A stretch of 64,000 nt of DNA from an uncultured Thermoleophilia bacterium (GCA_963707335.1 CAVPQD010000016.1:815-64814), one strand, 5' to 3'. Counted from the first letter of the stretch, positions 1 through 64,000 are shown. Notes: generated by a model not told the origin, from the letters alone. Numbers and translations are program-made.

Positions 1-3912
<3,912 letters not shown>

Positions 3913-3963
3913 CCGCCGTAGGCGAGGTGCGGGTCCCTCCCCGCGTCTCGCACTCACTTCGAT

Positions 3964-4002
3964 GAGCGGGCGGCCGGCAGCTCAGCTGCCGGCCGCCCGC
4001 TC
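3964..4002. terminator. Strong GC hairpin (18-bp perfect stem, 3-nt loop) downstream of gyrA; possibly a bidirectional terminator
   Basis: gagcgggcggccggcagc-tca-gctgccggccgcccgctc, 52 nt after the gyrA stop. There is no U-tract, as is usual in high-GC genomes. Confidence 0.6.
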
Positions 4003-4173
4003 CGCATCCCAGACGCGTACCGTGTTGCGCCCGATGGCCGGCACTGTCGAGGCGACCGGGATCGCCTTCCGCAGGATCTGTGTATTCTCCCCGCTCCTCA
4101 TGATGTCTTGTTCCTGGCCCGTCGTCCGGAGCGACGCCCGGTGGCCGCCGCGCCCGTCAGGCCGCCGCGCCCC

Positions 4174-5478
4174 TCAGGCCGCGGCGCCGGCCGAGACGCC
4201 GGCCGCGGCATGCAGCAGCGCGGCCGGCCTCACGGCGATGCCGGCCTGGGTGAGCGCGGCCGCCGTGCGGTTCACGGCCGCGTGCTTGTCCAGGTAGTTG
4301 GCCTCGAGCACGGGCAGGAGACCCGGCGCTCGATGTCGTCCAGCGGCATGAAGTAGTCGAAGATGTCGCTGGGGTGGTCGCGACCGGCCTCTGACCGCAG
4401 GATCGCCGCCCTCGTGCTTGGCGCTGAGGTTGGCGACGGTGGCTGCGGCCTGCACGACGTCGGCGCGGCGGTCGTAGGGCTGCCGCACGATGCTCTTGTA
4501 GGCCTCGGTCACGTGATGCTCGAAACGGACATGGTCCGTGAGGCCGAGCGCCTCCCGCACGTCGGCGCAGGCCAGCAGCGTGTCCACCTCGACGGAGTTC
4601 GACAGATTGAGGCCGGCCATGCTGGTGCAGCCGTCCTCGCCGGCCAGTAGGCGCGCGCCCATGAGCAGCCAGAGCACCGACCAGGGGTTGTCGACGCCCA
4701 TGAACACCGACACCTTGAACTCGTTGCGCACGCCGAGCTTGTTGAGAAGCAGCGCGACGATGATGGTGCCGCTGTTCACGTTGAGCACCTGGCGCACGCC
4801 GTATTCGGTGAGGAAGTGGAGGTACTCATCGGCCCACCTGAGGGGGTAGGCGTTCGGCTGGCCGATGCCGCCGAAGTAGCCGGCCATGGTGTCCGGGCCG
4901 CCCAGGTGGACGTTGCTGCCGTCGATGCCGCGCGTGTCGAGGGTCTCCACATGAGTCGCGCCGATGACCTGCATCGCCGCGGCCACCGCCAGGATGTCGC
5001 CGCCGGGCGCGCTCTGCTCCGCCATGTTGCGCACCCGGATGTAGCGACCCGGCATGAGCTCGCGCCTGGCGATGGCGCGCTCCGCCTCGCTGACGAGCCA
5101 GGGGAAGTACTGCAGGGCGCTGATCTCGAGCGTGACGGCGCACGCCTCCTCGAAAGGCATGGCGCTCGCCGCCGCGCCGAGCTGGTCGTGGCGGTACTCG
5201 TCCAGCGCGATGAAGGCCGCCCCGTCGCGCTGCTCGATGAGCCACTCGAGGCCCGGCAGGAACGGTGAGCGCTCGTCCTCGAGCCGGGCCAGACGCGTGT
5301 CGAGTCGCCCCGCCTCGTCGGCGGCGCTGTTGATGGCCTCCACGCCGCCGTACTTGTCCACCAGGTCGAGGAGCGCCTCGGTCAGCGCGTTGTCCGGCGA
5401 GGCCAGCACGTCGTTCACGGCCTCCAGATCGTCGGGCCGTACGCGCAACCTGGCGCGCAGGTCGTCTCGGGTGGTCAT
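4174..5478 (-). CDS. Conserved-looking hypothetical protein (434 aa) translationally coupled to panB; family not recognised
   Basis: ATG 5476-5478 overlaps the panB stop (ATGA). The composition is protein-like (W/F/Y/N-rich stretches such as NVNSGTIIVALLLNKLGVRNEFKVSVFMGVDNPWSVLWLLMG). Segment 4318-4412 reads better in another frame (see findings). Confidence 0.7.
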   Translation of the reverse strand: MTTRDDLRARLRVRPDDLEAVNDVLASPDNALTEALLDLVDKYGGVEAINSAADEAGRLDTRLARLEDERSPFLPGLEWLIEQRDGAAFIALDEYRHDQLGAAASAMPFEEACAVTLEISALQYFPWLVSEAERAIARRELMPGRYIRVRNMAEQSAPGGDILAVAAAMQVIGATHVETLDTRGIDGSNVHLGGPDTMAGYFGGIGQPNAYPLRWADEYLHFLTEYGVRQVLNVNSGTIIVALLLNKLGVRNEFKVSVFMGVDNPWSVLWLLMGARLLAGEDGCTSMAGLNLSNSVEVDTLLACADVREALGLTDHVRFEHHVTEAYKSIVRQPYDRRADVVQAAATVANLSAKHEGGDPAVRGRSRPPQRHLRLLHAAGRHRAPGLLPVLEANYLDKHAAVNRTAAALTQAGIAVRPAALLHAAAGVSAGAAA

Positions 5479-6326
5479 GACTCCTCCTTCGCCCACGCCG
5501 CGAACCTCTCGTGCTCGCCGTCGAGCATGCGGTAGCAGTGCTGCTCTTCTGGGAAGAGACCGCCGCGCACGTCCGCGACGTAGTCGCTGAGCGCGGCGGT
5601 CGCCACCCCGGCCAGATCGGCGTACTTCTTCACGAACTTGGGCGTGAACGCCTGGAAGGTGCCGAGCACGTCGCTGACGATGAGCAGCTGTCCGTCGACA
5701 TCATCGCCGGCGCCGATGCCGAGCACCGGGATGGGCAGCTCGGCCGTGATGAAGCCGGCCACTTCCGGGGGCACGGCCTCGAGCAGCAGGAGCTGGACTC
5801 CCGCCTCGTAGAGCGCCCGGGCGTCCTCGACGACGAGCCTCGCCGACTCCAGGGTGCGGCCTTGAGCCTTGTGGCCGCCGAGCTGCCCGGAACTCTGCGG
5901 CGTCAGGCCGATGTGGCCGCACACCACGATGCCGGCGTCCAGGATCGCCTTCACGCGGCTGAGGACGCGGGCGCCGCCCTCGAGCTTGATCGCGTCGACG
6001 CCGGCCTCCTTGAGGAAGCGCCCGGCGTTGCGCACCGCTTCCTCGTCCGAGACCTGGTAGCTCATGAACGGCATGTCGCCGACGACGAACACGTCGGGCG
6101 CCCCGCGCCGCACGGCCTCGCAGTGCACGATGCACTGGTCCATGGTCACCGGGACGGTGCCCTGATAGCCGTACACGCACATCCCGAGCGAATCGCCGAC
6201 CAGGATCATGTCCACGCCGGCGGCCTGCTCGAACGTCGCTGTGGGGTAGTCGTAGGCGGTGAGCCAGGTGATCTTCTCGCCCGTCTGCTTCATCTGATGA
6301 AGCTCGAGGACCCCTCTTCTTGCCAT
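5475..6326 (-). CDS. panB: 3-methyl-2-oxobutanoate hydroxymethyltransferase
   Basis: 283 aa. Contains KITWLTAYDYPTA, ILVGDSLGM, VVGDMPFMSYQ, AIKLEGG and GHIGLTPQS, typical PanB motifs. Confidence 0.93.
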   Translation of the reverse strand: MARRGVLELHQMKQTGEKITWLTAYDYPTATFEQAAGVDMILVGDSLGMCVYGYQGTVPVTMDQCIVHCEAVRRGAPDVFVVGDMPFMSYQVSDEEAVRNAGRFLKEAGVDAIKLEGGARVLSRVKAILDAGIVVCGHIGLTPQSSGQLGGHKAQGRTLESARLVVEDARALYEAGVQLLLLEAVPPEVAGFITAELPIPVLGIGAGDDVDGQLLIVSDVLGTFQAFTPKFVKKYADLAGVATAALSDYVADVRGGLFPEEQHCYRMLDGEHERFAAWAKEES

Positions 6327-6363
6327 CGCGCGTCTCCTCTCCGGCCGGCCGTGGCGACCTGTG

Positions 6364-6831
6364 TCAATCGTCGTCGAGCTGCGCCGGCCAGCCCTCGTCG
6401 CGCTTCACTTCCGTGAGCACGAGCATAGTCTCCAGCTTGGACACGCCGGGGATGGCGGCGATGTCGTTCTTGATGAGCCGTCCGAGATGCTCCAGGTCGC
6501 GCACCGCGACGTGCAGCAGATAGTCGAAGCGACCGGTCACGTGGTAGCAGGAGCGCACACCGGGGATGCGCACGATGCCGCGCTCGAAGTCCTCGATGTG
6601 ATCGCGGCTGTGGGCGTTGAGCTCGGCCGCGACGAAGGCCTGCAGCCCGACTCCCAGGGCCTCAGGCGCCACGTCGGCCTTGTAGCCGCGGATGGCGCCG
6701 TCCCGCTCCAGCCGGCGCACGCGCTCCAGCATGGCCGACGGCGACAGGCCGAGTCGCTCGGCGAGCCGGGCGTTTGTCTGGCGTCCGTCCCGCTGCAGGG
6801 CGCTGAGGATCTGTCGATCGAGCGAGTCCAT
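6364..6831 (-). CDS. Lrp/AsnC family transcriptional regulator
   Basis: ATG at 6831 is preceded by GGAGG. MDSLDRQILSALQRDGRQTNARLAERLGLSPSAMLERVRRLERDGAIRGY is the HTH_AsnC part. The C-terminal RAM/AsnC_trans_reg domain is present. The longer ORF upstream of this ATG is Arg-rich noise. Confidence 0.9.
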   Translation of the reverse strand: MDSLDRQILSALQRDGRQTNARLAERLGLSPSAMLERVRRLERDGAIRGYKADVAPEALGVGLQAFVAAELNAHSRDHIEDFERGIVRIPGVRSCYHVTGRFDYLLHVAVRDLEHLGRLIKNDIAAIPGVSKLETMLVLTEVKRDEGWPAQLDDD

Positions 6832-7015
6832 GAGCCTCCATTGGGTCTCGTAATCGTCACTGTCACCGAAGAACGTGCGGTGAGTCAAGGCAACAAAAGG
6901 ATATTCTGCGTCATCAGCATGATACCAGCGTATGGGAACGTGGCGGCCCCAGTGACAGGGAGCCCGACCGAAGAATCTGCGGAGACGGCCGGCGGCGCCC
7001 GGCCTGCAGAGCGTC

Positions 7016-8329
7016 TCAGGCGGGTCGCACCAGCACGGCGCGGAAGTCGTTGACGTTGGTGTGCGTGGGGCCTGTGACGAGCAGGTCGTCCAGCCTCGCG
7101 AAGAACGTGTAGGCGTCGTTCGCCGCCAGCGCGGCGCCCGGGTCGACGCCCGCCGCATCCGCGCGAGTCAGGGTGTCCGGCGCGAGGAACGCGCCGGCGT
7201 TGTGCTCGGTGCCGTCGATGCCGTCGGTATCGGCGGCGATCGCGGCGACGCCCGGCGTTCCCCGGAGGCCGATCGCCAGGCTCAGCAGATACTCAGTGTT
7301 ACGGCCTCCCCGTCCGGCGCCGGCCACCGTCACCGTCGTCTCGCCGCCCGAGAGCAGCACGCAGGGCGCGGCGGCGGGGCCCTGGCCCGCGGCGCAGGCG
7401 CGCGCCACCTCGGCGTGCGCCGCGCCCAGTTCGCGCGCCTCCCCCTCGAGGTCGTAGCCGAGGACGACCGGCTCGACGCCGCCCGCCCTCGCCACCTGTG
7501 CCGCGGCGTCGATGGAACCGTGGGCCGTTGCCAGCATCACCACCTCGTCGCGAGCGAACGACGGGTCGCCCGGCTTGGGCGTCTCGCTGCCCGCGATGCT
7601 GTCGCCGGCCTCGCGGCTGCCCGCCGCCGCCCCGATGCGCAAGGTACTCAGCACGGCCGCAGGTTCGGTGATGGCGTAGCGCTGCAGGATGGCGAGCGCG
7701 TCCTCGAAGGTAGTCGGATCGGGCACGGTCGGACCGGAGGCGATCGTCGATGCGTCATCGCCGGGGACGTCCGAGATGATGTAGGTGACGACACGGGCGG
7801 GGTGCGCTGCCACCGCGAGGCGGCCGCCCTTCACGAGCGACAGGTGCTTCCGCACGCAGTTGATCTCCGCGATGCTCGCGCTGCTGCGCAGGAGCGCGCG
7901 ACCGATCCTCTGGATCTCATCCAGGGCGAGGTCCGCGGTCGGCAGTTCGAGCAGTGCCGAACCGCCGCCGGACAGCAGGCAGATGACCAGGTCGTCCGCC
8001 GAGAGGTCCTGCACGAGTGCGAGGATGCGGGCCGTCGCTTCCCGGCCGGCGGCATCGGGGAGCGGATGCGCTGCCTCCATGACGCCGATGCGCTCGCACG
8101 GTTCGCCGTGGCCGTACCGCGTCACGACGAGTCCGTCGAGCGGCCCCTTCCACTCCTTCTCGACGGTCCGCGCCATGCGCGCCGCGGCCTTGCCTGCGCC
8201 GACCACGATGGTGCGCCCGGTGGGACGCGACGGCAGGCGCCCAGGCAGCAGCTGAACCGGGTCGGCCGCGGCGACGGCGGCGTCAAAGAGGCTGCGGAGA
8301 AACGTCCGCGGCTCGGGTGGCATCGGCAT
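7016..8329 (-). CDS. Glycerate 2-kinase / hydroxypyruvate reductase family protein (DUF4147 + MOFRL type)
   Basis: 437 aa. Contains VVGAGKAAARMA, GHPLPD, LLSGGGSALL and GGETTVTV...GRGGRNTE, the MOFRL glycerate-kinase signatures. Confidence 0.85.
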   Translation of the reverse strand: MPMPPEPRTFLRSLFDAAVAAADPVQLLPGRLPSRPTGRTIVVGAGKAAARMARTVEKEWKGPLDGLVVTRYGHGEPCERIGVMEAAHPLPDAAGREATARILALVQDLSADDLVICLLSGGGSALLELPTADLALDEIQRIGRALLRSSASIAEINCVRKHLSLVKGGRLAVAAHPARVVTYIISDVPGDDASTIASGPTVPDPTTFEDALAILQRYAITEPAAVLSTLRIGAAAGSREAGDSIAGSETPKPGDPSFARDEVVMLATAHGSIDAAAQVARAGGVEPVVLGYDLEGEARELGAAHAEVARACAAGQGPAAAPCVLLSGGETTVTVAGAGRGGRNTEYLLSLAIGLRGTPGVAAIAADTDGIDGTEHNAGAFLAPDTLTRADAAGVDPGAALAANDAYTFFARLDDLLVTGPTHTNVNDFRAVLVRPA

Positions 8330-8388
8330 CCCTCCGTGAGGATGGTCGGGCGGGCGAGTGCTACCGTCTTACCGCAGCGCGCAGGGGT

Positions 8389-9867
8389 TCACACGTCGGC
8401 GTCGGCGTCCGTCGGCGCGCTGGCCACGGCCGGGGCGGCCTCTATCGCCTCCCCCTCCTCGCCGAAGTGCTCGTTGCGCACGAAGTCCTGCACGGTGCGG
8501 CGTTCGGCGATGAGCCGCAGGCCGCTCTCGTCCACCATGTAGGCGGCCGCCTGGTCGCGCCCGTTGTAGGCGCTCATGCACTCGAGGGAGTACGCGCCGA
8601 CGTCGAAGAAGGCGATCAGGTCGCCCACGCCGGTGCTGGTGGGCAGGAAGCGGAAGGGCGACCCGGGGTCGCCGGCGTAGACGTCGCCACCGTCGCAGAG
8701 CGGGCCGCCCAGGCGGAAGGGCCGCACCGGCGGCTTGCTGCAGCGGTTGGCGACCACAGCGCGGAAATACCAGTGGTAGTTCGAGTGCTCCAGGATGGTG
8801 TTGAAGCCGGCGTCGACCATGAGCCAGTCCTCGCGCGCGATGCGCCCGCGACCGGCCTCGAGGAGCTTCGTCTTCTCGGCCTCGACGCGGCTCAGCAACA
8901 CCGCGGTGTCGCCGGCGATGGCGCGGCCTGGCTCCAGATAGAGCTTCAGCTTGGGGCGCGCCGCCCGCAGCTTGGCGCAGACCACCTCAGCATAGTCGTC
9001 CAGGGCGTGCGGCGCCTCGAAGTAGGTGTCCGGCTCATCGCGGATGCGATCGTAGTAAGGGATGGCGTAGCCGCCGCCGATGTTGAGATGCTCAAGGCGG
9101 GTGCCGTGGGCCGTCTCGACCTTCTTGACCAGGGCCAGCGCCTCATCCAGCGCGGCTTCATAGGGCTCCACCTCAGTGATCTGCGAGCCGATGTGATAGT
9201 GCAGGCCGACGACCTTGACGTTGGGCAGCTGCACGGCGAGGCCGAACGCGCCGACGGTCTCGCCGACATCGATGCCCGCCTTGGCGCCGTTGCTCGTCTG
9301 CAGCCCCGGATGCGTGGCGCTCGCGATGTTGAGGTCGATGCGCAACGCCACCCGCGCCTCGACGCACAGGTCCGCTGCTATGGCGGCGACACGTTTCAGC
9401 TCGGAGACGGAGTCGACGATGATCGCCTCGATGGGCGGATCCAGCGCGGCGGCGATCTCATCCTCGCTCTTGGCGTTGCCGTTGAAGACGATCTGGTCCG
9501 GCGTGAAGCCGACTCGCTTGACCTTCCAGAGCTCGCCGCCCGAGTTGACCTCGACGTCGATGCCGGCGGCGCGCACGCGGTCCAGGAACCACAGGTTGGA
9601 GCAGGCCTTGCTGGCATAGAAGATGCGGGTCTGCGGGTGTCTGCTCTGGAAGGCCGTGCGCATGGCGGCGATGTTGCGGTCGAGTTGGGGGGCACTGAAC
9701 AGGAAGAACGGCGTAGGTATAGTCTCGGCAAGCTCCGTCACGTCCAGACCCTCGAACAGCATGCGCCCGCGGGCGCACCCCAGCATCTCGGCCGTGTGGA
9801 TGGCGAGCTGGGCGAAGGTGACGCCGCAGGTGCGGTCGGTCGGGTCGGCAGGGTCGTACGGCGCCAT
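8389..9867 (-). CDS. Fold-type III PLP-dependent decarboxylase (Orn/DAP/Arg decarboxylase family 2); substrate unknown
   Basis: 492 aa. Contains TPFFLFS, FYASKACSN, HYHIGSQ, LNIGGGY, EPGRAIAG and GGPLCDGGD, in DapDC/ODC-like order. An acidic, Ala-rich C-terminal tail is present. Confidence 0.8.
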   Translation of the reverse strand: MAPYDPADPTDRTCGVTFAQLAIHTAEMLGCARGRMLFEGLDVTELAETIPTPFFLFSAPQLDRNIAAMRTAFQSRHPQTRIFYASKACSNLWFLDRVRAAGIDVEVNSGGELWKVKRVGFTPDQIVFNGNAKSEDEIAAALDPPIEAIIVDSVSELKRVAAIAADLCVEARVALRIDLNIASATHPGLQTSNGAKAGIDVGETVGAFGLAVQLPNVKVVGLHYHIGSQITEVEPYEAALDEALALVKKVETAHGTRLEHLNIGGGYAIPYYDRIRDEPDTYFEAPHALDDYAEVVCAKLRAARPKLKLYLEPGRAIAGDTAVLLSRVEAEKTKLLEAGRGRIAREDWLMVDAGFNTILEHSNYHWYFRAVVANRCSKPPVRPFRLGGPLCDGGDVYAGDPGSPFRFLPTSTGVGDLIAFFDVGAYSLECMSAYNGRDQAAAYMVDESGLRLIAERRTVQDFVRNEHFGEEGEAIEAAPAVASAPTDADADV

Positions 9868-9880
9868 CGCTCCCCTTCGC

Positions 9881-11280
9881 TCAGACCAGCTCGTGCAGAC
9901 GCTGCAAGAGCGGATCGAATTCCGGTCCCTTAAAGCAGTACCCCAGCTCGCGGAAGCCCGACCGCAGGCGCTTGATCTCGTCCGCGACGGCGGCTCCGTC
10001 GTTGACGACCGCTGCCATGAGCCGGGCGACTTCTGCGAAGTCGTCCGGCCCCATGCCGAAGCGCGTCATCTCGGCGACGCCCAGACGCAGGGCGCCGGAG
10101 GCCGTGAAGCCCTCCTCGTCCGGCGCCGCCTGGTAGTTGCAGATGATGTTGCTTGTCCTCGAGCCGCGCCGCCATCTCGGGACCCCGGCCGTAGCCGACC
10201 CGGACGACGACCTGGTGCGTCTCGGTGTAGTTGACGGCGGGGTCGCCGGCAACGTCCAGCCCGGCGTCGTCGAGCGCCACGGCGAAGGCCTTGGCGTTGG
10301 CGATCACGGCCTGCTGGTAGGCGTCCTTGAAGTGGTTCATCTCGATAGGCCGCCATGAGCAGGCCGAGCAGCGTGCCGAGATGGTGGTTGCTCACGGAAC
10401 CCGGGAAGGCGCGGCGCTCGACGGCCTCCCACAGCTCCCACTTCTCCTCCGGCTCCTGCCAGCGTCCGCCGATGACGCCGCGCTGGGTGCCGAAGAACGT
10501 CTTGTGGGTGGAGCCGGTGACGAGGTCGGCGCCCTCGGCGAACGGCTCGCTGGAAGTAGCGGGCCGACGAGGCCCAGCACGTGCGCCATGTCGTACATGA
10601 GCACCGCGTCGATGCCGGCGGCGTCCAGGAAGGTGCGCACCTCGTACACCGGTTCGGGATGCAGCACCATGCTCTTGCCGAGGATGATGAGCTCGGGTCG
10701 CTCCTTCTCGATGAGGTCGAGGAGCGCCGGCACGTCGGCCTTGTAGGGGTTGTCCGCGAGCACCGGGATGTCCTCGACCGCCGGCATCTCGGTGCGCGGG
10801 TCGCGGGCCACGAAGTCACGCAGCGCGCCCATCGGCTGGGCGCTCAGGTGGCCGCCCTTGCCGATGTGGTTGTTGATCACCTTGCGGATGCGCCGCGGCT
10901 CAGCCTTGCGGTCGGCGCGGTTGAGGTAGTCGACCAGCGCGCTGAACACGGCGGTGTTGGCCATCTGACCGCTGATGACGCGGGTCTCGACCTCGGGGCA
11001 GCCCAGGTAGTCGCGCAGCTCGGCCGCGAGCAGCCGCTCGACCTCGTCGATGAACGCCGTGCCCTGGTAGTAGAAGACGTCGAGGTCGTAGAAGGCCTCG
11101 GTCTTCTTGTGCTCGGCGTAGCGGAAGGCCGGGTCCGTGATGCTGAGCAGCCGCACCATCGGCGACGGCGTCATCTCGGAAGGGATGAGGTCGATGCACT
11201 CGTCCTGTCGCCACTCGTGATTGCGCGATCGCGGCAGTCAGCAGCCGCACCGCCTGCCGCGGCCCGTCGCCGCGCGACAG
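9881..11280 (-). pseudogene. glyA: Serine hydroxymethyltransferase-like gene (archaeal-type N-terminus QHEWRQDECIDLIPSE) interrupted by about 5 single-base frameshifts; 5' boundary uncertain
   Basis: The pieces lie in successive frames. Segment 1: HEWRQDECIDLIPSEMTPSPM...MYDMAHVLGLVGP. Segment 2: YFQ. Segment 3: EPFAEGADLVTGSTHKTFFGTQRG...SNHHLGTLLGLLMAAY. Segment 4: EMNHFKDAYQQAVIANAKAF...PEMAARLED. Segment 5: NIICNYQAAPDEEGF...LQRLHELV*. The shifts are near 11215, 10573, 10560, 10340 and 10140, each consistent with one extra base. Confidence 0.8.
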
Positions 11281-12549
11281 CGCGGGCAGCTGCGGGCTGT
11301 GGTCCCAGACGATGGCACGGGCGTACGGCGGCGCGTCGCTGCGCAGGTGGTAGGGCACGACCAGGCCGGGCACGCGCCGCCCGCGCACGTCAACCTGCAC
11401 GTCGTCGTCCTCGAGGATGCGGCTGTCGACGTAGGCGAGCGCGATGGAACGCAGCTGCTGATCCTCCGTGAGCGACGAACGCAACCCGTCGCCATCGACG
11501 ATCCAATAGGGCACAGCGGTCCCGCTCGTGACCCAGCCGACGGCTTCACCGTCGCGGTACACCGCGGAACCCTGCCGAGCGATGCCGCGGCCGGTCACCG
11601 CGACCGGCTGGGTGAGCCGGGGCAGATCGTCGATGAGTGAGTAGTCGCGCCGCAGGATGCGCTCATAGGCCGCGTGCTGACGCTCCAGCGCGGCGCGGCC
11701 CACGAACTCGCCCTTGCGCGGCGAGAAGCTGACGGCGAACGCGGCAAGCGGGCAGCTCATGATGGGGATCTCCCGGCCGGCGGGGTCGAGGCCCAGCTCC
11801 TGACCGTACAGCGGCAGGCCGGCCTCGAGGCGCAGCGTGTCGCGGGCGCCGAGCCCGACGGGCTCCGCGCCCGCGACGACGAGTGCGTCCCACAGGGCCG
11901 GCGCGTGTCCGGCGGCCACGAAGAGCTCGAAGCAGATGGGCTCCCCTGTGTAGCCGGTGCGGCCGACGCGCACCTCCGCGCCGTCGATGGTGACGATGCT
12001 GAGCTCGTTGCGCAGCGGTTCGGGCAGGCGGCCGCGCTCGATGAGACCGGCCAGGATGTCGCGCGACGCCCTGCCCTGCAGGGCGAGCATCGCGATCTCG
12101 CCGGTCTCGTCGGTGAGCTCCACGTCGGGGAAGCCCCGGATCAGCTCGTGGAAATGCTCCCAGTCCTTGATGCGGTTGGAGGCGTTCACCACGAGCAGGT
12201 ACTCGTCCTCGCGGAAGCGGTAGAGGTAGGCGTCGTCGACGGCGCCGCCCGTGGGTGTCGGCACCATGGTGTACTGCGCCTGCAGCACGTCCAGCGCCGC
12301 GGCGTTGTTGGTGAGGACATGTTGCAGGAACGGCACCGCCCCGCGGCCACGCAGCACGAAGCGGCCCATGTGCGACACGTCGAACAGGCCGGCGTGGCGG
12401 CGCGTGGCCAGGTGCTCGGCGATGATGCCCCCGGCGTACTGCACCGGCATCTCCCAGCCGGCGAAGTCGACCATGCGCGCGCCGGCCGCGACGTGCCGGT
12501 CGTAGAGGGGCGTGCGCTTCAAGTGGCCGGCCGTGGCGGCGTCGTTCAT
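11281..12549 (-). CDS. gcvT: Glycine cleavage system T protein (aminomethyltransferase); 3' end not defined because there is no in-frame stop before the glyA-like gene
   Basis: ATG 12549 overlaps the aminotransferase stop (ATGA). Contains LKRTPLYDRHVAAGARMVDFAGWEMPVQY...AGLFDVSHMGRF and ARDTLRLEAGLPLYGQEL. The reading frame runs on into the SHMT N-terminus. Confidence 0.85.
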
Positions 12550-13761
12550 GACTGCGCCCACTGCTTCAGCTTACCCAGGCCCTCCTCGATCTCCGCGACC
12601 TCGATGCCGGAGTAGGCGAAGCGGACGTAGTGCTCGGCCTCGCCAGGCAAGGCGCGGCCGAAATGCAGACGGGTGCAGAAACTGACGCCCGTCTGCTCCA
12701 GGGCGCCGCGCCGCAGCTCGTCGTAGCTGCCGAAGCCCTTCTGCTTCATCAGGCCGGTGACGTTGGGGAACAGGTAGAACGTGGCCTCGGGCTTGAAGCA
12801 GCGCACGCCGGGGATTTCGTTCAACAGCCGCACGGCGGCGTCGCGGCGCTCCTTCAGTGTCTCGACGATGCGTCGCGGCCCCGACTGGTCGCCGGTGAGT
12901 CCCTCGAGCGCCCCGTACTGGATGAAATGGTTCGAGCATGACTCGTCGTTCACGTTGAGCTTGGCGATGACGTCGATGTACTCGGACGGCCCGATGGCGG
13001 CCCCCAGACGCCAGCCCGTCATCGCGAACTTCTTGGAGAACGTGTAGAGGATGACGGTGCGCTCGGCCATGCCGGGCAGCGAGGCGATGGACCGGCTGGC
13101 GCCGGAGTAGCGGATGTCCCAGTAGGCCTCGTCGCTCAGCACGACGAGGTCGTGGGCGAGTGCCAGCTCGGCCAGGCGCTCCAGCTCCGCCGCCGAGCTT
13201 TCGGCGCCGGTCGGGTTCTGCAGGTTGTTGAAGATCAGCAGGCGCGTCCTGGGCGTGATCGCGCTTTCGAGCTGGTCGAAGTCGAGCTCGAAGTTGTCGG
13301 CGCCTTCGACGTAGCTGTAGGGCTTGGCGATGCCCCCATGGAACTCGATCTGGCTCTCGTAGATGGGGTAGCCCGGGTTCGGGTACAGCACCTCGTCGCC
13401 CGGGTCCATCAGCGCCAGGATGAACTTGCCGATGACCGGCTTGCCGCCGGGTTGCGATGGCCACGTTCTGCGGGGCCAGCTCGAGGAGATGCGAGGCGCC
13501 GACGTCTGCGGCGATCGCCTCGCGCAGCGGCATGATGCCGGCATTGGGGCAGTAGCCGGTCTTGCCGTCGCGGATGGCCTTCTCGGCGGCGTCGACGATG
13601 TTCTGCGGTGTGGGCAGGTCCATGTCGCCCAGATGGAAGGGGTAGACCCTGTGTCCCTGGTCGCGCCATTCGTTCGCCTCCGCCGACACGGCGAACGCCG
13701 TCTCTGTGCCAAGGCGCGCGATTCGCTCGGCGACACCGCGGGTGCGCGCAAACGACGTCAT
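12546..13761 (-). pseudogene. Class I/II (aspartate/alanine-type) PLP aminotransferase with one frameshift near 13450
   Basis: The N-terminus MTSFARTRGVAERIARLGTETAF...YCPNAGIMPLREAIAADV is in one frame. GGKPVIGKFILALMDPGDEVLYPNPGYPIYE...YTFSKKFAMTGWRLG...RFAYS is in the next frame. ATG 13761 overlaps the upstream stop (ATGA). Confidence 0.85.
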
Positions 13762-14981
13762 TGCTGAGCCTCCTGTCCGAGGGCGGCGGCGCCGCCAGGT
13801 CGTGTCCTGCAAGCGGGGTCGTGCGCGGGGGTGCAGGTTGGCAGCCCCAGGGATGTGGCGTTGACGATGCTCGGCGCCGCATGCGGCGGCTCGCCTTCGA
13901 GGAAGGGCAGGACGTCCTCCAGGGTGTCCGACTTCGGCCACACCGGGAAGCCTTGCAGCACGCCGGCGACGTTGGCCGCCGCGAGTGTCGCCATGCCCTC
14001 GCGCGTCCAGCGGGATGCTGAGCCCAGGTGCGGCACGATCACGACGTTGTCCAGTTCCGCGAGGCCCTGCGCCATCGCCGGCTCCGCCTCGTACACGTCG
14101 AGCGCGGCCCTGAAGTGCGGGTGCGCACGGCAGTGTCGGACCAGCGCCGCCTCGTCGATGAGCGGGCCGCGGCTGGCGTTCACAAGGATCGCGCCCTGCT
14201 TCATGAGAGCGAGCTGCGCCGCGCCGATCATGTGGCGCGTGGTCTGGTTGAGGACGGCGTGGATGCTGACGACGTCGGCGGCCCTGAGCAGCTCGTCGAG
14301 CGAGCCGGCACGGCGGCACGTGACCGGCGGCTCGCCGTGGGTCTCGAGCAGAGCGGCATAGTCGGCCACATACGCCTCAAGCCCGTCGTTCACGTGCGGG
14401 TCGTGATAGAGCACGTCGGTCTTGTGGCCTTCCATCATCATCCGGGCGAAGGCCGTGCCGATGCGCCCCGCCCCGATCACGCCGATGGTGCAGCCGTATA
14501 GCAGATCGCCAAGGAGCAGCTGCGGCAGCCAGCCGTGATAGCGGCCGGCCCGCATGAAGCGGTCGCCCTCGGGGATGCGCCGGGCCGCGGCGAACGCGAG
14601 AGCCACCGCCAACTCGGCCGTCGTCTCGGTGAGCACGCCGGGCGTGTTGCCCACGGGCAGCCGCAGCCCGGTCGCCGCCTCGATGTCGACATTGTCGTAG
14701 CCGACGGCGTAGTTGCAGTACACGAGACCGCCGGCCCGCTTGAGCGTTTCGAGCAGGCCGGCCGACCAGGCTTCGGGCAGCTGGCCGATGGCTCCGTCCG
14801 CGTGGTCGCCGATGGCGGCGCGGATCTCGCCCTCGGACAGGATGTCGTCACCTTGCGCGACCTCCACCCTGCAGTCCGCAGCTTCCAGGAGCCGCTGCCA
14901 GCGATCGCCTGGCAGCTCCTTGGTCACCAGGACGCGGCGCGAACCGTCGGGGTTGACGACCCGCCATTCTCTCCCTGACAC
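13758..14981 (-). CDS. D-isomer-specific 2-hydroxyacid dehydrogenase, glycerate dehydrogenase / hydroxypyruvate reductase type with a long C-terminal extension
   Basis: GTG 14981 lies 7 nt after AAGGGGG. Contains the NAD fold GVIGAGRIGTAFARMM, NASRGPLIDEAAL and HLGSASRWTREGMA. The C-terminal PHAAPSIVNATSLGLP resembles the tail of plant-type HPR1 (from memory). Confidence 0.8.
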   Translation of the reverse strand: MSGREWRVVNPDGSRRVLVTKELPGDRWQRLLEAADCRVEVAQGDDILSEGEIRAAIGDHADGAIGQLPEAWSAGLLETLKRAGGLVYCNYAVGYDNVDIEAATGLRLPVGNTPGVLTETTAELAVALAFAAARRIPEGDRFMRAGRYHGWLPQLLLGDLLYGCTIGVIGAGRIGTAFARMMMEGHKTDVLYHDPHVNDGLEAYVADYAALLETHGEPPVTCRRAGSLDELLRAADVVSIHAVLNQTTRHMIGAAQLALMKQGAILVNASRGPLIDEAALVRHCRAHPHFRAALDVYEAEPAMAQGLAELDNVVIVPHLGSASRWTREGMATLAAANVAGVLQGFPVWPKSDTLEDVLPFLEGEPPHAAPSIVNATSLGLPTCTPAHDPACRTRPGGAAALGQEAQQ

Positions 14982-15005
14982 CTCGCTCACCCCCTTAACG
15001 TCGAA

Positions 15006-15035
15006 GGACAGGGCGATGTCTCCATCACCCTGTCC
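15006..15035 (-). promoter_or_regulatory. Hairpin between the riboswitch aptamer and the RBS; probable expression platform (terminator/anti-terminator element)
   Basis: Minus strand ggacaggg-tgatggagacatcg-ccctgtcc. It sits 43 nt 3' of the aptamer and about 10 nt 5' of the AAGGGGG RBS. Confidence 0.45.
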
Positions 15036-15078
15036 GCCGTGGGGCGCCCAGGCGTCCCGCGTCTTCAGGGGCCCGTCC

Positions 15079-15178
15079 GGTCGCGTTCCGTTTGCCTGAG
15101 AGTTTCGGCGACACATCCGTGCCGCCTTGCCCCTTCGGCGCTCGCCCGCGCCGCTGCGCGGCGAGCTCTCGCGCGACC
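15079..15178 (-). promoter_or_regulatory. Glycine riboswitch, single canonical aptamer, in the 5' leader of the hpr-aminotransferase-gcvT-glyA operon
   Basis: Read on the minus strand. P1 is ggucgcg...cgcgacc. Then come CGAGAG and the P2 hairpin cucgcc..ggcgag. The conserved CGCCGAAGGGGCAA lies at plus-strand 15127-15140. The P3 hairpin is ggcggcac-ggau-gugucgcc. The conserved CUCUCAGGCAAACGGAA lies at plus-strand 15091-15102. Confidence 0.8.
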
Positions 15179-15360
15179 TTCTGCCGGGCGTCCTCGGTTC
15201 GCGCCGAGCCTACCACCGGCGGCTGGGGGGCCGCAACGCAGCACGGCCGGGTGATGACGACCCTCGTCGTTCCTCCATACCCATATCCGGGCACGCCGTC
15301 GCGGGTGTATGGTGAGGTGGAGTCACCGTCTGTCATCGTCAGGCGGGAGGGGGTCCCACC

Positions 15361-15804
15361 GTGCCCGTCTTATTGGTGGCAGCTGCGCAACGCGACGACC
15401 TGCGGCATTTCAACGAGTTGCTCGCCTCGTGGCCGATGCGGCTTGCCGTTCTGCTGCTCTTCGCGGGGATCGCGGTACTGGCGTTCACTCGCGTATCGCG
15501 CGACTTCGACGACGGCGCCCGCACCTTCCGCGCCGCGGTCGTCGCGCTCGGCGTGTTCGCGTGCCTCGAGCTCTTCCTGGGGAGTTCCCTCGGCGGTTCG
15601 CACGCCGTCCCGATCTGGCTGCAGTTCACCACGCTGTTGTGGTTGTTCGGTCTGTGGCTCTACTACTTCGTGCGTTTCATGACGCGACAGCGCAGCGGCC
15701 CAGGGGATGCGGAGACGCAGCGCCGGGGGGCGGAGCTGGACGAGACGCTGGCCGGCATGGAGCAGGACCTTCACGGTCGGGCCGGCCCGGCGCGCGACCG
15801 CTGA
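15361..15804 (+). CDS. Small integral membrane protein (3-4 predicted TM helices), unknown function
   Basis: 147-aa ORF with hydrophobic segments ([52 protein letters not shown]). The competing antisense ORF is Arg-rich. The start codon is uncertain. Confidence 0.5.
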
Positions 15805-15859
15805 GCGCCGCGATGGCGGCTGGCCGCGCCACGGCCGCTTCGGTACACTCGTCATCCCG

Positions 15860-16958
15860 ATGACCGACGCGGCCGACATCAGCCAGCCCAGACCAGAGCG
15901 GCGCCCTCGCACCTTCAGCGGCATCCAGCCGTCCGGCACGCTGCACCTGGGCAACTACCTCGGCGCCATCCGCAACTGGGTGGCGATGCAGGAGACGCAC
16001 GACTGCGTGTACTGCGCCGTCGACCTGCACGCCATCACGGTGCGGCAGGAGCGCGCCGAGCTGCGGCGCAACACGATCGACCTGGTCAATCTCTTCCTGG
16101 CCGCCGGTGTCGACCCCGAGCGGTCCATCGTCTTCGTGCAGAGCCACGTGCCCGCGCACACCGAGCTCATGTGGATCCTCAACACGATCACCTACATGGG
16201 CGAGCTGCGGCGCATGACGCAGTTCAAGGACAAGACGGCCGGCGCGGAGGGCGAGAGCATCGGCGTCGGCCTCTTCGACTATCCGGTGCTGCATGGCCGC
16301 CGACATCCTGCTGTATCGCGCCGACGCCGTGCCGGTGGGCGAGGACCAGAAGCAGCACGTGGAGCTCACGCGCGACGTGGCGGAGCGCTTCAACAACGCC
16401 TTCGGCAAGACCTTCGTCGTGCCGGAGCCGATCATCCGTGAGGAAGGCGCCCGGGTGATGAGCCTCGACGACCCGGCGAAGAAGATGAGCAAGAGCGCCG
16501 GGTCGGAGAACAGCTACATCGCGCTCATGGACGCGCCGGACGTGATCCGCAGGAAGATCCGGCGCGCCGTCACCGACTCCGGCACCGAGGTGCGCGGCGG
16601 GCCGGACAAGCCGGCGCTCACCAACCTGCTCGACATCTACAGCGTCCTCGCCGGCGAGTCCGTCGCCGCGATCGAGGCGCGCTACGAGGGCAAGGGCTAC
16701 GCCGACTTCAAGGCCGACCTCGGCGAGGTCGTCGTCGAGGCGCTCGTGCCCATCCAGGCGCGCATCCGGGAGCTCGAGGCGGACAAGAGCTACACGCTCG
16801 AGGTGCTCAAGGCCGGCGCCGAGCGCGCCGAGGCGATCGCCGCGCGCACGCTCGCCAAGGTGCGCGAGCGCGTCGGGATCTCCCGCGCCCCGGCTCGTAA
16901 CCGGCCGGCGCTGGTCGCTAGACTAGCGCGAGCACTGTTCCGTCCGGAGGCACAATGA
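15860..16958 (+). pseudogene. trpS: Tryptophan--tRNA ligase with one frameshift near 16290
   Basis: The first frame carries MTDAADIS...[22 protein letters not shown] (HIGH-like). The second frame carries [28 protein letters not shown]...KMSKS. The stop overlaps the next ATG (ATGA). Confidence 0.88.
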
Positions 16959-17380
16959 TCTCCATCGAGACGATGAAGTACCGCACCGCGGAGATGATCG
17001 GCGAGGAGTTCCCGCTGGTGTTCTGGCGCGGCAAGGGCCGCATCGTCGGCTCGGACGACACAAGCCTCTCGCTGCTCGTGCGCGGCATCCGCGTCGACCT
17101 CACCTGGGACCGGCTCTCGGTCACGTGGAAGCGGCTGCTCTCCAACCACACGCTCGACAGTCGACGAGCTCGGCGGCGGCGCGGACGCCGTCGGCATCGT
17201 GAGCCTCTTCGCGTTCCTGCAGGCCGACGCCGTGCGATGCTCGACACCGACGGCCTGCTCGTGCTCAAGGAGCGCCCGGACACGCCGGTGCACCAGTACG
17301 CCGACATGAGCCGGCCCACCGTCGTGGGCCCCGTGGCGGCGCAAGATCCACGGCGACTGACGGCGCGCGCGGACGGCTGA
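16955..17380 (+). CDS. Hypothetical protein (141 aa); the central approx. 80 nt read better in another frame
   Basis: Begins MISIETMKYRTAEMIGEEFPLVFWRGKGRIVGSDD. Segment approx. 17160-17237 gives an Arg-run in the ORF frame but VDELGGGADAVGIVSLFAFLQADAV in the +1 frame. This looks like a compensated pair of indels. Confidence 0.5.
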   Translation: MISIETMKYRTAEMIGEEFPLVFWRGKGRIVGSDDTSLSLLVRGIRVDLTWDRLSVTWKRLLSNHTLDSRRARRRRGRRRHREPLRVPAGRRRAMLDTDGLLVLKERPDTPVHQYADMSRPTVVGPVAAQDPRRLTARADG

Positions 17381-17387
17381 CGACGCC

Positions 17388-18289
17388 GTGATCCGCGTCA
17401 GCAAGGAGCAGCGCGTCTTCGCCTTGGCGGCGGACGCGCCGCCGGCCGCGACCGTCACGCCCGGCAGCACGGTCCGCCTCGAGACCGCAGACTGCTTCGT
17501 CGACCAGGTCCGGCGACCCGGCGACGCCCTGGCCGCCATCGACTGGGACAGCATCAATCCGGCGACCGGTCCGGTCTGCGTCGAGGGCGCCGAGCCCGGC
17601 GATGTCCTGACCGTCCTCGTCGAGCGCATCGAGCTGGCCGACAGAGGGCTCATGGCGGTCGGCCCTGACTTCGGGGTGCTGGCGGACCGCATCATCGAGT
17701 CGGAGTGGCACCGCATCGTGCCGATCGCGGACGGTGTCGCCGTCTTCGCCGACGGCGTCGCGGTGCCGCTGCGGCCCATGATCGGCGTGATCGGCGTCGC
17801 GCCCGCGGGCGCGCCGTGCCCACCGGGTCGCCGGGCGCGCACGGCGGCAACATGGACACGCGCCTCATCGGCGAGGGCGCGATGCTGTACCTGCCGGTCT
17901 TCGCGCCCGGCGCGCTGCTCGCCGCCGGCGACCTGCACGCCGCCATGGGCGACGGCGAGATCTGCGGCACCGGCGTCGAGGTCGCCGGCGCCATCACCTT
18001 ACGGCTCGACGTCCGCCGCGACCTGCGGATCGCAAACCCGCTCGTGCGCACGGCCGAGGTCGTGGCGACCATCGCCTCGGCGGAGACGCTCGACGCCGCC
18101 GCCGACGGTGGCGACGCGCGACATGGCTGACCTGCTGACGGAGCGACTGGGCCTCTCCGCGAGGCACGGCGACCATGCTGATGAGCGCCGCCGGCGCGCT
18201 GCAGGTCTCGCAGATCGTCGACCCGCTGCAGACGGCGCGGTTCGCCATGCCCGGAAGCGCTCGCGGCGTTCGGCGGCACGCTGCTGTAG
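17388..18289 (+). pseudogene. Acetamidase/formamidase family amidohydrolase, about 4 frameshifts
   Basis: Segment 1: MIRVSKEQRVFALAADAPPAATVTPGSTVRLETADCF...NPATGPVCVEGAEPGDVL. Segment 2: TGSPGAHGGNMDTRLIGEGAMLYLPVFAPGALLAAGDLHAAMGDGEICGTGVE. Segment 3: RDMADLLTERLGLS. Segment 4: MLMSAAGALQVSQIVDPLQTARFAMP. Segment 5: EALAAFGGTLL*. The shifts are near 17815, 18118, 18170 and 18250. Confidence 0.75.
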
Positions 18290-18332
18290 GCTGCGCGCCT
18301 GAGGCGATCGCACAAGGCGCAAGGAGGACGAC

Positions 18333-19218
18333 GTGGTGGCTGAGTACGGAGCGCAGGGCATGGTGGGACGGCTGCGCCGCGTGTCGTGATCGGCGGCCCG
18401 ACGAGGCCATGGCCGCCGCCGACCCGGCGGCTGGCACTACACCAGCGCCGATCGACCTCGAGGAGGCGCGCGCGCGCGCACGACGCTGCTCGTCGACGCG
18501 CTGCGCGCCTGGGACGTCGAGGTGCTCTACCACGACGAGCCGCTGCCGCGAGCACGCCGACAGCGTGTTCGTCTTCGACCCGGTCCTCGTCACCGACCCG
18601 GGCACTCTCGTGCTCAGCATGGGCAAGGAGCGTCGGCGCGGCGAGGAGGAGCCGCTCGGCCGCGCCCTCGCAGGGCTGCGGCGTGCCGGTCTTCGGCCGC
18701 CTCGAGGGCGACGCCCGCGCCGAGGGCGGCGACACCCTGTGGCTGGACCACGACACGCTCGCCGTCGGCCGCGGCTTCCGCACGAACGCCGAAGGCGTCC
18801 GTCAGCTCCGCGAGCCTCCTCGGCGCCGCTCGGCGTCACGGTCCTGGACTACGACCTGCCGTACTTCACCGGCCCCGAGGCCTGCCTGCACCTGCTCAGC
18901 CTGATCAGCCCGGTGGACGTCGATCTCGCGGTCGCCTATCCGCCGCTCATGCCCACCGCGTTCTGGGCGCGAGCTGCGGCGCCGCGGCGTGCGCCTGCTC
19001 GAGGTGCCGGAGGAGGAGTTCCTGCACACGCAGGCGACCAACGTGCTCGCCGTCGCGCCGCGCGCGTGCATCATGCTCGACGGCAGTCCGGTGACGCAGC
19101 CGTCTGCTCGAGATGGCGGACTGCGAGGTCGTCGACATTCCCCGGCGAGCCGCTCTCGTTCAAGGCGGAGGGCGGCCCGACCTGTCTGACGCGGCCGGTG
19201 CTGCGCGACCCGGCCTGA
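18333..19218 (+). pseudogene. Amidinotransferase-fold enzyme (DDAH / arginine deiminase-like), about 8 frameshifts
   Basis: RBS AAGGAGGA then GTG. The fragments read VVAEYGAQGMVGRLRRV, RRPDEA, WDVEVLYHDEPLP, EHADSVFVFDPVLVTDPGTLVLSMGKERRRGEE, GVPVFGRLEGDARAEGGDTLWLDHDTLAVGRGFRTN, VTVLDYDLPYFTGPEACLHLLSLISPVD, RLLEVPEEEFLHTQATNVLAVAP and GEPLSFKAEGGPTCLTRPVLR. They alternate among all three frames. Confidence 0.7.
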
Positions 19219-19229
19219 CTGAGAGCACG

Positions 19230-20593
19230 GTGTCCGCCGATCCTCAGTCGCGCGGCCGCTTCACGCCGATCGAGGCGCGCGCGCTGGAGGCCGTCGATCA
19301 CGACGGCCTCGTCGCGCTGCTGCGCGAGCTCATCGCGATCCCGAGCCTCGACGGCGACGAGAGTCGCGGCTCAGCGCCGAGGTCGCGACCTGGCTTGCCG
19401 CGGCAGGGTCTTGCGACCGACGTCTGGCCGATCGACCTCGAGGAGCTGGCGCGACACCCGCGACTGGTGCCACGAGGTCGAGCGCGACGAGGCCTTGGGC
19501 GTCGTCGGCTGGATCGGGGAGCCCGCGGTCGCGCGGCGGCGCCGGCCGCGACCTGCTGCTCAACGGCCACATCGACGTGGTGCCGGCCGGCGACGAGGCC
19601 GCGTGGACGACGCCGCCGTGGGACCCGGCCGTCAGGGACGGCCGCGTCTACGGCCGCGGCGCCGTCGACATGAAGGGCGGCCTGTGCTGCGCGCTGTTCG
19701 CGGCCAAGGCGGTCCGCGACGCGGGCATCCGGCTGCGCGGGCCGCATGAGCGTCGCCAGCGTCGTCGGCGAGGAGGACGGCGGCACCGGCACGCTGGCCA
19801 CGCTGCTGCGTGGCCACCGCGCCGACGGCGCCGTCGTGGTGGAGCCGACCGCGGCTGCACGTGGTGCCGGCGCAGGCAGGTTCGCTGATGTTCCGGCTCG
19901 TCGTGCACGGGTCTGCCGCGCACGGCTGCGTGCGCGAGGAGGGTGTGAGCGCGGTCGAGAAGTTCGTGCCGCTGTTCGCCGCGCTCCGCCGCCTCGAGGC
20001 CGAGCGCTGCGGTGTCGTCGCCGGCGGCAGACGTGCCGCAGACGGCCGGTGGCCGCCGTCGCCGGCGACCCGACTCGCCGCTCTTCGCCGGCTACCGGCT
20101 GCCCTGGCCGATCGAGGTCGGCACGGTGCGCGCCGGCGACTGGGCGTCCAGCGTCCCGGACACGCTCGTGGCGGAGGGACGCTACGGCGTCGCCGTCGGC
20201 GAGGACGCCGGCCGCGGCCCGGCGGGCGTTCGAGGATGCGATCGCCCGCGCCGCCGCGGACGACCCCTGGCTCCGCGCATCACCCGCCCGAGGTGGAGTG
20301 GTGGGGCGGGCGCTTCGACCCGGCCGTCACGGACCCGTCCGACCCCATCGTCACCACCGTCGCCGGCGCTGCGGAGACGTCACCGGCCCGGCGCCGTCCG
20401 GTCGAGGGCGTCACCTACGGCGCCGACCTGCGCCTGCTCGTCAACGTCGGGCGCATCCCGACCGTGCTGTTCGGACCCGGCGACGTGCGGGTGGCTCACA
20501 TGCCGGACGAGTACGTGCCGGTCGACGACCTGCGCGCCGCCACCGAGACGCTCGTCGCTCACCGCGCTGCGCTTCTGCGGCGTCCGAGAGTAA
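19230..20593 (+). pseudogene. Peptidase M20 family deacylase (ArgE/DapE-like), about 10 frameshifts
   Basis: The fragments read LLRELIAIPSLDGDE, LLLNGHIDVVPAGDEAAWTTPPWDPAVRDGRVYGRGAVDMKGG, SVVGEEDGGTGTLA, MFRLVVHGSAAHGC, WPIEVGTVRAGDWASSVPD, VTYGADLRLL and FGPGDVRVAHMPDEYVPVDDL. They lie in successive frames. Confidence 0.7.
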
Positions 20594-20626
20594 GCTGCAC
20601 GGCCGGGCGAATCCGTCGACGCGACC

Positions 20627-21594
20627 ATGGACCTGCCCGAAGGCTACATCCTGCGCCACCCGACAGCGGCCGATCTCCCCGCGGCCCAGGCGGTTCTCGA
20701 CGCGGCCGAGAGCCACGACACCGGCGAGTCGCGCCGGCACGAGAACCGGCTGGCTACCGAGTGGACGAGCCCGCATTGCGATCCCGGGCATGACTGGTGG
20801 GTGGTCGAGGCGCCCGGAGCCGGCATTGTCGCCGTCGGCTGGGTGTGGCCCGAGACAGCCGGCGAGGTCACCGCCGACCACTACGTGCATCCGGCCCACC
20901 GCGGCCACGGCCTGGGCGAGGTGCTGCTCGACGCCATCGAGCGCCGCAGCGCCGCGTTGTGCGCGCGGCCGCCGGACGCCGCGCCCCGTCACTTGGTCGT
21001 CTGGAGCGAGGACTCAGACATCACCCGCCGCGCTTCGCTCGAGCAGCGCGGCTTCGTCGCGACGCGACAGTACTTCGAGATGACGATCGCCTTGGACGAC
21101 TCGCTGCCGCAGGCGGCTTGGCCCGAGGGCATAGTCGAGCCGGTCGTTCCGGCTCGGCATCGACGAGGGGCCGGTCCACCAGGTGGACACCGAGGCCTTT
21201 GCCGAGCACTTCCTCTTCGAGGCCAGGAGCCTGGATGAGTGGCAGCTTCGCCATCTCGAGCCGCCCGACGCGGATCCGACGCTGTGGCGGCTCGCCTGGG
21301 ACGGCGACAGACTGGTCGGCTTCGTCATCGCCGTCGACCGTGACGAGGGGGCCTTCATCGAGGACCTGGCCGTGCTCAAGCCGTGGCGCGGCCGGGGCAT
21401 CGGGCGCGCCCTGCTCGCTGACCGTGTTCGCGGCGCTTCGCGACCGCGGCCAGCCGGTGGCGCGCCTCTACGTCGACGCACAGAACGTCACCGACGCCGT
21501 GCACGTGTACGAGGCGGCGGGCATGCAGGTGTCGCGCCGCTTCGACGTGATGCAGAAGCCCTTGGCCGCAGACGAAAGAGGGCCGGGGCCCTGA
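20627..21594 (+). pseudogene. Two-domain GNAT N-acetyltransferase (MshD-like architecture), 2 frameshifts near 21145 and 21415
   Basis: Domain 1 contains YVHPAHRGHGLGEVLLDAIE. Domain 2 contains LAVLKPWRGRGIGRALL followed by LYVDAQNVTDAVHVYEAAGMQV. The stop codon lies in the loop of the following hairpin. Confidence 0.7.
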
Positions 21595-21610
21595 CCTGGC
21601 CCCGGCCCTC
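21578..21610 (+). terminator. 13-bp GC hairpin enclosing the GNAT stop codon; a second 7-bp hairpin follows at 21613-21629
   Basis: gagggccggggcc-ctgacct-ggccccggccctc, between convergent genes. Confidence 0.55.
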
Positions 21611-21783
21611 CCGACGCTCCGAGAGCGTCTCAGGGGACCTGGCGGCGAGCTGCCCTGCGGCGGCTCGCGCTCCGTTCCGTCAGGCGAGATGCGCGGTGTC
21701 GGTGCGCGTGATCGGCATGTTGCGCACGCCGCATCTCGGCGCAGAAGGCGTCCGCACGCTGCGCGGCAGCTCCTCGGGGCAGA

Positions 21784-22922
21784 TCATGCCCTGTCGGCGA
21801 TCCTGTCCTCGACGATGAACTCGGCGTAGATGGCTGCCGGCGTGCTGGTGCCGTAGCTCACGCAGGTGGCGCCGGGGATCTGGCCGTTCACCCACTTGAT
21901 GTCCGGCGGGAAGATGTTGTAGCCGACGCTGGCCGGCTTGCCGTTCTTCTCGCCGATGCAGTCGACGGTGACGACGCCGAAGTCGGTGATCTCGCCGGCC
22001 AGGGCGAGCTTGGCGAGCTCGTCGGCCGGCGGGTTGGGCGGCAGGGTCGCGACGAACACGTCGATCGGCCGCACCTCGCTGCCGTCCTTGAGCTTGACCG
22101 GGTACTTGCTGGTCATGCCCGAGCCCACGAGCGCGAGGTCGGCGTCGATGCCGTCCTCGTCGCCGCCCATCTTGAAGTCGACGTAGCGCAGGCCCTTGTC
22201 GCCGAACTTCTTCGGGAGCAGGCGCGGCAGGGTGCGTGACCTCTTCGTGGTCGTGGCAGATGACCGTGCCGAGGCCGAACGGCTCGGGGAACTCGTACTT
22301 CTCGCGGCGGCCGAAGATCTCGACGCGCTTGAACTCGCCGTCCTCGTAGAGCAGCGGCGGCTGCGCGCAGTCGGTGTAGTAGGTCTCCTGCGACCAGACC
22401 TGCAGCGGCACGGGGAGTCGAAGAGCGGCGAAGTCCTTGATGCGGATCTCGAAGCACGTGTCGAGGTCCTCGTAGCCGTTGGCGGCGAAGGTGTTGGTGA
22501 CGCCCGGGTCCATGCCGGTGCTGAGCAGGGCGAGTGATGCCCGGCCTTGCTGAACTCGCCGGAGCAGTGTCATCTGGTCGAGGTACGCCTCGTCGATGGT
22601 CTGTGTCGCGCGTCTGGCCCGCGCCATGTCGATGTAGGCGGCGCCGCACTTGAGGCACGCCTTCATGATGGACATGTTGAACTCGGGGATGACGGCGTTG
22701 ACGACGAGCTTGCAGCCCTCGCCGGCCTTGGCCACGGCGTCGGTGTCCGACGGCGTCGATGAAGATGGACAGCGCCTTGCCGTTGCCGACCTGGCCGGCG
22801 ACGAACGCGCGCGCTCCTCGTCGTAGTCCGACGACGACGATCTCGGTGACGGCGGGATTGCGGCCCAGGTTCCAGGTGAGGACCTGGCCCTGCATGCCGG
22901 CGCCGACGATGAGGACCTTCAT
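21784..22922 (-). pseudogene. Saccharopine dehydrogenase-like NAD(P) oxidoreductase (Sacchrp_dh family), at least 6 frameshifts
   Basis: RBS GGAGGAAGGAAGG then ATG. Contains MKVLIVGAGMQGQV (Rossmann), KLVVNAVIPEFNMSIMKACLKCGAAYIDMA, LLSTGMDPGVTNTF, VEIFGRREKYEFPEPFG and the C-terminal VSYGTSTPAAIYAEFIVED. These pieces are spread over three frames. Confidence 0.7.
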
Positions 22923-23176
22923 GGATCCTTCCTTCCTCCGGCGAGAGCGGCCGCGCCCCCAGGCGACCGGTGACTGCTTCGGGTTCTATCAGAAGCGGAA
23001 AGGAAGCACAACCGTCATAGGACGATTATCGCAGCCAGAATCGCTGTTCGAGCCGGTAATCGTGTGCATGAGTGTTACTTCGTGTCCTACATTCGCGTCC
23101 TTTGCCGGGTATGACGTGAGTCTGTGCAGAGCGTGGTAGAAGTAGAGGAGGAGCCGACCCGCGAGGAGGCGACATC

Positions 23177-23533
23177 GTGCACGAGCTGGGTATCACGCAG
23201 GGCGTCATCGACAGGGCGCGCGAGGCGGCGCAGCGCAACGGCGCGCGCAAGGTCACCGACGTGTTCCTGGTCATGACCCCTGCCGCCGACTTCACGCAGG
23301 ACTCCATCGAGATGTACTTCGAGATGCTCACGGACGAGGACGAGCTCTTCAAGGGCGCTGCGCTGCATTTCGAACAGCGCCCGGTGGCGGCGACCTGCCT
23401 GAGCTGCAGCGACGAGTTCAGCACGGACGCGCCGCAGCCTGTCTGCCCACAGTGCGGCTCGCGGCAGGTGCGCTTCGACCCTGAGGCGCCGATGGTGCAG
23501 CTCACGGACATCGGCATCGACGACGGCGACTGA
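23177..23533 (+). CDS. hypA: HypA/HybF-type hydrogenase nickel-insertion (metallochaperone) protein
   Basis: 118 aa starting MHELGITQ (the HypA MHE motif), with a CxxC...CxxC zinc ribbon (CLSCS...CPQCG). RBS GAGGAGG. No hypB or hydrogenase genes are in the window. Confidence 0.8.
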   Translation: MHELGITQGVIDRAREAAQRNGARKVTDVFLVMTPAADFTQDSIEMYFEMLTDEDELFKGAALHFEQRPVAATCLSCSDEFSTDAPQPVCPQCGSRQVRFDPEAPMVQLTDIGIDDGD

Positions 23534-23548
23534 GGAGCCTTTGGGCGG

Positions 23549-24556
23549 TCAGCGACGCTGCTGCTCCGCAGGCTCGAGGAAGTACGAGCGCATCGGGGTC
23601 AGCTGCAGCGCCGCCTCGAGGCGGCTCACGGGACGAGCCGCGGTGAGCGCGCCGGCGTAGGCGGCGCGCTTCGCGACCGGCGTGAGCGCCGCCGACATGC
23701 TGCGCCGGCCGCCGTCTGCAGCCTCCGCTTGATACAGCCGGTGTTTCTGCAGACCCGGGAACAGCGAGCCGACGAGCTGCGACGCGTTGTGGCGCCGCGA
23801 GTAGTCACGCGTCGCGGCGATCCGCAGGCCGGCGCGGGCGACGAACCTGGGGAAGGTCGTGGACTCGAAGTGCGTGAGGTGCCGCGGCAGATCGAGGGCG
23901 AGCCAGCGGCCGCCGAACGCGCGGGCCTGTGGCGAGTCCAGCAGCGGCAGGTACAGCACGGCCACGAGAGCGCCGGGCGCCAGCAGGGCCCGCGCCCGGC
24001 GCAGGGACCCCAGCGGGTCGTGCAGGTGCTCAAGCACCCCCGAGAGCACGACGATGTCGTAGCGCTCGAGAGCCGGGTCGAGCTGCTCGAAGCGTCCCCG
24101 GTCGACGTCGAGGCCGCGGGCGCGAGCGGCCGCGACGGCTTCCGGCGACGGCTCCAGGCCGCAGGCCTCCCAGCCGTCGCCGCGCAGCGCCAGCAGCAGG
24201 TCCCCGCGTCCGCAGCCGACATCGAGCAGGCGACCGCGGCTGGGGCGAAGCTCCGCCAGCCAGCGCACGGCCTCTCGTTGCTGGCGCGCCCGATACGCGG
24301 CCTCGATGCCGTCGAGTAGTCCGCGACGCTCGAGGCCGCTATAGGTCGGCGGGTAGAAGCCGCCGATGGCCGCGGCGGTGGGGCGCGGCCGCGTGTACGC
24401 GAGGCCGCAGGCATCGCAGCGCACGACCGTGTGCAACGTCGGGTCGTCCGGCCGCAGGCGGTCCGGGGCGCGGCCAACGATACGCGCCGCCGTGCCTCCG
24501 CACAGCGGGCACAGGACGTCCTCGAAGCGGTCGTCTGGCGGGGCGGGAGGGTCCAT
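23549..24556 (-). CDS. Class I SAM-dependent methyltransferase with an N-terminal zinc ribbon
   Basis: CPLCGG...RCDACG lies at the N-terminus. SAM motif I is LLDVGCGRGD, and IVVLSGVLEHL follows. Confidence 0.8.
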   Translation of the reverse strand: MDPPAPPDDRFEDVLCPLCGGTAARIVGRAPDRLRPDDPTLHTVVRCDACGLAYTRPRPTAAAIGGFYPPTYSGLERRGLLDGIEAAYRARQQREAVRWLAELRPSRGRLLDVGCGRGDLLLALRGDGWEACGLEPSPEAVAAARARGLDVDRGRFEQLDPALERYDIVVLSGVLEHLHDPLGSLRRARALLAPGALVAVLYLPLLDSPQARAFGGRWLALDLPRHLTHFESTTFPRFVARAGLRIAATRDYSRRHNASQLVGSLFPGLQKHRLYQAEAADGGRRSMSAALTPVAKRAAYAGALTAARPVSRLEAALQLTPMRSYFLEPAEQQRR

Positions 24557-24613
24557 GACGCCGTCATCCTACCCGAGCTGACGCCACGTGGCCGCGGTGG
24601 CGACCCGCCACGC

Positions 24614-25129
24614 CTACGGCTGCCGGCGGAGCGTCCTCACTCGGCGCCGGCCGTGCAGGACCTGGGCGTCGCCGGGCACCACGCTGATCGAGCCGTCCAC
24701 TTCGAGGACGACGAGTCGCGTGTCGCTCACGTCGGAGACGCCGTGCTCCCGCAGCGCCATCATGGCGTCGTCCTCGTCAACGCCCTGGTGGCGCATCACG
24801 TCCGGGATCCAGTGGCCGTCCTTGGCGATGACGGCCGGGTGACCCTGGAGCAGCGACGCCACCGGCTTGTAGCGCACGCGCAGCAGCGCGATCAGCGCAT
24901 TCAGCCCGAAGAGGACGACGACGATCACGAGGCCGCCTCCCAGCGAGACATCCGGGCCCGTCATGGCTGGCTGCACGGCGTTCGCGACCAGCAGGATCAG
25001 GACGAGGTCGGCGATAGTGAACTGGCCGACCTCCCGCTTGCCGAACACGCGCAGGGCCACGAGGAAGACGAGATAGATGACGAGCGTGCGGACGACGATC
25101 TGCCAGACCGGTTCAGCGAGATGGAACAT
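24614..25129 (-). CDS. DUF421 (YetF-like) membrane protein
   Basis: MFHLAEPVWQIVVRTLVIYLVFLVALRVFGKREVGQFTIADLVLILLVANA followed by a soluble C-terminal domain. This is the typical DUF421 layout. Confidence 0.75.
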   Translation of the reverse strand: MFHLAEPVWQIVVRTLVIYLVFLVALRVFGKREVGQFTIADLVLILLVANAVQPAMTGPDVSLGGGLVIVVVLFGLNALIALLRVRYKPVASLLQGHPAVIAKDGHWIPDVMRHQGVDEDDAMMALREHGVSDVSDTRLVVLEVDGSISVVPGDAQVLHGRRRVRTLRRQP

Positions 25130-25242
25130 CTGGCCCCCTCCCCCCACGATGGCTACGCGGCGATGCTACCACCGGGCGGCGTGCGGAGCTGTGGTTTCGC
25201 GCCGGGTCCGCGCGGCGATCGGGATGCGAACGAGAAGGAGGA

Positions 25243-25318
25243 TGGTGGAGCATAGCGGATTCGAACCGCTGACCTCCTGGGTGCGATCCAGGCGCTCTCC
25301 CAACTGAGCTAATGCCCC
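25243..25318 (-). tRNA. tRNA-Ala, anticodon CGC
   Basis: 76 nt: GGGGCAUUAGCUCAGUUGGGAGAGCGCCUGGAUCGCACCCAGGAGGUCAGCGGUUCGAAUCCGCUAUGCUCCACCA. It folds as a cloverleaf with the G3:U70 alanine identity pair, a GUUCGAAUC T-loop and an encoded CCA. Confidence 0.95.
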
Positions 25319-25453
25319 ACGAACGTCGCGGCCGCCTGCGCGGGGAAGTCATGTTATACGGTATTCCCGCTCGCCGCTGCAAGCCGACCGCGGCTTCCGG
25401 ACGCGCTCCGCGATGGCGTAGACTGAGCCGGCCCAACCCCTCGAGGAGCGCCC

Positions 25454-26587
25454 ATGAAGATCACGGCCGTTCACGTCGACACGCTCGAACTCGCGTTCGC
25501 CGAACCCTTCGTCATCGCGTCGTCGGCGATGGCCGTGGGTCCCTGCGACCTCATCAGCGTCGAGACGGACGAGGGCATCACCGGCTACGGCGAGACGTGT
25601 CCCGCCTACGAGTTCACAGGGGACACGCTGTGGACGGTGGAGGACGTCATCGGTGAGTACCTCGGACCGGCGGTCCTGGGCATGGACCCCTTCGACATCG
25701 AAGCGATCGTGCACCGCTGGGAGCGCGAGCTCTGGGTGGTCGGCAACCAGGGCGCCCGCGCCGGGCTGGAGATGGCCCTCTGGGACATCCAGGGCAAGGC
25801 CCTCGGGCGCACGCTCGCCGATCTCATCGGCGGCCGGACGCGCGACGGGCTGCCCGAGGTCGTCGCCTTCGGCTGGGACGAGCCCGAGTCTCTCGCGGCC
25901 AAGACGCGCGAGATGCGCGCCGAAGGCGTCACCATCTTCAAGATCAAGGTGGGCGATGCCGCGGAGCGGGATGCCGCGCGCGTGGCCGCGGTGCGGGAGG
26001 CGGCCGGGCCGGAGGCGCGCATCACGGTCGACGCCAATCAGGGCTGGTGGGACGCGAAGACGGCGTTGCGAGCGATCAGGCTGCTCGAGCCGTCCGGCAT
26101 CGAGCTCGTCGAGCAGCCGGTGCGCATCGACGACCTGCGGGCGGCGCGCTGGCTGCGCGACCGCGTGGACGTGCCCATCGCCCTGGACGAGTCGGTGCGC
26201 GGCCCCCGCGAAGCCCTGGCCGCGGTCGAGGCTGAGGCGTGCGACGTGTTCGTCGTGAAGCTCATGAAGACGGGCGGCATCCTCAACGCGCTCAAGGTGA
26301 ACGCCATCGCCGAGGCGGCGGGCGTCTCGGTGATGATCGGCAATATGGGGGAGAGCAGCCTGGGCCTCGCGGCCCACTTCCACCTGGCGGCGGCGCTCGC
26401 CAACGTCGCGCACTGCGACGCCGACCTGCCGTGGCGACCCGGCGGCCTGGTGCGGGACATCGGCCGCGGCCTCGGGGTCGAGGTGCGGGCGCAGGGCTCC
26501 ACGGTCCTCCTCCCCGACGGACCGGGGATCGGCGTCACGATCGACGAGGAGGCGGTGGCCGCGCAGCGCGTGGCGCGCCGCTGGTGA
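25454..26587 (+). CDS. Enolase-superfamily enzyme (mandelate racemase/muconate lactonizing family; dipeptide-epimerase-like)
   Basis: 377 aa. Contains FKIKVG, ITVDANQGW, ELVEQP, IALDES and VVKLMKTGG, matching the MR/MLE metal-ligand and catalytic-Lys pattern. Confidence 0.85.
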   Translation: MKITAVHVDTLELAFAEPFVIASSAMAVGPCDLISVETDEGITGYGETCPAYEFTGDTLWTVEDVIGEYLGPAVLGMDPFDIEAIVHRWERELWVVGNQGARAGLEMALWDIQGKALGRTLADLIGGRTRDGLPEVVAFGWDEPESLAAKTREMRAEGVTIFKIKVGDAAERDAARVAAVREAAGPEARITVDANQGWWDAKTALRAIRLLEPSGIELVEQPVRIDDLRAARWLRDRVDVPIALDESVRGPREALAAVEAEACDVFVVKLMKTGGILNALKVNAIAEAAGVSVMIGNMGESSLGLAAHFHLAAALANVAHCDADLPWRPGGLVRDIGRGLGVEVRAQGSTVLLPDGPGIGVTIDEEAVAAQRVARRW

Positions 26588-26598
26588 GAGGAGGACGT

Positions 26599-27681
26599 GT
26601 GGACCCCAAGGATGTGAGGGCGGCCTGGGATCGAGCGGCGCAGCGCGCGGCGGCGGCCGGAGGCCGCCCGGAGCGCGCGATGCGGGCGATCCTGCGAGAC
26701 GACATCCCCACGTTCATGGAGGCGCCGGCCGCCGCGGGTCCCGACGACCTGGCCGGCGCCGACGTCGCCGTGCTCGGCATCCCCTACGAAGGCGTCAAGA
26801 TCCTGGACCCGGTCACCTACGCGCCGGCGCTGGCGGCGCCCGCGCCGGAGGACAGCATCTACTACCGCTCCGGCGCCGACGAGGGGCCGGCGGGCATCCG
26901 CCGTCACTCCGTGTTCTACTCGCTGCGGCACGGTCGCGGCCTCATCCCCGAAGTGGGCCGCGACCTGGTCATCCAGGACCACCTGCGCATCGTCGACTAC
27001 GGCGACGTGGCCGTTGACCAGGGCGACGTGGAGACGACGTTCCTGAGGGCTCACGAGAAGCTTGCCGACATCCTCGCCGCCGGGGCCGTGCCCATCGTGT
27101 TCGGCGGCGACCATTCCATCCCCATCCCCGTGCTGCAGGTGCTTGCCGGCAAGCTGTCCGGCAAGCTGGGCGTCGTCGCCTTTGACTCGCACTTCGACAT
27201 GAGCTTCGAGCCCAAGTACTGGGCGGGTTCACAGTGGGCGCGGGCGTTCGAGCTCGGGGTGGTCGAACCCGCGAACTTCGTCCAGATCGGCATCCGCGGC
27301 GTGCGGGAGTCGCTCGGCGACAAGCACGTCGCCGACGAACTGGGATACGTCTACTACACCATGGCCGACGTCGACGAGCTCGGCATCGCGGCCGTCGCCC
27401 AGGAGGCGCTGGAGGCCGCCGCCGCCGGCACCGAGGCTGTGTACGTCTCGCTGGACATCGACGTGGTGGACCCCGCCCACGGTGGCCAGAAGTACCCGGA
27501 CCCTGCCGGCCTGAGCGCCCGCGAGCTGCTGCGTGCCCTGCGCACGCTCAGCACCGGACGCATCGCCGCTTTTGACATCTGCTGTCTGGCGCCGCGCTAC
27601 GACCTGCAGGGGCACCTGAGCCAGCTCGCGGCTCGCGCCGCCGTGGAGGTCATCGCCGGTCTCGCGCTGCAGCGTCCCTGA
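26599..27681 (+). CDS. Ureohydrolase (arginase/agmatinase/guanidino-acid hydrolase family)
   Basis: GTG follows AGGAGG. The Mn-binding motifs FGGDHSI, AFDSHFD and SLDIDVVDP are all present. The N-terminal boundary is uncertain; an alternative ATG lies near 26680. Confidence 0.8.
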   Translation: MDPKDVRAAWDRAAQRAAAAGGRPERAMRAILRDDIPTFMEAPAAAGPDDLAGADVAVLGIPYEGVKILDPVTYAPALAAPAPEDSIYYRSGADEGPAGIRRHSVFYSLRHGRGLIPEVGRDLVIQDHLRIVDYGDVAVDQGDVETTFLRAHEKLADILAAGAVPIVFGGDHSIPIPVLQVLAGKLSGKLGVVAFDSHFDMSFEPKYWAGSQWARAFELGVVEPANFVQIGIRGVRESLGDKHVADELGYVYYTMADVDELGIAAVAQEALEAAAAGTEAVYVSLDIDVVDPAHGGQKYPDPAGLSARELLRALRTLSTGRIAAFDICCLAPRYDLQGHLSQLAARAAVEVIAGLALQRP

Positions 27682-27780
27682 AGCCCGGGCACCATTCCCT
27701 AGACGGTCGTCCCATGTCGGGGTCGCCCTCGCGCACCGACACAGTCCCTGGAGCACGAAGGACGAAGGGAGGAGGGCGAC

Positions 27781-27954
27781 GTGACGCGCGAAGAGAAGGA
27801 CAGGGCGGTCGACAAGGTGCTGGCGAGATACAAGCACCTCGGCGCGACGATCGTCGCCGACGATCAGACGCTGTGTCGCCTCCTGCGGATGCTCGAGTTC
27901 TCGAACTCCGACAGGGACGTGGGCGAGTATCTCTGCTCCTTCCTCACCGCCTGA
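27781..27954 (+). CDS. Small ORF (57 aa) with a very strong RBS, below the ORF-track size cutoff; unknown function
   Basis: GAAGGGAGGAGGG-cgac-GTG. The translation is VTREEKDRAVDKVLARYKHLGATIVADDQTLCRLLRMLEFSNSDRDVGEYLCSFLTA*. Third codon positions are mostly G/C. It is followed by the short hairpin gcccc-tgacc-ggggc at 27961-27975. Confidence 0.4.
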   Translation: MTREEKDRAVDKVLARYKHLGATIVADDQTLCRLLRMLEFSNSDRDVGEYLCSFLTA

Positions 27955-27993
27955 AGCCTTGCCCCTGACCGGGGCGGCTCGGCGGAGCGGGTG

Positions 27994-30900
27994 TCAGCGG
28001 CTCCTCACCTCGCCCGACAGGACACGTTCGAACGCCGCCGCGAGGTGGCGGTCGTCACGCAAGGCGGGGCAGTTGAGCAACTCGTCCAGGGCCTCGGCCT
28101 CCGACAGCTGCTCGCGGTAGGGACGCTCCGCGACCATGGCCTGATAGGCGACCGCCAGCTCCACCACCTCGCGACCCGTCCCGGTCAAGCCCCGCGGCGA
28201 GTCTGTCTCGGCCAGCGAGGCCATGGCCCGCAGGTCGCGACCGTCCAGGCCCAGTTCCGAGGCGACCGCCTGGGCGAGATGCGCGACGGCGTAGCGGCGA
28301 CGCCGCTCATAGGCGTCGCGCGCGGCCACCAGCTCCGACATGGCCGCCACGTAGCTCGACGTCACGGACGCCGCCTGCTCCGGCGTGTCGGTGCCGTGCT
28401 GGGCGCTGAAGCTCATGACCTGGTCACGCCCGCGCCGTTTGGCGAGGTACATGGCCCAGTCGGCCTTGTCGATGAGCTCCTCCTTGAACATGGCGTCGGC
28501 GGGGCACGAGGCGACACCGATGCTGATCGACAGCGAGTCGGCAGCCGCTACCTTCGCCCCGAGGATGCCGGCGCGGATGCGCTCGGCCACCTCGAGGGCG
28601 CCTTGCTCGTCGGTGTCGATCAGGATGGCGGCGAACTCCTCGCCGCCGAAGCGGGCCGCTATGTCCACGTGGCGTATCGAGCTCTCGATGACGCGCGCCA
28701 CCGCGCGCAGGGCCTCGTCGCCGGCGCTGTGGCCGTGGACCTCGTTGAAGGCGCGGAAGTTGTCCAGGTCGCAGAACAGCAGTGACACGCGGCCGTCCTG
28801 ATCCAGGCAGCGCTCGATCTCTTCGCTGAGCCGCTCGTGGAAGTAGCGGTGGTTGTAGAGGCCGGTCAGACCGTCCGTGATGGCCTCGATCTCCGAGCGT
28901 CCCGCCTGCACGGCGGCTGTGTGCAGCATGGACGCAAAGGCCTGGGCCACACTGCTGCGGAGCCCTTCGAACTCGCCGATCTCCTCGGTCGCCGGGATGT
29001 CCGCGGTCACGGCCGCCACCACGCGGCCGTCCTGGTCCAGCACCGGCGCCGTGCCGCTGATCCAGACGCCCCACTGGTCCACGAAGAGCACGTTGACGTC
29101 CAGGTCGCGGCCGGCGAACACTTCGACGAGCTCGTCGTCGGTGAGCACCTCGTCGCCGATGCGCGGCTTGCCCGGGCCATCTTGACCGGAGTCCACGACG
29201 ACCACGGTCTTCTTCCCGATGCGCACATGGGAGCTGATGAAGCGCGTCGGCGGGTTGGCGACGCAGACCTCGCGGAACGCCTCGAGGATGTGTCCGTATT
29301 CGGGGCGCTTCTCATCGCCCGGCGACCTCAGCCGCGCGTGCTCCTCCGGGTCGACGCGGGCGGCCGCATCCCTCGCGACCTGTCGCGCCTGCTGTCGTCC
29401 CTCGGCGAGCCGCCGGAGCACGGCGATGAACGAGTCGACCATGTCCGGGTCGAACTGCGTGCCGCGGCAGCGCTTCAGCTCGGCGAGGCACTCCTCGTAG
29501 GACAGCCCTTGGCGGTACGGGCGGCGGAAGGACATGGCGTCATACGAGTCCACCACGCACATCGCGCGAGCGATGAGCGGGATGTCCTCGCCCGCCAGGC
29601 CGTCGGGGTAGCCGCCGCCCTCGTAGTGCTCGTGATGGTGACGCACGCCGAGCACGAGCTCGTCGGAGAACAGCGAGCGGATGATGTCCGCGCTGAAGAT
29701 CGGGTGCTGGCGCATCAGCTCCCACTCGCGCGCATTGAGGCCGCTCGGCTTGAGCAGCACGCGGTCCGAGACCCCGATCTTGCCGATGTCGTGCAGGTAC
29801 GCCGCCTCCTCCACCTGGCGGAGCAGGTCGACCGGCCAGCCGAGCGCTTCGCCGAGCAGCACCATGTAGGCGGCGACGCGGGCGGCGTGGCCCAACGTGT
29901 AGTAGTCCTTGGCGTTCAGCGCCGAGCTGAGCGCCTTCAGGTTGCTCAGGTGCAGGTGCTTGATGTCCTCGTACATGCGGGCGTTGTCGATGGCCAGGGC
30001 AAGATGGGTGCCGGTCCGCTCCAGGAGGTGCCGGTCCACCGTCTCGAACGTGGACGGCGCCAGGGAGCCGAGGCTGAGCACGCCGATCAGCTCGGTCCCC
30101 TTGGTCAGTGCGATGAGCGCCGCCGAGCGGAGCTCATCGACGCCGGGCAGCTCGAAACCGGCCGGCAGGTCGGCAGGCAGCGCCAACGCGATGACCTTCT
30201 CGTCGCGAAGACGTCCAAGCAGGCCGTTGGCCATCGGGATGCTGAGCGTCTCGGGCACGGCGCTGGAGCGGGGCTGCGTGACGTAGGCCACGTCGAACGT
30301 CTGGTCGTCGCGTCTGAGCGCCACGAGGCCGCGATCGAAGGGAGTGATCCGCCGCAGCTTATCGATGGCGGCGGCGGCGATGTCCGGCAGGTTGAGGCTG
30401 GCGCTGGTGGCCCAGGCGATCTCGTTGAGCAGCTCGTTCTCGCGGTTGCGCAACTGCAGGTTCTCCACGAGGTTGGCGTTGTCGATGGCCAGGGCGGCGA
30501 CGCGGCAGACCGCGGACACCGTGTCGATCTCTTCCGGGGAGAAGCTGCGCGGGCTCCGGCGGTCCAGCAACTCGAGCACGCCGATGACGCGCTCCTTGGA
30601 GATGAGCGGCACGGCGAGCTCACTCGTCTCCCCATACGACTCCATGAGGGCGCGTTCATCGGGCAGAAGGAGCGGATCGTCGAGCGTCTCGATGCTCACC
30701 GGTTGCCGCGTCTCGACGGCACGGCGCAGGGTCGCCCAGCCCTCGAGCGGGAACGAACGACCCTGCCACTCGTGGTCGATCTTGCCGTCGGCGACGCTCA
30801 CCACGTCCACCAGCGTGTCGCCCTGCAGGGTGTAGATGTCGCACATGGGCATGTCGGCCACGGCGCAGAGCCTGTTCGCCGTGGAGCGCAGCACCTCGCC

Positions 30901-33900
30901 CAGGTCCAGCGATGACGACAGCTCGTAGCTCACGTCCGTCACCAGCGCCATGCGGTCGGCGCTGCGGTCGAGGCGCTCGAAGAGCGTCGCGTTGGCCAGC
31001 GCGTTGGCGGCCACCTGAGCCAGGCTCTGCAGCAGGTCGAGGTGCTCGAAGTCCCGCGGATGGTCGTCGTAGATCGCGGCGATGCCGACGACCTGTCCGC
31101 GGCTCACCAGAGGCAGCTCAAGCTTGGCGCGGTGGCCCCATCGCAGATCCTCGTCGCGCTCGTGTGTCGACAAGCGAGCGTCCTCCGCGATGTCGGTCAC
31201 CAGCAGCGGCTCCTGCGTGCGGACCGCGCCGCTGCTGAGCGGCAGGTCGGCGAGCGGGTACACGGTGCCGACGTATGAGGCGTCCGCCGTGCCCTTGTCG
31301 ACGCAGGCGACGCAGCGGAACTCGTCGTCCTGGATCGTGTAGATGTCGCAGTTGGGCGCGTCGGTGACCGCGCAGAGTCTGCGCGCCACGCTCTGGAGGA
31401 CGGGGTCGAGCTCCAGCGTGGCGCCGAACTCGAGGCCAGATTCCACGAGCAGATTCAGCATCGCATTGCTCTGCTCGAGTCGCTCCAGCAGCAGCGCGTT
31501 CTCGAAGGCGCCGGCCAGCGTCTGGGCGGCATTGACCAGGAAGTCGCGGTACTCCGCGTAGTCCCGCCGGCGGGTGTCATAGACTTCGAGCAGGCCGACC
31601 ACGCGGTCTTCCACGGCCAGCGGCACGCAGATCTCGCTCGCTGAGGCCGATTCGCGATACAGCTCGCGTTCGTAGTCGCTCAGGCGCTCATCATCGGGTG
31701 ACGGGATGACGAGCACCTCGCGCCGCTCGAGAGCGTCGCGCGTGCTCGGGAACTGGTCGAGGTCCAGGGGGCGGCCGACGTAGTCGTCCTCATACACGCC
31801 GTTCTCGTAGGTGAGGACGCAGCGCAGCCGCTCGTGCTGCAGCGTGAAGAGCTGGCAGCCGGCCGCGCCCATCAGTTCGACGATGCGCGGCCCCACCGAC
31901 CGGACCATGTCGTCCAGGTCCACTGTGCCGGAGACCGCCCGGCCGAGCTCGACAAGCTCCGCAAGGGCCGCGTTGCGCCGCTCGAGCTCGTCCACGAGCA
32001 GCGCATTCTCGATGGCCCCGGCAGCCATCTGCCCCACGCTGCGCAGGTAGTCGAGAAACGCGGCGTAATCGCGCGGCTTCGTGTCGAACACGTCGATGAG
32101 GCCGATGACGCTCTCGCCTACGACGAGCGGGATACACAGTTCGCTCTGGAACCCGTATGCAGCGTAGTTCTCGCGCTCGTAGGCCGTGAGCCGAGGGTCG
32201 CCCAGACTCGAGATGATCATCGGCTCGCCGGAGTGCACCGCCATGGCCGTGGCCGGGAAGCGGTCCACGTCCAGCACGTCGCCGACCACCCGCTCATCGA
32301 AGCCGTTCAGATCGGCGCTGACCAGGCAGCGCAGCTGGTCGCCCTGCAGCGTGAAGATGTCGCAGTCGGCCGCCTGGATGGTGTCTCGCAGCCGGGCGGC
32401 GATGGTCCTGAGAAGCTCCTGGGGGTCGTGGGTCTGTGACGTGATCGCGCCAAGCTCCACGATCTCACGCAGCACGTTGGTCCGCTGCTCGATCTGCCCG
32501 AACAGGATGGAGCTCTCCAGCGCGCCGGCAAGCGTCTGTCCGACGCTGCGCAGGAAACCCAGGTACTCGGTGTAGTCGCGCTCGCGCGTGTCGTACATGT
32601 CGATGATCCCGTACAGGCGGTCGTTCACCACCAGCGGGATGCACACTTCGCTCGCGAAGCCGTACTCCCGGTAGATGCGACGCTCGCTCTCGCTGAGCTT
32701 CGGGTCGTCGTAGCCGTTGATGACGAGCACCTCGTGGGCGTTCATGGTGGTGACGAGCGTGGGGTAACTGTCCGGGTCCAGGATCCGGCCGACCGGCTGG
32801 TCGTCGAACCCGCTGCGGTCGTAGCTCGCCACGCACTGCAACCCCTCGGCGCTCACCTGGAAGATGTCGCAGTTCGCCGCATCGATCGCCCTGAGCAGGC
32901 GCTCCGCCATGCGCCTAACCAGAGCGTCGACGTCGCGGGAGCGGCTGGCCAGGGCGCCGAGGTCGACGAGTTCGTTGAGGATGCGGCTGCGTCGCTCCAC
33001 CTGATCGAACAACGTCGCGTTCTCCAGAGCATGAGCGGCCACCTGGCCGAGGCCGCGGATGAGCTCGAGCTCGGCGTCGAAGTCGCGAGGGACGTAGTCT
33101 GACAGTTCCACGAGGCCAAGCACGCGGCCGGCGGCGATCAACGGCATCGAAAGCTGCGACTGGTAGCCCCACTTCTCCAGGGAATAACGACCGTCTGGGC
33201 CAAGTACAGGATCGTCCAGGCTGGCCGCCACCGCGATCTCGCCTGTCTCCGCCGCGCGCCTGCTGCACGGATACCGTGACAGCGGGATGACGACACCTTC
33301 CCACTCGTCATCGAAGGCTCCGCCGTCGAAGCTGACGAGAGCACGCAGCGTGTCGCTTTCGACCGCGTAGATATCGGCCACGGGGGAGTGGGTCAGCTCC
33401 GCGAGGCGTCGGACGACCGAGTGCAGCACCTCGTCGGTGCTGAGACGCGCCGTGTCCTCGAGACCCGCTTCGATCACCAGCGCAAGGTCCCGGTTGCGGC
33501 GCTGCAGACGGTCGATGACGTCGCCGCTGCCCAGCGCCGCGGCAAGGCTGTCCGCAACGACATCCAGGATCGGCCGCCACGAGTCGAGGCCGGCGGGCTG
33601 CGCCGTGCCGGCCTCCAGGAGGCCGACCACGCTGTCGCCGTACCGGAGCGGACGGAAGGTCGCACCGGTCAGGCCGCGATCTTCCAGGAAGCGCCGCGTC
33701 GCATCATCTAGGCCTGGGCCGCCGGTCACCGCGACCGTCGCACCGCCGGCGATGGCCTCGGCCGCCGCCGCCGGTGCGCCGAGGGTGAGGCTCTCGGGCA
33801 CGGGCCGGCCGGCCGGCGACCAGGCAGTCGGCACGAGGCGCGCGTCCTGGAGATGATAGAGCGTGCAGGAGCAGATGTCGGGGTGTTCGGCGAGGGCGTC

Positions 33901-35232
33901 CAAAGAAGCATGGACGAGCGCCTCAGCGTCCGTCTGCAACGCGTGTCCGGCGAGATCGGCGACGATCCCATCGAGCCATGCCAGACGCCGCGACAGCATG
34001 GCTTCATCCCTGCTGTCAGCCAGCGCCAGGGCGCCCACGGCGGCGGCGGCCTCGATAAACGCGAGCTCGCCCGGCTCATAGCTCGTGTCACTCGCGCTGT
34101 AGACCTCGAGCAGTCCGACCGGCTCGTTGCCCAGCCGCAGACCCGCTCTGACGACGCGGATGGCCTGGCTCGGCCCGCGGCGCGCCGGTGCGCCCGCCGC
34201 GGCGGGTTCGCTCTCCGGCAGGAGCCACTCGACCGGCTGTCCGCCGGCGATGATCGCCGTGAGTCCGTCGACAGCGGCGGCATCGTAGACAAGGCCCTCG
34301 GTGGCGGGCGTCTCGTCGGAAGCGGCCACGAGCAAGGTCACGGTCCCATCCGCAGGGTCATACGCCGAGATGTCGCATGCGAGAGCGCCGAGCTCGGTGC
34401 GCAGGCGTTCGCCGAGCGCACGCAGCAGGCGCAGCCGATCGATCGGACCGGCCGTGTCTGGCGGCGACACGACCACGGGTGGCGCCGGGGCGACCGACAG
34501 AGCCACGGCGGGATCGAGCGCCGGGACCTGATGCGGCGGCGCTCCGCGGTCGTCGCCCGCAACAAGGTCGCCGGCTTGGCGCGCAACGAATTCGGCGAAC
34601 GCGACGTTGGCGCCGGTGAAGGAGCGCGCTCCACCGCCCTCAGCCAGCTCCATGACGCCGGAGATGCGCCCCGCGCTGATCATCGGCAGCGCCAGGATGG
34701 CCCTGTGGCCGCGCCGGCGATAGGTCTCGGCAGCCGCCGGCGGCACCAGGTTCGTGGCGTCGAGATCGGCGATGACCATGCGTCTGCCCGTGCGCAGCAC
34801 CTCGCGGGCGACCCAGTCATCCTGCGCGCCGGCCGATCCGCTGTCGCGCGCCATGCCGTCGCGGCCGTAGTCGCCGGCGACGATGAAGGTGTGATCGCCC
34901 GTCGTCAACAGGAATCGGCAGGAGCCCACACCCACGCCGTCCGCAGCGAGACGCGCCATCGTGGAGAGCGGAGCCTGCAGCCGGGCCGGCTCCCAGCCCC
35001 CGGGGTGGCGCGCCTCGTTCGCGACGTGAAGAGGCGGGTCGCCGGCGGTCTGCGCGCAAAGGAGCGTCTCAACATCGCGACGACGGTACCGGCGGTGACC
35101 GCCGGGACTGCGGTAGCAGGTGAGCTTGCCTGCGTCGCTCCAGCGCCGCAGGGTGTTGATGCTGATGCCGAGGAGCGCCGCCGCCTCACTCAGGCGCAGC
35201 CAGCTATCTCCGTCCGCGCGACCGATCCTCAT
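27994..35232 (-). CDS. Giant multidomain c-di-GMP signalling protein (2412 aa): MerR-type HTH, about 10 tandem GAF domains, HD-GYP, an unassigned sensor-like domain, GGDEF, and a degenerate HD-GYP-like tail
   Basis: ATG 35232 lies 5 nt after GGGGAG. The HTH is LRLSEAAALLGISINTLRRWSDAGKLTCYRSPGGHRRYRRRDVETLL. GAF units recur about every 170 aa. The HD-GYP motifs are HDIGK (29779-29793) and HHHEHYEGGGYPDG. The GGDEF domain has GGEEF (28633-28647) with an RHVD I-site 5 residues upstream. The ORF is uninterrupted over 7.2 kb. Confidence 0.9.
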   Translation of the reverse strand: MRIGRADGDSWLRLSEAAALLGISINTLRRWSDAGKLTCYRSPGGHRRYRRRDVETLLCAQTAGDPPLHVANEARHPGGWEPARLQAPLSTMARLAADGVGVGSCRFLLTTGDHTFIVAGDYGRDGMARDSGSAGAQDDWVAREVLRTGRRMVIADLDATNLVPPAAAETYRRRGHRAILALPMISAGRISGVMELAEGGGARSFTGANVAFAEFVARQAGDLVAGDDRGAPPHQVPALDPAVALSVAPAPPVVVSPPDTAGPIDRLRLLRALGERLRTELGALACDISAYDPADGTVTLLVAASDETPATEGLVYDAAAVDGLTAIIAGGQPVEWLLPESEPAAAGAPARRGPSQAIRVVRAGLRLGNEPVGLLEVYSASDTSYEPGELAFIEAAAAVGALALADSRDEAMLSRRLAWLDGIVADLAGHALQTDAEALVHASLDALAEHPDICSCTLYHLQDARLVPTAWSPAGRPVPESLTLGAPAAAAEAIAGGATVAVTGGPGLDDATRRFLEDRGLTGATFRPLRYGDSVVGLLEAGTAQPAGLDSWRPILDVVADSLAAALGSGDVIDRLQRRNRDLALVIEAGLEDTARLSTDEVLHSVVRRLAELTHSPVADIYAVESDTLRALVSFDGGAFDDEWEGVVIPLSRYPCSRRAAETGEIAVAASLDDPVLGPDGRYSLEKWGYQSQLSMPLIAAGRVLGLVELSDYVPRDFDAELELIRGLGQVAAHALENATLFDQVERRSRILNELVDLGALASRSRDVDALVRRMAERLLRAIDAANCDIFQVSAEGLQCVASYDRSGFDDQPVGRILDPDSYPTLVTTMNAHEVLVINGYDDPKLSESERRIYREYGFASEVCIPLVVNDRLYGIIDMYDTRERDYTEYLGFLRSVGQTLAGALESSILFGQIEQRTNVLREIVELGAITSQTHDPQELLRTIAARLRDTIQAADCDIFTLQGDQLRCLVSADLNGFDERVVGDVLDVDRFPATAMAVHSGEPMIISSLGDPRLTAYERENYAAYGFQSELCIPLVVGESVIGLIDVFDTKPRDYAAFLDYLRSVGQMAAGAIENALLVDELERRNAALAELVELGRAVSGTVDLDDMVRSVGPRIVELMGAAGCQLFTLQHERLRCVLTYENGVYEDDYVGRPLDLDQFPSTRDALERREVLVIPSPDDERLSDYERELYRESASASEICVPLAVEDRVVGLLEVYDTRRRDYAEYRDFLVNAAQTLAGAFENALLLERLEQSNAMLNLLVESGLEFGATLELDPVLQSVARRLCAVTDAPNCDIYTIQDDEFRCVACVDKGTADASYVGTVYPLADLPLSSGAVRTQEPLLVTDIAEDARLSTHERDEDLRWGHRAKLELPLVSRGQVVGIAAIYDDHPRDFEHLDLLQSLAQVAANALANATLFERLDRSADRMALVTDVSYELSSSLDLGEVLRSTANRLCAVADMPMCDIYTLQGDTLVDVVSVADGKIDHEWQGRSFPLEGWATLRRAVETRQPVSIETLDDPLLLPDERALMESYGETSELAVPLISKERVIGVLELLDRRSPRSFSPEEIDTVSAVCRVAALAIDNANLVENLQLRNRENELLNEIAWATSASLNLPDIAAAAIDKLRRITPFDRGLVALRRDDQTFDVAYVTQPRSSAVPETLSIPMANGLLGRLRDEKVIALALPADLPAGFELPGVDELRSAALIALTKGTELIGVLSLGSLAPSTFETVDRHLLERTGTHLALAIDNARMYEDIKHLHLSNLKALSSALNAKDYYTLGHAARVAAYMVLLGEALGWPVDLLRQVEEAAYLHDIGKIGVSDRVLLKPSGLNAREWELMRQHPIFSADIIRSLFSDELVLGVRHHHEHYEGGGYPDGLAGEDIPLIARAMCVVDSYDAMSFRRPYRQGLSYEECLAELKRCRGTQFDPDMVDSFIAVLRRLAEGRQQARQVARDAAARVDPEEHARLRSPGDEKRPEYGHILEAFREVCVANPPTRFISSHVRIGKKTVVVVDSGQDGPGKPRIGDEVLTDDELVEVFAGRDLDVNVLFVDQWGVWISGTAPVLDQDGRVVAAVTADIPATEEIGEFEGLRSSVAQAFASMLHTAAVQAGRSEIEAITDGLTGLYNHRYFHERLSEEIERCLDQDGRVSLLFCDLDNFRAFNEVHGHSAGDEALRAVARVIESSIRHVDIAARFGGEEFAAILIDTDEQGALEVAERIRAGILGAKVAAADSLSISIGVASCPADAMFKEELIDKADWAMYLAKRRGRDQVMSFSAQHGTDTPEQAASVTSSYVAAMSELVAARDAYERRRRYAVAHLAQAVASELGLDGRDLRAMASLAETDSPRGLTGTGREVVELAVAYQAMVAERPYREQLSEAEALDELLNCPALRDDRHLAAAFERVLSGEVRSR

Positions 35233-35331
35233 GTGCTCCCCAGGAGTCGTGATGACTCTGAAGTTCATCAATTCTCAGGGAGAACCCTTGTCCTGTGTCG
35301 ACCCAGGTGAGCAGATTGGGGGAGACTTCGC

Positions 35332-35363
35332 CGCCTGGGCAGGCTAGTCAGCCTGCCCAGGCG
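35332..35363 (-). terminator. 14-bp perfect hairpin 42 nt downstream of the mrp stop
   Basis: cgcctgggcaggct-agtc-agcctgcccaggcg. It separates mrp from the promoter region of the giant gene. Confidence 0.6.
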
Positions 35364-35404
35364 GCAGCGTTGTCAGGCGCGCCTACGCTTGTCGCCGTAC
35401 GCTG

Positions 35405-36478
35405 TCAGGCGTCAGCCGCCGCCGTGGGGTCCGAGAGCGCCCTGGCGATGTCGGCGAAGGCCGCGCCGACCGGTGAGGCCGGGTCCAGGGCGGCGGGACG
35501 GCCTACATCGCCGCCCTCGCGCGTGGCCTCGTCCAGCGGTATGCGGCCGAGCAGCCGCGTGTCCATGAGGCGCGCGATCTCGAAGGCTCCGCCCCTGCCG
35601 AAGATGTGGTGGCGGGCGTTGCAGTTCGGGCAGACGAAGTACGACATGTTCTCCACCACGCCGACCACGCTGTGATGTGTCATCTGCGCCATCTTTGCAG
35701 CCTTGACCGCCACCTTTGCGGCGGCCTCCTGAGGCGTGGTCACGATGAGTATCTCAGCTCCGGGGATCATCTGCGCGATGGTCAAGGCGATGTCGCCGGT
35801 GCCCGGCGGGAGATCGATGAGCAGGAAGTCCGGGCTCCCCCAGAGCACATCGCCGAGGAACTGCTCGATGGCGCGGCCAAGCATCGGCCCGCGCCACACC
35901 ACCGGCTCGTTGTCGGGCAGGAAGAAGCCCATGGACACGAGCTTCACGCCGTGCGCCTCCGGCGGGATCATCTTGCCGTCATGACTGGCCGGAGCGACGG
36001 CGGGCAGCCCCATCATGAGGGGGATGGTCGGCCCGTATACGTCGGCGTCGATGAGCGCGACGGCCCGCTCTTGCTGAGCCAGCGCGACGGCGAGATTGGC
36101 AGTCACGGTGGACTTTCCGACACCGCCTTTGCCGCTGGCCACGGCGATCGTACGGGTCTTGGAGCCGGGGCCGAACAGTGTCTGGATGAGCTGCCCTCGG
36201 CCCTTGAGCCTTGCCCCCAGGGCGTTGCGCTCCTCGCATGACATGGCATCCAGCTTCACCTCCACCCTGCGGCCGCCGGCGACCTCATTGAGCGCCTGCT
36301 CGGCTTGGGCGCGGATCTCGTTGCGCAGGGGACACCCCGCGGTGGTGAGTACGATCGTCGCCCCCACGCGCTCATCGTCGGCGACGATGTCTCGCACCAT
36401 CCCCAGCTCGACGATGCTGCGCTGCAGTTCCGGGTCTTGTACGGTCGCGAGAGCGCGTCGGACGTCTTCGTGCGTCAA
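35405..36478 (-). CDS. mrp: Mrp/ApbC/NBP35-family Fe-S cluster carrier ATPase with an N-terminal DUF59 domain
   Basis: DUF59 is LATVQDPELQRSIVELGMV. The P-loop is ASGKGGVGKST. The CPNC motif (FVCPNCNARHHIFG) is present. Confidence 0.92.
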   Translation of the reverse strand: MTHEDVRRALATVQDPELQRSIVELGMVRDIVADDERVGATIVLTTAGCPLRNEIRAQAEQALNEVAGGRRVEVKLDAMSCEERNALGARLKGRGQLIQTLFGPGSKTRTIAVASGKGGVGKSTVTANLAVALAQQERAVALIDADVYGPTIPLMMGLPAVAPASHDGKMIPPEAHGVKLVSMGFFLPDNEPVVWRGPMLGRAIEQFLGDVLWGSPDFLLIDLPPGTGDIALTIAQMIPGAEILIVTTPQEAAAKVAVKAAKMAQMTHHSVVGVVENMSYFVCPNCNARHHIFGRGGAFEIARLMDTRLLGRIPLDEATREGGDVGRPAALDPASPVGAAFADIARALSDPTAAADA

Positions 36479-36683
36479 TTCACACCTCCGAAATGGTGGG
36501 TCTCAGCCACGGTGGTACCCCGGCCGGGCGGCCGGCAGTCGGCGCTCGATTGTAGCAGGAGGCTCGCTGAGCCCTTCACAGCTTTCGCGGAAGCTGTTCA
36601 CAGGTTCTTCAAAGTACTGCGCTAGGGTCGGCGGGCATCGCTGAGGCGACGAGCCGGCGGGCTCACCGAAGGAGTGAGGAGAC

Positions 36684-37142
36684 ATGAGGCACTGGAAGAC
36701 GCTGGCGGTGGCGGCCGTGGTCGCCGTGATCGCCCTTTCGATCGTGGCGGTCGCTTACGCCCAGACGGGCAAGCGCGACGGGGCACAGCGACGAGGGGCC
36801 TGCGGGGCGCTCATGAGCAATCCCAAGGCGCTCCAGGCCATGCGGGAACTGCGCGTCGAGCATCAGAAGGAGATGCAGGCATGGCGCGACAAGTACGGCG
36901 CGGACCCGAGCACGGCTGAGGCCCAGAACGCACTACGGCAGCTGCGGCAGGAGCACTGGAACGACATGCGGGCGCTGCTGAAGGAGTCCGGCGTTGACGC
37001 GCCGGACGGCCTCGGCCACGGCATGATGGGCGCCGGCAGCCGCGCGGGCTGCGGTCTCACGGGCGGCGGTTGCGGCGGCTCCGGAACGGGCGGCGGCACA
37101 GGCGCCGGCTACGGCGGCGGCATGATGGGTACCACCTACTGA
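36684..37142 (+). CDS. Secreted/anchored small protein with two helical LRxxHxxxM repeats and a Gly/Met-rich tail; unknown function (CpxP/Spy-like flavour)
   Basis: RBS GGAGTGAGGAG. Signal/anchor is MRHWKTLAVAAVVAVIALSIVAVAYA. The repeats are ALQAMRELRVEHQKEMQAWRDKYG and ALRQLRQEHWNDMRALLKESG. The tail is GGGCGGSGTGGGTGAGYGGGMMG. Confidence 0.65.
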   Translation: MRHWKTLAVAAVVAVIALSIVAVAYAQTGKRDGAQRRGACGALMSNPKALQAMRELRVEHQKEMQAWRDKYGADPSTAEAQNALRQLRQEHWNDMRALLKESGVDAPDGLGHGMMGAGSRAGCGLTGGGCGGSGTGGGTGAGYGGGMMGTTY

Positions 37143-37185
37143 TCCACGCCGCGCCGCCTCGCCTCGCGGTATCGAGGCACACGAA

Positions 37186-37201
37186 CGTTTCACGTGAAAC
37201 A
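37186..37201. promoter_or_regulatory. parS centromere-like site (ParB binding site)
   Basis: cGTTTCACGTGAAACa. The 14-bp core GTTTCACGTGAAAC is a perfect palindrome identical to the Firmicute/Actinobacterial parS consensus (tGTTTCACGTGAAACa), a 15/16 match. It lies in a convergent intergenic spacer. It was the only such site found in a manual scan of the window. Confidence 0.8.
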
Positions 37202-37213
37202 TGCGCCGGAGAC

Positions 37214-37245
37214 GCAGAAGGGGCCCCGCGCGGGGCCCCTTCTGC
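37214..37245. terminator. 14-bp perfect GC hairpin between convergent genes (bidirectional terminator candidate)
   Basis: gcagaaggggcccc-gcgc-ggggccccttctgc. Confidence 0.6.
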
Positions 37246-37380
37246 TGCAGCCTGAAGGCGTGCAGCGCGGTCGATGCGCCGGAGGCGCAGGCGCCCTGCC
37301 CGGAAGCTCAGTACGGCGGCGAGCTAGCGCGTGGCGTCGCACTTCGCTCTCCCGGCCGTGCTTCGTGACGCTGCGCTGCT

Positions 37381-38454
37381 TCAGGCCTTCAGACCGACAG
37401 GCTCGGGGTTGCCGGCGCCCGTGGCGTAGGTCTCCTTGAAGATCTCCATGAGCATCGGGCTCTCGCGCACGACTTCGAGCGAGATCACCGCGTGGTCCTT
37501 GGTGTAACCGTTGCCGATGATCATGAGCGTGTCCGCGCCGATGCCCTCAGCGCCAAGGGCCGCGGACGTGAAGCTCGTGGCCATGCTGAAGAAGTAGACC
37601 GTCCCGTCGTCCTTGGTGGCGAGGACCGAGGCCATCTCGGTGTTCGGGATGTCGACGCAGTTGATGGTGAGGTCTGCCATCTCGCCGTTCGTGGCCTTCT
37701 TGACCTCGTCGTAGACGAACAGCTGGTCGGTCGCCGAGCCCTGGATGATGACGTCCGCGAAACCTGCCTTCTCGAGGCGCTTCTTGCCGGCGTCGCCGTG
37801 CACGAGGCAGATGACCTTGCCGGTGGGCTTGACGCGCTTCTTGGCCTCGTAGGCGCAAAGCAGGCCGCTCTTGCCGCCGGCGCCGATGATGAACACGGTC
37901 TGACCCGGCTTGCTGAGCTTCGCGGCCTGAGCCGGGGCGCCCGCCACGTCGAGGATAGCCAGCGCGAGCGCCTCGTCCATGTCGGCCGGCATCTTCGCGT
38001 AGATGCCGGTCTCGAACAGGATCGCCTGCCCCTTCACCTTCACCTGGCAGGTGTCCTTGTTGACCGAGATGACCTCATCGACCTTGAGCGGCGTCAGGGA
38101 GAGAGACACGAGGGTGGCGATGCGGTCGCCGACCTTGAGATCACGGTCCTTGAGCTTGGGGCCGATCTCCTTGATCGTGCCGAGCAGCATGCCGCCCGAG
38201 CCTGTGTCGGGATTGTGATGCTTGCCGCGCTTCGCGATGATGTCGAGGCTGTGTCTGGCCATCTTGTGCACGTCGCCGCCCTCGGCCTCCTCGATCTGCG
38301 TGAAGCTCGCCGCGTCGATGTTGAGTGTGTCGACCTCGATGAGGAGCTCGTTGTCGTAGATCTCCATGGTGTTGTCGATCTTCCACGCCGGCTGCGGCAG
38401 CACGCCCTTGGGCTCGAGGACCCTGTGCGCGCCGAACTTGTTGCCTTCCTTCAT
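37381..38454 (-). CDS. kdd: L-erythro-3,5-diaminohexanoate dehydrogenase
   Basis: ATG 38454 follows GGGGAGGGAG. The protein is about 357 aa. Contains NKFGAHRVLEPKGVLPQPAWKIDN...LLIEVDTLNIDAASF...HHNPDTGSGGMLLGT...FIIGAGGKSGLL. This matches my recollection of Kdd, and the gene sits next to kamDE. Confidence 0.8.
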   Translation of the reverse strand: MKEGNKFGAHRVLEPKGVLPQPAWKIDNTMEIYDNELLIEVDTLNIDAASFTQIEEAEGGDVHKMARHSLDIIAKRGKHHNPDTGSGGMLLGTIKEIGPKLKDRDLKVGDRIATLVSLSLTPLKVDEVISVNKDTCQVKVKGQAILFETGIYAKMPADMDEALALAILDVAGAPAQAAKLSKPGQTVFIIGAGGKSGLLCAYEAKKRVKPTGKVICLVHGDAGKKRLEKAGFADVIIQGSATDQLFVYDEVKKATNGEMADLTINCVDIPNTEMASVLATKDDGTVYFFSMATSFTSAALGAEGIGADTLMIIGNGYTKDHAVISLEVVRESPMLMEIFKETYATGAGNPEPVGLKA

Positions 38455-38551
38455 GTCCGCTCTCCCTCCCCGTCGAGGCAACAGCCCGCGCGCGGTCGGC
38501 TCACACGGCCTTCGCGCGCGGGCTCTCGTCCTCGATCCCTGGCTGTTCCGG

Positions 38552-39748
38552 TCAGCCTTCTACCTTGATGATCGAACCGGCGCCCTGGCCACCGCCCACG
38601 CAGGCGCCCGTGAGGCCGATCTCGTGGCCGCGCTTCTTCAGCTCGTGGATGAGCGTGACGATCATGCGCGTGCCGGTGTTGCCCAGCGGATGACCGAGCG
38701 CGACCGCCCCGCCGTTGACGTTGACGATGTCGGGGTCGAGTTCGAGCTCGCGCATGGCGAGCGCTGCCACGCAGGCGAACGCCTCGTTGAGCTCGACGAG
38801 CTGCACGTCTTTGACCGTGAGCCCAGCCTTGTCGAGAGCCTTCTGGGCGGCTACGGTCTCGCCGAAGCCCATGATCGCCGGGTCCACGGCCGCCGTCGCA
38901 TAGCTGACGAGCTGAGCGATGGGCTTGAGACCAAGCTCGTCCGCCTTCTTGCGCGACGTCACGACCAGCGCGCTGGCGCCATCGGCGATGGCCGAGGCGT
39001 TGCCGGCCGTCACCACGCCGCCGTCCTTCTTGAACACGGGCTTGAGGCCGGCGAGGGCCTCCGGCGTCGTCTCGCGCGGGCACTCGTCGGTGTCGACGAT
39101 CTTGGGGTCGCCCTTGCGCTGCGGGACCACGACCGGCACGATCTCGTCCTTGAACCTGCCGCTCTTGACGGCCGCGGTCGCGTTGAGCTGGCTCCTATAG
39201 GCGACCTCGTTCTGCAGCTCCTTGCTGATGCCGAAGCGCTCGCTGAGGTTCTCGGCGGTGACGCCCATGTGGGTGCCGTCGACGCCGCACCACAGCCCGT
39301 CCAGGACCATCGCGTCGAACATCTGCTCGGACGGCATGCCCATGCGGTAGCCGCTGCGGCCGTTCAGCAGCAGCCACGGCGCGCGCGTCATGTTCTCGGT
39401 GCCGCCGACGAGGTAGATCTCGCCGTCTCCGGCCTTGATGGCCGCCGCGGCCATGGCGAGCGCCGAGGCGCTCGACACGCACACGCGGTTGACCGTGATG
39501 GCCGGGACGGTCTCGGGGATGCCGGCCTTCAGTTCGGCCTGGCGGGCGGGGTTCTGACCCAGTCCGGCCTGGATGACGTTGCCGAAGATGACCTCGTCCA
39601 GCTGCTCGCCTTTGACGCCGGCGCGATCCAGCGCCTCTTTCATGGCGATGGCGCCCAATTCCTGGGCCGGGGTGGTGGCGAACCCGCCCTGGAAGCGCCC
39701 TTGGGCAGTGCGGACGGCCGACAGGATGACTACATCGTTCTCAGACAC
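38552..39748 (-). CDS. Acetyl-CoA C-acetyltransferase (thiolase II)
   Basis: 398 aa. Contains VNRVCVSS (active-site Cys region), [15 protein letters not shown] and CVGGGQG. Confidence 0.92.
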
Positions 39749-39856
39749 TCTTGTCCTCCTCGTGTCTCTGCGTGTACGTCTGCAGCCCCCGCCGCGAGAT
39801 CACGCTCTGCATCTGGACACAGGTTGATGATGGTGTTTCTGGTTGATGGTACGTCG

Positions 39857-40591
39857 TCAGGCCCGCTGATGCCGACGGACGACCTCCTGGGCCATGAACG
39901 ACGCCACTTCGAGCGGCGTGGTCCGCGGCCCGAAGCCGGCGTCGTAGCCGAGTTCCTTGGCGAACGCGTTGCTGATGCGCGGGCCGCCGACGATGAGCAC
40001 GAAGCGCTCGCGCACACCCTCGGCCTCGAGCAGCTCGATGAGCTGCGTGAGGTGCTGCACATGGATGTCCTTCTGCGTGACGATCTGCGACACGAGGATG
40101 ACGTCCGCGTGCCGCCCGAGCGCAGTCTTGAGCAGCTGCGCGCAGGGGATCTGCGAGCCCATGTTGAGCGCATCCATCTCCGGGTAGCGCTCCAGCCCGT
40201 AGTTCCCGGCGAAGCCCTTCATGTTCATGATGGCGTCGATGCCCACGGTGTGGGCGTCGCTCTCGATGGCGGCGCCGACGACGACCAGCTTGCGGCCCAG
40301 CTTCTCCTTGATGAGGCTGTTGATGGCGTAGTAGTCCATCTCCTCGACCTCAAGGTAGTCGCCTTTCACCTCGTCCGGGTCGATACCGACGTCCGTGCGC
40401 CCGTAGGCGACGTAGAAGGTGTACGAAGGGTCGATGGCTTTGCACTCGGCGATGCCCACGGTGTGGAAGCCGATCTTCTCCAGGAACTGCTTGCCCACGT
40501 CGGCGGCCTTGACCGAGTAGGGGACGGGCAGGGTGAAGGAGAACTGGACGACACCGTCATCACGAGTATCACCATACGGTCTAACTAGCAT
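39857..40591 (-). CDS. kamE: Beta-lysine (D-lysine) 5,6-aminomutase beta subunit, B12-binding
   Basis: ATG 40591 lies 5 nt after AAGGGGG and overlaps the end of kamD. Contains LVRPYGDTRDDGVVQFSFTLPV and the cobalamin-binding domain with the DxHxxG-like ESDAHTVGID. Confidence 0.85.
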   Translation of the reverse strand: MLVRPYGDTRDDGVVQFSFTLPVPYSVKAADVGKQFLEKIGFHTVGIAECKAIDPSYTFYVAYGRTDVGIDPDEVKGDYLEVEEMDYYAINSLIKEKLGRKLVVVGAAIESDAHTVGIDAIMNMKGFAGNYGLERYPEMDALNMGSQIPCAQLLKTALGRHADVILVSQIVTQKDIHVQHLTQLIELLEAEGVRERFVLIVGGPRISNAFAKELGYDAGFGPRTTPLEVASFMAQEVVRRHQRA

Positions 40592-42204
40592 CAGTGCCCC
40601 CTTCACTCGTCGGACCGGGGCCGGCGGCGGGTCCCACGGGTGCGCCGCTCATGCGCCCGTCGCGCAGCGCCGCGAAGAACGGGTTGAAGTAGTCGTCGCT
40701 GACCTTGAAGACGCCCTCGTAGCCGCGGCCCCCCCGCGGGTCGCGCTTCACGTCGGCGAACTCGCCGTCCTCCAGGGCCTTGAACAGGCCGATCTCCGTG
40801 ACGTGTTCGAGCTGCTCGACCGCTTTCCCGAGCTGGTCGTTGGCCCGCCGCTCGATGACGCCGCCTGCCTTGAAGGCGACCTCGTCGGCGAGGTCGCGCG
40901 CCCCTTCGAACACGTACTTTGCGTTCTTGATGGAGAGGTAGCGGTCCTGGAGCAGAGGGGTGTGCAGGGCCTCCGTGAGCATGCCGAGGAGCATGATCTC
41001 CTGGCCCGTGAAGATGCCGGTGAAGTTGAACATGCCGTCGATGATGTGCCCCTGGAAGATGTCGCCGGGCATGTACTTGGTGGGCGGCATGTACTTGAGC
41101 GGATAACCGGGGAACAGTTGCCGGATGAGCTGCGCGTCGGCGATCTGGTAGACGACCTGATCGGGCATCGAGGGGTCGATCTCGAACGCATGCCCCAGGC
41201 CGATCTGCCACGGCTCGAGGTTGGCGCGCAGGGCGAAGGCCTCGTTGATGAAGTCCGAGCTGACGACTGTGTAGCCCTTCTCGAAGGCGTCCGCCGTAGT
41301 CAGATAGTTGTCCTCGCCGGTGTTGATGATGATGCCGGCACGCGCGTTGATGAGTCGCGACAGGTACTGGTCGACGAACGTGCGCTGCATGTTGATGTTG
41401 CGGAAGATGATCCCGTACATCGAGTCGTTCAGCATCATGTCCAGCCGCTCGAGAGCGCCCATGGTCGCGATCTCGGGCATGCACAGGCCGCTCGCGTAGT
41501 TACACAGGCGGATGTAGCGGCCGAGCTCGTCGCCGACCTCGTCCAGGGCCGCACGCATGAGCCGGAAGTTCTCCTGGGTGGCGTACGTGCCGCCGAAGCC
41601 CTCGGTGGTCTCGCCGTACGGCACGTAGTCCAGCAGGCTCTGCGCCGTGGTGCGGATGACTGCGATCACGTCCGCACCGGCGCGGGCCGCGGCCTTGGCC
41701 TGCTCCGCGTCCTCGTAGATGTTCCCGGTGGCGACGATGACGTACACGTATGGCTTGCGCGGCTCTCCCGTGTGCGCGACAAGCTCGTTGCGTCGCCGGC
41801 GCACCGCGTCGACGCGGGAGACGCCCTCGCGGGCGAGCTCCCCGGCGCGCGCCTCTGCGGCGGCGCGCCGGTCCGCCGGCACCGGCTCGAGCGTCAGTTC
41901 GCCGGCCGACACGCCCTGAGCCACCTGCTGTGCGGTCTTGCCGGTCGCGCAGCATGAGGTCGACGAAAGGCCGCATGATACCGCCGGGCAGCAGATCGCG
42001 CGCGTGCTCGACCACGACGTTCACGAGCGGCACGTCGATCTCGTTGACCCCGACGATGCCGAGAAGGCGCAGCGTGGCGCGCTCGGTCGTGTCCGTCGTG
42101 TGCTCCTCGATGTGCTGCTGGATGTCATCGGCGATGGCGTCCGCCGCCGCCCGGGCGCGTTCGACCAGGCCGGCGTCCAGCTGGAGCGCGTTGTTCACTT
42201 CCAC
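40581..42204 (-). pseudogene. kamD: Beta-lysine (D-lysine) 5,6-aminomutase alpha subunit, one frameshift near 41945
   Basis: The N-terminal 90 aa (MEVNNALQLDAGLVERARAAADAIADDIQQHIEEH...RPFVDLML) are in one frame. GKTAQQVAQGVSAGELTLEP...TGNIYEDAEQAKAAARAGADVIAVIRTTAQSLLDYVPYG...INTGEDNYLTTADA is in the next. Confidence 0.85.
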
Positions 42205-42218
42205 ACCACCCTCTTTCG

Positions 42219-43352
42219 TCAGGGAGAGACCGAGTCGGGCGGGTTCGCCGCGCCGGCCGGCGCGGCGAACCCGTTGACGACGTCGTAGACCGGGACGCGT
42301 CCGGCAACGGCGCCGGCGACCGCGTTGAAGAAGAGCTTCGCTTGATAGGGCTGGGGCACGCGGAACGGGTTGGCCGTCACGGCGAGCACGCGCAGCGGCG
42401 TGAGCACCTCGAGCGCGATACCGCGCCGCCGGAAGCGGCTCACGGTCGTCGCCGGCAGGACCAGGACGGTGGGGTCGCGGACGACGACGCGCAGTTCGCG
42501 GCGCGGCGGCAGGACACGCGTGAAGTCGTCCACGAACTCCTGCGTGAGGGCGCCGCCGATGAAGAGCGTGCGCGTGCGGCGGCGCTCGACCTCGCGGGCT
42601 ACGGACACGCCCTCGCCGACAACGGTGGGCATGTCGAGGCGCTCGATGTCGCCGTGATCGTCCACTGAGACGGCGCGGGCCGTCTCGAGGCCGGCGGCCT
42701 CGACGAGCCCGCGTGTCCCGGCGTCCGTCGCCGGGAGCAGCAGCATGTCCAGCGTCGCGACAGTGGTCGCGAGCACGTCGTCCAGGCTGTCGCCGACCAT
42801 GCCGCCGGTCGCCATCACGACTCCCTCGCTGACGCGCGGGGAGGCGCTCCCCAGGCGGTTGATGGCGCCGTCGACGAGCACCTGGTCGGCGCCGAGCGCC
42901 TGCAACCGTTGGATCGTGTACCGCAGCTCCGCGAGCGTCGTGGGCCCGCTGACCTCGACCTTTCCTTCACCATCGGCACGGCCGATGAGCACCCGGCCGA
43001 GCGGCGTATGGAACGGCAGCTCCTCGAGGACGTGCATGTCGTAGCGCGAGCGGTCGAGCGAGCCCTGCGTCGTCGCCACGAGCGTGCCGGCGGGCGGGGC
43101 GATGCTCGGCTTGGCGAGGCCGGTGAGGTGGTCCGTGCGCTCGCCGTCGAGACCGAGCGACGTGAGGCCGAACCGCCGGCCGCAGTTGGCCATGAGGCTG
43201 TTCACCACGGTGGTCTTGCCGGCGTTCTTCACCAAGCCGATCACGGCCAGACTGCGCTGCGGCGAGGCGTCGACCAGCTCGTAGAGGCCGGCGACGGGCC
43301 CATCGGCCACGCCGGCCTTCTCGCGGATGGGAGTGACGCGGTCGCGGCCCAT
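42219..43352 (-). CDS. P-loop NTPase-like protein of unknown function, encoded immediately upstream of kamDE
   Basis: 377 aa. The Walker-A-like motif is GLVKNAGKTTVVNSL. Also contains VLVDGAINRLGSASP. The stop lies 15 nt from the kamD start, and the start overlaps the regulator stop. Confidence 0.6.
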   Translation of the reverse strand: MGRDRVTPIREKAGVADGPVAGLYELVDASPQRSLAVIGLVKNAGKTTVVNSLMANCGRRFGLTSLGLDGERTDHLTGLAKPSIAPPAGTLVATTQGSLDRSRYDMHVLEELPFHTPLGRVLIGRADGEGKVEVSGPTTLAELRYTIQRLQALGADQVLVDGAINRLGSASPRVSEGVVMATGGMVGDSLDDVLATTVATLDMLLLPATDAGTRGLVEAAGLETARAVSVDDHGDIERLDMPTVVGEGVSVAREVERRRTRTLFIGGALTQEFVDDFTRVLPPRRELRVVVRDPTVLVLPATTVSRFRRRGIALEVLTPLRVLAVTANPFRVPQPYQAKLFFNAVAGAVAGRVPVYDVVNGFAAPAGAANPPDSVSP

Positions 43353-44089
43353 CAGCGCCGGCTCCGGCCCCGGTCCGCGGCCGCGCGCGGCCCTCGGCCG
43401 TCCTCGTCGCCGTGCCGGATCTCCTTGAGATAACTGAAGATGGTGTAGCGCGAGAGGTCCAGGGCCTTTGCGACCTGCTCAGCGGAGCGCTTCACGAGGA
43501 AGGCGCCGCGCTCCTCGAGGCGCTTGACGACCTCCATCTTCTCCTCTCGCGACATGGCTGCGGGTGTCTTGCCCATCTCGTTGAGGATCTTCGCGATCAT
43601 GCCCGCGACGACGTCGCGGATGTCGCCGGCGAAGATCTCCTCCTTCTCGGGCACCGCCCCGTCGCCGAGGCGCTCGACGGCCGTGAGGTTGGCGAGCGTG
43701 CGCTGGGCTTGGACGAGCTCGGAGATGTCGATGTTGAGTCCCAGGATGCCGTAAGCCTCGCCCTCCTCGTCCCGCAGCGTCACGGCGAGCGATCTGAGGA
43801 TCTTGCCGTCGCGCGAGGTGACGTAGAGGCGCACGTCCTGCCCCTCGTCCACATGGCGAAGGCTGCGCAGCATGAGGTCCGTGGGTACGTCGCCGACGGT
43901 GCGCCCCGTGACGGAGCCGTTCTCGATGGCGACGATGGAGTGGGGAAGCTGGGCGATGTCGTGCAGCACGACCTCGCAGCCCGGGCCGAACATCTCGGCA
44001 AGGCCCTTGACCACGGGCAGCAGCGCCCGCATGCGGGCGTCGAGTGGCTGCTTGACCAAGCGACCCTCCTGTCGCGGCTGGAAAGACAT
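43352..44089 (-). CDS. YheO-like PAS domain plus HTH transcriptional regulator
   Basis: LLPVVKGLAEMFGPGCEVVLHDIAQLPHSIVAIENGSVTGRTVG is the YheO-like part. The C-terminal HTH is AEQVAKALDLSRYTIFSYLKEI. The start is ATG 44089, or alternatively 44032. Confidence 0.75.
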   Translation of the reverse strand: MSFQPRQEGRLVKQPLDARMRALLPVVKGLAEMFGPGCEVVLHDIAQLPHSIVAIENGSVTGRTVGDVPTDLMLRSLRHVDEGQDVRLYVTSRDGKILRSLAVTLRDEEGEAYGILGLNIDISELVQAQRTLANLTAVERLGDGAVPEKEEIFAGDIRDVVAGMIAKILNEMGKTPAAMSREEKMEVVKRLEERGAFLVKRSAEQVAKALDLSRYTIFSYLKEIRHGDEDGRGPRAAADRGRSRR

Positions 44090-44124
44090 GGCATACCGAG
44101 GCGAATGGACGGCCTGGGACACTT

Positions 44125-44154
44125 GGTATACACCGCCGGACTCGGGCTTGTCAA
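44125..44154 (-). promoter_or_regulatory. Candidate sigma-A/sigma-70 promoter of the regulator-kam operon
   Basis: On the minus strand: T-tract, TTGACA (44149-44154), an 18-nt spacer, then TATACC (44125-44130). It lies about 35 nt upstream of ATG 44089. Confidence 0.4.
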
Positions 44155-44228
44155 AAAAGGTGGGAGCCCTGTCGCGTTTAGTGGGAGCAGCGCATCCTGT
44201 CTGCGGCGCGGGGCGAGGGAGCACGAAC

Positions 44229-44269
44229 GCGACCGGCGGCGCGTCGCGGAGCGCCGCGCCGCCGGTCGC
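44229..44269 (-). terminator. 15-bp perfect hairpin 10 nt downstream of the htrA stop
   Basis: gcgaccggcggcgcg-(11 nt)-cgcgccgccggtcgc. Confidence 0.6.
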
Positions 44270-44278
44270 CGTTGTGGC

Positions 44279-45457
44279 TCAGAGATTGCTTGGCCGTGCC
44301 GCGAGGGTGGCGGGCACCTCGATGGTCTTGCCGTCGCGCACCACCGTGAGAGTCACCTTGTCGCCCGGTTTCTTGGTGCCCAGGAAGGCGACGAGCTCGT
44401 CGAAGGTCGTGATCTCCTTGCCGTCCACCTTGACGATGACGTCGCCGCCGATGGTGTATTGCTGGCCCTGCACGGTGACCGTGCGGTCGCCGCCCTTGAG
44501 GCCTGCCTTCGCCGCAGGGCTGTCCGGCGAGACCTGTTCGACCAGGGCGCCGCTCTCGGCCGTGAGGTCGAACATGGTGGCGACATCGCCGGTGAGCGTC
44601 TGCCCCGCCACGCCGAGCCATGCGTACTGGACGGTGCCCGTCTTCTTGAGCTGGTCCATGACGCGGATCGCGGTGTTGATGGGCACGGCGAAGCCGAGGC
44701 CGTCGTTGCCGCCGCCCTGCGAGGCGATCTGCTCGTTGATGCCGATCACGCGTCCGCCGCCGTCGATGAGCGGGCCGCCGGAGTTGCCCTGGTTGATGGC
44801 GGCGTCGGTCTGGATGCCGTTCGGGATGCTCATGCCGTTCGGGGCCTGCAGCGTGCGTCCCGTCGCCGACACGATGCCGGACGTGATGGAGAAGTCGTAG
44901 CCCAGGGGGTTGCCGATGGCCACGACGGGCTCACCCACGGCGACCTTGTCGGAATCGCCGAGCGGGAGCGCCTTCAGATCCAGGCCGCTCGGGTCCACCT
45001 TGATGAGTGCCACGTCGCTGCCCTGGTCGACACCGACGAGCTCGCCCTTCACGCGCTGGGTCTCTGAGCCACCCTTGTTGAAGACCACTGTGACGGCGCT
45101 GGCCTTCTGACCGTTCTCATCGACGACGTGCGCGTTGGTGAGGATGTAGCCTTTCGTGTCGACCACGAAGCCGGTGCCGAGCGCCTGGGCGCTCTGGGGC
45201 TGCCCGAACTGGTTCGTGCCGCCGGAGAAGTCCGACAGGACCATGACGACGCCGCCTGAGAGGTCCTGGTAGATCTGCTGAGGCGTAAGGCCTTGTCCAG
45301 GCGCCGGGGTGTACGTGGTCGTCGTGCCCGAACCGGTCTGGATGACCGTCTCCTGCCGGACCTCGCCGAAGTCGAAGACCAGCACGAGCACGAGGACGAC
45401 CAGCGCCGCGCCGATGACGCCGCCGATCAACCCTGTGAGCAGACCTCTAGATCTCAT
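44279..45457 (-). CDS. htrA: HtrA/DegP-family serine protease with an N-terminal TM anchor and a C-terminal PDZ domain
   Basis: Contains TNAHVV, the catalytic-Ser motif GNSGGPL, and the PDZ segment GALVEQVSPDSPAAKAGLKGGD. Confidence 0.92.
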   Translation of the reverse strand: MRSRGLLTGLIGGVIGAALVVLVLVLVFDFGEVRQETVIQTGSGTTTTYTPAPGQGLTPQQIYQDLSGGVVMVLSDFSGGTNQFGQPQSAQALGTGFVVDTKGYILTNAHVVDENGQKASAVTVVFNKGGSETQRVKGELVGVDQGSDVALIKVDPSGLDLKALPLGDSDKVAVGEPVVAIGNPLGYDFSITSGIVSATGRTLQAPNGMSIPNGIQTDAAINQGNSGGPLIDGGGRVIGINEQIASQGGGNDGLGFAVPINTAIRVMDQLKKTGTVQYAWLGVAGQTLTGDVATMFDLTAESGALVEQVSPDSPAAKAGLKGGDRTVTVQGQQYTIGGDVIVKVDGKEITTFDELVAFLGTKKPGDKVTLTVVRDGKTIEVPATLAARPSNL

Positions 45458-45570
45458 GAGCGTCCCTTCCTCGCGCCAGGTCCGGCGGGGCTTCTCCCCT
45501 CGGACAGCCCGGATGGCGCTGCACGTGCATAGGTATTAAGTGCACGCTGCGGCCAGTTTAGTAACGGCCA

Positions 45571-47455
45571 TCAGGTCAGGGCCTGAGAGTCGGCGGAGAC
45601 CTGGGCCTTGGCGGCGACGGGATCGGCGCGGTCGTCCGTCGCCGGCTCCCGGCGCCTGGCGCCGTCGCCGCCTGCGCCCTTCCTCGTCGCAGGCTCGCGC
45701 GGCAGGCGCACCGTGAAGCTGGCGCCTCCACCGGCGGCGGAGGAGGCGCTGATCGTGCCGCCCATGAGCTCCGTGAGCTCTCGGGCGATGGAGAGGCCGA
45801 GGCCGGCGCCGGAGGTGCTGGCCCGGTCCTCCCGCCCCCGATGGAACCGCTCGAACACGTGCGGCAGCTCGCTGCGCGATATGCCGGGGCCGTCGTCGCT
45901 GACGGTCACTGCGGCGCGAGGACCCTCGTCGTGGAGGGTCACACGGACGCTGGTGCCCGCCGGCGAGAACTTGACTGCGTTGTCCACGAGCGCGCGCAGC
46001 ACCTGCGCCAGGCGCTGCTCGTCGCACCACGCCGTCAGGCCCTCGCCACTCTCCGCGATCAGCGCCAGGTCCTTGGCCTGGCCCTGCGCCTGGAACTCGT
46101 CCAGCACGGCGCGGGCCACGGCCTCCAGTTCCACCCGCTCCGGCTCCAGCTCGATGGAGCCGGCCTCGACCCGCGACAGGTCGAGCATGCTCACCGCCAG
46201 GTTGCGCAGGCGGTCGACCTGCACGCGCATGAGCTGCAGGAACTCCTGCTGCTCCTCCGGGCTGAGGTTGCCCTCGTCGATCAGCTCCAGGAAGCCGGCG
46301 AGCGAGAACAGCGGCGTCTTGAACTCATGTGAGGCGTTCGCGATGAGGTCGCGCCGCGCCCGCTCGAGGCGTGCCTGGGCGCTCACGTCGCGCAGCACCA
46401 CGATGGAGGTGAAGTCGGCCTCGCCGCCGACGGGGTAGGTCGTCGCCTCGAGCGTCTTGTCGCCGTGCACGAAGACGATCACCTGGCCGGCGGCGTCCGT
46501 GCCCGACTCGCGCCAGAGGGTGGCGACGTCCTCGGGGAAGGTGTCGTCCACCAGCGCGCCCACGGCCAGCGGCCGTCCCAACAGCTCGGCGGCCGCCGGG
46601 TTGGCGATGGTGAGGGCGCCGTCGGCGGCGATGCCGATCACGCCCTCGCTGAGGTCGTTGAGCAGCACCTCGATACGGTCGCGCTCGTACTCGACGGCGG
46701 CGAAGGCGTCCCGCAGGCGCGCCGCCATGATGTTGAAGGTGTTGCCCAGCTGGCCGATCTCGTCCTCGACGCTGATGTCCACGGTCGCCGTGAGGTCGCC
46801 GCCGGCGATCGACTCTGCGCTGCGCTCGATCCTCTTCAGGCGCCGCGCGATGAAGTACGAGGCCATGTAGCCGAGCACCACGCTGAGCACCAGGGCGAAG
46901 CCCGTGGCGCGCAGCAGGGCGCGTTGCACCGCCGCGACGGCCTTGTCCACGTCGGTGAGGGGTGCGGCGACCAGCACGACGCCGGCGATCTCGCCCTCCT
47001 GTGTCTCTGCCGTCAACGGGACGGCCGTCGCCGCGTACCGCCCTGTTGCGGTCAGCGCGATACCCTGAACCCGCTGCTTGCTGTTCACCACCTCCGCCAG
47101 CATGGGGTAGTTGCGCGCGTTGAAGGGGTCAAGGCCGGCCGTGGATGTGCTGGGCTCGAGCTTGTTCGTGAGCACCACGACGCGCGCGCCGAGTTGCGCG
47201 CTAAGCAGACGGACATTCAGATCCAGCGACGGTGGCGCTCGTGATGACCGTCTCGCCGGTCGCCTGGTTGTAGCGCACGAACTGGCTCACCGTGCTACTG
47301 ATGACCCCGACGTTGCCCTGCATGTCCTTGAGCTTCTGCTGGTCCAAGCGGTCGCCGAGCGGCGGTACCACGTACAGCCAGGCCACCAGCATGGCCAAGC
47401 CGACCAGCGCGACGATGAGGAGTGTCAACCAGTTCTTGACGGAGCTGAAGAGCAT
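45571..47455 (-). pseudogene. Sensor histidine kinase (TM, extracytoplasmic domain, HAMP, PAS-like, HisKA, HATPase) with one frameshift near 47200-47225
   Basis: The N-terminal TM piece MLFSSVKNWLTLLIVALVGLAMLVAWLYV is in a different frame from the remainder. The remainder has the H-box SHEFKTPL, the N-box LVDNAVKF and the G-box GAGLGLSI. Confidence 0.85.
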
Positions 47456-47485
47456 GTGGAGCGGGCGCGTCGGCGCCCTCGCCTC

Positions 47486-48193
47486 CTAGAACTCGCGGAA
47501 CTTGTAGCCGATATTGCGGACGGTGAAGATGAACTCCGGGTCTTTGGGGTCGCTTTCGAGCTTCTCCCTCAGGTGGCGGATGTGAACATCCACGGTGCGC
47601 GCGTCGCGGTAGTCTGAGTCGCCCCACACCAGCTGCAGCAGGAGCTGGCGGCTGTACACGCGACCCGGGTGCGAGATGAGCGTCTTGAGGATCTCGAACT
47701 CGATGTAGGTGAGGTCGACCTTGCCGCCGCGTACGACGACGTTGCGTTTGAGCAGGTCGACCTCCAGCTCGTCGACCTTGATGACGTCCTTGCGGGCGGC
47801 CTCGGCGCTGCGGCTCATCTCCGCGCGCCGCAACTGCGCCCGCACCCTGCTGCGGAACTCGCGCAGGCTGAACTTGTCCTTGGTGATGTAGTCGTCGGCG
47901 CCGATCTCCAGACCCAGGACCTTGTCGAACTCGTCCGACTTTGCCGTGAGCATGATGATCGGCACGATGCTCTGGGCGCGGATACGGCGGCACACCTCCA
48001 TGCCGTCGACGTGCGGCAGCATGAGGTCCAGGATGACAAGGTCGAAGCTCTCGCGGGCGAACGTCTCCAGCGCCTCCTCCCCGTCGCGCGCCGTGACCAC
48101 CTGGTAGCCCTCCTTCTCCAGGGGGAAGCGCAGCAGCTTGAGGATGGCCTCCTCGTCGTCCACCAGCATGATCCGGGCCCCGTTCTCGGTCAT
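47486..48193 (-). CDS. OmpR-family response regulator
   Basis: The receiver has LVDDEE...DLVILDLMLP. The winged-helix output has LTYIEFEILKTLISHPGRVYSR...VDVHIRHLREKL. Confidence 0.93.
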   Translation of the reverse strand: MTENGARIMLVDDEEAILKLLRFPLEKEGYQVVTARDGEEALETFARESFDLVILDLMLPHVDGMEVCRRIRAQSIVPIIMLTAKSDEFDKVLGLEIGADDYITKDKFSLREFRSRVRAQLRRAEMSRSAEAARKDVIKVDELEVDLLKRNVVVRGGKVDLTYIEFEILKTLISHPGRVYSRQLLLQLVWGDSDYRDARTVDVHIRHLREKLESDPKDPEFIFTVRNIGYKFREF

Positions 48194-48196
48194 CGC

Positions 48197-48844
48197 TCAT
48201 CCCCCCTTCTCGACGCCGTCGCGCCCGCGCGGCGCGGCCAGGCCGCGGGCGCGGAATGCGGCGCCCATGGCTTGCGCGATCGCCGCGACGGCATCCAGGT
48301 CGACGTCGGAGTGGGCGACCGCGGTCAGCGTGGTCTCGATGTCATGCCCCACGCACTCTTCGGCGAAGCGCAGCACGGCCCTGTACGCCTTGCTGAAGAC
48401 CGGGCGGCAGATGAGGTCGTATGTCTCGGGATCGGCGGCGTTGAGGCTCACGCTCACAGCCGTGAGGCCGGCCGCCGCCAGGGCCGCCGGCACGTCCACA
48501 TCCGGGTTGAGCAGCTGGCCGTGCCCGTTTGTGTCGAGCCGCGCCGGGATACGGCGCAGCCGCAGCCACTCCGTGACGGCAAGCACGACGTCCAGGCGCA
48601 TGGTCGGCTCGCCGAAGCCACAGAACGCGACCTCGTCGGCAGGCCCGTCCAGGAAGGCGAGCTCGATGGCAGTTGTGACCTCGTCCACGTCAGGCTCCTG
48701 GTCGAGCCTCAGCGACTCGCCGTACACGCCGTCCGTCCAGGCCCGCAGGCAGAACTCGCAGGCGCTCGAGCAGCGGTTCGTGATATTGAGATAGATGGTG
48801 TCGCCGCCGCGGTAGGCGATGACGCCTTGTGCTGTTCCGGTCAT
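48197..48844 (-). CDS. Small radical SAM protein (TatD-associated type, from memory)
   Basis: ATG at 48844. The CxxxCxxC motif is NITNRCSSACEFC. About 215 aa. The stop lies 4 nt from the response-regulator start. The longer upstream extension of the ORF is Arg/Ser-rich noise. Confidence 0.7.
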   Translation of the reverse strand: MTGTAQGVIAYRGGDTIYLNITNRCSSACEFCLRAWTDGVYGESLRLDQEPDVDEVTTAIELAFLDGPADEVAFCGFGEPTMRLDVVLAVTEWLRLRRIPARLDTNGHGQLLNPDVDVPAALAAAGLTAVSVSLNAADPETYDLICRPVFSKAYRAVLRFAEECVGHDIETTLTAVAHSDVDLDAVAAIAQAMGAAFRARGLAAPRGRDGVEKGG

Positions 48845-48919
48845 GACTGGGTGCGTGGACGGTGGACGGGACGGCCGTCGCAGCCGACGGCGCTGGGTCG
48901 CCCGCCGAGTATAGCAGGG

Positions 48920-48925
48920 TAGAAT
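48920..48925 (+). promoter_or_regulatory. Candidate -10 element (TAGAAT) for the IMPase-like/radical-SAM operon
   Basis: TAGAAT lies 29 nt upstream of GTG 48954, followed by the RBS AAGGAG. No convincing -35 element was found. Confidence 0.3.
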
Positions 48926-48953
48926 ACGAGGCCCCGGACGCCAAGGAGCCAGC

Positions 48954-49892
48954 GTGCACGACACCACCCACAAGCTCGTCGACCTGTGCGGTCGCCTGCG
49001 GGACGTCGTGGTGCCGTCGCTGGGCCTGCACGCCGCCCGGGACCACGCAGGCGCAGCGGTGGGCGGCGACGTGACCTTCAGCATCGACGAGGACGCCGAG
49101 GCCTTGCTGGAGGCGTACATGGCCGAGCATGCCCCGGAGTGGGGGTATTACTCCGAGGACCGCGGCCTGCAGAGTCCGCCGGACGCCGAGTTGATCCTCG
49201 TCGTGGATCCGATCGACGGCACGCGGCCGGCGGCGGCCGGCTTCGAGGCGGCCTGCGTGAGCGTCGCGGCGGTGCCGCCGTTGCCGGCTCCGACCATGGG
49301 CGACGTGGTCGCCGGTGTGGTGCAGGAGATCAAGACCGGCGACCTGTTCGTGGCGGAGAAGGGCGCCGGCCTCAGCATGATGCGGTCGACCGGTGAGCCG
49401 ATCCCGCTGCTGCCCACCGCGCGTACCGATCTGGAGAGCCTGTTCTGGTCACTCGGCTTTCGCGGCCGTCCGGCCGTCATCCTCGCGAGAGTCCTGGAGG
49501 AGCTCATCGACGTCTCCTCGGTGGGCGGCGCCGTGTTCGACATGGGCTCGGCCACGTACTCCATCACGCGCATCCTCACCGGGCAGCTGGACGCCTACGT
49601 GGACATCGGCCCGGCGATCATCGAAGCGCACCCCGCCGTCGAGGCCGAGTTCCGGCGCGTCGGGCGCGGCAACGTGCTGTGCAACTCACCCTACGATCTG
49701 GCCGCCGCGCACCTGCTGTGCGCGGAGGCGGGCGTCCCCATCGGCGACGCCGCGGGACGCCCGCTCGACGGCAAGCCCGTGCTCGGCTCCGGCTTGGGTT
49801 TCCAGCTGGCCTGCGTCGCGTCCGGCAGTGCCGAGCTGCAGGCCGCGCTCGTCGACGTCGTGCAGCGCGGCATAGGAGGTCTGACGCTGTGA
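48954..49892 (+). CDS. Inositol monophosphatase / FBPase-like family phosphatase
   Basis: Contains YYSEDRG, VVDPIDGT and YDLAAAHLLCAEAG. 312 aa. The stop overlaps the next start (GTGA). Confidence 0.8.
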   Translation: MHDTTHKLVDLCGRLRDVVVPSLGLHAARDHAGAAVGGDVTFSIDEDAEALLEAYMAEHAPEWGYYSEDRGLQSPPDAELILVVDPIDGTRPAAAGFEAACVSVAAVPPLPAPTMGDVVAGVVQEIKTGDLFVAEKGAGLSMMRSTGEPIPLLPTARTDLESLFWSLGFRGRPAVILARVLEELIDVSSVGGAVFDMGSATYSITRILTGQLDAYVDIGPAIIEAHPAVEAEFRRVGRGNVLCNSPYDLAAAHLLCAEAGVPIGDAAGRPLDGKPVLGSGLGFQLACVASGSAELQAALVDVVQRGIGGLTL

Positions 49893-50930
49893 GCGAGCCC
49901 AACTGGCACGAGGCCATGCTCTATGACAAGCGGGATGACGGCGCGGTCGACTGCCGCGTGTGCCCGCGCCGCTGCCATGTCAAGCCCGGAGCGAGTGGCG
50001 TCTGCCGGGCGCGTGTCAACCGTGACGGCGTGCTGTACGCGATCACCTACGGCCGGGTCTGCAGCGTGGCCGCCGACCCCATCGAGAAGAAGCCGCTCTT
50101 CCACTTCTTCCCCGGCACCACGGTGTTGTCGCTCGGGAGCCTGGGCTGCAACTTCGCCTGCCGCGACTGCCAGAACTGGCAGATCGCCCACGCCGACCCG
50201 GCAGCCGCGACCCGCGACCTGCGCGAGCTGCCCGTCCGCAACCTCCCGGTCCTGGCTGACCACAACGACTGCGTCGGCGTCGCCTGGACGTACAACGAGC
50301 CGACGATCTGGCTCGAGTACATCCTGGACGGCGCGCAGCTCGCCCACGAGCACGGACTGTACACGGTGATGGTCACCAACGGCTTCATCACTGAGGAGGC
50401 GCTGGACGTGCTTGCGCCGCACATCGACGCCTATCGCGTCGATGTGAAGGGATTCAGCGACGAGCAGTACAGGGAGCTCTGCCGCATCGGCGACATCTCC
50501 CCCGTGCTCGCCGCCGCCGCCCGCGCCAGGCACAGGCACGACTGCCATGTGGAGATAGTCACCAACGTCGTGCCCACGTTCAATGACGACGACGAGACGC
50601 TCGGCGGCATCGCGGGCTGGATCGCCTCCGAGCTGGGGCCCAAGACGCCCTGGCATGTGACGCGCTTCATGCCCTATCTGGAGTACGCGCATCTGTCGCC
50701 GACGCCGATCCCCACGCTGGAGAGGGCGGTCCGCATCGGGCATGACGCGGGCCTCGACTTCGTCTACGTCGGCAACGTGCCGGGCCACGAGGGCGAGAAC
50801 ACCATCTGCCCCAACTGCCGTCGTCTTCTGGTGCGGCGCACGGGTCTACGCGGTTGAGGATGTCGCGCTCAGGGGAACCTTCTGTGCGATGTGCGGCGAG
50901 AACGCGAACGTGCGCACACACCGGAAGTGA
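49889..50930 (+). pseudogene. AmmeMemoRadiSam-system-type radical SAM enzyme (AmrS-like) with a frameshift near 50830
   Basis: Contains CRVCPRRCHVKPGASGVCRAR, IEKKPLFHF and the radical SAM motif CNFACRDCQNW. The C-terminal CPNC...(shift)...YAVEDVALRGTFCAMCGENA continues in another frame to 50930. Confidence 0.75.
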
Positions 50931-50943
50931 GTGGGGTGGCCAC

Positions 50944-51396
50944 ATGCAGACGCATTCGGTAGGATCCGCCACCGTGGGTGAACTCTTCAAACTGGACATC
51001 CCGGCGAAGGCCGAGTACGTGAGTCTCGGCCGTCTCGCCTTGGCCGGCATGCTGCGCAACGGCGGTTTCTCCGAGGACGCCGTCGCCGACCTCAAGCTGG
51101 CGCTCACGGAGGCGTGCTCCAACTCTGTGCGGCACGCCTACGACCACGAGAACGGTCAGGTCCACCTGGCCTTCACGCTCACCGACGCGAACGTCATCAT
51201 CCAGATCCGCGACGAGGGTGACGGCTTACACGAGGACGACGTGGACTGCCCCGAGTGCCAAGGCCTGCCGGGCCTCGAGGCCGCGGAGGGCGGCATGGGC
51301 ATATCCATCATCCGCGCCGTCGTCGACGACTTCAGACTGGACAGGCCTGAAGGCGGCGGCAGCGTCCTCGTCTTCACCAAGCGGCGCGACCTCTAA
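50944..51396 (+). CDS. Anti-sigma factor serine kinase (RsbW/SpoIIAB-like, HATPase_c_2)
   Basis: Contains LDIPAKAEYVSLGRLALAGM, EACSNSVRHAY and DEGDG...GGMGISIIRAVVDDF. No STAS partner or sigma gene is adjacent. Confidence 0.75.
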   Translation: MQTHSVGSATVGELFKLDIPAKAEYVSLGRLALAGMLRNGGFSEDAVADLKLALTEACSNSVRHAYDHENGQVHLAFTLTDANVIIQIRDEGDGLHEDDVDCPECQGLPGLEAAEGGMGISIIRAVVDDFRLDRPEGGGSVLVFTKRRDL

Positions 51397-51579
51397 GTCC
51401 TCCGCCACTTCGCGCCGCCATCTCAGCCTTTCGCGGTCCCGCGGCACCGCGCGGGCACCCCTTCTGCGACGGCGGCTGGTTTGGCCGGTCGAAGGGGCAC
51501 GGAACAACCATCCCGGGAAGACGTTTACGTGCGCTCGCCTGCGACCCGACGGCGAGCCTTGCGGAGTAGGAGGTCTCTC

Positions 51580-53661
51580 ATGCTACCGACGTTGCGCCAG
51601 CGCAAGGTCGCTCGCGTGCTGTTCGACGAGTATCACGGTGAGGCGTGGTCGATCCGGGCCGATGTCGTCCGCGCCATGCGCCCCGACCACCCGGAGGCCT
51701 CGTCCTACGGGCGGGCCGCCGCCGAGCTGGCCGAGCGCGACTTCGAGGTGGCGGCCCTCACCGAGCCGCTGAGCGCGGCGGCGCTCGTCGACGCCGATGT
51801 GCTGGTGATCGCTCATCCGAGCGAGGCCAAGTGGGAACGCACCGTCGGCGGCGGATCGCCGGTGTTCTCCGACGACGAGCTGCGCGCCGTCGCCGACTTC
51901 GTGCAGGACGGCGGCGGGCTCGTCGTGCTGGGCGAGACCGAAGAGGACAAGTACGGCAGCAACCTCAACGAGTTGCTCGCCCCCTTCGGCGTGCGCCTCG
52001 CCAGCACCACGGCTTTCGACTTCAGCGACGCGACGATGCCGACCTGGGTCCCGGCGCAGGCCGCGCTCGGGCTCGACGACCGCTCGCTGCTGCATCGCGT
52101 GCGGGAGGTGAAGCTGTACCGGGCCGGCACGCTCGAAGCGGACCATGCCGGCGCGATCGTCCTGCAGACCGGGCCCTCGGCGGATCCGCCGCTGGCCGGG
52201 CTGCTCGCCGCCGCGACGTACGGCGACGGCCGCGTCGTCGTCGTGGCCGATTCCGACCTCTTCGGCGACGACCACCTGCCGGACCACGATCACCGGCAGC
52301 TGTGGCTCAACGTGGTCTACTGGGCGGCGCTGGCAGCCTTCCGGTCGCCGCCTGAGCGGATCGTCTCCGAGGCGGCGACCCATCCGGCCTGGCTGCGCCT
52401 GCGTGACGAGACCAACGCGCTGCGGTCGATGGAGGGACCCAAGGGAGAGGTCGACCTGTCGAAGCACGATGGCGAGGAGGTGCGCGCCCACGTCGACGCC
52501 ATGGTCGACGCCATCGGCGAGCTGGCGCCGCTCTTCCCACATGAACAGGACTACCTCGCGCAGGTACAGCGCGACCTGCGCGCCTGGGTCGACGGCGGAT
52601 GCGGCAAGCCGGATTTCATGGCGTCGCTCGCGCTGTTCCGGCCCGAGCAGCACCGCATCGACGGCATCCAGCACCTTGTCGTGTTCCCCATGTACACGCC
52701 CAACGGCTCGCCCGACACGCGCTTCGAGGCGCTGATCGTGCGCACCCCGTGGCCGGAGTTCGTCGACACGCTCGAGCGCACGATGTTCGACAACCAGAAG
52801 TACGTGCCGGTGCAGCTGGTGAGCTATACGAGCGGCTATGAGAGCGAGTGCGCGGTGCTCTTCCCCGAGACGGTGAGCGTCGCGACGCGGCCCACCAACA
52901 ACTTCGGCGGCATCTTCTGCGACCGGGAGAGCGCGCGCTTCCAGTCGTCGACGGCGAGCGGCGCCGAGGTACTCCGCATCGTGCTGCCGCCCGACGCGCA
53001 GGCGCTCGTCGCCAACGGCGACCTGGCGCGAGAGACCTACATCCTGTGGGACATGATCCACGACCGCTGGCACAGCCACGGCGACCTGCCCTTCGATCCG
53101 TTCATGATCCGCCAGCGCCTGCCCTACTGGATGTACTCGCTCGAGGAGCTGCGCGTGGACATGGCGACCTACGGCTCAGCGGGCGAGCTCGTCCGCCAGG
53201 GCTTCCCGTTCGCCCGGTACGTCCAGTACGCGATCCTCTTCGACCGCATCCTGCGCTTCCCCATCACCGGGAACCGGGTGCGCAACTACGACGGCCTGGG
53301 CGGCCAGCTGCTCTTCGCCTATCTGCACCGCACCGGTGTGGCGCAGTGGACCGACAACCAGTTGCTCATCGACTGGGACCGGGTGGAGGACGGCGTGGCG
53401 GAACTGCGCGAGCAGGTGGAGGAGCTCTACCGGCGCGGCATCGACACGAGCAAGGTGTCGTACTGGATCGCAGCGCACGACCTCGTGGCCGAGTACGTCC
53501 ACCCCAACGTGGCCTCACAGTGGACCAGCGAGAGCCGTGTGTACTCGGACGAGTCAGATCCCAAGGCATGGATCGACCGGGTGCTGGACGACGAGTTCCC
53601 GCTGAGCGTCTTCTACGAGCAGCTCAAGAAGAAGCTGGCCGACGAGCCTGCTCATGTCTGA
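51580..53661 (+). CDS. Large conserved hypothetical protein (693 aa): N-terminal DUF4350/GATase1-like fold, C-terminal approx. 450-aa domain of unknown function (possibly DUF6421, from memory)
   Basis: RBS GGAGTAGGAGG then ATG 51580. The N-terminal region has DVLVIAHPSE...DFVQDGGGLVVLGE. The C-terminal region has the His-rich motif WDMIHDRWHSHGDLPFDPFMIRQRLPYWMYSLEELRVD. The stop overlaps the ltaE start (ATGTCTGA). Confidence 0.75.
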   Translation: MLPTLRQRKVARVLFDEYHGEAWSIRADVVRAMRPDHPEASSYGRAAAELAERDFEVAALTEPLSAAALVDADVLVIAHPSEAKWERTVGGGSPVFSDDELRAVADFVQDGGGLVVLGETEEDKYGSNLNELLAPFGVRLASTTAFDFSDATMPTWVPAQAALGLDDRSLLHRVREVKLYRAGTLEADHAGAIVLQTGPSADPPLAGLLAAATYGDGRVVVVADSDLFGDDHLPDHDHRQLWLNVVYWAALAAFRSPPERIVSEAATHPAWLRLRDETNALRSMEGPKGEVDLSKHDGEEVRAHVDAMVDAIGELAPLFPHEQDYLAQVQRDLRAWVDGGCGKPDFMASLALFRPEQHRIDGIQHLVVFPMYTPNGSPDTRFEALIVRTPWPEFVDTLERTMFDNQKYVPVQLVSYTSGYESECAVLFPETVSVATRPTNNFGGIFCDRESARFQSSTASGAEVLRIVLPPDAQALVANGDLARETYILWDMIHDRWHSHGDLPFDPFMIRQRLPYWMYSLEELRVDMATYGSAGELVRQGFPFARYVQYAILFDRILRFPITGNRVRNYDGLGGQLLFAYLHRTGVAQWTDNQLLIDWDRVEDGVAELREQVEELYRRGIDTSKVSYWIAAHDLVAEYVHPNVASQWTSESRVYSDESDPKAWIDRVLDDEFPLSVFYEQLKKKLADEPAHV

Positions 53662-54730
53662 GGCGACAGACCGGGCGGGGGCGGCGAGTCCCGCGGACAC
53701 CAGGCTCGCCGCCTTCGCCAGCGACAACTACGCCGGCGTGCACCCCGCGATCCTCGACGCCATCGTCGAGGCCAACGCGGGGTGGGCGCCGGCGTACGGC
53801 GACGACGCCTGGACGGCGGCCCTGGAGGAGCGCTTCCGCGAGGTCTTCGGGCCGCGGGCCCGGGCGTTCCCCGTGTTCAACGGCACGGGCGGCAACGTGA
53901 CGGCCCTGGGGACGCTGCTGCGCCCTTGGCAGGCCGTCGTCTGCGCCGAGACGGCGCACATCAACGTTGACGAGTGCGGTGCGCCCGAGCGCTTCATGGG
54001 AGCCAAGCTGGTCGATGTGCCCACGGGAGAGGGCAAGCTCACCCCGCAGCTCGTCGCGGACGCCGTCACGGGCATCGGCGACCAGCACCACGTGCAGGCG
54101 GCGGCCGTGTCGATCTCGCAGTCCACCGAGCTCGGCACCGTCTACACTCCCGAGGAGATCGGCGCTCTGGCCGGCGCGGCCCACGACGCCGGGCTGCTGG
54201 TTCACGTGGACGGCGCCCGGCTGGTCAACGCGGCCGTCGGGCTGGACGCCGAGCTCCGCGATCTCGTCAGCGACTGCGGCGTGGATGTGCTGACCTTCGG
54301 CGGCACCAAGAGCGGCTTGTTGGGCGCCGAGGCGGTAGTGTTCCTCGACGCCGGTCTGGCGGAGGGCTATGCCTATGTGCGCAAGCAGGGGATGCAGCTG
54401 GCCTCCAAGATGCGCTTCGTCTCGGCCCAGCTGTTGCGTCTGCTCAAGGACGACCTGTGGCGCGAGACGGCGGGCCACGCCAACGCGATGGCGCGCCGCC
54501 TCGCCGCTGGCCTCCAGTCGCTGCCGGGCGTGCGCATGGCCTACCCGGTGCAGGCCAACGCCGTGTTCGCGGCGTTGCCGGCGGAGGCGACGCGGCGTCT
54601 TCTCGAGAGCTACCGCTTCTACGTGTGGGACGAGCAGAGCGGCGTGGTGCGCCTGATGTGCGCATGGCAGACCGCGCCCGCCGAGGTCGACGGGTTCGTC
54701 GATGCCGCGGCGGAGGCGCTCACGCGCTGA
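53654..54730 (+). CDS. ltaE: Low-specificity L-threonine aldolase (beta-eliminating lyase family)
   Basis: Contains FASDNYAGVHPAILDAI, YGDD, HVDGARL and FGGTKSG (the PLP-Lys region). 358 aa. Confidence 0.85.
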   Translation: MSEATDRAGAASPADTRLAAFASDNYAGVHPAILDAIVEANAGWAPAYGDDAWTAALEERFREVFGPRARAFPVFNGTGGNVTALGTLLRPWQAVVCAETAHINVDECGAPERFMGAKLVDVPTGEGKLTPQLVADAVTGIGDQHHVQAAAVSISQSTELGTVYTPEEIGALAGAAHDAGLLVHVDGARLVNAAVGLDAELRDLVSDCGVDVLTFGGTKSGLLGAEAVVFLDAGLAEGYAYVRKQGMQLASKMRFVSAQLLRLLKDDLWRETAGHANAMARRLAAGLQSLPGVRMAYPVQANAVFAALPAEATRRLLESYRFYVWDEQSGVVRLMCAWQTAPAEVDGFVDAAAEALTR

Positions 54731-55472
54731 GCCGCGGCTCCAGGATGCTGGCCGCCTCGAGCGCAGTCGGGCAGGCCATGATGTTCTCCTCCGCGAAGAT
54801 GCTGGCAGGCGGCCAGCCGCTGCGTCGGATCAGGTCCGCCGCCCGCCGCAGGTCGTACTCGGTGCGGCGCAGTTGCACATCCGGTCCGAGCAGCGCCCAG
54901 TAGGCCGCCGGGCTGTCCTCGTAAGGCATGCCGACGCTGCCGGCGTTCACCACGCGGATGCCGTCCTGGCTTCTGTCGAACTGGCTGTGGGTGTGGCCGC
55001 AGACGATCGTCTGCTCCGCCACGCCGGCCAGAATGTCTCCGAGGCGCTCCTCGCTCGTCACCAGCGTGATGCTTTCCTCGTCGCTGAACGGCGAGCCATG
55101 GCAGAACAGCACGCGCCCCAGGCCGTCGATGTCGAGGGTGACCGTCGGGACAAAGCCCGTCAGGAACTCCCGTTCCGCTGCGCCGAGCTGGCCGGCGGCC
55201 CACAGGGAGCCCTGCGCCATCGGGTCGTCGCCGGCCGACGCACAGTCGGAGCAGCCGGAGACGGCAATGAGCTCCCTGTCGGCGTTGCCCATGATGTGGG
55301 CGACGGGCAGCCGCACATCCCGCAGCAGGGCTATGGTCTCGCGGGGGAAGGGCCCCGACGCCACGTCACCGCCGGTGACGAGCAGGTCGGGGGCTTCGCG
55401 CTCGACGTCCGCGAGGACCGCCTCGAGCGCGGGAAGGTTGCCGTGGATGTCGTAGAGGGCCGCGACTCTCAT
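54720..55472 (-). CDS. Metallophosphoesterase (YfcE/MJ0936-like)
   Basis: Begins MRVAALYDIHGN, with GGDV, GNAD and CGHTH motifs. An alternative ATG lies at 55484. Confidence 0.8.
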   Translation of the reverse strand: MRVAALYDIHGNLPALEAVLADVEREAPDLLVTGGDVASGPFPRETIALLRDVRLPVAHIMGNADRELIAVSGCSDCASAGDDPMAQGSLWAAGQLGAAEREFLTGFVPTVTLDIDGLGRVLFCHGSPFSDEESITLVTSEERLGDILAGVAEQTIVCGHTHSQFDRSQDGIRVVNAGSVGMPYEDSPAAYWALLGPDVQLRRTEYDLRRAADLIRRSGWPPASIFAEENIMACPTALEAASILEPRLSA

Positions 55473-55662
55473 GGGCGCTCCCATCGTCGTGCGTTGTCGG
55501 TCAATGAGACGGTTCCCGCTCCGGGCTGGGGCAAGACGGTGTGGGACCCAGGACCGACTGGGAGGACGGTGGCGAGCGGGCCGAAGCGGCGCCGTCATGA
55601 CGATCGCGGCGGCGTGAACCATGTCGGCGGGCGCCGAACCCCCGCCATGGTACGCTCGGGCG

Positions 55663-56382
55663 ATGCACGAGTACGACACGGTGAACGGTCTGGCCGCGGT
55701 GTTCGGCCTCGGCGAGGCCCAGACCGCGGCCCTCGAGCGCTACGTCGACGCCATCCTCTCCTGGCCCGGCAACGTGACGGCGCTGCGCGGCCGGGAGGAG
55801 ATCGTCGCCACGCTGCTCGGCGATTCGCTGGCGCTGCTGGACGTGCCGGCGCTGTCGACGGCCGCTGCCCCCTGGCTGGATCTTGGGGCGGGCGCCGGCG
55901 TTCCCGGCATCCCGCTCGCCGTGGCGCGTCCGGCCGCCGAGCTGACGCTGCTCGACGCGGTGGCCCGCAAGTGCGCCTTTCTGCGCGAGGCGATGAAGGC
56001 GGCCGGGCTGGAAGGACGCTGCCGTGTGGCGTGCGAGCGCAGCGAAGAGCACGCGGCTGCGGGCAGACCCGGCCGCGAGGCCTACGGCGCCGTGCTGGCG
56101 CGAGCCGTGGCGCCGCTGCCCGCGCTGGTGGAACTGGCGGCGCCACTTCTTGCGACAGGCGGCGTGCTGCTGGCCAGCAAGACGGCCGCCGCCATGGACG
56201 AGGAAGGTCCCGGCGCCGAGCGCGCCGCGGTCCGCTGCGGCCTCGCCGCCCGCCCAGTCGTGGCGCTGCAGCGCTCCCCGCTCCACGGCGCCGTGTGCGC
56301 CGTGTACGAGAAGATCGGGCCGACCCCGGCGCGCCTGCCGCGGCGACCGGGGATGGCCGTGAAGCGGCCGCTCACGGGCTGA
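55663..56382 (+). CDS. rsmG: 16S rRNA (guanine527-N7)-methyltransferase
   Basis: Contains LERYVDAILSWPGNVTAL, the SAM motif LDLGAGAGVPGIPLAV, and LLDAVARKCAFL. It sits immediately upstream of parAB. The start is ATG 55663, or alternatively 55621. Confidence 0.85.
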   Translation: MHEYDTVNGLAAVFGLGEAQTAALERYVDAILSWPGNVTALRGREEIVATLLGDSLALLDVPALSTAAAPWLDLGAGAGVPGIPLAVARPAAELTLLDAVARKCAFLREAMKAAGLEGRCRVACERSEEHAAAGRPGREAYGAVLARAVAPLPALVELAAPLLATGGVLLASKTAAAMDEEGPGAERAAVRCGLAARPVVALQRSPLHGAVCAVYEKIGPTPARLPRRPGMAVKRPLTG

Positions 56383-56454
56383 GTCGATGGCCGCCATCCC
56401 GCGGCTTCGCGCGGGCCCTTTCTGCTAGTATCGAGGACCGCCGAAAGGAGGCCG

Positions 56455-57216
56455 GTGACCCGCGTCATCGCCGTGACGAACCAGAAGGGCGGGGTGGGCA
56501 AGACCACGACCGCCGTGAACCTCGCCGCCTGCCTCGCGGAGGCCGGCCTCGAGGTGCTGCTCCTGGACATGGACCCGCAGGCCAACGCGTCGGCGGGCCT
56601 CGGCGTGCGGGCCGCGGACGCGCGGCTCACGACCTACGGCGTGCTCGGCGGTGCGGCTGGCGTGGGCGAGGCTACGGTGGCGACGGCCGTCGAGCACCTC
56701 TCGCTCGTGCCTGCATCGCCTGATCTGGCCGGAGCCGTCGTTGAGCTGGCCAACGCCAGCGGCAACGAGTACGTCCTCGACTATGCCGTGGCGGGCCGCA
56801 TCGAGGCCTACGATTTCGTGTTCATCGACTGCCCCCCGTCCCTGGGCGTGCTCACCATCAACGGCTTGGTGGCGGCGCGCGAGGCGCTCATCCCTGTGCA
56901 GGCCGAGTACTACGCGCTGGAGGGTCTGGCGCAGTTGCTGGAGACGGTGGGGCTGGTGCAGGACCATCTCAACCCCGACCTCCGCATCCTCGGCGTGCTG
57001 GTGACGATGTACGACGGCCGCACGCGGTTGGGCCGCGAGGTCGCCGGCGAGGTGCGCGAGCACCTCGGGCAGTACGTCTTCGACACCGTGGTGCCGCGGA
57101 ACGTGCGCCTCAGTGAGGCGCCGAGCCACGGGCTCCCGATCTCGCGCTATGATGCCAATTGCGCGGGCAGCGACGCCTACTTCGATCTCGCCAAGGAGGT
57201 CGTCTCGCGTGACTGA
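56455..57216 (+). CDS. parA: Chromosome partitioning ATPase ParA/Soj
   Basis: RBS AAAGGAGG then GTG. The deviant Walker A is NQKGGVGKTT. Also contains FIDCPPSLG and VPRNVRLSEAPSHG. Confidence 0.95.
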   Translation: MTRVIAVTNQKGGVGKTTTAVNLAACLAEAGLEVLLLDMDPQANASAGLGVRAADARLTTYGVLGGAAGVGEATVATAVEHLSLVPASPDLAGAVVELANASGNEYVLDYAVAGRIEAYDFVFIDCPPSLGVLTINGLVAAREALIPVQAEYYALEGLAQLLETVGLVQDHLNPDLRILGVLVTMYDGRTRLGREVAGEVREHLGQYVFDTVVPRNVRLSEAPSHGLPISRYDANCAGSDAYFDLAKEVVSRD

Positions 57217-58114
57217 GAAACGTGCGCTCGGCAAGGGCCTCGGAGCGCTCATCGGCGAGGGCAAGGCGGCCCTCGACAGGTCCGGCTCCGCCGGCGGTGA
57301 GGGCCGACTGCGCGAGGTGCCGCTCGATCAGATCGCCGTGAACCGGCGCCAGCCGCGCCACGCGTTCTCCCAGGAGGAGCTGGAGGAGCTGGCGGCGTCC
57401 ATCAAGGCGCTCGGCGTGGTGCAGCCGATCGTCGTGCGGCCGCTGGCCGAGGCAGTCGTGCCCGGCGCGCCCACCCGGTTCGAGCTGGTCGCCGGCGAGC
57501 GGCGTCTGCGCGCCGCGAAACTCGCCGGCCTGGATCACATCCCCGCGCTCGTACGCGCCGTGGGCGAGATCGAGTCGCTTGAGATCGCCTTGGCCGAGAA
57601 CGTCGCCCGCGAGGACCTGAACAGCATCGAGGAGGCGCAGGCCTACGCGGCGCTGGTGGACGAGTTCGGGCTGACGCACGAGCGCGTCGCGGAGCTCGTC
57701 GGGCGCAGCCGGGCGGCGGTCACCAACCTGCTGCGCCTGCTCGACCTGCCGGACGACGTGCAGCGCCTCGTCGAGACGGGCGAGCTGAGCGAGGGGCACG
57801 GGCGCGCGCTGCTGGCGCTGCCCGACCACGGGCAGCGCCGCAAGGTCGCGCGCCTGATCGTCAGCCAGGGCCTCAGCGTGCGGCAGGCGGAGGCCCTCGT
57901 GAAGCAGCTGTGCGAGGCGCCGGCCGAGGCCGCCTCGCAGTCGCGGCCGTCCCCCAAGGCCGAGTACGCCGACCTCCTGGACGAGCTCTACGGACTGCTG
58001 GAGGCGCCCGTCCGCATCCGCACCGGCAAGCGCGGCGGGACCATCCAGATCGCCTTCAAGAGCCAAGCGGAACTGGAGCGCCTCGTCGAGTTGCTGCGCT
58101 CGCTCGGCGCCTGA
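57209..58114 (+). CDS. parB: Chromosome partitioning protein ParB/Spo0J
   Basis: GTG 57209 overlaps the end of parA. Contains KRALGKGLGALI, NRRQPRHAFSQEELEELAASIKALGVVQPIVVR, GERRLRAAKLAG, and the HTH EEAQAYAALVDEFGLTHERVAELVGRSRAAVTNLLRLL. Confidence 0.95.
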   Translation: MTEKRALGKGLGALIGEGKAALDRSGSAGGEGRLREVPLDQIAVNRRQPRHAFSQEELEELAASIKALGVVQPIVVRPLAEAVVPGAPTRFELVAGERRLRAAKLAGLDHIPALVRAVGEIESLEIALAENVAREDLNSIEEAQAYAALVDEFGLTHERVAELVGRSRAAVTNLLRLLDLPDDVQRLVETGELSEGHGRALLALPDHGQRRKVARLIVSQGLSVRQAEALVKQLCEAPAEAASQSRPSPKAEYADLLDELYGLLEAPVRIRTGKRGGTIQIAFKSQAELERLVELLRSLGA

Positions 58115-58128
58115 CGCGGGTCGATCCG

Positions 58129-58151
58129 GGCGCGCGCCGAGGGCGCGCGCC
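58129..58151. terminator. 10-bp GC hairpin between the convergent parB and DUF2149-like genes
   Basis: ggcgcgcgcc-gag-ggcgcgcgcc followed by tt. Confidence 0.5.
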
Positions 58152-58162
58152 TTCCCATTACC

Positions 58163-58735
58163 TCAGGGGTTCGGCGCCGGCGTGATCGTCACGCCCGAGC
58201 TGGGTGTCGTGGGCGTGACGGTCGGCGCCGGCGTCAGTGTCGGGGTCGGGGTAGGCGGCAGGGGCGTCGTGCCCGGCGCGGGCGTGATGCCCGGTGCCGG
58301 AGTGACGCCTGGGGTGGTCGTCCCGCCCGAGAGCGCGGTCGCCGGCACGTACACGATGGTGCCGTCCGCCAGCTCGTAGAACGACCCGACCAGCGAGCCG
58401 ACGCCGCTCACCTGCGGCCCGGACGTGACGTCCAGCTGCTTGATCTGGTCACCATCCTTCACGACGACCTTCATGTCCGGCGTTCCGGGGTCGGTGACGA
58501 TCGTGACCTTCTCGCTGGTCAGGATCCCGGAGATCCCGAGCCCGGCCAGGGCCATGACGAGGAAGCCGACAGCCAGCACCAGGGCCGTGTCCCAGAGATT
58601 GACGAGGCCGTCCAGGGGATCGCCGTTGCGGTCGACACGGCTGATGCGCCGCCGCTTCATGTATTTCATGCGGCGTCCGGGCTCGTCCTGGACGGAGCCG
58701 AGGAAGCGCAGCGAGCTGTCGTCCATCAGGGGCAT
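58163..58735 (-). CDS. DUF2149-like single-pass membrane protein (ExbD/TolR-position partner) with a Pro/Thr-rich C-terminal tail
   Basis: Contains RRRISRVDRNGDPLDGLVNLWDTALVLAVGFLVMAL (basic N-terminus plus one TM). A small beta-rich ectodomain follows, then a TPGVTPAPGITPAPGTTPLPPTPTPT linker. The start lies 6 nt after the upstream stop. Confidence 0.7.
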   Translation of the reverse strand: MPLMDDSSLRFLGSVQDEPGRRMKYMKRRRISRVDRNGDPLDGLVNLWDTALVLAVGFLVMALAGLGISGILTSEKVTIVTDPGTPDMKVVVKDGDQIKQLDVTSGPQVSGVGSLVGSFYELADGTIVYVPATALSGGTTTPGVTPAPGITPAPGTTPLPPTPTPTLTPAPTVTPTTPSSGVTITPAPNP

Positions 58736-58741
58736 GGCGCC

Positions 58742-59800
58742 TCAGCGAGGCTCGGTGGACTCCGGCGCGTCGTCCGCCTTGGGCACATCGACGGGGCCGA
58801 GCTCGGCGAAGGGATCGTCGTCCGTGCGCCAGCTCCGGTCGGGGTCGTCGAAGGACAGCGGCGGCGAGCCGGCCAGGGTGGTCTCCGGTTCGGCCAGCCC
58901 CTCGACGGGCGCGTCCGCTGCGGCATCGGCGGACAGCTGCACGTGCTCGGCGGACGGCGGCTGCTCGACGCTGCCCTGTCCGCCCGGCGGCGCGCTTGTG
59001 AGAGCGTCCAGTCCGGCCGCAGCTCCCGCGTCCGCGTCAGGCTCCATGCCCGCCGCCATCGCCGCGGCGGACAGCTGCGACGTGACTGCGTCGTCCTCGG
59101 GGACCTCTTCATACGCCACGCCCGGCTGGGCGTCCCACCGGCCGTTCGTGTGCCGGCGCCGTCCCGATCCCATACGGGTGTCGTCGCCCTGAAGCAGCTC
59201 GAGGAGGTACTCCATGTCGCTGATGTCCTGCGAGTACATGCGGTCGCGCACGATGCTGACCACGAACGACACACCGCCGATGAGCAGGCCGAGCACCGTG
59301 ACCGAGAACGCCGTGACGAGGTTCTCTGAGAGAGCGGCGATGTCGCCCTCGGCAAGGCCCACGAGCGCCGGCGACAGCGGGATGAGCGTGCCCATGAGTC
59401 CCAGCATGGGGCCCAGGCGCGTGAGGATGCGGGTGCGGTTGAGCCGCCTCACGGAGTAGAACTCGTACTCCTGCAGGAGCTTGAGCGGCTTGGCCTCCAG
59501 GCGCTCGCCCTGGTAGTTGCGGATGAGGTCGTAGAGAAAGCGCACCACGACGATGGAGTAGGTGTTCTCCTGCAGGTACCTGTAGGCGGTGCGCGGCTTG
59601 CCGTCGGCGAAGGCTGTGCGGGCGCGCAGGGCGCGGGCCTGAAGGGCATCAAGATCGCGATAGCGGAAGCGCAGCCAAGCCTCGTACAGCATGGCGCCGA
59701 ACTCGATGAGCACCCACACCAGGCAGACGACGACGGCGATGAGCACCGGCCAGAGGAGCGCGCTCGAGATGTCGTAGATCGTGCGCTGAAGGTCGTTCAC
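58742..59800 (-). CDS. MotA/TolQ/ExbB-family proton-channel protein with an approx. 170-aa acidic, low-complexity C-terminal tail
   Basis: GTG at 59800. TM1 is LLWPVLIAVVVCLVWVLIEF. The conserved channel core is ILTRLGPMLGLMGTLIPLSPAL...AFSVTVLGLLIGGVSFVV. The start lies 4 nt after the upstream stop. Confidence 0.8.
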   Translation of the reverse strand: MNDLQRTIYDISSALLWPVLIAVVVCLVWVLIEFGAMLYEAWLRFRYRDLDALQARALRARTAFADGKPRTAYRYLQENTYSIVVVRFLYDLIRNYQGERLEAKPLKLLQEYEFYSVRRLNRTRILTRLGPMLGLMGTLIPLSPALVGLAEGDIAALSENLVTAFSVTVLGLLIGGVSFVVSIVRDRMYSQDISDMEYLLELLQGDDTRMGSGRRRHTNGRWDAQPGVAYEEVPEDDAVTSQLSAAAMAAGMEPDADAGAAAGLDALTSAPPGGQGSVEQPPSAEHVQLSADAAADAPVEGLAEPETTLAGSPPLSFDDPDRSWRTDDDPFAELGPVDVPKADDAPESTEPR

Positions 59801-59804
59801 GCGA

Positions 59805-61593
59805 TCAGCTCCGCGCCGGTTTGATGATGTCGCCGGACTTCGCGAACGCGTCCCTGGTGCGTTCCCAGCCGGAGCCGCCACCGGGCAGCTCCTCGCCCGC
59901 AGAGGCGCCGGCCATGGCGTCCTCGCGGCGATGCAGCAGGTAGTACGTGAGTGCTGCGCCCAGCGGAAGCATGGCGAGCAGGGTACCAGCAAGGAAGCCG
60001 GCTGAGCTACCGCCATCGTCGCCCGAGCCGCCGGCACCGGCGCCCGGCGACGGCGAGCTGATGGGCGCGCCGACGATCGGCGACCCGCTCGGCGACGGCG
60101 ATGGGCCGTAGTAGCTGGGCGTCACTGTCGGCGTAGGGTACAGCGTCGTCGTCGTGGACGGGGTCACGGTGGGCGTGGCCGTCGGATGGTACGTGGCCGG
60201 TGGGATCACCGGTGTCGTCGGTGATGTGGTACGTGGGCGTCGGCGTGGGTGAGATCGGGATCGGCACTGCGACGGTGAAGCTCCGCGTCACTTCACGCTC
60301 GTTGCCCGCGTAGTCGCGGATGACGATCTTGTAGGTGTGCTTGCCGTTGGCCACGTTCTTGAGCTGCAGGTGCAGCCCGTAGCGGCCCACGTCAGCGGGC
60401 TTGGTCTTGTTGGCGTTGTCCACGTACAGGCGCACGGCAGCCGCATTGATGCCGGTGCCGCCCTTGCCGTCGCCGTAGGTGGCCCGGATGAGCACGATGC
60501 GCGTCGTCTTGAACGTGGCGCCGCCCTTGGGGGCGACGGTGTCGAAGTGCGGGCGGTAGACGAAGGCCTTCACCGCCGGGGGCTTGTGCGCCGGATAACC
60601 CGTGAAGTTCTGGCCGGCCAGGGCCACGAGGGCGTGACCCGTGACCGCGACCGGGGTGATGAGGGTCCCCGGCCGGGCGGCGTAGGCGCCGCGCTTGACC
60701 TGCAGGCTCCGCAAGGCGCTGAGCGGGGTCTTCCCGGACGATGTGCGCCAGCGGCCGGCCGCGGGGTTCTCACCGGTCACGTCGATGGCCTGGATGGCGA
60801 ATGCCGTGGCTTCGGCGTCCAGGCGCGTGCTGCTGGTCGTCTGGTCGGGGAAGCCGCCGTCCGAGCGCTGGACGCCGTCGAGGTAGTCCAGCGCACCCTG
60901 CACGAGCGCGCTGACCGAGCTCGTCCCGCCGGCGCGCAGCGCCTGGATGGCGAGCGCGGTGTCCTCTGTGTCCGAGCGACTGTCCGGGCTCAGGCCGAAG
61001 CCGCCGTCTGCGTTCTGCTGCGTGCGAAGCCACGCCCCGGCCGCCGCGAAGTTCTCGTTGTCGATGGCGAGGGAGTTCATCGCCAGGATGGCCCAGCAGG
61101 TGGTGCGCACCGCCTTGAACGTGCGCGTCGAGGACGACGGCGAGAAGCTGCCCTCCGTGTCGCTGCCGGGGGCGACGTCCTGATAGGAATACAGCTTGGT
61201 GAGCAGGTCGACGGCGGGCGTGCCGGCGGCGTACACGTAGTCCTCGCGCCCGCCGGCCATGTAGGACATGATCATCAGGGAGTAGTACTGGGGCGGGTTG
61301 AGACTCGCGGTGGCCGCCGTCTCCTGGTTGGTGGCCTGCAGGGCGCTGATCGGGCTCTTGCCCGCGTGCGTCCAGGCGCTCGAGCCCATTCGCTCGCCGG
61401 TGGCGACCGCGCCCAGGATGACCCACCCCGTCGTGCTCGGGCTGCCGAACCCGCCCGTGGTCAGTACCTGCTGCGAATGGAGGTAGTCGAGGCCTCGAGT
61501 GATGGACGGTGGCCGATCGGCGAGGGCGAGGGCCGGCACGATCGCCAGAAGGGCGAAGGCGACGGCCGGTGCCAGCCAGCTTCTCCTGCTCAT
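59805..61593 (-). pseudogene. Secreted, C-terminally anchored protein with prenyltransferase/squalene-cyclase-type alpha-alpha toroid repeats plus an Ig-like domain; one frameshift near 60205
   Basis: RBS GGAGG then ATG 61593. The signal peptide is MSRRSWLAPAVAFALLAIVPALALA. Three repeats occur: LDYLHSQQVLTTGGFG, AWLRTQQNADGGFG and LDYLDGVQRSDGGFP. After the shift come a PT-rich linker, the TM helix FLAGTLLAMLPLGAALTYYLL, and a short cytoplasmic tail. Confidence 0.75.
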
Positions 61594-61752
61594 CTCAATG
61601 ACCTCCACGCCCGCTGCGGGAGGCGGGCAAAGCTGCCTCATGCTACCAAGCTGGAGCGACACCGCAAAGCCCGCGACGTGCAGGGGTTCTGGCGCGGCCC
61701 GCGCCCGGCCTGGCCAGAGCCCGGGCGCGACGGTATATCCTAGTGAGCCGAC

Positions 61753-62751
61753 ATGGGCAGCTTCCTCTCACTCGTGATCCCCGTGTTCAACGAAGCCGAC
61801 AGCCTCGAGCCGCTGGTCGGCGAGATCGACGAGGCCCTGGCGGCGTCGCACCAGCCGTACGAGATCGTGTTCATCGACGACGGCTCCAGCGACGGCTCGT
61901 TCGACGTGATGCGGCGTCTCGCCGCGGACCGCGCGGACGTGCGCGCCGTCAAGCTTCGCCGCAACTTCGGCAAGTCGGCGGCGCTGTCCCACGGCTTCGC
62001 CGCCAGCCGCGGGGATGTGGTCGTCACGCTGGACGGCGACCGCCAGGACGACCCCGCCGAGATCCCGCGACTCATCGCGCCGCTCGAGCAGGGCTACGAC
62101 CTGGTGTCCGGCTGGAAGCAGAGCCGTCAAGACCCCGTCTCCAAGACGGTGCCGTCGCGCCTGTTCAACTGGACGGTGCGCCGCACCACCGGCATCCCCC
62201 TGCACGACTTCAACTGCGGCCTCAAGGCCTATCGCCGCGATGTGGTGGACACGATCAGCGTCTATGGCGAGCTGCACCGGTACATACCCGTGGTCGCCGA
62301 GCAGGCCGGCTTCCGCGCCACCGAGGTGAAGGTGAGCCACCGCCGGCGCACCGCCGGCCGCTCCAAGTACGGCTGGCGGCGCTTCATGCGTGGCTATCTG
62401 GACCTGCTCACGGTGCTCTTCCTCGGTCGCTACCAGCACCGGCCCCAGCATCTCTTCGGAGGTCTGGGCACCACGCTGATGCTCGTCGGGCTCTTGATCG
62501 AGCTGTACCTCACCATCGACAAGCTGGCTTTCGGCAATCCCATCGGGCAGCGGCCGCTGTTGTTGCTGGGGGCGCTGCTCATCATCGTGGGCGTGCAGCT
62601 GCTGTCGCTGGGCCTCATCGGCGAGCTCATCGCCAACTCGCGGGCGCGGAGCGGTCCCGACCCGGCGCAGGTGGCGCTCGTCGTGGAGGGCGCCGCGGCG
62701 CGCTCCACGGTGCCGGTCCACGAGTCCGCCGGCCGCGCCGACGGGCCGTGA
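61753..62751 (+). CDS. GT2-family polyprenyl-phosphate glycosyltransferase (DPM1/GtrB-like) with two C-terminal TM helices
   Basis: Contains LSLVIPVFNEADSL, FIDDGSSDGS and LDGDRQDDPAEI (DxD). The C-terminus is hydrophobic. Confidence 0.88.
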   Translation: MGSFLSLVIPVFNEADSLEPLVGEIDEALAASHQPYEIVFIDDGSSDGSFDVMRRLAADRADVRAVKLRRNFGKSAALSHGFAASRGDVVVTLDGDRQDDPAEIPRLIAPLEQGYDLVSGWKQSRQDPVSKTVPSRLFNWTVRRTTGIPLHDFNCGLKAYRRDVVDTISVYGELHRYIPVVAEQAGFRATEVKVSHRRRTAGRSKYGWRRFMRGYLDLLTVLFLGRYQHRPQHLFGGLGTTLMLVGLLIELYLTIDKLAFGNPIGQRPLLLLGALLIIVGVQLLSLGLIGELIANSRARSGPDPAQVALVVEGAAARSTVPVHESAGRADGP

Positions 62752-63870
62752 CCCGCGCCGTCGCCTACTTCGGCACGTACGACCCCGGCTATCCCCGCAA
62801 CGCGGTCCTGCTTGCCGGGCTGCGTGAACTCGGCGTGGCCGTGCAGGAGTTCCGGTCGCCGCTGCCGGACGTCCCCGCGGCCGAGATGGCGACGGCGGCC
62901 GGCGCCGCCCGCCTGGCGGCGGGCCTGGCGGCCGCACACCTGCGTCTGCTGGCACAGCACCCAAGCGACCTGCGGATCGACGCCGTGATCATCGGCTACC
63001 CCGGCCACTTCCTCGTCCCCTTCGGCCGGCTGCTGGCCGCCTACCGGCGGCGCGCGCCTCGTCTTCGATCCGCTTGTGTCGCTTTGGGACACCTTCGCCG
63101 GCGACCGCGGCCTCGTCGCGGCGGGCGGCTGGAAGGCCGCCGCGGTGCGCGGCGTCGACCGCGTCGCCTTCCGCCTGCCCGCTCTGATCCTGGCGGACAC
63201 GTGGGCGCACAGCGCCTACTACCAGGAGGTGTACGGCGTCGCGCGGGACCGGCTCGCGGTGGTGCCCGTCGGGGCGCTGCCCGAGCCGCGCGCGGACGGC
63301 GCCGCGCGGGAGCTCGCGGACGGCGAGCCGCTCACCGTCTTCCAGTACGGCAAGTGGAGCCCGCTGCACGGCGCGGACGCGGTGCTTGACGCTGCGGGCC
63401 TGCTGCGCGGCGAGCCGGTCCGCTTCGTGCTGGCCGGCGAGGGACAGCTGTCGGCGCGGCTCAAGGATGCCATCGCCGAGCGCGGGCTGCACAACGTGCA
63501 GTGGCTCGGCGCCCTGACGATGGCCGAGCTGCGCGATCAGACGCTGGCCGCCGACGTGTGCCTCGGCGTGTTCGGCCGCTCCGACAAGGCGGGGCGCGTC
63601 GTGCCCAACAAGGTCCACGACGCGCTGGCCTGCGGCCGGCCGACGATCACGGCGGACTCGGCCGGCGCGCGCGAGCTGCTGCACGATGGCGAGAACGCCT
63701 TGCTCGTGCCGGCCGGCGATGGCACGGCGCTCGCCGCCGCCGTCGTGCGGCTGCGCGACGAGATCGAGCGCCGCCGGCTCGGCATGGAGGCGTTGGCGCT
63801 GTATCGGCGCCGCCTCACGCCTGCCGTCGTGGCCGGCGGACTGCTGGCGGCCCTGGAGGCGAGCGCGTGA
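62748..63870 (+). pseudogene. GT4-family (GT-B) glycosyltransferase with a frameshift near 63050
   Basis: GTG overlaps the GT2 stop (GTGA). The N-terminal part is VAYFGTYDPGYPRNAVLLAGL. After the shift come LVFDPLVSLWDTF..., FQYGKWSPLHG and KVHDALACGRPTITADSAGARELL (the EX7E-like region). Confidence 0.75.
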
Positions 63871-64000
63871 GCGGCTCCTCGCCGGGCGCGCAGGAGGCCG
63901 GCAGGGGCGGCGCGGCGCCCGGCGCGCCGGAGCGCCGACGCACGCACCCCGCGCTGCGCGTCGCACAGGTCGCGTTGATCGCGGCCACCGCCTACTTCCT
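63867..64000 (+). CDS. 5' end of a further ORF (runs off the window), unknown function, possibly a membrane protein
   Basis: GTG overlaps the GT4 stop (GTGA). Reads VSGSSPGAQEAG...ALRVAQVALIAATAYF. Too short to classify. Confidence 0.3.
   Translation, partial: MSGSSPGAQEAGRGGAAPGAPERRRTHPALRVAQVALIAATAYF

Follow-up and report, generated by a model that had tools for sequence, protein, structure and literature searches.

Gene and locus

The gene occupies positions 27994 to 35232 on the minus strand of the 64,000-nt stretch of DNA that was analysed (the window, 70% G+C). It is a real gene of a Thermoleophilia-type actinobacterium and is intact, with 2412 codons followed by a stop codon; its GC3 (0.89) and GC2 (0.46) are usual for real genes. 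The reading frame is open from a TTG codon (27994 to 35271), and the ATG at 35232, which is preceded by a GGGGAG Shine-Dalgarno sequence and agrees with the N-termini of orthologues (MR[VI]G[RK]A..WL), predicts a product of 2412 aa. No transmembrane segment was found in this protein. It is composed, in order, of a helix-turn-helix (HTH) domain, ten GAF domains, an HD-GYP domain, a Cache-like module, a GGDEF domain and the remnant of a further HD-GYP domain. A Pfam search with the whole protein supports the HTH, GAF, HD-GYP and GGDEF assignments of a preliminary description of this DNA, which had listed five parts but overlooked both the C-terminal remnant and a conserved element upstream of the gene.

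The upstream neighbour, mrp/apbC, ends at 35405. Beyond its stop codon a perfect 16-bp hairpin (35330 to 35365, minus strand; z −4.8) forms a terminator-like boundary, and the 3′ arm of this hairpin, GCCTGC, is conserved at orthologous loci. Hairpins had been reported at both ends of the gene, but the downstream one is weak, with z values of −2.1 and −0.8 for the two strands. The downstream neighbours are convergent, and the gene is probably monocistronic. Scans of both gene ends for a sigma-70-type promoter consensus and for T-tract terminators found none, and an Rfam scan of the window found no RNA family in the gene leader; the matches elsewhere in the window are one tRNA and one glycine riboswitch only. 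Neither a short-form paralogue nor c-di-GMP effectors were found among the other large ORFs of the window. A functional tie to the neighbouring Fe-S carrier gene mrp/apbC was considered, but general synteny is all that supports it.

N-terminal helix-turn-helix domain

A BldC-type winged HTH domain is predicted at aa 6-61 (35050 to 35217, minus strand). The Pfam matches cover aa 11-61 (HTH_17, 1.3e-11; MerR, 1.8e-9), which coincides with the MerR-type HTH first placed at aa 24-70 once a 13-aa offset in numbering is applied. In classical MerR regulators, a dimerising coiled-coil helix comes after the HTH domain and an effector-binding domain lies at the C-terminus. That layout is not found here; MerR_1 covers only profile positions 2-47 of 69, and a GAF domain comes next.

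Among solved structures, the closest to the first 60 aa is BldC of Streptomyces [PDB 6AMA and 6AMK], a MerR-like developmental regulator of 68 aa (6ama, E 2.2e-9), and the residue register is identical. BldC residues R30, W31, G44, H46, R47, R48, T27 and E16 are kept, and mutation of R30, G44 or H46 abolishes DNA binding by BldC (residue roles in PMC5859096), whereas three contact or interface residues are changed (K26N, K33D and R22G). The score is below the NCBIfam HTH_BldC cut-off (48.8 bits versus 77). BldC stands alone and assembles into head-to-tail multimers on direct repeats of AATT-N4-C; in the present protein the domain forms the N-terminus of a 2412-aa enzyme and is therefore regarded as BldC-like, not as a BldC orthologue. 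Homology to BldC suggests that it binds DNA.

GAF array

All ten GAF domains are encoded on the minus strand. GAF 1 (aa 89-225; 34558 to 34968) is matched by GAF_2 when scanned alone (3.6e-10). GAF 2 (aa 261-416; 33985 to 34452) and GAF 3 (aa 430-580; 33493 to 33945) are divergent, with full-length but sub-gathering matches to GAF_2 (23.3 bits) and GAF_3 (22.9 bits), respectively, and E-values of 8e-5 and 1.3e-4 when scanned singly. GAF 4 to GAF 9 (aa 593-1596; 30445 to 33456) are six repeat units, each exactly 169 aa (507 nt) and composed of a GAF domain and a helical linker of ∼30 aa. GAF 10 (aa 1610-1760; 29953 to 30405) lies directly N-terminal to the HD-GYP domain, as in PmGH from Persephonella marina. 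Pfam finds GAF_2 in 10 stretches of the whole protein, eight of the ten segments exceed the gathering score when scanned singly, and an HMM derived from the units themselves recovers all ten, which bears out the earlier estimate of about ten modules.

A profile of GAF 4 to GAF 9 retrieves only generic GAF domains from the PDB (best E 1e-7) and no ligand-specific subfamily; the GAF profile also matches the GAF domain of PmGH. Conserved Cys residues occur in GAF 5 to GAF 8 (CDI[FY] and E[LVI]C[IV]PL) but, as the pattern is not uniform, no redox or metal role is claimed. The modules may bind ligands and gate the enzyme, as first proposed, or the array could be largely structural.

HD-GYP domain

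The HD-GYP phosphodiesterase domain (aa 1767-1930; 29443 to 29934, minus strand) is matched by Pfam HD_5/HD (E 1.7e-30), at 106.5 bits for HD_5 (cut-off 27.2) and 58.7 bits for HD. The HD motif is at aa 1814-1815 and HHEHYEGGGYP at aa 1866-1876, in which the D of the HHExxDGxxGYP motif is replaced by E, a position that is variable in the family. Solved relatives include V-cGAP3 [PDB 5z7c, 3.5e-38], PmGH [4mcw, 6.3e-35] and PA4781 [4r8z, 1.1e-26]. Predicted ligands H1782, H1814-D1815, H1843, HHE (1866-1868) and D1895, as well as GYP (1874-1876), align with those of PmGH and V-cGAP3. PmGH has the GAF and HD-GYP layout seen in GAF 10 and the HD-GYP domain here, and shares all His and Asp metal ligands and GYP, but it has a single GAF and lacks an HTH, a Cache-like module and a GGDEF domain. 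The Glu that is the third iron ligand in PmGH is aligned with a Tyr and, because of this replacement, the metal centre of the present domain is probably binuclear. In the family survey, the HD motif was found in 65 of 66 members, and HHE..G.GYP likewise in 65 of 66. The domain is predicted from these motifs to hydrolyse c-di-GMP, and its product could be either pGpG or GMP.

Cache-like module, GGDEF domain and C-terminal remnant

The segment at aa ∼1950-2085 (28978 to 29385, minus strand) matches no Pfam family, and its relatives give only sub-threshold matches to sCache_3_3, Cache_3-Cache_2 and PDC. As a Foldseek search with a 473-aa C-terminal model was swamped by GGDEF matches, the module was modelled alone. 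The AlphaFold2 model (pLDDT 87, pTM 0.85) begins with a long helix, which leads into a PAS-like sheet of five strands, and its top Foldseek matches in the PDB are sCache and dCache chemoreceptor sensors and the CitA PASp domain (E 2e-5 to 1e-3, TM 0.53-0.79). A region previously described as an unassigned sensor-like module of ∼120 aa is therefore sensor-like but assignable, the model giving a single-Cache/PDC-like fold of ∼130 aa.

A helical linker (aa 2086-2116; 28885 to 28977, minus strand), which corresponds to helix 155-183 of a structure model and has low pLDDT as a monomer, ends in the lead-in ITDGLTGLYNHRYF to the GGDEF diguanylate cyclase domain (aa 2117-2271; 28420 to 28884, minus strand; Pfam E 8.5e-41). 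Scores for the latter are 139.9 bits with PF00990 and 162.9 bits with TIGR00254, and the modelled domain superposes on solved GGDEF domains with an rmsd of 1.6-2.4 Å. The motif RHVD-IAARF-GGEEF (aa 2187-2200) places the RHVD I-site (2187-2190) five residues before GGEEF (2196-2200). The guanine-pocket N and D are canonical (FNE...GDE; CDLDNFRAFNEVHGHSAGDE at aa 2154-2173) and the metal-binding Asp residues are intact, so that the domain would be expected to synthesise c-di-GMP. GGEEF or GGDEF is present in 56 family members and GGQEF in 3, the remainder being truncated. The earlier statement that both catalytic motif sets are intact was borne out by direct reading, and conservation of the HD-GYP and GGDEF motifs across the family indicates that both active sites are under selection.

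Experience with tandem GGDEF and phosphodiesterase proteins, in which one domain is typically inactive (PMC6205966), raises the possibility that only one catalytic domain is active in vivo, for example in a net phosphodiesterase with an allosteric GGDEF that binds GTP or c-di-GMP, as in some GGDEF-EAL proteins. The GGQEF forms in three family members would agree with this. However, this protein and 56 family members retain GGEEF, RxxD, the metal Asp and the N and D of the guanine pocket, and nearly all of the 74 HD-GYP and GGDEF hybrids catalogued among 1034 HD-GYP proteins in a 2010 census keep an intact GGDEF site (PMC2952852). A one-way enzyme is considered unlikely.

The last ∼115 aa (aa ∼2295-2412; 27997 to 28350, minus strand) were recognised from an HD_5 match (E 5.8e-4, profile positions 131-159) and from alignment with P0064, with the protein's own HD-GYP domain and with PmGH. 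The first and last helices are retained (…RPYREQLSEAEALDELL…), and a core of ∼65 aa that includes HD, HHE and GYP has been deleted. Relatives carry a full second HD-GYP domain in which HD is changed to RD or CD. The C-terminus is a hollowed-out leftover of a second HD-GYP domain that was already degenerate.

Comparable cases are V-cGAP3, a cGAMP phosphodiesterase from Vibrio cholerae [PDB 5Z7C] with tandem HD-GYP domains, one degenerate and one active, and the degenerate HD-GYP domains of YN-GYP type, although the degenerate copy here follows the GGDEF domain and has lost the whole catalytic core. V-cGAP3 is the best solved relative of the active domain and shares the Tyr at the third-metal position of PmGH. 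These similarities would fit an HD-GYP domain directed at another cyclic dinucleotide such as 3′3′-cGAMP, in which case the protein would link two second-messenger systems. The c-di-GMP phosphodiesterases PmGH and PA4781 score nearly equally, however, and no cGAMP synthase context is visible within the window. Hypr GGDEF domains that make cGAMP reportedly carry Ser or Thr in place of Asp (Hallberg and colleagues, 2016), whereas the fused GGDEF domain has the canonical Asp (GDE). We regard this alternative as very improbable.

Distribution and conservation of the architecture

The plan [HTH]-GAF(0-10)-HD-GYP-Cache-like-GGDEF-[HD-GYP*] is common to at least 65 protein clusters (defined at 90% identity; same architecture with 4-10 GAF domains) and to 75 loci that encode relatives in GTDB species genomes. 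The architecture had been put forward as uncharacterised; no functional study of it was found in the searchable literature, but it is not singular. Nearly all family members are from Thermoleophilia or Actinomycetota MAGs, and every one comes from an uncultured organism. Shorter relatives of about 770 aa with one GAF are abundant, and paralogues with the same enzymatic cassette and no HTH are common, while almost every long form has kept the HTH.

Alignments with three independent full-length orthologues of 2387-2422 aa cover 100% of the query, and the ten GAF domains occur in the same order, unit for unit. GAF 4 is the most conserved module of the array. Each unit is 55-83% identical to the orthologous unit at the same position and only 27-45% identical to its neighbours, which argues that the array is ancient and has been maintained; a recent tandem amplification of GAF units is ruled out on the same grounds. 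In about 20 genomes the gene lies in the syntenic order thiolase-kdd-mrp-[gene]-small ORF-arginase-like-MR_MLE.

The exact 507-nt register of the six central units could suggest that the 7.2-kb ORF is an artefact of similar GAF repeats, whether a chimeric assembly or a repeat that was collapsed or expanded, and the closest relative, P0001 (89% identity), has a truncated product of 2073 aa with a frameshift-like tail. However, the repeat units are just 64-75% identical as DNA, the longest exact repeat is 21 nt, and the full-length orthologues, the colinearity of all ten GAF domains and the synteny of the locus described above all count against misassembly, which is extremely unlikely.

Conserved element upstream of the gene

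A 19-nt AT-rich element, AGAATTGATGAACTTCAGA (35257 to 35275, minus strand), is located 24 nt 5′ of the ATG and includes AATT and an imperfect dyad, AGAATT-N4-AACTTCT. It lies 24-31 nt before the start codon here and at 15 orthologous loci, and is present once in the window, where no copy is expected. Twelve GTDB loci have one copy each, always immediately upstream of the orthologue that bears the HTH, and the element is absent before the HTH-less tandem paralogue. A search of metagenome contigs found 34 matches. Three of the four on high-G+C contigs are 27-28 nt upstream of an orthologue, and the other 30 come from contigs with a G+C content of 29-61% (≤56% in every case except one) and are taken to be chance matches to an AT-rich pattern. 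No copy was found before other genes in these contigs, and a regulon is therefore unsupported. The element is put forward as a candidate operator for autoregulation or as a promoter element, and could simply be a promoter read by another type of sigma factor. ECF (GGAAC...CGT) and sigma-28 promoters were considered and rejected because neither the spacing nor the −10 region agrees.

Together, the HTH and the conserved element at the gene's own promoter offer circumstantial evidence for a trigger enzyme of the PdeL or PdeR type. PdeL of Escherichia coli, a LuxR-HTH-EAL protein, is a trigger phosphodiesterase that binds its own promoter, and in the E. coli MlrA/DgcM/PdeR system a MerR-like factor is partnered by a cyclase and a phosphodiesterase (PMC5052742). 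With these precedents, with an HTH in nearly all long forms and with an operator-like element conserved at its own gene, the protein could be mainly a trigger-type transcription factor, in which DNA binding by the HTH is governed by HD-GYP and GGDEF domains that chiefly sense cellular c-di-GMP or GTP, the GAF array provides a spacer or a scaffold for oligomerisation, and the protein contributes little to the c-di-GMP pool. The degenerate second HD-GYP domains (RD or CD) of relatives suggest that non-catalytic sensing already exists in the family. Yet both catalytic motif sets and the I-site, which a pure sensor would not need, are strictly conserved; the cassette occurs in common HTH-less paralogues and would therefore work without DNA binding; and the element is found only at the gene itself, with no visible regulon. 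A role mainly in transcription is rather doubtful, if somewhat less so than a one-way enzyme.

Proposed function

We consider it reasonably probable that the gene encodes a bifunctional c-di-GMP enzyme that is cytoplasmic and dimeric, takes multiple inputs and is tied to DNA by its HTH, probably at its own promoter. In the mechanism that we infer, which covers catalysis by both enzyme domains, dimer formation, signal flow, the ligands of the GAF domains, binding to DNA and autoregulation, a soluble cytoplasmic protein would make c-di-GMP with its GGDEF domain and break it down with its HD-GYP domain. Catalysis by GGDEF domains needs a dimer, and the protein is envisaged as a parallel one. The helical linkers that join the GAF domains to HD-GYP and the Cache-like module to GGDEF would relay conformational signals, and these would shift the enzyme towards net synthesis or towards net breakdown, with the RxxD I-site allowing product inhibition of the cyclase. 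The C-terminal remnant may be a non-catalytic helical bundle that is retained for packing or regulation. The BldC-type HTH would place the enzyme on DNA, most likely at its own AT-rich element, so that expression, and possibly local c-di-GMP, would be coupled to the state of the enzyme by a PdeL-like logic.

A more speculative form of this proposal, which we hold to be improbable though worth stating, is that the protein is a single-chain, nucleoid-anchored equivalent of MlrA/DgcM/PdeR, in which a dimer sits on its own promoter element by means of two BldC-type HTH domains and up to eleven distinct cytoplasmic cues are integrated, one per individually conserved GAF domain and one through the Cache-like module.

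Relationship to known systems

Each domain is well known, and the protein represents a familiar type of signalling protein in an unusual form. Compared with PdeL and MlrA/DgcM/PdeR, a MerR-like HTH, a cyclase and a phosphodiesterase are here in one chain and the element at the gene's own promoter is conserved. The HTH is BldC/MerR-like and not LuxR, the phosphodiesterase is HD-GYP and not EAL, the cyclase is in cis, and there are eleven sensor modules.

The mycobacterial GAF-GGDEF-EAL proteins MSDGC-1/DcpA and Rv1354c are also actinobacterial, GAF-gated, single-chain makers and breakers of c-di-GMP (PMC2994820), but they have EAL in place of HD-GYP, one GAF and no DNA-binding domain. The catalogued HD-GYP-GGDEF hybrids, mostly with intact GGDEF sites, have the same catalytic pairing (PMC2952852). 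Their partners are mostly PAS domains, and descriptions of them mention no HTH, GAF array, intervening Cache-like module or trailing degenerate HD-GYP domain. DR_A0342 of Deinococcus radiodurans is a further HD-GYP-GGDEF hybrid (PMC11219805). No biochemical characterisation of such hybrids was found in the searchable literature. Three features of the present protein are likewise not described there: the fusion of a cyclase and an HD-GYP phosphodiesterase to an HTH within a single polypeptide; an array of ten GAF modules, every one of which is individually conserved across species; and the fixed HD-GYP-Cache-like-GGDEF cassette.

To our knowledge, HD-GYP/GGDEF hybrids, although catalogued since 2001, are essentially unstudied, and we know of essentially no work on c-di-GMP signalling in the Thermoleophilia, an early-branching actinobacterial class, apart from the RsiG-WhiG switch. 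If the reading modelled on MlrA/DgcM/PdeR were true, whether c-di-GMP is made or degraded locally would in turn affect transcription of the protein's own gene, and Thermoleophilia would have a bistable, self-contained device for c-di-GMP decisions. The protein family bears on whether DNA-anchored c-di-GMP autoregulators exist beyond PdeL, and on how signals from long sensor arrays may be transmitted to two opposed catalytic domains.

Domain organisation of the megaprotein

The longest version of the minus strand ORF (27994..35271) begins with TTG. An ATG at 35232, with GGGGAG directly ahead, yields the 2412 aa megaprotein (27994-35232), and this choice agrees with the N-termini of orthologues (MR[VI]G[RK]A..WL). 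The ORF is considered a genuine gene, as its G+C content per codon position (0.73/0.46/0.89) fits a window of 70% G+C. Pfam searches with the whole protein identified HTH_17/MerR (aa 11-61), ten stretches of GAF_2, HD_5/HD (aa 1767-1930) and GGDEF (aa 2117-2271). Ten GAF envelopes were also delimited using an HMM iterated on the megaprotein itself; scanned singly, 8 of the 10 units score above the Pfam gathering score, and G2 and G3 (numbered from the N-terminus) match over their full length yet fall below it. The HD-GYP signature (H1782, HD 1814-1815, H1843, HHEHYEGGGYP 1866-1876, D1895) and GGDEF signature (RHVD-x5-GGEEF, aa 2187-2200) were read directly. The preliminary description, which listed an N-terminal MerR-type HTH, about ten GAF-like modules, an HD-GYP with HD and GYP intact and a GGDEF with GGEEF and RxxD motifs, is thus borne out for these four parts.

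The closest solved relative of the HTH is Streptomyces BldC (6ama, E 2.2e-9), and the residue register of the two is identical. R30, W31, G44, H46, R47 and R48 of BldC are DNA-contact or interface residues, and binding is abolished by R30A, G44E and H46E (PMC5859096). All six are kept in the megaprotein, and K26, K33 and R22 are replaced. As the score against the NCBIfam BldC model is under the cut-off, the HTH is predicted to be a BldC-like domain rather than a BldC orthologue. The HD-GYP aligns best with V-cGAP3 (5z7c), PmGH (4mcw) and PA4781 (4r8z), and every His/Asp ligand is retained. The third-iron-ligand Glu of PmGH (numbering of Bellini et al. 2014) aligns with Tyr in both the megaprotein and V-cGAP3.

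An ancient GAF array

The six central GAF units (G4-G9) keep an exact 507 nt register, and could be suspected of being an assembly artefact. This is ruled out by their DNA identity of only 64-75%, by the longest exact repeat within the gene being 21 nt, and by three independent full-length orthologues of 2387, 2422 and 2412 aa (67, 62 and 58% identity, with 100% of the query aligned). For each GAF unit there is an orthologue at the same position: G4 shares 75-83% identity with unit 4 of ten-GAF orthologues, against 27-45% between units within one protein. Because positional orthologues are far closer than sister units, the array is ancient, with each unit individually maintained. Relatives carry from 4 to 10 GAFs, having lost or gained particular units. 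Nor is this the only family with very long GAF arrays, as they are also borne by histidine kinases of 1750-3030 aa found in the protein searches (P0066-P0091; GAFn-HisKA-HATPase-REC, with PF11849).

A Cache-like module and the remnant of a second HD-GYP

The module between HD-GYP and GGDEF (aa ~1950-2085) has no match in Pfam. Modelled alone, it gave a confident structure (pLDDT 87, pTM 0.85), and the PDB folds most like it are those of single- and double-Cache chemoreceptor sensors and the CitA periplasmic PAS (E 2e-5, TM ≤0.79). A profile search of 1.84 billion proteins found 3912 representatives, 639 at E≤1e-10. In some relatives the module is N-terminal, ahead of HAMP-GGDEF, HisKA or cyclase outputs, and in others it is arrayed behind TrmB/MarR-type HTHs; Pfam matches of the relatives (sCache_3_3, Cache_3-Cache_2, PDC) are sub-threshold only. 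The modelled fold indicates a divergent Cache/PDC-type sensor. The module had been described as sensor-like, which stands, and as unassigned, which does not. It would be cytoplasmic, as no transmembrane segment was found in the megaprotein. Four proteins of 760-1250 aa (P0113, P0116, P0117, P0151) carry an N-terminal TrmB/MarR-type winged HTH and 5-8 tandem Cache-like modules, a layout that seems to be a further uncharacterised architecture joining an HTH to a sensor array.

The earlier list of five parts overlooked the last ~115 aa, which are the remnant of a second HD-GYP. This tail aligns with the first helices of HD-GYP and with its last helices (RPYR..SEAEAL.ELL), and the ~65 aa core with HD, HHE and GYP is absent. 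Pfam HD_5 matches it weakly (E 5.8e-4), and phmmer with the remnant as query finds the C-terminal part of relatives' HD-GYP domains. In nine relatives examined, a full-length second HD-GYP follows GGDEF, and all nine have RD or CD in place of the HD dyad. The second HD-GYP was therefore already non-catalytic before the core was lost in the megaprotein lineage.

Distribution and chromosomal setting

At least 65 protein clusters (1423-2440 aa) share the Pfam architecture, and are named in databases only as 'GAF domain-containing protein' or 'diguanylate cyclase/excisionase family DNA binding protein'. Scanning GTDB species genomes found at least 75 loci, with best identities of 57-67%, nearly all in MAGs of uncultured Thermoleophilia or Actinomycetota. 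The family plan is [HTH]-GAF(0-10)-HD-GYP-Cache-like-GGDEF-[degenerate HD-GYP or remnant], with the HD-GYP-Cache-like-GGDEF cassette constant. HD and HHE..G.GYP are each kept in 65 of 66 members, and the cyclase motif in these 66 is GGEEF (55), GGQEF (3) or GGDEF (1), the remainder being truncated.

About 20 genomes share the gene order thiolase - 3,5-diaminohexanoate dehydrogenase - small ORF - Mrp/ApbC - [gene] - 57 aa ORF - arginase-family - MR_MLE. In at least 7 of these, the orthologue is directly preceded by a tandem, HTH-less paralogue of 1385-1690 aa with the plan 5-6 GAFs-HD-GYP-Cache-like-GGDEF (loci L001:5590-10305 and L021:1693-5847, also L016, L024, L026, L032 and L042); the megaprotein gene is single in the window. 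The 57 aa ORF (27781-27954, plus strand; GTG start, GGAGG-type ribosome-binding site, GC3 0.90) lies ~40 nt past the megaprotein stop codon and is convergent with that gene. It is kept in place at 22 or more related loci (42-79% identity) and belongs to no Pfam or NCBIfam family. A lysine-fermentation-type cluster (37381-38559, minus strand, with 38552-39799 and 40581-42020) includes L-erythro-3,5-diaminohexanoate dehydrogenase, a thiolase and the alpha subunit of D-lysine 5,6-aminomutase. Across genomes where the megaprotein is only ~57% identical, the dehydrogenase reaches 87-96% identity.

Elsewhere in the window, a glycine riboswitch aptamer (15074-15183, minus strand; Rfam RF00504, 50.5 bits) is at the 5′-end of a D-2-hydroxyacid dehydrogenase-family ORF (13758-15209), and a tRNA gene (25246-25318, minus strand; RF00005, 65.4 bits) is between YetF-like and MR_MLE-family genes. 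The DNA gyrase subunit A gene, gyrA (1366-3912, plus strand), is near the window start, so the region may adjoin the chromosomal origin.

A conserved element upstream of the gene

Upstream of the megaprotein gene lies mrp/apbC, whose end (35405) precedes a hairpin with a perfect 16 bp stem (35330-35365, z -4.8). Hairpins had been proposed to insulate both ends of the gene; that on the 3′ side is weak. Scans of the gene ends for sigma-70-type promoters or T-tract terminators detected none. When the leader was aligned with those of orthologous loci, a conserved block emerged, GCAGGA(A/T)T-N6-7-AG(A/G)ATT(G/A)N(G/T)GAA(C/G)TTCNGA(G/A)CG, ending 24-31 nt ahead of the ATG. The core of this block, a 19 nt AT-rich element (35257-35275, minus strand), occurs once in the window, with 0 copies expected by chance. 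Twelve GTDB loci each contain the element exactly once, in every case immediately ahead of the HTH-bearing gene, even where an HTH-less paralogue precedes that gene. In three of the four high-G+C metagenome contigs with the pattern, an orthologue begins 27-28 nt after it. The element includes AATT, which the BldC wing targets in the minor groove (PMC5859096), and an imperfect dyad, AGAATT-N4-AACTTCT, making it a good candidate for the megaprotein's own binding site. Equally likely is that an unidentified sigma factor uses it as a promoter element.

The window leader (35233-35256) has a GGGGAG Shine-Dalgarno, whereas orthologue leaders at the same ATG (L002-L042, alignment A4) are C-rich (…CCTCC…CCCC…) and have no Shine-Dalgarno-like sequence, which suggests a differing mode of translation initiation.

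In related MAGs, short (~770 aa) HTH-GAF-HD-GYP-Cache-GGDEF paralogues are preceded by TGGCAGAG-N-TGGTCAAGAA-N10-16-CCGATAC (loci L047, L048, L049, L052, L053, L055, L058, L061, L064, L067, L068, L069 and L071), ~20-70 nt ahead of where the matched gene begins (e.g. L049:5950-5976). This pattern, which the window lacks, resembles the flagellar/WhiG sigma consensus (-35 TAAA, -10 GCCGATAA; PMC8325347) and, if real, would place the c-di-GMP enzymes of the short paralogues under a c-di-GMP-controlled sigma factor.

Proposed mechanism and relation to known systems

GGDEF domains are active only as dimers and are controlled via the helix leading into them, RxxD sites confer product inhibition, and phosphodiesterases of the GAF-HD-GYP type, PmGH among them, are gated by their sensors. 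Because its component families behave in this way, the megaprotein is proposed to be a soluble, signal-transmitting dimer. The HD-GYP would receive conformational signals through the rod of GAFs and linkers, and the GGDEF would receive them from the Cache-like module by way of the helix at aa 2086-2116. These signals would decide whether c-di-GMP is, on balance, made or hydrolysed. In Hypr GGDEFs, a guanine-pocket residue bears on c-di-GMP versus cGAMP synthesis; the canonical Asp (GDE) here would favour c-di-GMP as the product. Through its HTH the enzyme would be held on DNA, with the conserved promoter element of its own gene as the most plausible site, leading to PdeL-like autoregulation. 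Every step of this scheme, in enzyme activities, ligands and DNA contacts alike, is inferred.

PdeL (E. coli, HTH-EAL) demonstrates that HTH-linked phosphodiesterases already exist, and its autoregulation is established. Conceptually, the megaprotein can be viewed as the MlrA/DgcM/PdeR module fused into a single chain (PMC5052742). As a class, hybrids of HD-GYP and GGDEF have been catalogued but remain uncharacterised (PMC2952852; PMC11219805), mycobacteria have GAF-gated bifunctional enzymes (GAF-GGDEF-EAL; PMC2994820), and c-di-GMP signalling is known to work in the class Thermoleophilia through the RsiG-WhiG switch (PMC8325347). The megaprotein is assembled entirely from familiar parts. What is new is their combination and its conservation as a lineage-specific family, together with the fixed Cache-like insert, the degenerate second HD-GYP and the promoter element. 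With its functions predicted, the megaprotein is noteworthy for specialists in c-di-GMP, and concrete experiments follow from it.

Follow-up and report, generated by a model that had tools for sequence, protein, structure and literature searches.

A conserved toroid, ExbB-like and DUF2149 gene trio in uncultured Thermoleophilia as a candidate distal module of corrinoid uptake

In E. coli, BtuB-dependent uptake of vitamin B12 involves a cobalamin riboswitch, which controls btuB. The TonB-ExbB-ExbD system is built from a channel of the ExbB family, a partner that crosses the membrane once and has an acidic residue where its transmembrane (TM) helix begins, and a further single-pass protein whose spacer is long and rich in proline. 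A comparable pair is found in the diderm Bacteroidota, where the tetrapyrrole (heme) operon hmuYRSTUV encodes HmuU, a MotA/TolQ/ExbB protein, and the adjacent DUF2149 protein HmuV (PMC11681262). There, HmuR, a TonB-dependent receptor, is presumed to be energised by this pair, and a B12-box (or riboswitch) was reported between hmuR and hmuS, upstream of hmuS (PMC11681262). ECF importers of corrinoids or tetrapyrroles include ECF-CbrT and a system of L. sakei whose operon (Lsa1836-1840) encodes EcfS/T/AA′ together with a transcobalamin alpha-like protein (a prenyltransferase-like toroid) and a beta-like protein (DUF4430); the system was tied by experiment to heme, not B12 (bioRxiv 10.1101/864751), and no ExbB-like/DUF2149 pair is described for it. 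Incomplete Ton systems of monoderm Actinobacteria have been called ‘likely non-functional’ (PMC12204202), and our literature search found no description of a Ton-like motor joined to an ECF B12 importer in presumably monoderm bacteria. The trio studied here had been considered uncharacterised; this holds for the combination, of which no account was found, but not for its parts, as the pair is known as HmuU/HmuV (PMC11681262) and the L. sakei accessory proteins have been described (10.1101/864751).

The window, the 64,000-nucleotide stretch of Thermoleophilia DNA analysed as a whole, contains three consecutive genes encoding a surface toroid protein, an ExbB-like channel, and a DUF2149 protein (Table 1). 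The original prediction of three real, tightly coupled genes was borne out, with gaps of 4 nt (toroid stop to ExbB-like) and 6 nt (ExbB-like to DUF2149), and Pfam supported all of its family calls: a prenyltransferase/SHC-type alpha/alpha toroid, a MotA/TolQ/ExbB channel, and DUF2149. The order toroid, ExbB-like, DUF2149 is kept, together with orientation, in 69 of 80 related species-level GTDB genomes, so the arrangement is not due to chance and the trio is a conserved unit. The genomes that carry it are nearly all uncultured Thermoleophilia, and in relatives its genes overlap or sit a few nucleotides apart. At loci with the trio only, the orthologues are 44-66% identical to the window's proteins (35-53% for the toroid alone). 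None of the three proteins matched the PADLOC models (anti-phage defense, including Zorya-like MotAB).

Table 1. Positions of the trio and its features within the window (strand “.”, not applicable).
Feature	Position	Strand	Basis or remark
Region between toroid gene and divergent GT2 glycosyltransferase gene	61594..61752	.	Without cobalamin riboswitch
Trio toroid/ExbB-like/DUF2149	58163-61593	-	All three genes on this strand
Toroid gene, first frame, 454 aa	60232..61593	-	Pfam, AF2 model, Foldseek, homologues
Signal peptide of toroid protein	61593-61519	-	
Alpha/alpha toroid domain	about 61509-60619	-	Three Q..(D/T)GGF repeats
Ig-like domain of toroid protein	about 60549-60271	-	
Frame change of one base, start of Pro/Thr linker	60217..60247 (~60232 ± 15)	-	Three-frame translation; tblastn
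Toroid gene, second frame	59805..60230	-	Three-frame translation, GC3 0.84
Pro/Thr stalk, ~75 aa (228 nt)	60230-60003	-	
C-terminal TM helix of toroid protein	59996-59934	-	
Conserved cytoplasmic tail, 42 aa, ...GGGSGWERTRDAFAKSGDIIKPARS	59933-59808	-	Stop codon 59807-59805
MotA/TolQ/ExbB-family channel, 352 aa	58742..59800	-	GTG start at 59800; Pfam PF01618
TM1 of ExbB-like protein	59758-59684	-	Residues 15-39; then cytoplasmic helical loop
TM2 of ExbB-like protein	59416-59354	-	Residues 129-149
TM3 of ExbB-like protein	59320-59249	-	Residues 161-184
Acidic disordered tail of ExbB-like protein	59188-58745	-	
Motif DDPFAxLGPxD in acidic tail	58819-58787	-	Invariant
DUF2149 protein, 190 aa	58163..58735	-	Pfam PF09919
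Cytoplasmic motif RRR...DRNGDPLDGxVNLxD	58633-58589	-	Alignment invariants
TM helix of DUF2149 protein	58588-58520	-	
Small beta-rich ectodomain of DUF2149 protein	58507-58343	-	
Pro/Thr tail of DUF2149 protein	58342-58166	-	Conserved GVTITP at end

The toroid gene starts with an ATG at 61593 that is preceded, 9 nt upstream, by GGAGG; no sigma-70-like site was found in the intergenic region before it. Its product has the layout originally proposed (signal peptide, three repeats, Ig-like domain, Pro/Thr linker, C-terminal TM helix), and the columns of the TM helix and cytoplasmic tail are nearly invariant across the orthologue alignment. Pfam matched SQHop_cyclase_C (8.5e-8), Prenyltrans (5.9e-7), and Big_7 (1.6e-4), and the AF2 model (pLDDT 93.4) comprises one toroid and an Ig domain. 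Foldseek matched this model to the toroids of SHC, drimenyl-PP synthase, and FTase-beta. Homologues numbered 283, with an intact length of about 600 aa. The repeat motifs and fold are thus those of class II terpene cyclases and prenyltransferase beta subunits (profile matches of 1e-22 to SsDMS and 1e-15 to SHC). However, an SHC-type class II terpene cyclase was rejected: there is one toroid domain, predicted to be extracellular, with no beta-gamma pair; no terpenoid genes lie nearby; and DxDD is not conserved, the corresponding position reading D-T-E-D-T-A in the window and CEDTA, CVNTA, VDQTA, DVDDTA, and others in relatives. The protein also shares the alpha6/alpha6 toroid class with transcobalamin, intrinsic factor, and haptocorrin, whose DUF4430-type beta domain has counterparts in an L157 fusion and in operon partners elsewhere. 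The toroid fold noted earlier as that of transcobalamin is confirmed (AF2), but the toroid is of the generic SHC/prenyltransferase kind with no specific resemblance to transcobalamin; transcobalamin and intrinsic factor were absent from the top 50 Foldseek matches and from the HMM matches. The toroid system further differs from transcobalamin in that the halves are separate proteins and that it additionally has an Ig-like domain and an anchor, and from the L. sakei toroid in being membrane-anchored via a stalk.

The window's toroid gene is divided over two frames, as confirmed by tblastn. The break noted in the original prediction thus exists, although it is placed at about 60232 rather than about 60205. 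In relatives the gene is an intact single ORF of 583-615 aa. The frame 3′ of the break is fully conserved, with no decay, and the neighboring GT1 gene, about 3 kb away, is also frameshifted; an assembly indel error, or else a very recent event, is therefore the likely cause. The closest contig, L001, holds many broken genes.

The ExbB-like protein carries PF01618 (MotA_ExbB; 29.2 bits, cut-off 22.9), as do 120/120 homologues among the matches listed, and an identical public protein (P0241) has its start called at the same codon. It has the ExbB/TolQ topology of TM1, a large cytoplasmic loop, and a TM2-TM3 hairpin with polar Thr/Ser, followed by the long acidic disordered tail expected from the initial reading. 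Four residues, G137 and T138 in TM2, S166, and T168 in TM3, are invariant in 40 sequences. In a profile search against the PDB, its best matches were to ExbB, weakly (E=0.06), with the TM2-TM3 region aligned. The DUF2149 protein matches PF09919 at 73.3 bits (cut-off 27.1) over profile positions 1-91 of 92, and the Pro/Thr-rich end ascribed to it earlier was found. Relative to HmuV, this tail is extra. Within its cytoplasmic motif, D39 is invariant, D42 occurs in at least 90% of sequences, and D49 gives way to another residue in 2 of the 37 sequences aligned. AF2 modelled the protein poorly (pLDDT 48.9), with confidence for the TM helix only. By sequence, DUF2149 was not detectable as a member of the ExbD/TolR family, as Pfam gave no ExbD match and a profile search of PDB sequences with DUF2149 returned no ExbD, TolR, or MotB; hhalign weakly (E=0.003, probability 10%) aligned DRNGDPLDGxVNLfD and the TM helix with residues 8-39 of ExbD, where D49 faces D25. 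The motor-like features, namely the invariant polar TM2/TM3 residues, the acidic motif at the start of the DUF2149 TM helix, and the conserved TM helix and tail of the toroid protein, support reading the pair as a proton motor. Compared with TonB-ExbB-ExbD, the trio lacks an outer membrane receptor and a TonB C-terminal domain, the partner is DUF2149, not a Pfam ExbD protein, and the toroid protein has the opposite topology, with an N-terminal ectodomain and a C-terminal TM helix; the importer downstream is an ECF transporter.

It is in relatives that the trio is seen together with this importer. In 15 GTDB genomes and 24 metagenome contigs it forms the distal end of an ECF operon, the full order of which is cobalamin riboswitch, DUF4430 (with SLH), DUF4430 lipoprotein, CbiQ/EcfT, double ABC ATPase (EcfAA′), EcfS (an ECF S component, DUF6580/ECF-ribofla_trS), toroid, ExbB-like, and DUF2149. 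An Rfam cobalamin riboswitch (RF00174) lies 5′ of all 11 GTDB ECF-carrying loci that retain upstream DNA; its scores there are 60-87 bits (cut-off 31.5), and nhmmer agreed. Among the 18 metagenome loci whose upstream DNA extends for 6.5 kb or more, 15 have it as well. Riboswitch-headed operons ending in the trio are those of L032, L080, L077, L082, L012, L015, L022, L038, L043, L045, and L047; in L082 the order is riboswitch, secreted protein, toroid, ExbB-like, DUF2149. In other lineages, toroid and EcfS are physically linked as fusion proteins, in 7 loci (for L162, Pfam gives DUF6580 plus SQHop_cyclase_C). Nine loci, 7 of them with fusions, have ECF genes and a toroid without the motor pair, so the motor is not obligatory for such uptake. 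In a Clostridia-like contig from an independent phylum (L157; CWB2-bearing, GC 0.42), tandem cobalamin riboswitches stand directly 5′ of DUF2162, MotA_ExbB, and DUF2149, the form also seen in hmu operons, and a wall protein combines toroid and DUF4430.

The window's own locus is simpler by comparison, and a search of trio neighborhoods for B12 riboswitches was positive among relatives but not in the window. No cobalamin riboswitch was detected there, whether at the Rfam gathering threshold over the whole window, at Rfam E<=10 over 61300-62000, or with an nhmmer profile, and its 64 kb contain no DUF4430 or ECF genes. Similarly, 7/7 trio-only loci tested were without riboswitch, DUF4430, or ECF genes within 10 kb on either side. 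ECF-linked and trio-only versions occupy one chromosomal site, between a GT2 gene and parB, which also flank the trio in the window; in 8 genomes the riboswitch-ECF block sits at that site between GT2 and toroid. In a neighbor-joining tree the ECF-linked versions are basal, which suggests that the window's lineage lost the riboswitch and ECF genes secondarily. Neither the window nor the annotated relatives L001-L005 have a gene for TonB or for a TonB-dependent outer-membrane receptor next to the trio; the other GTDB loci were screened for the named queries alone. Unlike in hmu operons, the pair of the window and of the Thermoleophilia loci has neither a CobN-like HmuS nor DUF2162/HmuT beside it, DUF2162 being found only in L157; a stalked toroid protein is present instead.

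Taken as a whole, the trio is probably the distal module, made up of a toroid clamp and a proton-driven motor, of a system by which Thermoleophilia (Actinomycetota) take up corrinoids (the vitamin B12 family). The toroid protein would be exported, kept at the cell wall or outside it by its Pro/Thr stalk, and anchored by the C-terminal TM helix. It would supply the alpha-like half of a two-part ligand clamp resembling transcobalamin, with the DUF4430 proteins of the full operon as the beta-like halves. The ExbB-like and single-pass DUF2149 proteins may form a proton-driven motor of the HmuU/HmuV type that acts on the toroid TM helix and stalk, as ExbBD does on TonB. Its pull could force a tightly bound corrinoid off, or over to the S component of the ECF importer, which would then bring it inside with ATP. 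In the window's lineage the trio alone would be left at the site, with its own start region and with partners presumably encoded elsewhere. What we infer here is the ligand in this genome, the stoichiometry of the motor, its proton coupling, and its force on the toroid; the host is presumed from its taxonomy to be monoderm. The energised corrinoid-capture device first put forward as speculation is thus supported by the riboswitch neighborhoods of relatives, though the window itself lacks riboswitch and ECF genes. As the trio of relatives ends a riboswitch-controlled uptake operon, single-membrane bacteria with a TonB-like energised capture of B12 are suggested.

The same architecture could serve a different ligand, such as heme, some other tetrapyrrole, or a metal chelate, at least in the lineage that has the trio only, where riboswitch control is missing as it is in the window. 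HmuU/HmuV are encoded in an operon for heme, it was heme uptake that the L. sakei ECF system and its transcobalamin-like proteins affected, and the L081 pair comes after genes for an HtaA-domain protein and a FecCD/Peripla_BP_2 transporter. Nevertheless, the riboswitches of ECF-linked toroid operons with upstream DNA (GTDB 11/11, metagenome 15/18) and the lack of any iron- or heme-related gene beside the trio make a ligand other than a corrinoid unlikely.

The motor pair also occurs in other contexts, beside a heme-type system (HtaA and FecCD) in L081 and beside TupA-like oxyanion ABC systems in L083-085, accompanied in all of these by PKD-domain anchored proteins; since the same pair adjoins heme-type and oxyanion importers, the motor is not B12-specific. 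A tentative extension, which we regard as possible but well short of probable, is that monoderms have a true functional Ton analogue, in which a proton-driven ExbB-like/DUF2149 motor would pull a stalked, C-terminally anchored receptor so that its extremely tightly bound ligand is stripped and fed to an ATP-driven ECF or ABC importer. The receptors would be a transcobalamin-like toroid for B12 and PKD-domain proteins for other nutrients. If true, proton-motive force and ATP would together power the uptake of a vitamin, and both the HmuTUV genes of Bacteroidota, which are unassigned, and the archaeal DUF2149 clusters would find an explanation. The co-occurrence with PKD-domain proteins and other ABC importers could also mean that the motor works not on the toroid but on a task shared by several importers, such as opening a passage in the wall or S-layer or moving stalked receptors laterally, the toroid being one of several cargo-binding neighbors. 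The L157 pair, which has DUF2162 and no adjoining toroid, would fit this, and the conserved GVT(L/I)TP of the DUF2149 tail could dock to wall components. However, in each case the gene directly 5′ of the pair encodes an ectodomain, linker, and C-terminal TM protein, and the toroid TM helix and tail are conserved along with the pair, so we give a shared task little credence.

A role in the cell envelope is less credible still. Prenyltransferase-type toroids bind isoprenoids, so the toroid might bind polyprenyl-linked glycan intermediates of the neighboring glycosyltransferases while the motor energises the outside of the membrane in a Tol-like manner. Synteny with GT2, GT1, DUF2079, LPG_synthase_TM, and Mannosyl_trans2 is kept in 52 trio-only loci, and the window's lack of a riboswitch is in keeping with such a role. 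Conversely, the GT2 gene is divergently transcribed, the riboswitch-ECF block separates it from the toroid at the same site in 8 genomes, the trio stands without these GT or parB neighbors in L032, L077, and L080, and its fusion to EcfS connects the toroid with a transporter.

That the trio is a vestigial or inactive remnant, its toroid gene broken by a real frameshift, is hardly credible: the break at about 60232, the missing ECF part, and the verdict on incomplete Ton systems of monoderm Actinobacteria (PMC12204202) would agree with it, but intact orthologues with many invariant residues exist in dozens of species, the downstream frame (GC3 0.84) and conserved tail are undecayed, and the GT1 frameshift and the broken genes of L001 point to indel-prone assemblies.

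Of the other genes in the window, kamDE, encoding the B12-dependent lysine 5,6-aminomutase on which the original prediction had drawn, was found at 39857-41924, which indicates that this genome uses B12.

The toroid, ExbB-like and DUF2149 genes are arranged head to tail on the minus strand of the window, and the original prediction of three coupled genes proved right in every part when compared with Pfam, AlphaFold2 and frame translation. The toroid protein consists of a signal peptide, a toroid domain with three Q..(D/T)GGF repeats (SQHop_cyclase_C/Prenyltrans in Pfam), and an Ig-like domain (Big_7/Big_13 in Pfam); in a confident AlphaFold2 model built with 61 homologues (pLDDT 93.4), residues 29-325 form an alpha/alpha toroid and residues 349-441 a beta-sandwich. 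The gene continues in a second frame, with no stop until 59805, encoding first a Pro/Thr stalk of ~75 aa, then a TM helix, and lastly a cytoplasmic tail of 42 residues. The ExbB-like protein, which scores 29.2 bits against a Pfam cut-off of 22.9, ends in a 150-aa acidic tail. PADLOC defence models had no match for the trio. NCBIfam gave sub-threshold matches only (for the toroid, SCO2321 family membrane protein; also folate-family ECF S component and TupA), and a promoter and terminator scan of 57900-61900 returned no useful match. No claim is made for a Tat signal from the RR of MSRRSWL, as the RR is missing in some relatives.

Features of the trio and of other genes in the window
Feature	Position	Strand	Remarks
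Toroid gene start	ATG 61593	-	preceded by GGAGG
ExbB-like gene	GTG 59800; 4 nt past toroid stop	-	352 aa, MotA/TolQ/ExbB family
ExbB-like tail motifs DDPFAxLGPxD and LxFDDPxMxW	58787-58819 and ~58830-58860	-	invariant; tail otherwise variable/disordered
DUF2149 gene	6 nt past ExbB-like stop	-	190 aa, 73 bits (Pfam), Pro/Thr tail at end
GT1 glycosyltransferase gene	62760-63837	+	frame change at ~63048
DUF4350 plus DUF6421 protein	51481-53661	+	726 aa
KamE/KamD	within 39857-44224	-	OAM_dimer plus B12-binding; Lys-AminoMut_A
Giant multidomain protein	27994-35271	-	2425 aa
Glycine riboswitch	15074-15183	-	50.5 bits

A GTDB scan with the DUF2149 alignment, using one genome per species, gave 80 loci, nearly all labelled uncultured Thermoleophilia or Actinomycetota. 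The trio is conserved as a unit in these relatives: the order toroid, ExbB-like, DUF2149 is kept in 69 loci, two more are cut by contig ends, and in nine the ExbB-like/DUF2149 pair has partners other than the toroid. Identity to the window's three proteins is 44-66% in loci that have the trio without ECF genes nearby (trio-only loci, the window's type). Many residues are invariant across the aligned trio proteins; in DUF2149, the conserved motif DRNGDPLDGxVNLxD leads into the TM helix. The two ExbB-like motifs, at the end of the tail, look like docking motifs for some cytoplasmic partner, and both are missing from the Gaiellales-type short versions (loci L077 and L080). These comparisons show a conserved operonic unit of a stalked, tail-anchored surface toroid, a MotA/ExbB-family protein and a DUF2149 partner, and purifying selection evidently acts on the trio as a unit. 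A second ExbB-like/DUF2149 pair, with no adjoining toroid, is found in the Thermoleophilia MAGs of loci L044 and L011 (L046 and L067, respectively).

The original prediction had proposed a search for B12 riboswitches near the trio, and this was positive in the operons of relatives. Three loci (L032, L077, and L080) depart from the usual synteny; in each, the trio ends a nine-gene, co-directional, overlapping operon headed by a cobalamin riboswitch (Rfam), in the order DUF4430 protein (transcobalamin beta-like, with SLH domains in L077 and L080), DUF4430 lipoprotein, CbiQ/EcfT, double ABC ATPase, S component (DUF6580/ECF-ribofla_trS), toroid, ExbB-like, DUF2149. In L082, the Rfam-detected riboswitch precedes a shorter operon of secreted protein, toroid, ExbB-like and DUF2149. 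Adjoining it (L082, 4660-6592, minus strand), a second, divergent cobalamin riboswitch controls a toroid-like protein of 621 aa whose C-terminal domain is ASH/Ig-like. An nhmmer profile built on these riboswitches found eight more, seven of which were re-tested with Rfam and all confirmed (72-87 bits). The eight sit between a GT2 gene and parB, the same flanks as those of the window's trio, which indicates that the full operon and the bare trio share one chromosomal site. A riboswitch is present in 11/11 ECF-linked loci retaining upstream DNA; none was found in seven sampled trio-only loci or, by three methods including Rfam and nhmmer, in the window. In an NJ tree of ExbB-like cores, drawn without support values, ECF-linked loci are basal and trio-only loci fall in derived clades. 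These data suggest that the 5′ part of the operon was lost or moved in the trio-only lineage.

A metagenome scan seeded with the S component, with a census by our own HMMs of loci long enough to judge, extended this pattern. EcfS, toroid, ExbB-like and DUF2149 occur together in 24 loci, two have a separate toroid without the motor, and 10 have no toroid. In seven others, the S component and toroid are fused into one protein and no motor is present, as in L162 (DUF6580 plus SQHop_cyclase_C in Pfam); the fusion links the toroid physically to the transporter. The fusion proteins (L162, 8052-10031; L132, L140, L150, L151, L164, and L131, none with a motor pair) join the S component (DUF6580) to the toroid ectodomain and have a TM helix at the C-terminus, and all four with upstream DNA (L140, L150, L162, and L164) are preceded by cobalamin riboswitches and DUF4430 genes. 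Of the 18 metagenome loci having enough upstream DNA, 15 show an upstream riboswitch, with Rfam confirmation in L088, L162, L150, and L120. Overall, the unit in relatives is under B12-riboswitch control, and an ECF importer and DUF4430 proteins are either co-transcribed with it or fused to it.

One metagenome contig, L157, appears Clostridia-like because of its GC of 0.42 and its CWB2 wall-binding domains. It carries six cobalamin riboswitches (1274-18900): two before a wall protein with toroid and DUF4430 domains, followed by DUF4430 and EcfT/AA'/S genes, one before BtuF and FecCD, and two in tandem directly before DUF2162, MotA_ExbB and DUF2149. The tandem riboswitches place the motor pair under B12 control in a second, presumed monoderm phylum. 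The wall protein is 1345 aa long, CWB2-anchored, and has toroid, CBM_X2 and DUF4430 domains; a Big_2-like surface protein follows the DUF2162, ExbB-like and DUF2149 set.

Profile comparison puts the toroid closest to prenyltransferase beta subunits and bacterial terpene cyclases (1e-22 to SsDMS), and fold comparison agrees (TM about 0.40-0.47); transcobalamin was not among the top matches of either kind. The original prediction had left room for a terpene cyclase, which was rejected: conservation of the SHC acid motif is lacking, and the protein has a single toroid domain. The analogy to transcobalamin comes from the pairing of the toroid with DUF4430 and from L. sakei, where the two secreted proteins accompanying an ECF system were related by HHpred to the alpha and beta domains of transcobalamin (10.1101/864751). 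The DUF4430 protein of L012 had no real match among PDB sequences. Capture of a ligand other than a corrinoid would accord with the riboswitch-free window; set beside the riboswitch-headed ECF operons, it is unlikely, if still worth keeping in mind. These operons, the fusions and the conservation in relatives support the earlier interpretation of an energised device capturing a corrinoid or other ligand at the cell wall.

In such a device, the toroid and DUF4430 would clamp the corrinoid at the wall, and a proton-driven motor may act, much like TonB systems do, on the conserved TM helix and tail of the toroid and so free the ligand to the S component. That the motor acts on an anchored protein is suggested by the gene just before the pair, which in any nutrient system encodes an ectodomain, a low-complexity linker, a C-terminal TM helix and a basic tail. 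In the window this protein is the toroid; in L081 and L083-L085 it is a PKD-domain protein. L081 (3783-10300, a Conexibacter MAG) encodes Peripla_BP_2, FecCD, an HtaA-domain protein, the PKD anchored protein, ExbB-like and DUF2149, a heme-type uptake cluster that shares this motor pair. In L083, L084, and L085 (~5800-12800; Solirubrobacterales, Nocardioidaceae and Mycobacteriales MAGs), the pair lies inside an oxyanion-type ABC operon that starts with a TupA-like binding protein (PBP_like_2) carrying Ig domains and the PKD-domain protein (linker, C-terminal TM helix), and continues after the pair with BPD_transp_1 permeases (a single one called in L084 and in L085, two in L083); in L083 an ATPase and a MerR-TOBE regulator come next. 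Against a strict need for the motor, motor-less ECF plus toroid systems exist and no transporter lies near the window's trio. In view of the recurrent anchored protein, a motor acting on something other than the toroid is distinctly improbable. A trio serving envelope biogenesis would suit the neighbouring glycosyltransferase genes, and is very unlikely beside its links to an ECF importer.

The pair corresponds to HmuU/HmuV of the Bacteroidota hmuYRSTUV operon, where their role is unassigned or an assumption only (PMC11681262, PMC12583661, PMC12094164); a B12-box has been reported before hmuS. The DUF2149 family is small, with 558 clusters at E<=1e-3 in a set of 1.84 billion representatives, and its predicted structure is too poor for a fold search (pLDDT 49). 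Pfam and a profile search of PDB sequences, which returned low-complexity noise only, detected no kinship with ExbD. An hhalign alignment (E=0.003, probability 10%) paired ExbD residues 8-39 with the TM helix of DUF2149 and its acidic juxtamembrane motif, D49 facing the essential ExbD D25, a possible correspondence that we treat as a lead only.

The toroid gene has a frame break at ~60232, which could have meant a dead gene. Orthologues, close and distant, each have one uninterrupted ORF of 583-615 aa, the window's second frame agrees with their C-termini at nearly every residue (...LLAMLPLGAALTYY..., GGGSGWERTKD.FAKSGDIIKPARS), and GC3 of that frame is 0.84, all of which speaks against this. 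The GT1 gene also changes frame relative to intact 372-aa orthologues; this second frameshift lies within 3 kb of the first, and two so close suggest an indel-prone assembly. Related genomes are mostly metagenome-assembled, and the nearest public contig (L001) has many broken genes. Aligning the linker DNA of the window and L001 did not place the indel, as the linker is hypervariable and L001 is also frameshifted. We read the toroid frameshift as an assembly indel or very recent lesion rather than an old pseudogene. Relics is what the incomplete Ton systems found in monoderms have been called (PMC12204202); the trio, with its conservation and many invariant residues, is evidently not one. The frame break notwithstanding, there is very little chance that the trio is a dead remnant.

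ExbB/ExbD-type motors are thought to serve to energise outer membranes. Those seen in monoderms were set aside as vestigial (PMC12204202), and here a divergent motor pair is kept in dozens of species and, in relatives, is under riboswitch control and integrated with an ECF vitamin importer. If the motor acts on the toroid, this would show how thick-walled bacteria recover B12 from very high-affinity binders, give a role to DUF2149, DUF2162 and HmuTUV, and mean that ECF transport has a further energy-coupling step. The component families are all known; we found no description of a Ton-like motor combined with an ECF B12 system in presumed monoderms. The literature had nothing on DUF2162, and linked ExbB, ECF and cobalamin riboswitches in one general review only.

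Elsewhere in the window, domains confirmed the predicted B12-dependent lysine 5,6-aminomutase (kamDE), which adjoins a YheO-like PAS-HTH regulator. The DUF4350 plus DUF6421 gene has synteny with parAB/rsmG that is conserved across Thermoleophilia. The giant protein combines a MerR-type HTH at its N-terminus with at least seven GAF domains, an HD-type (HD/HD_5) domain and a GGDEF domain. Downstream of the glycine riboswitch is an apparent run of genes on the minus strand (10392-15116).
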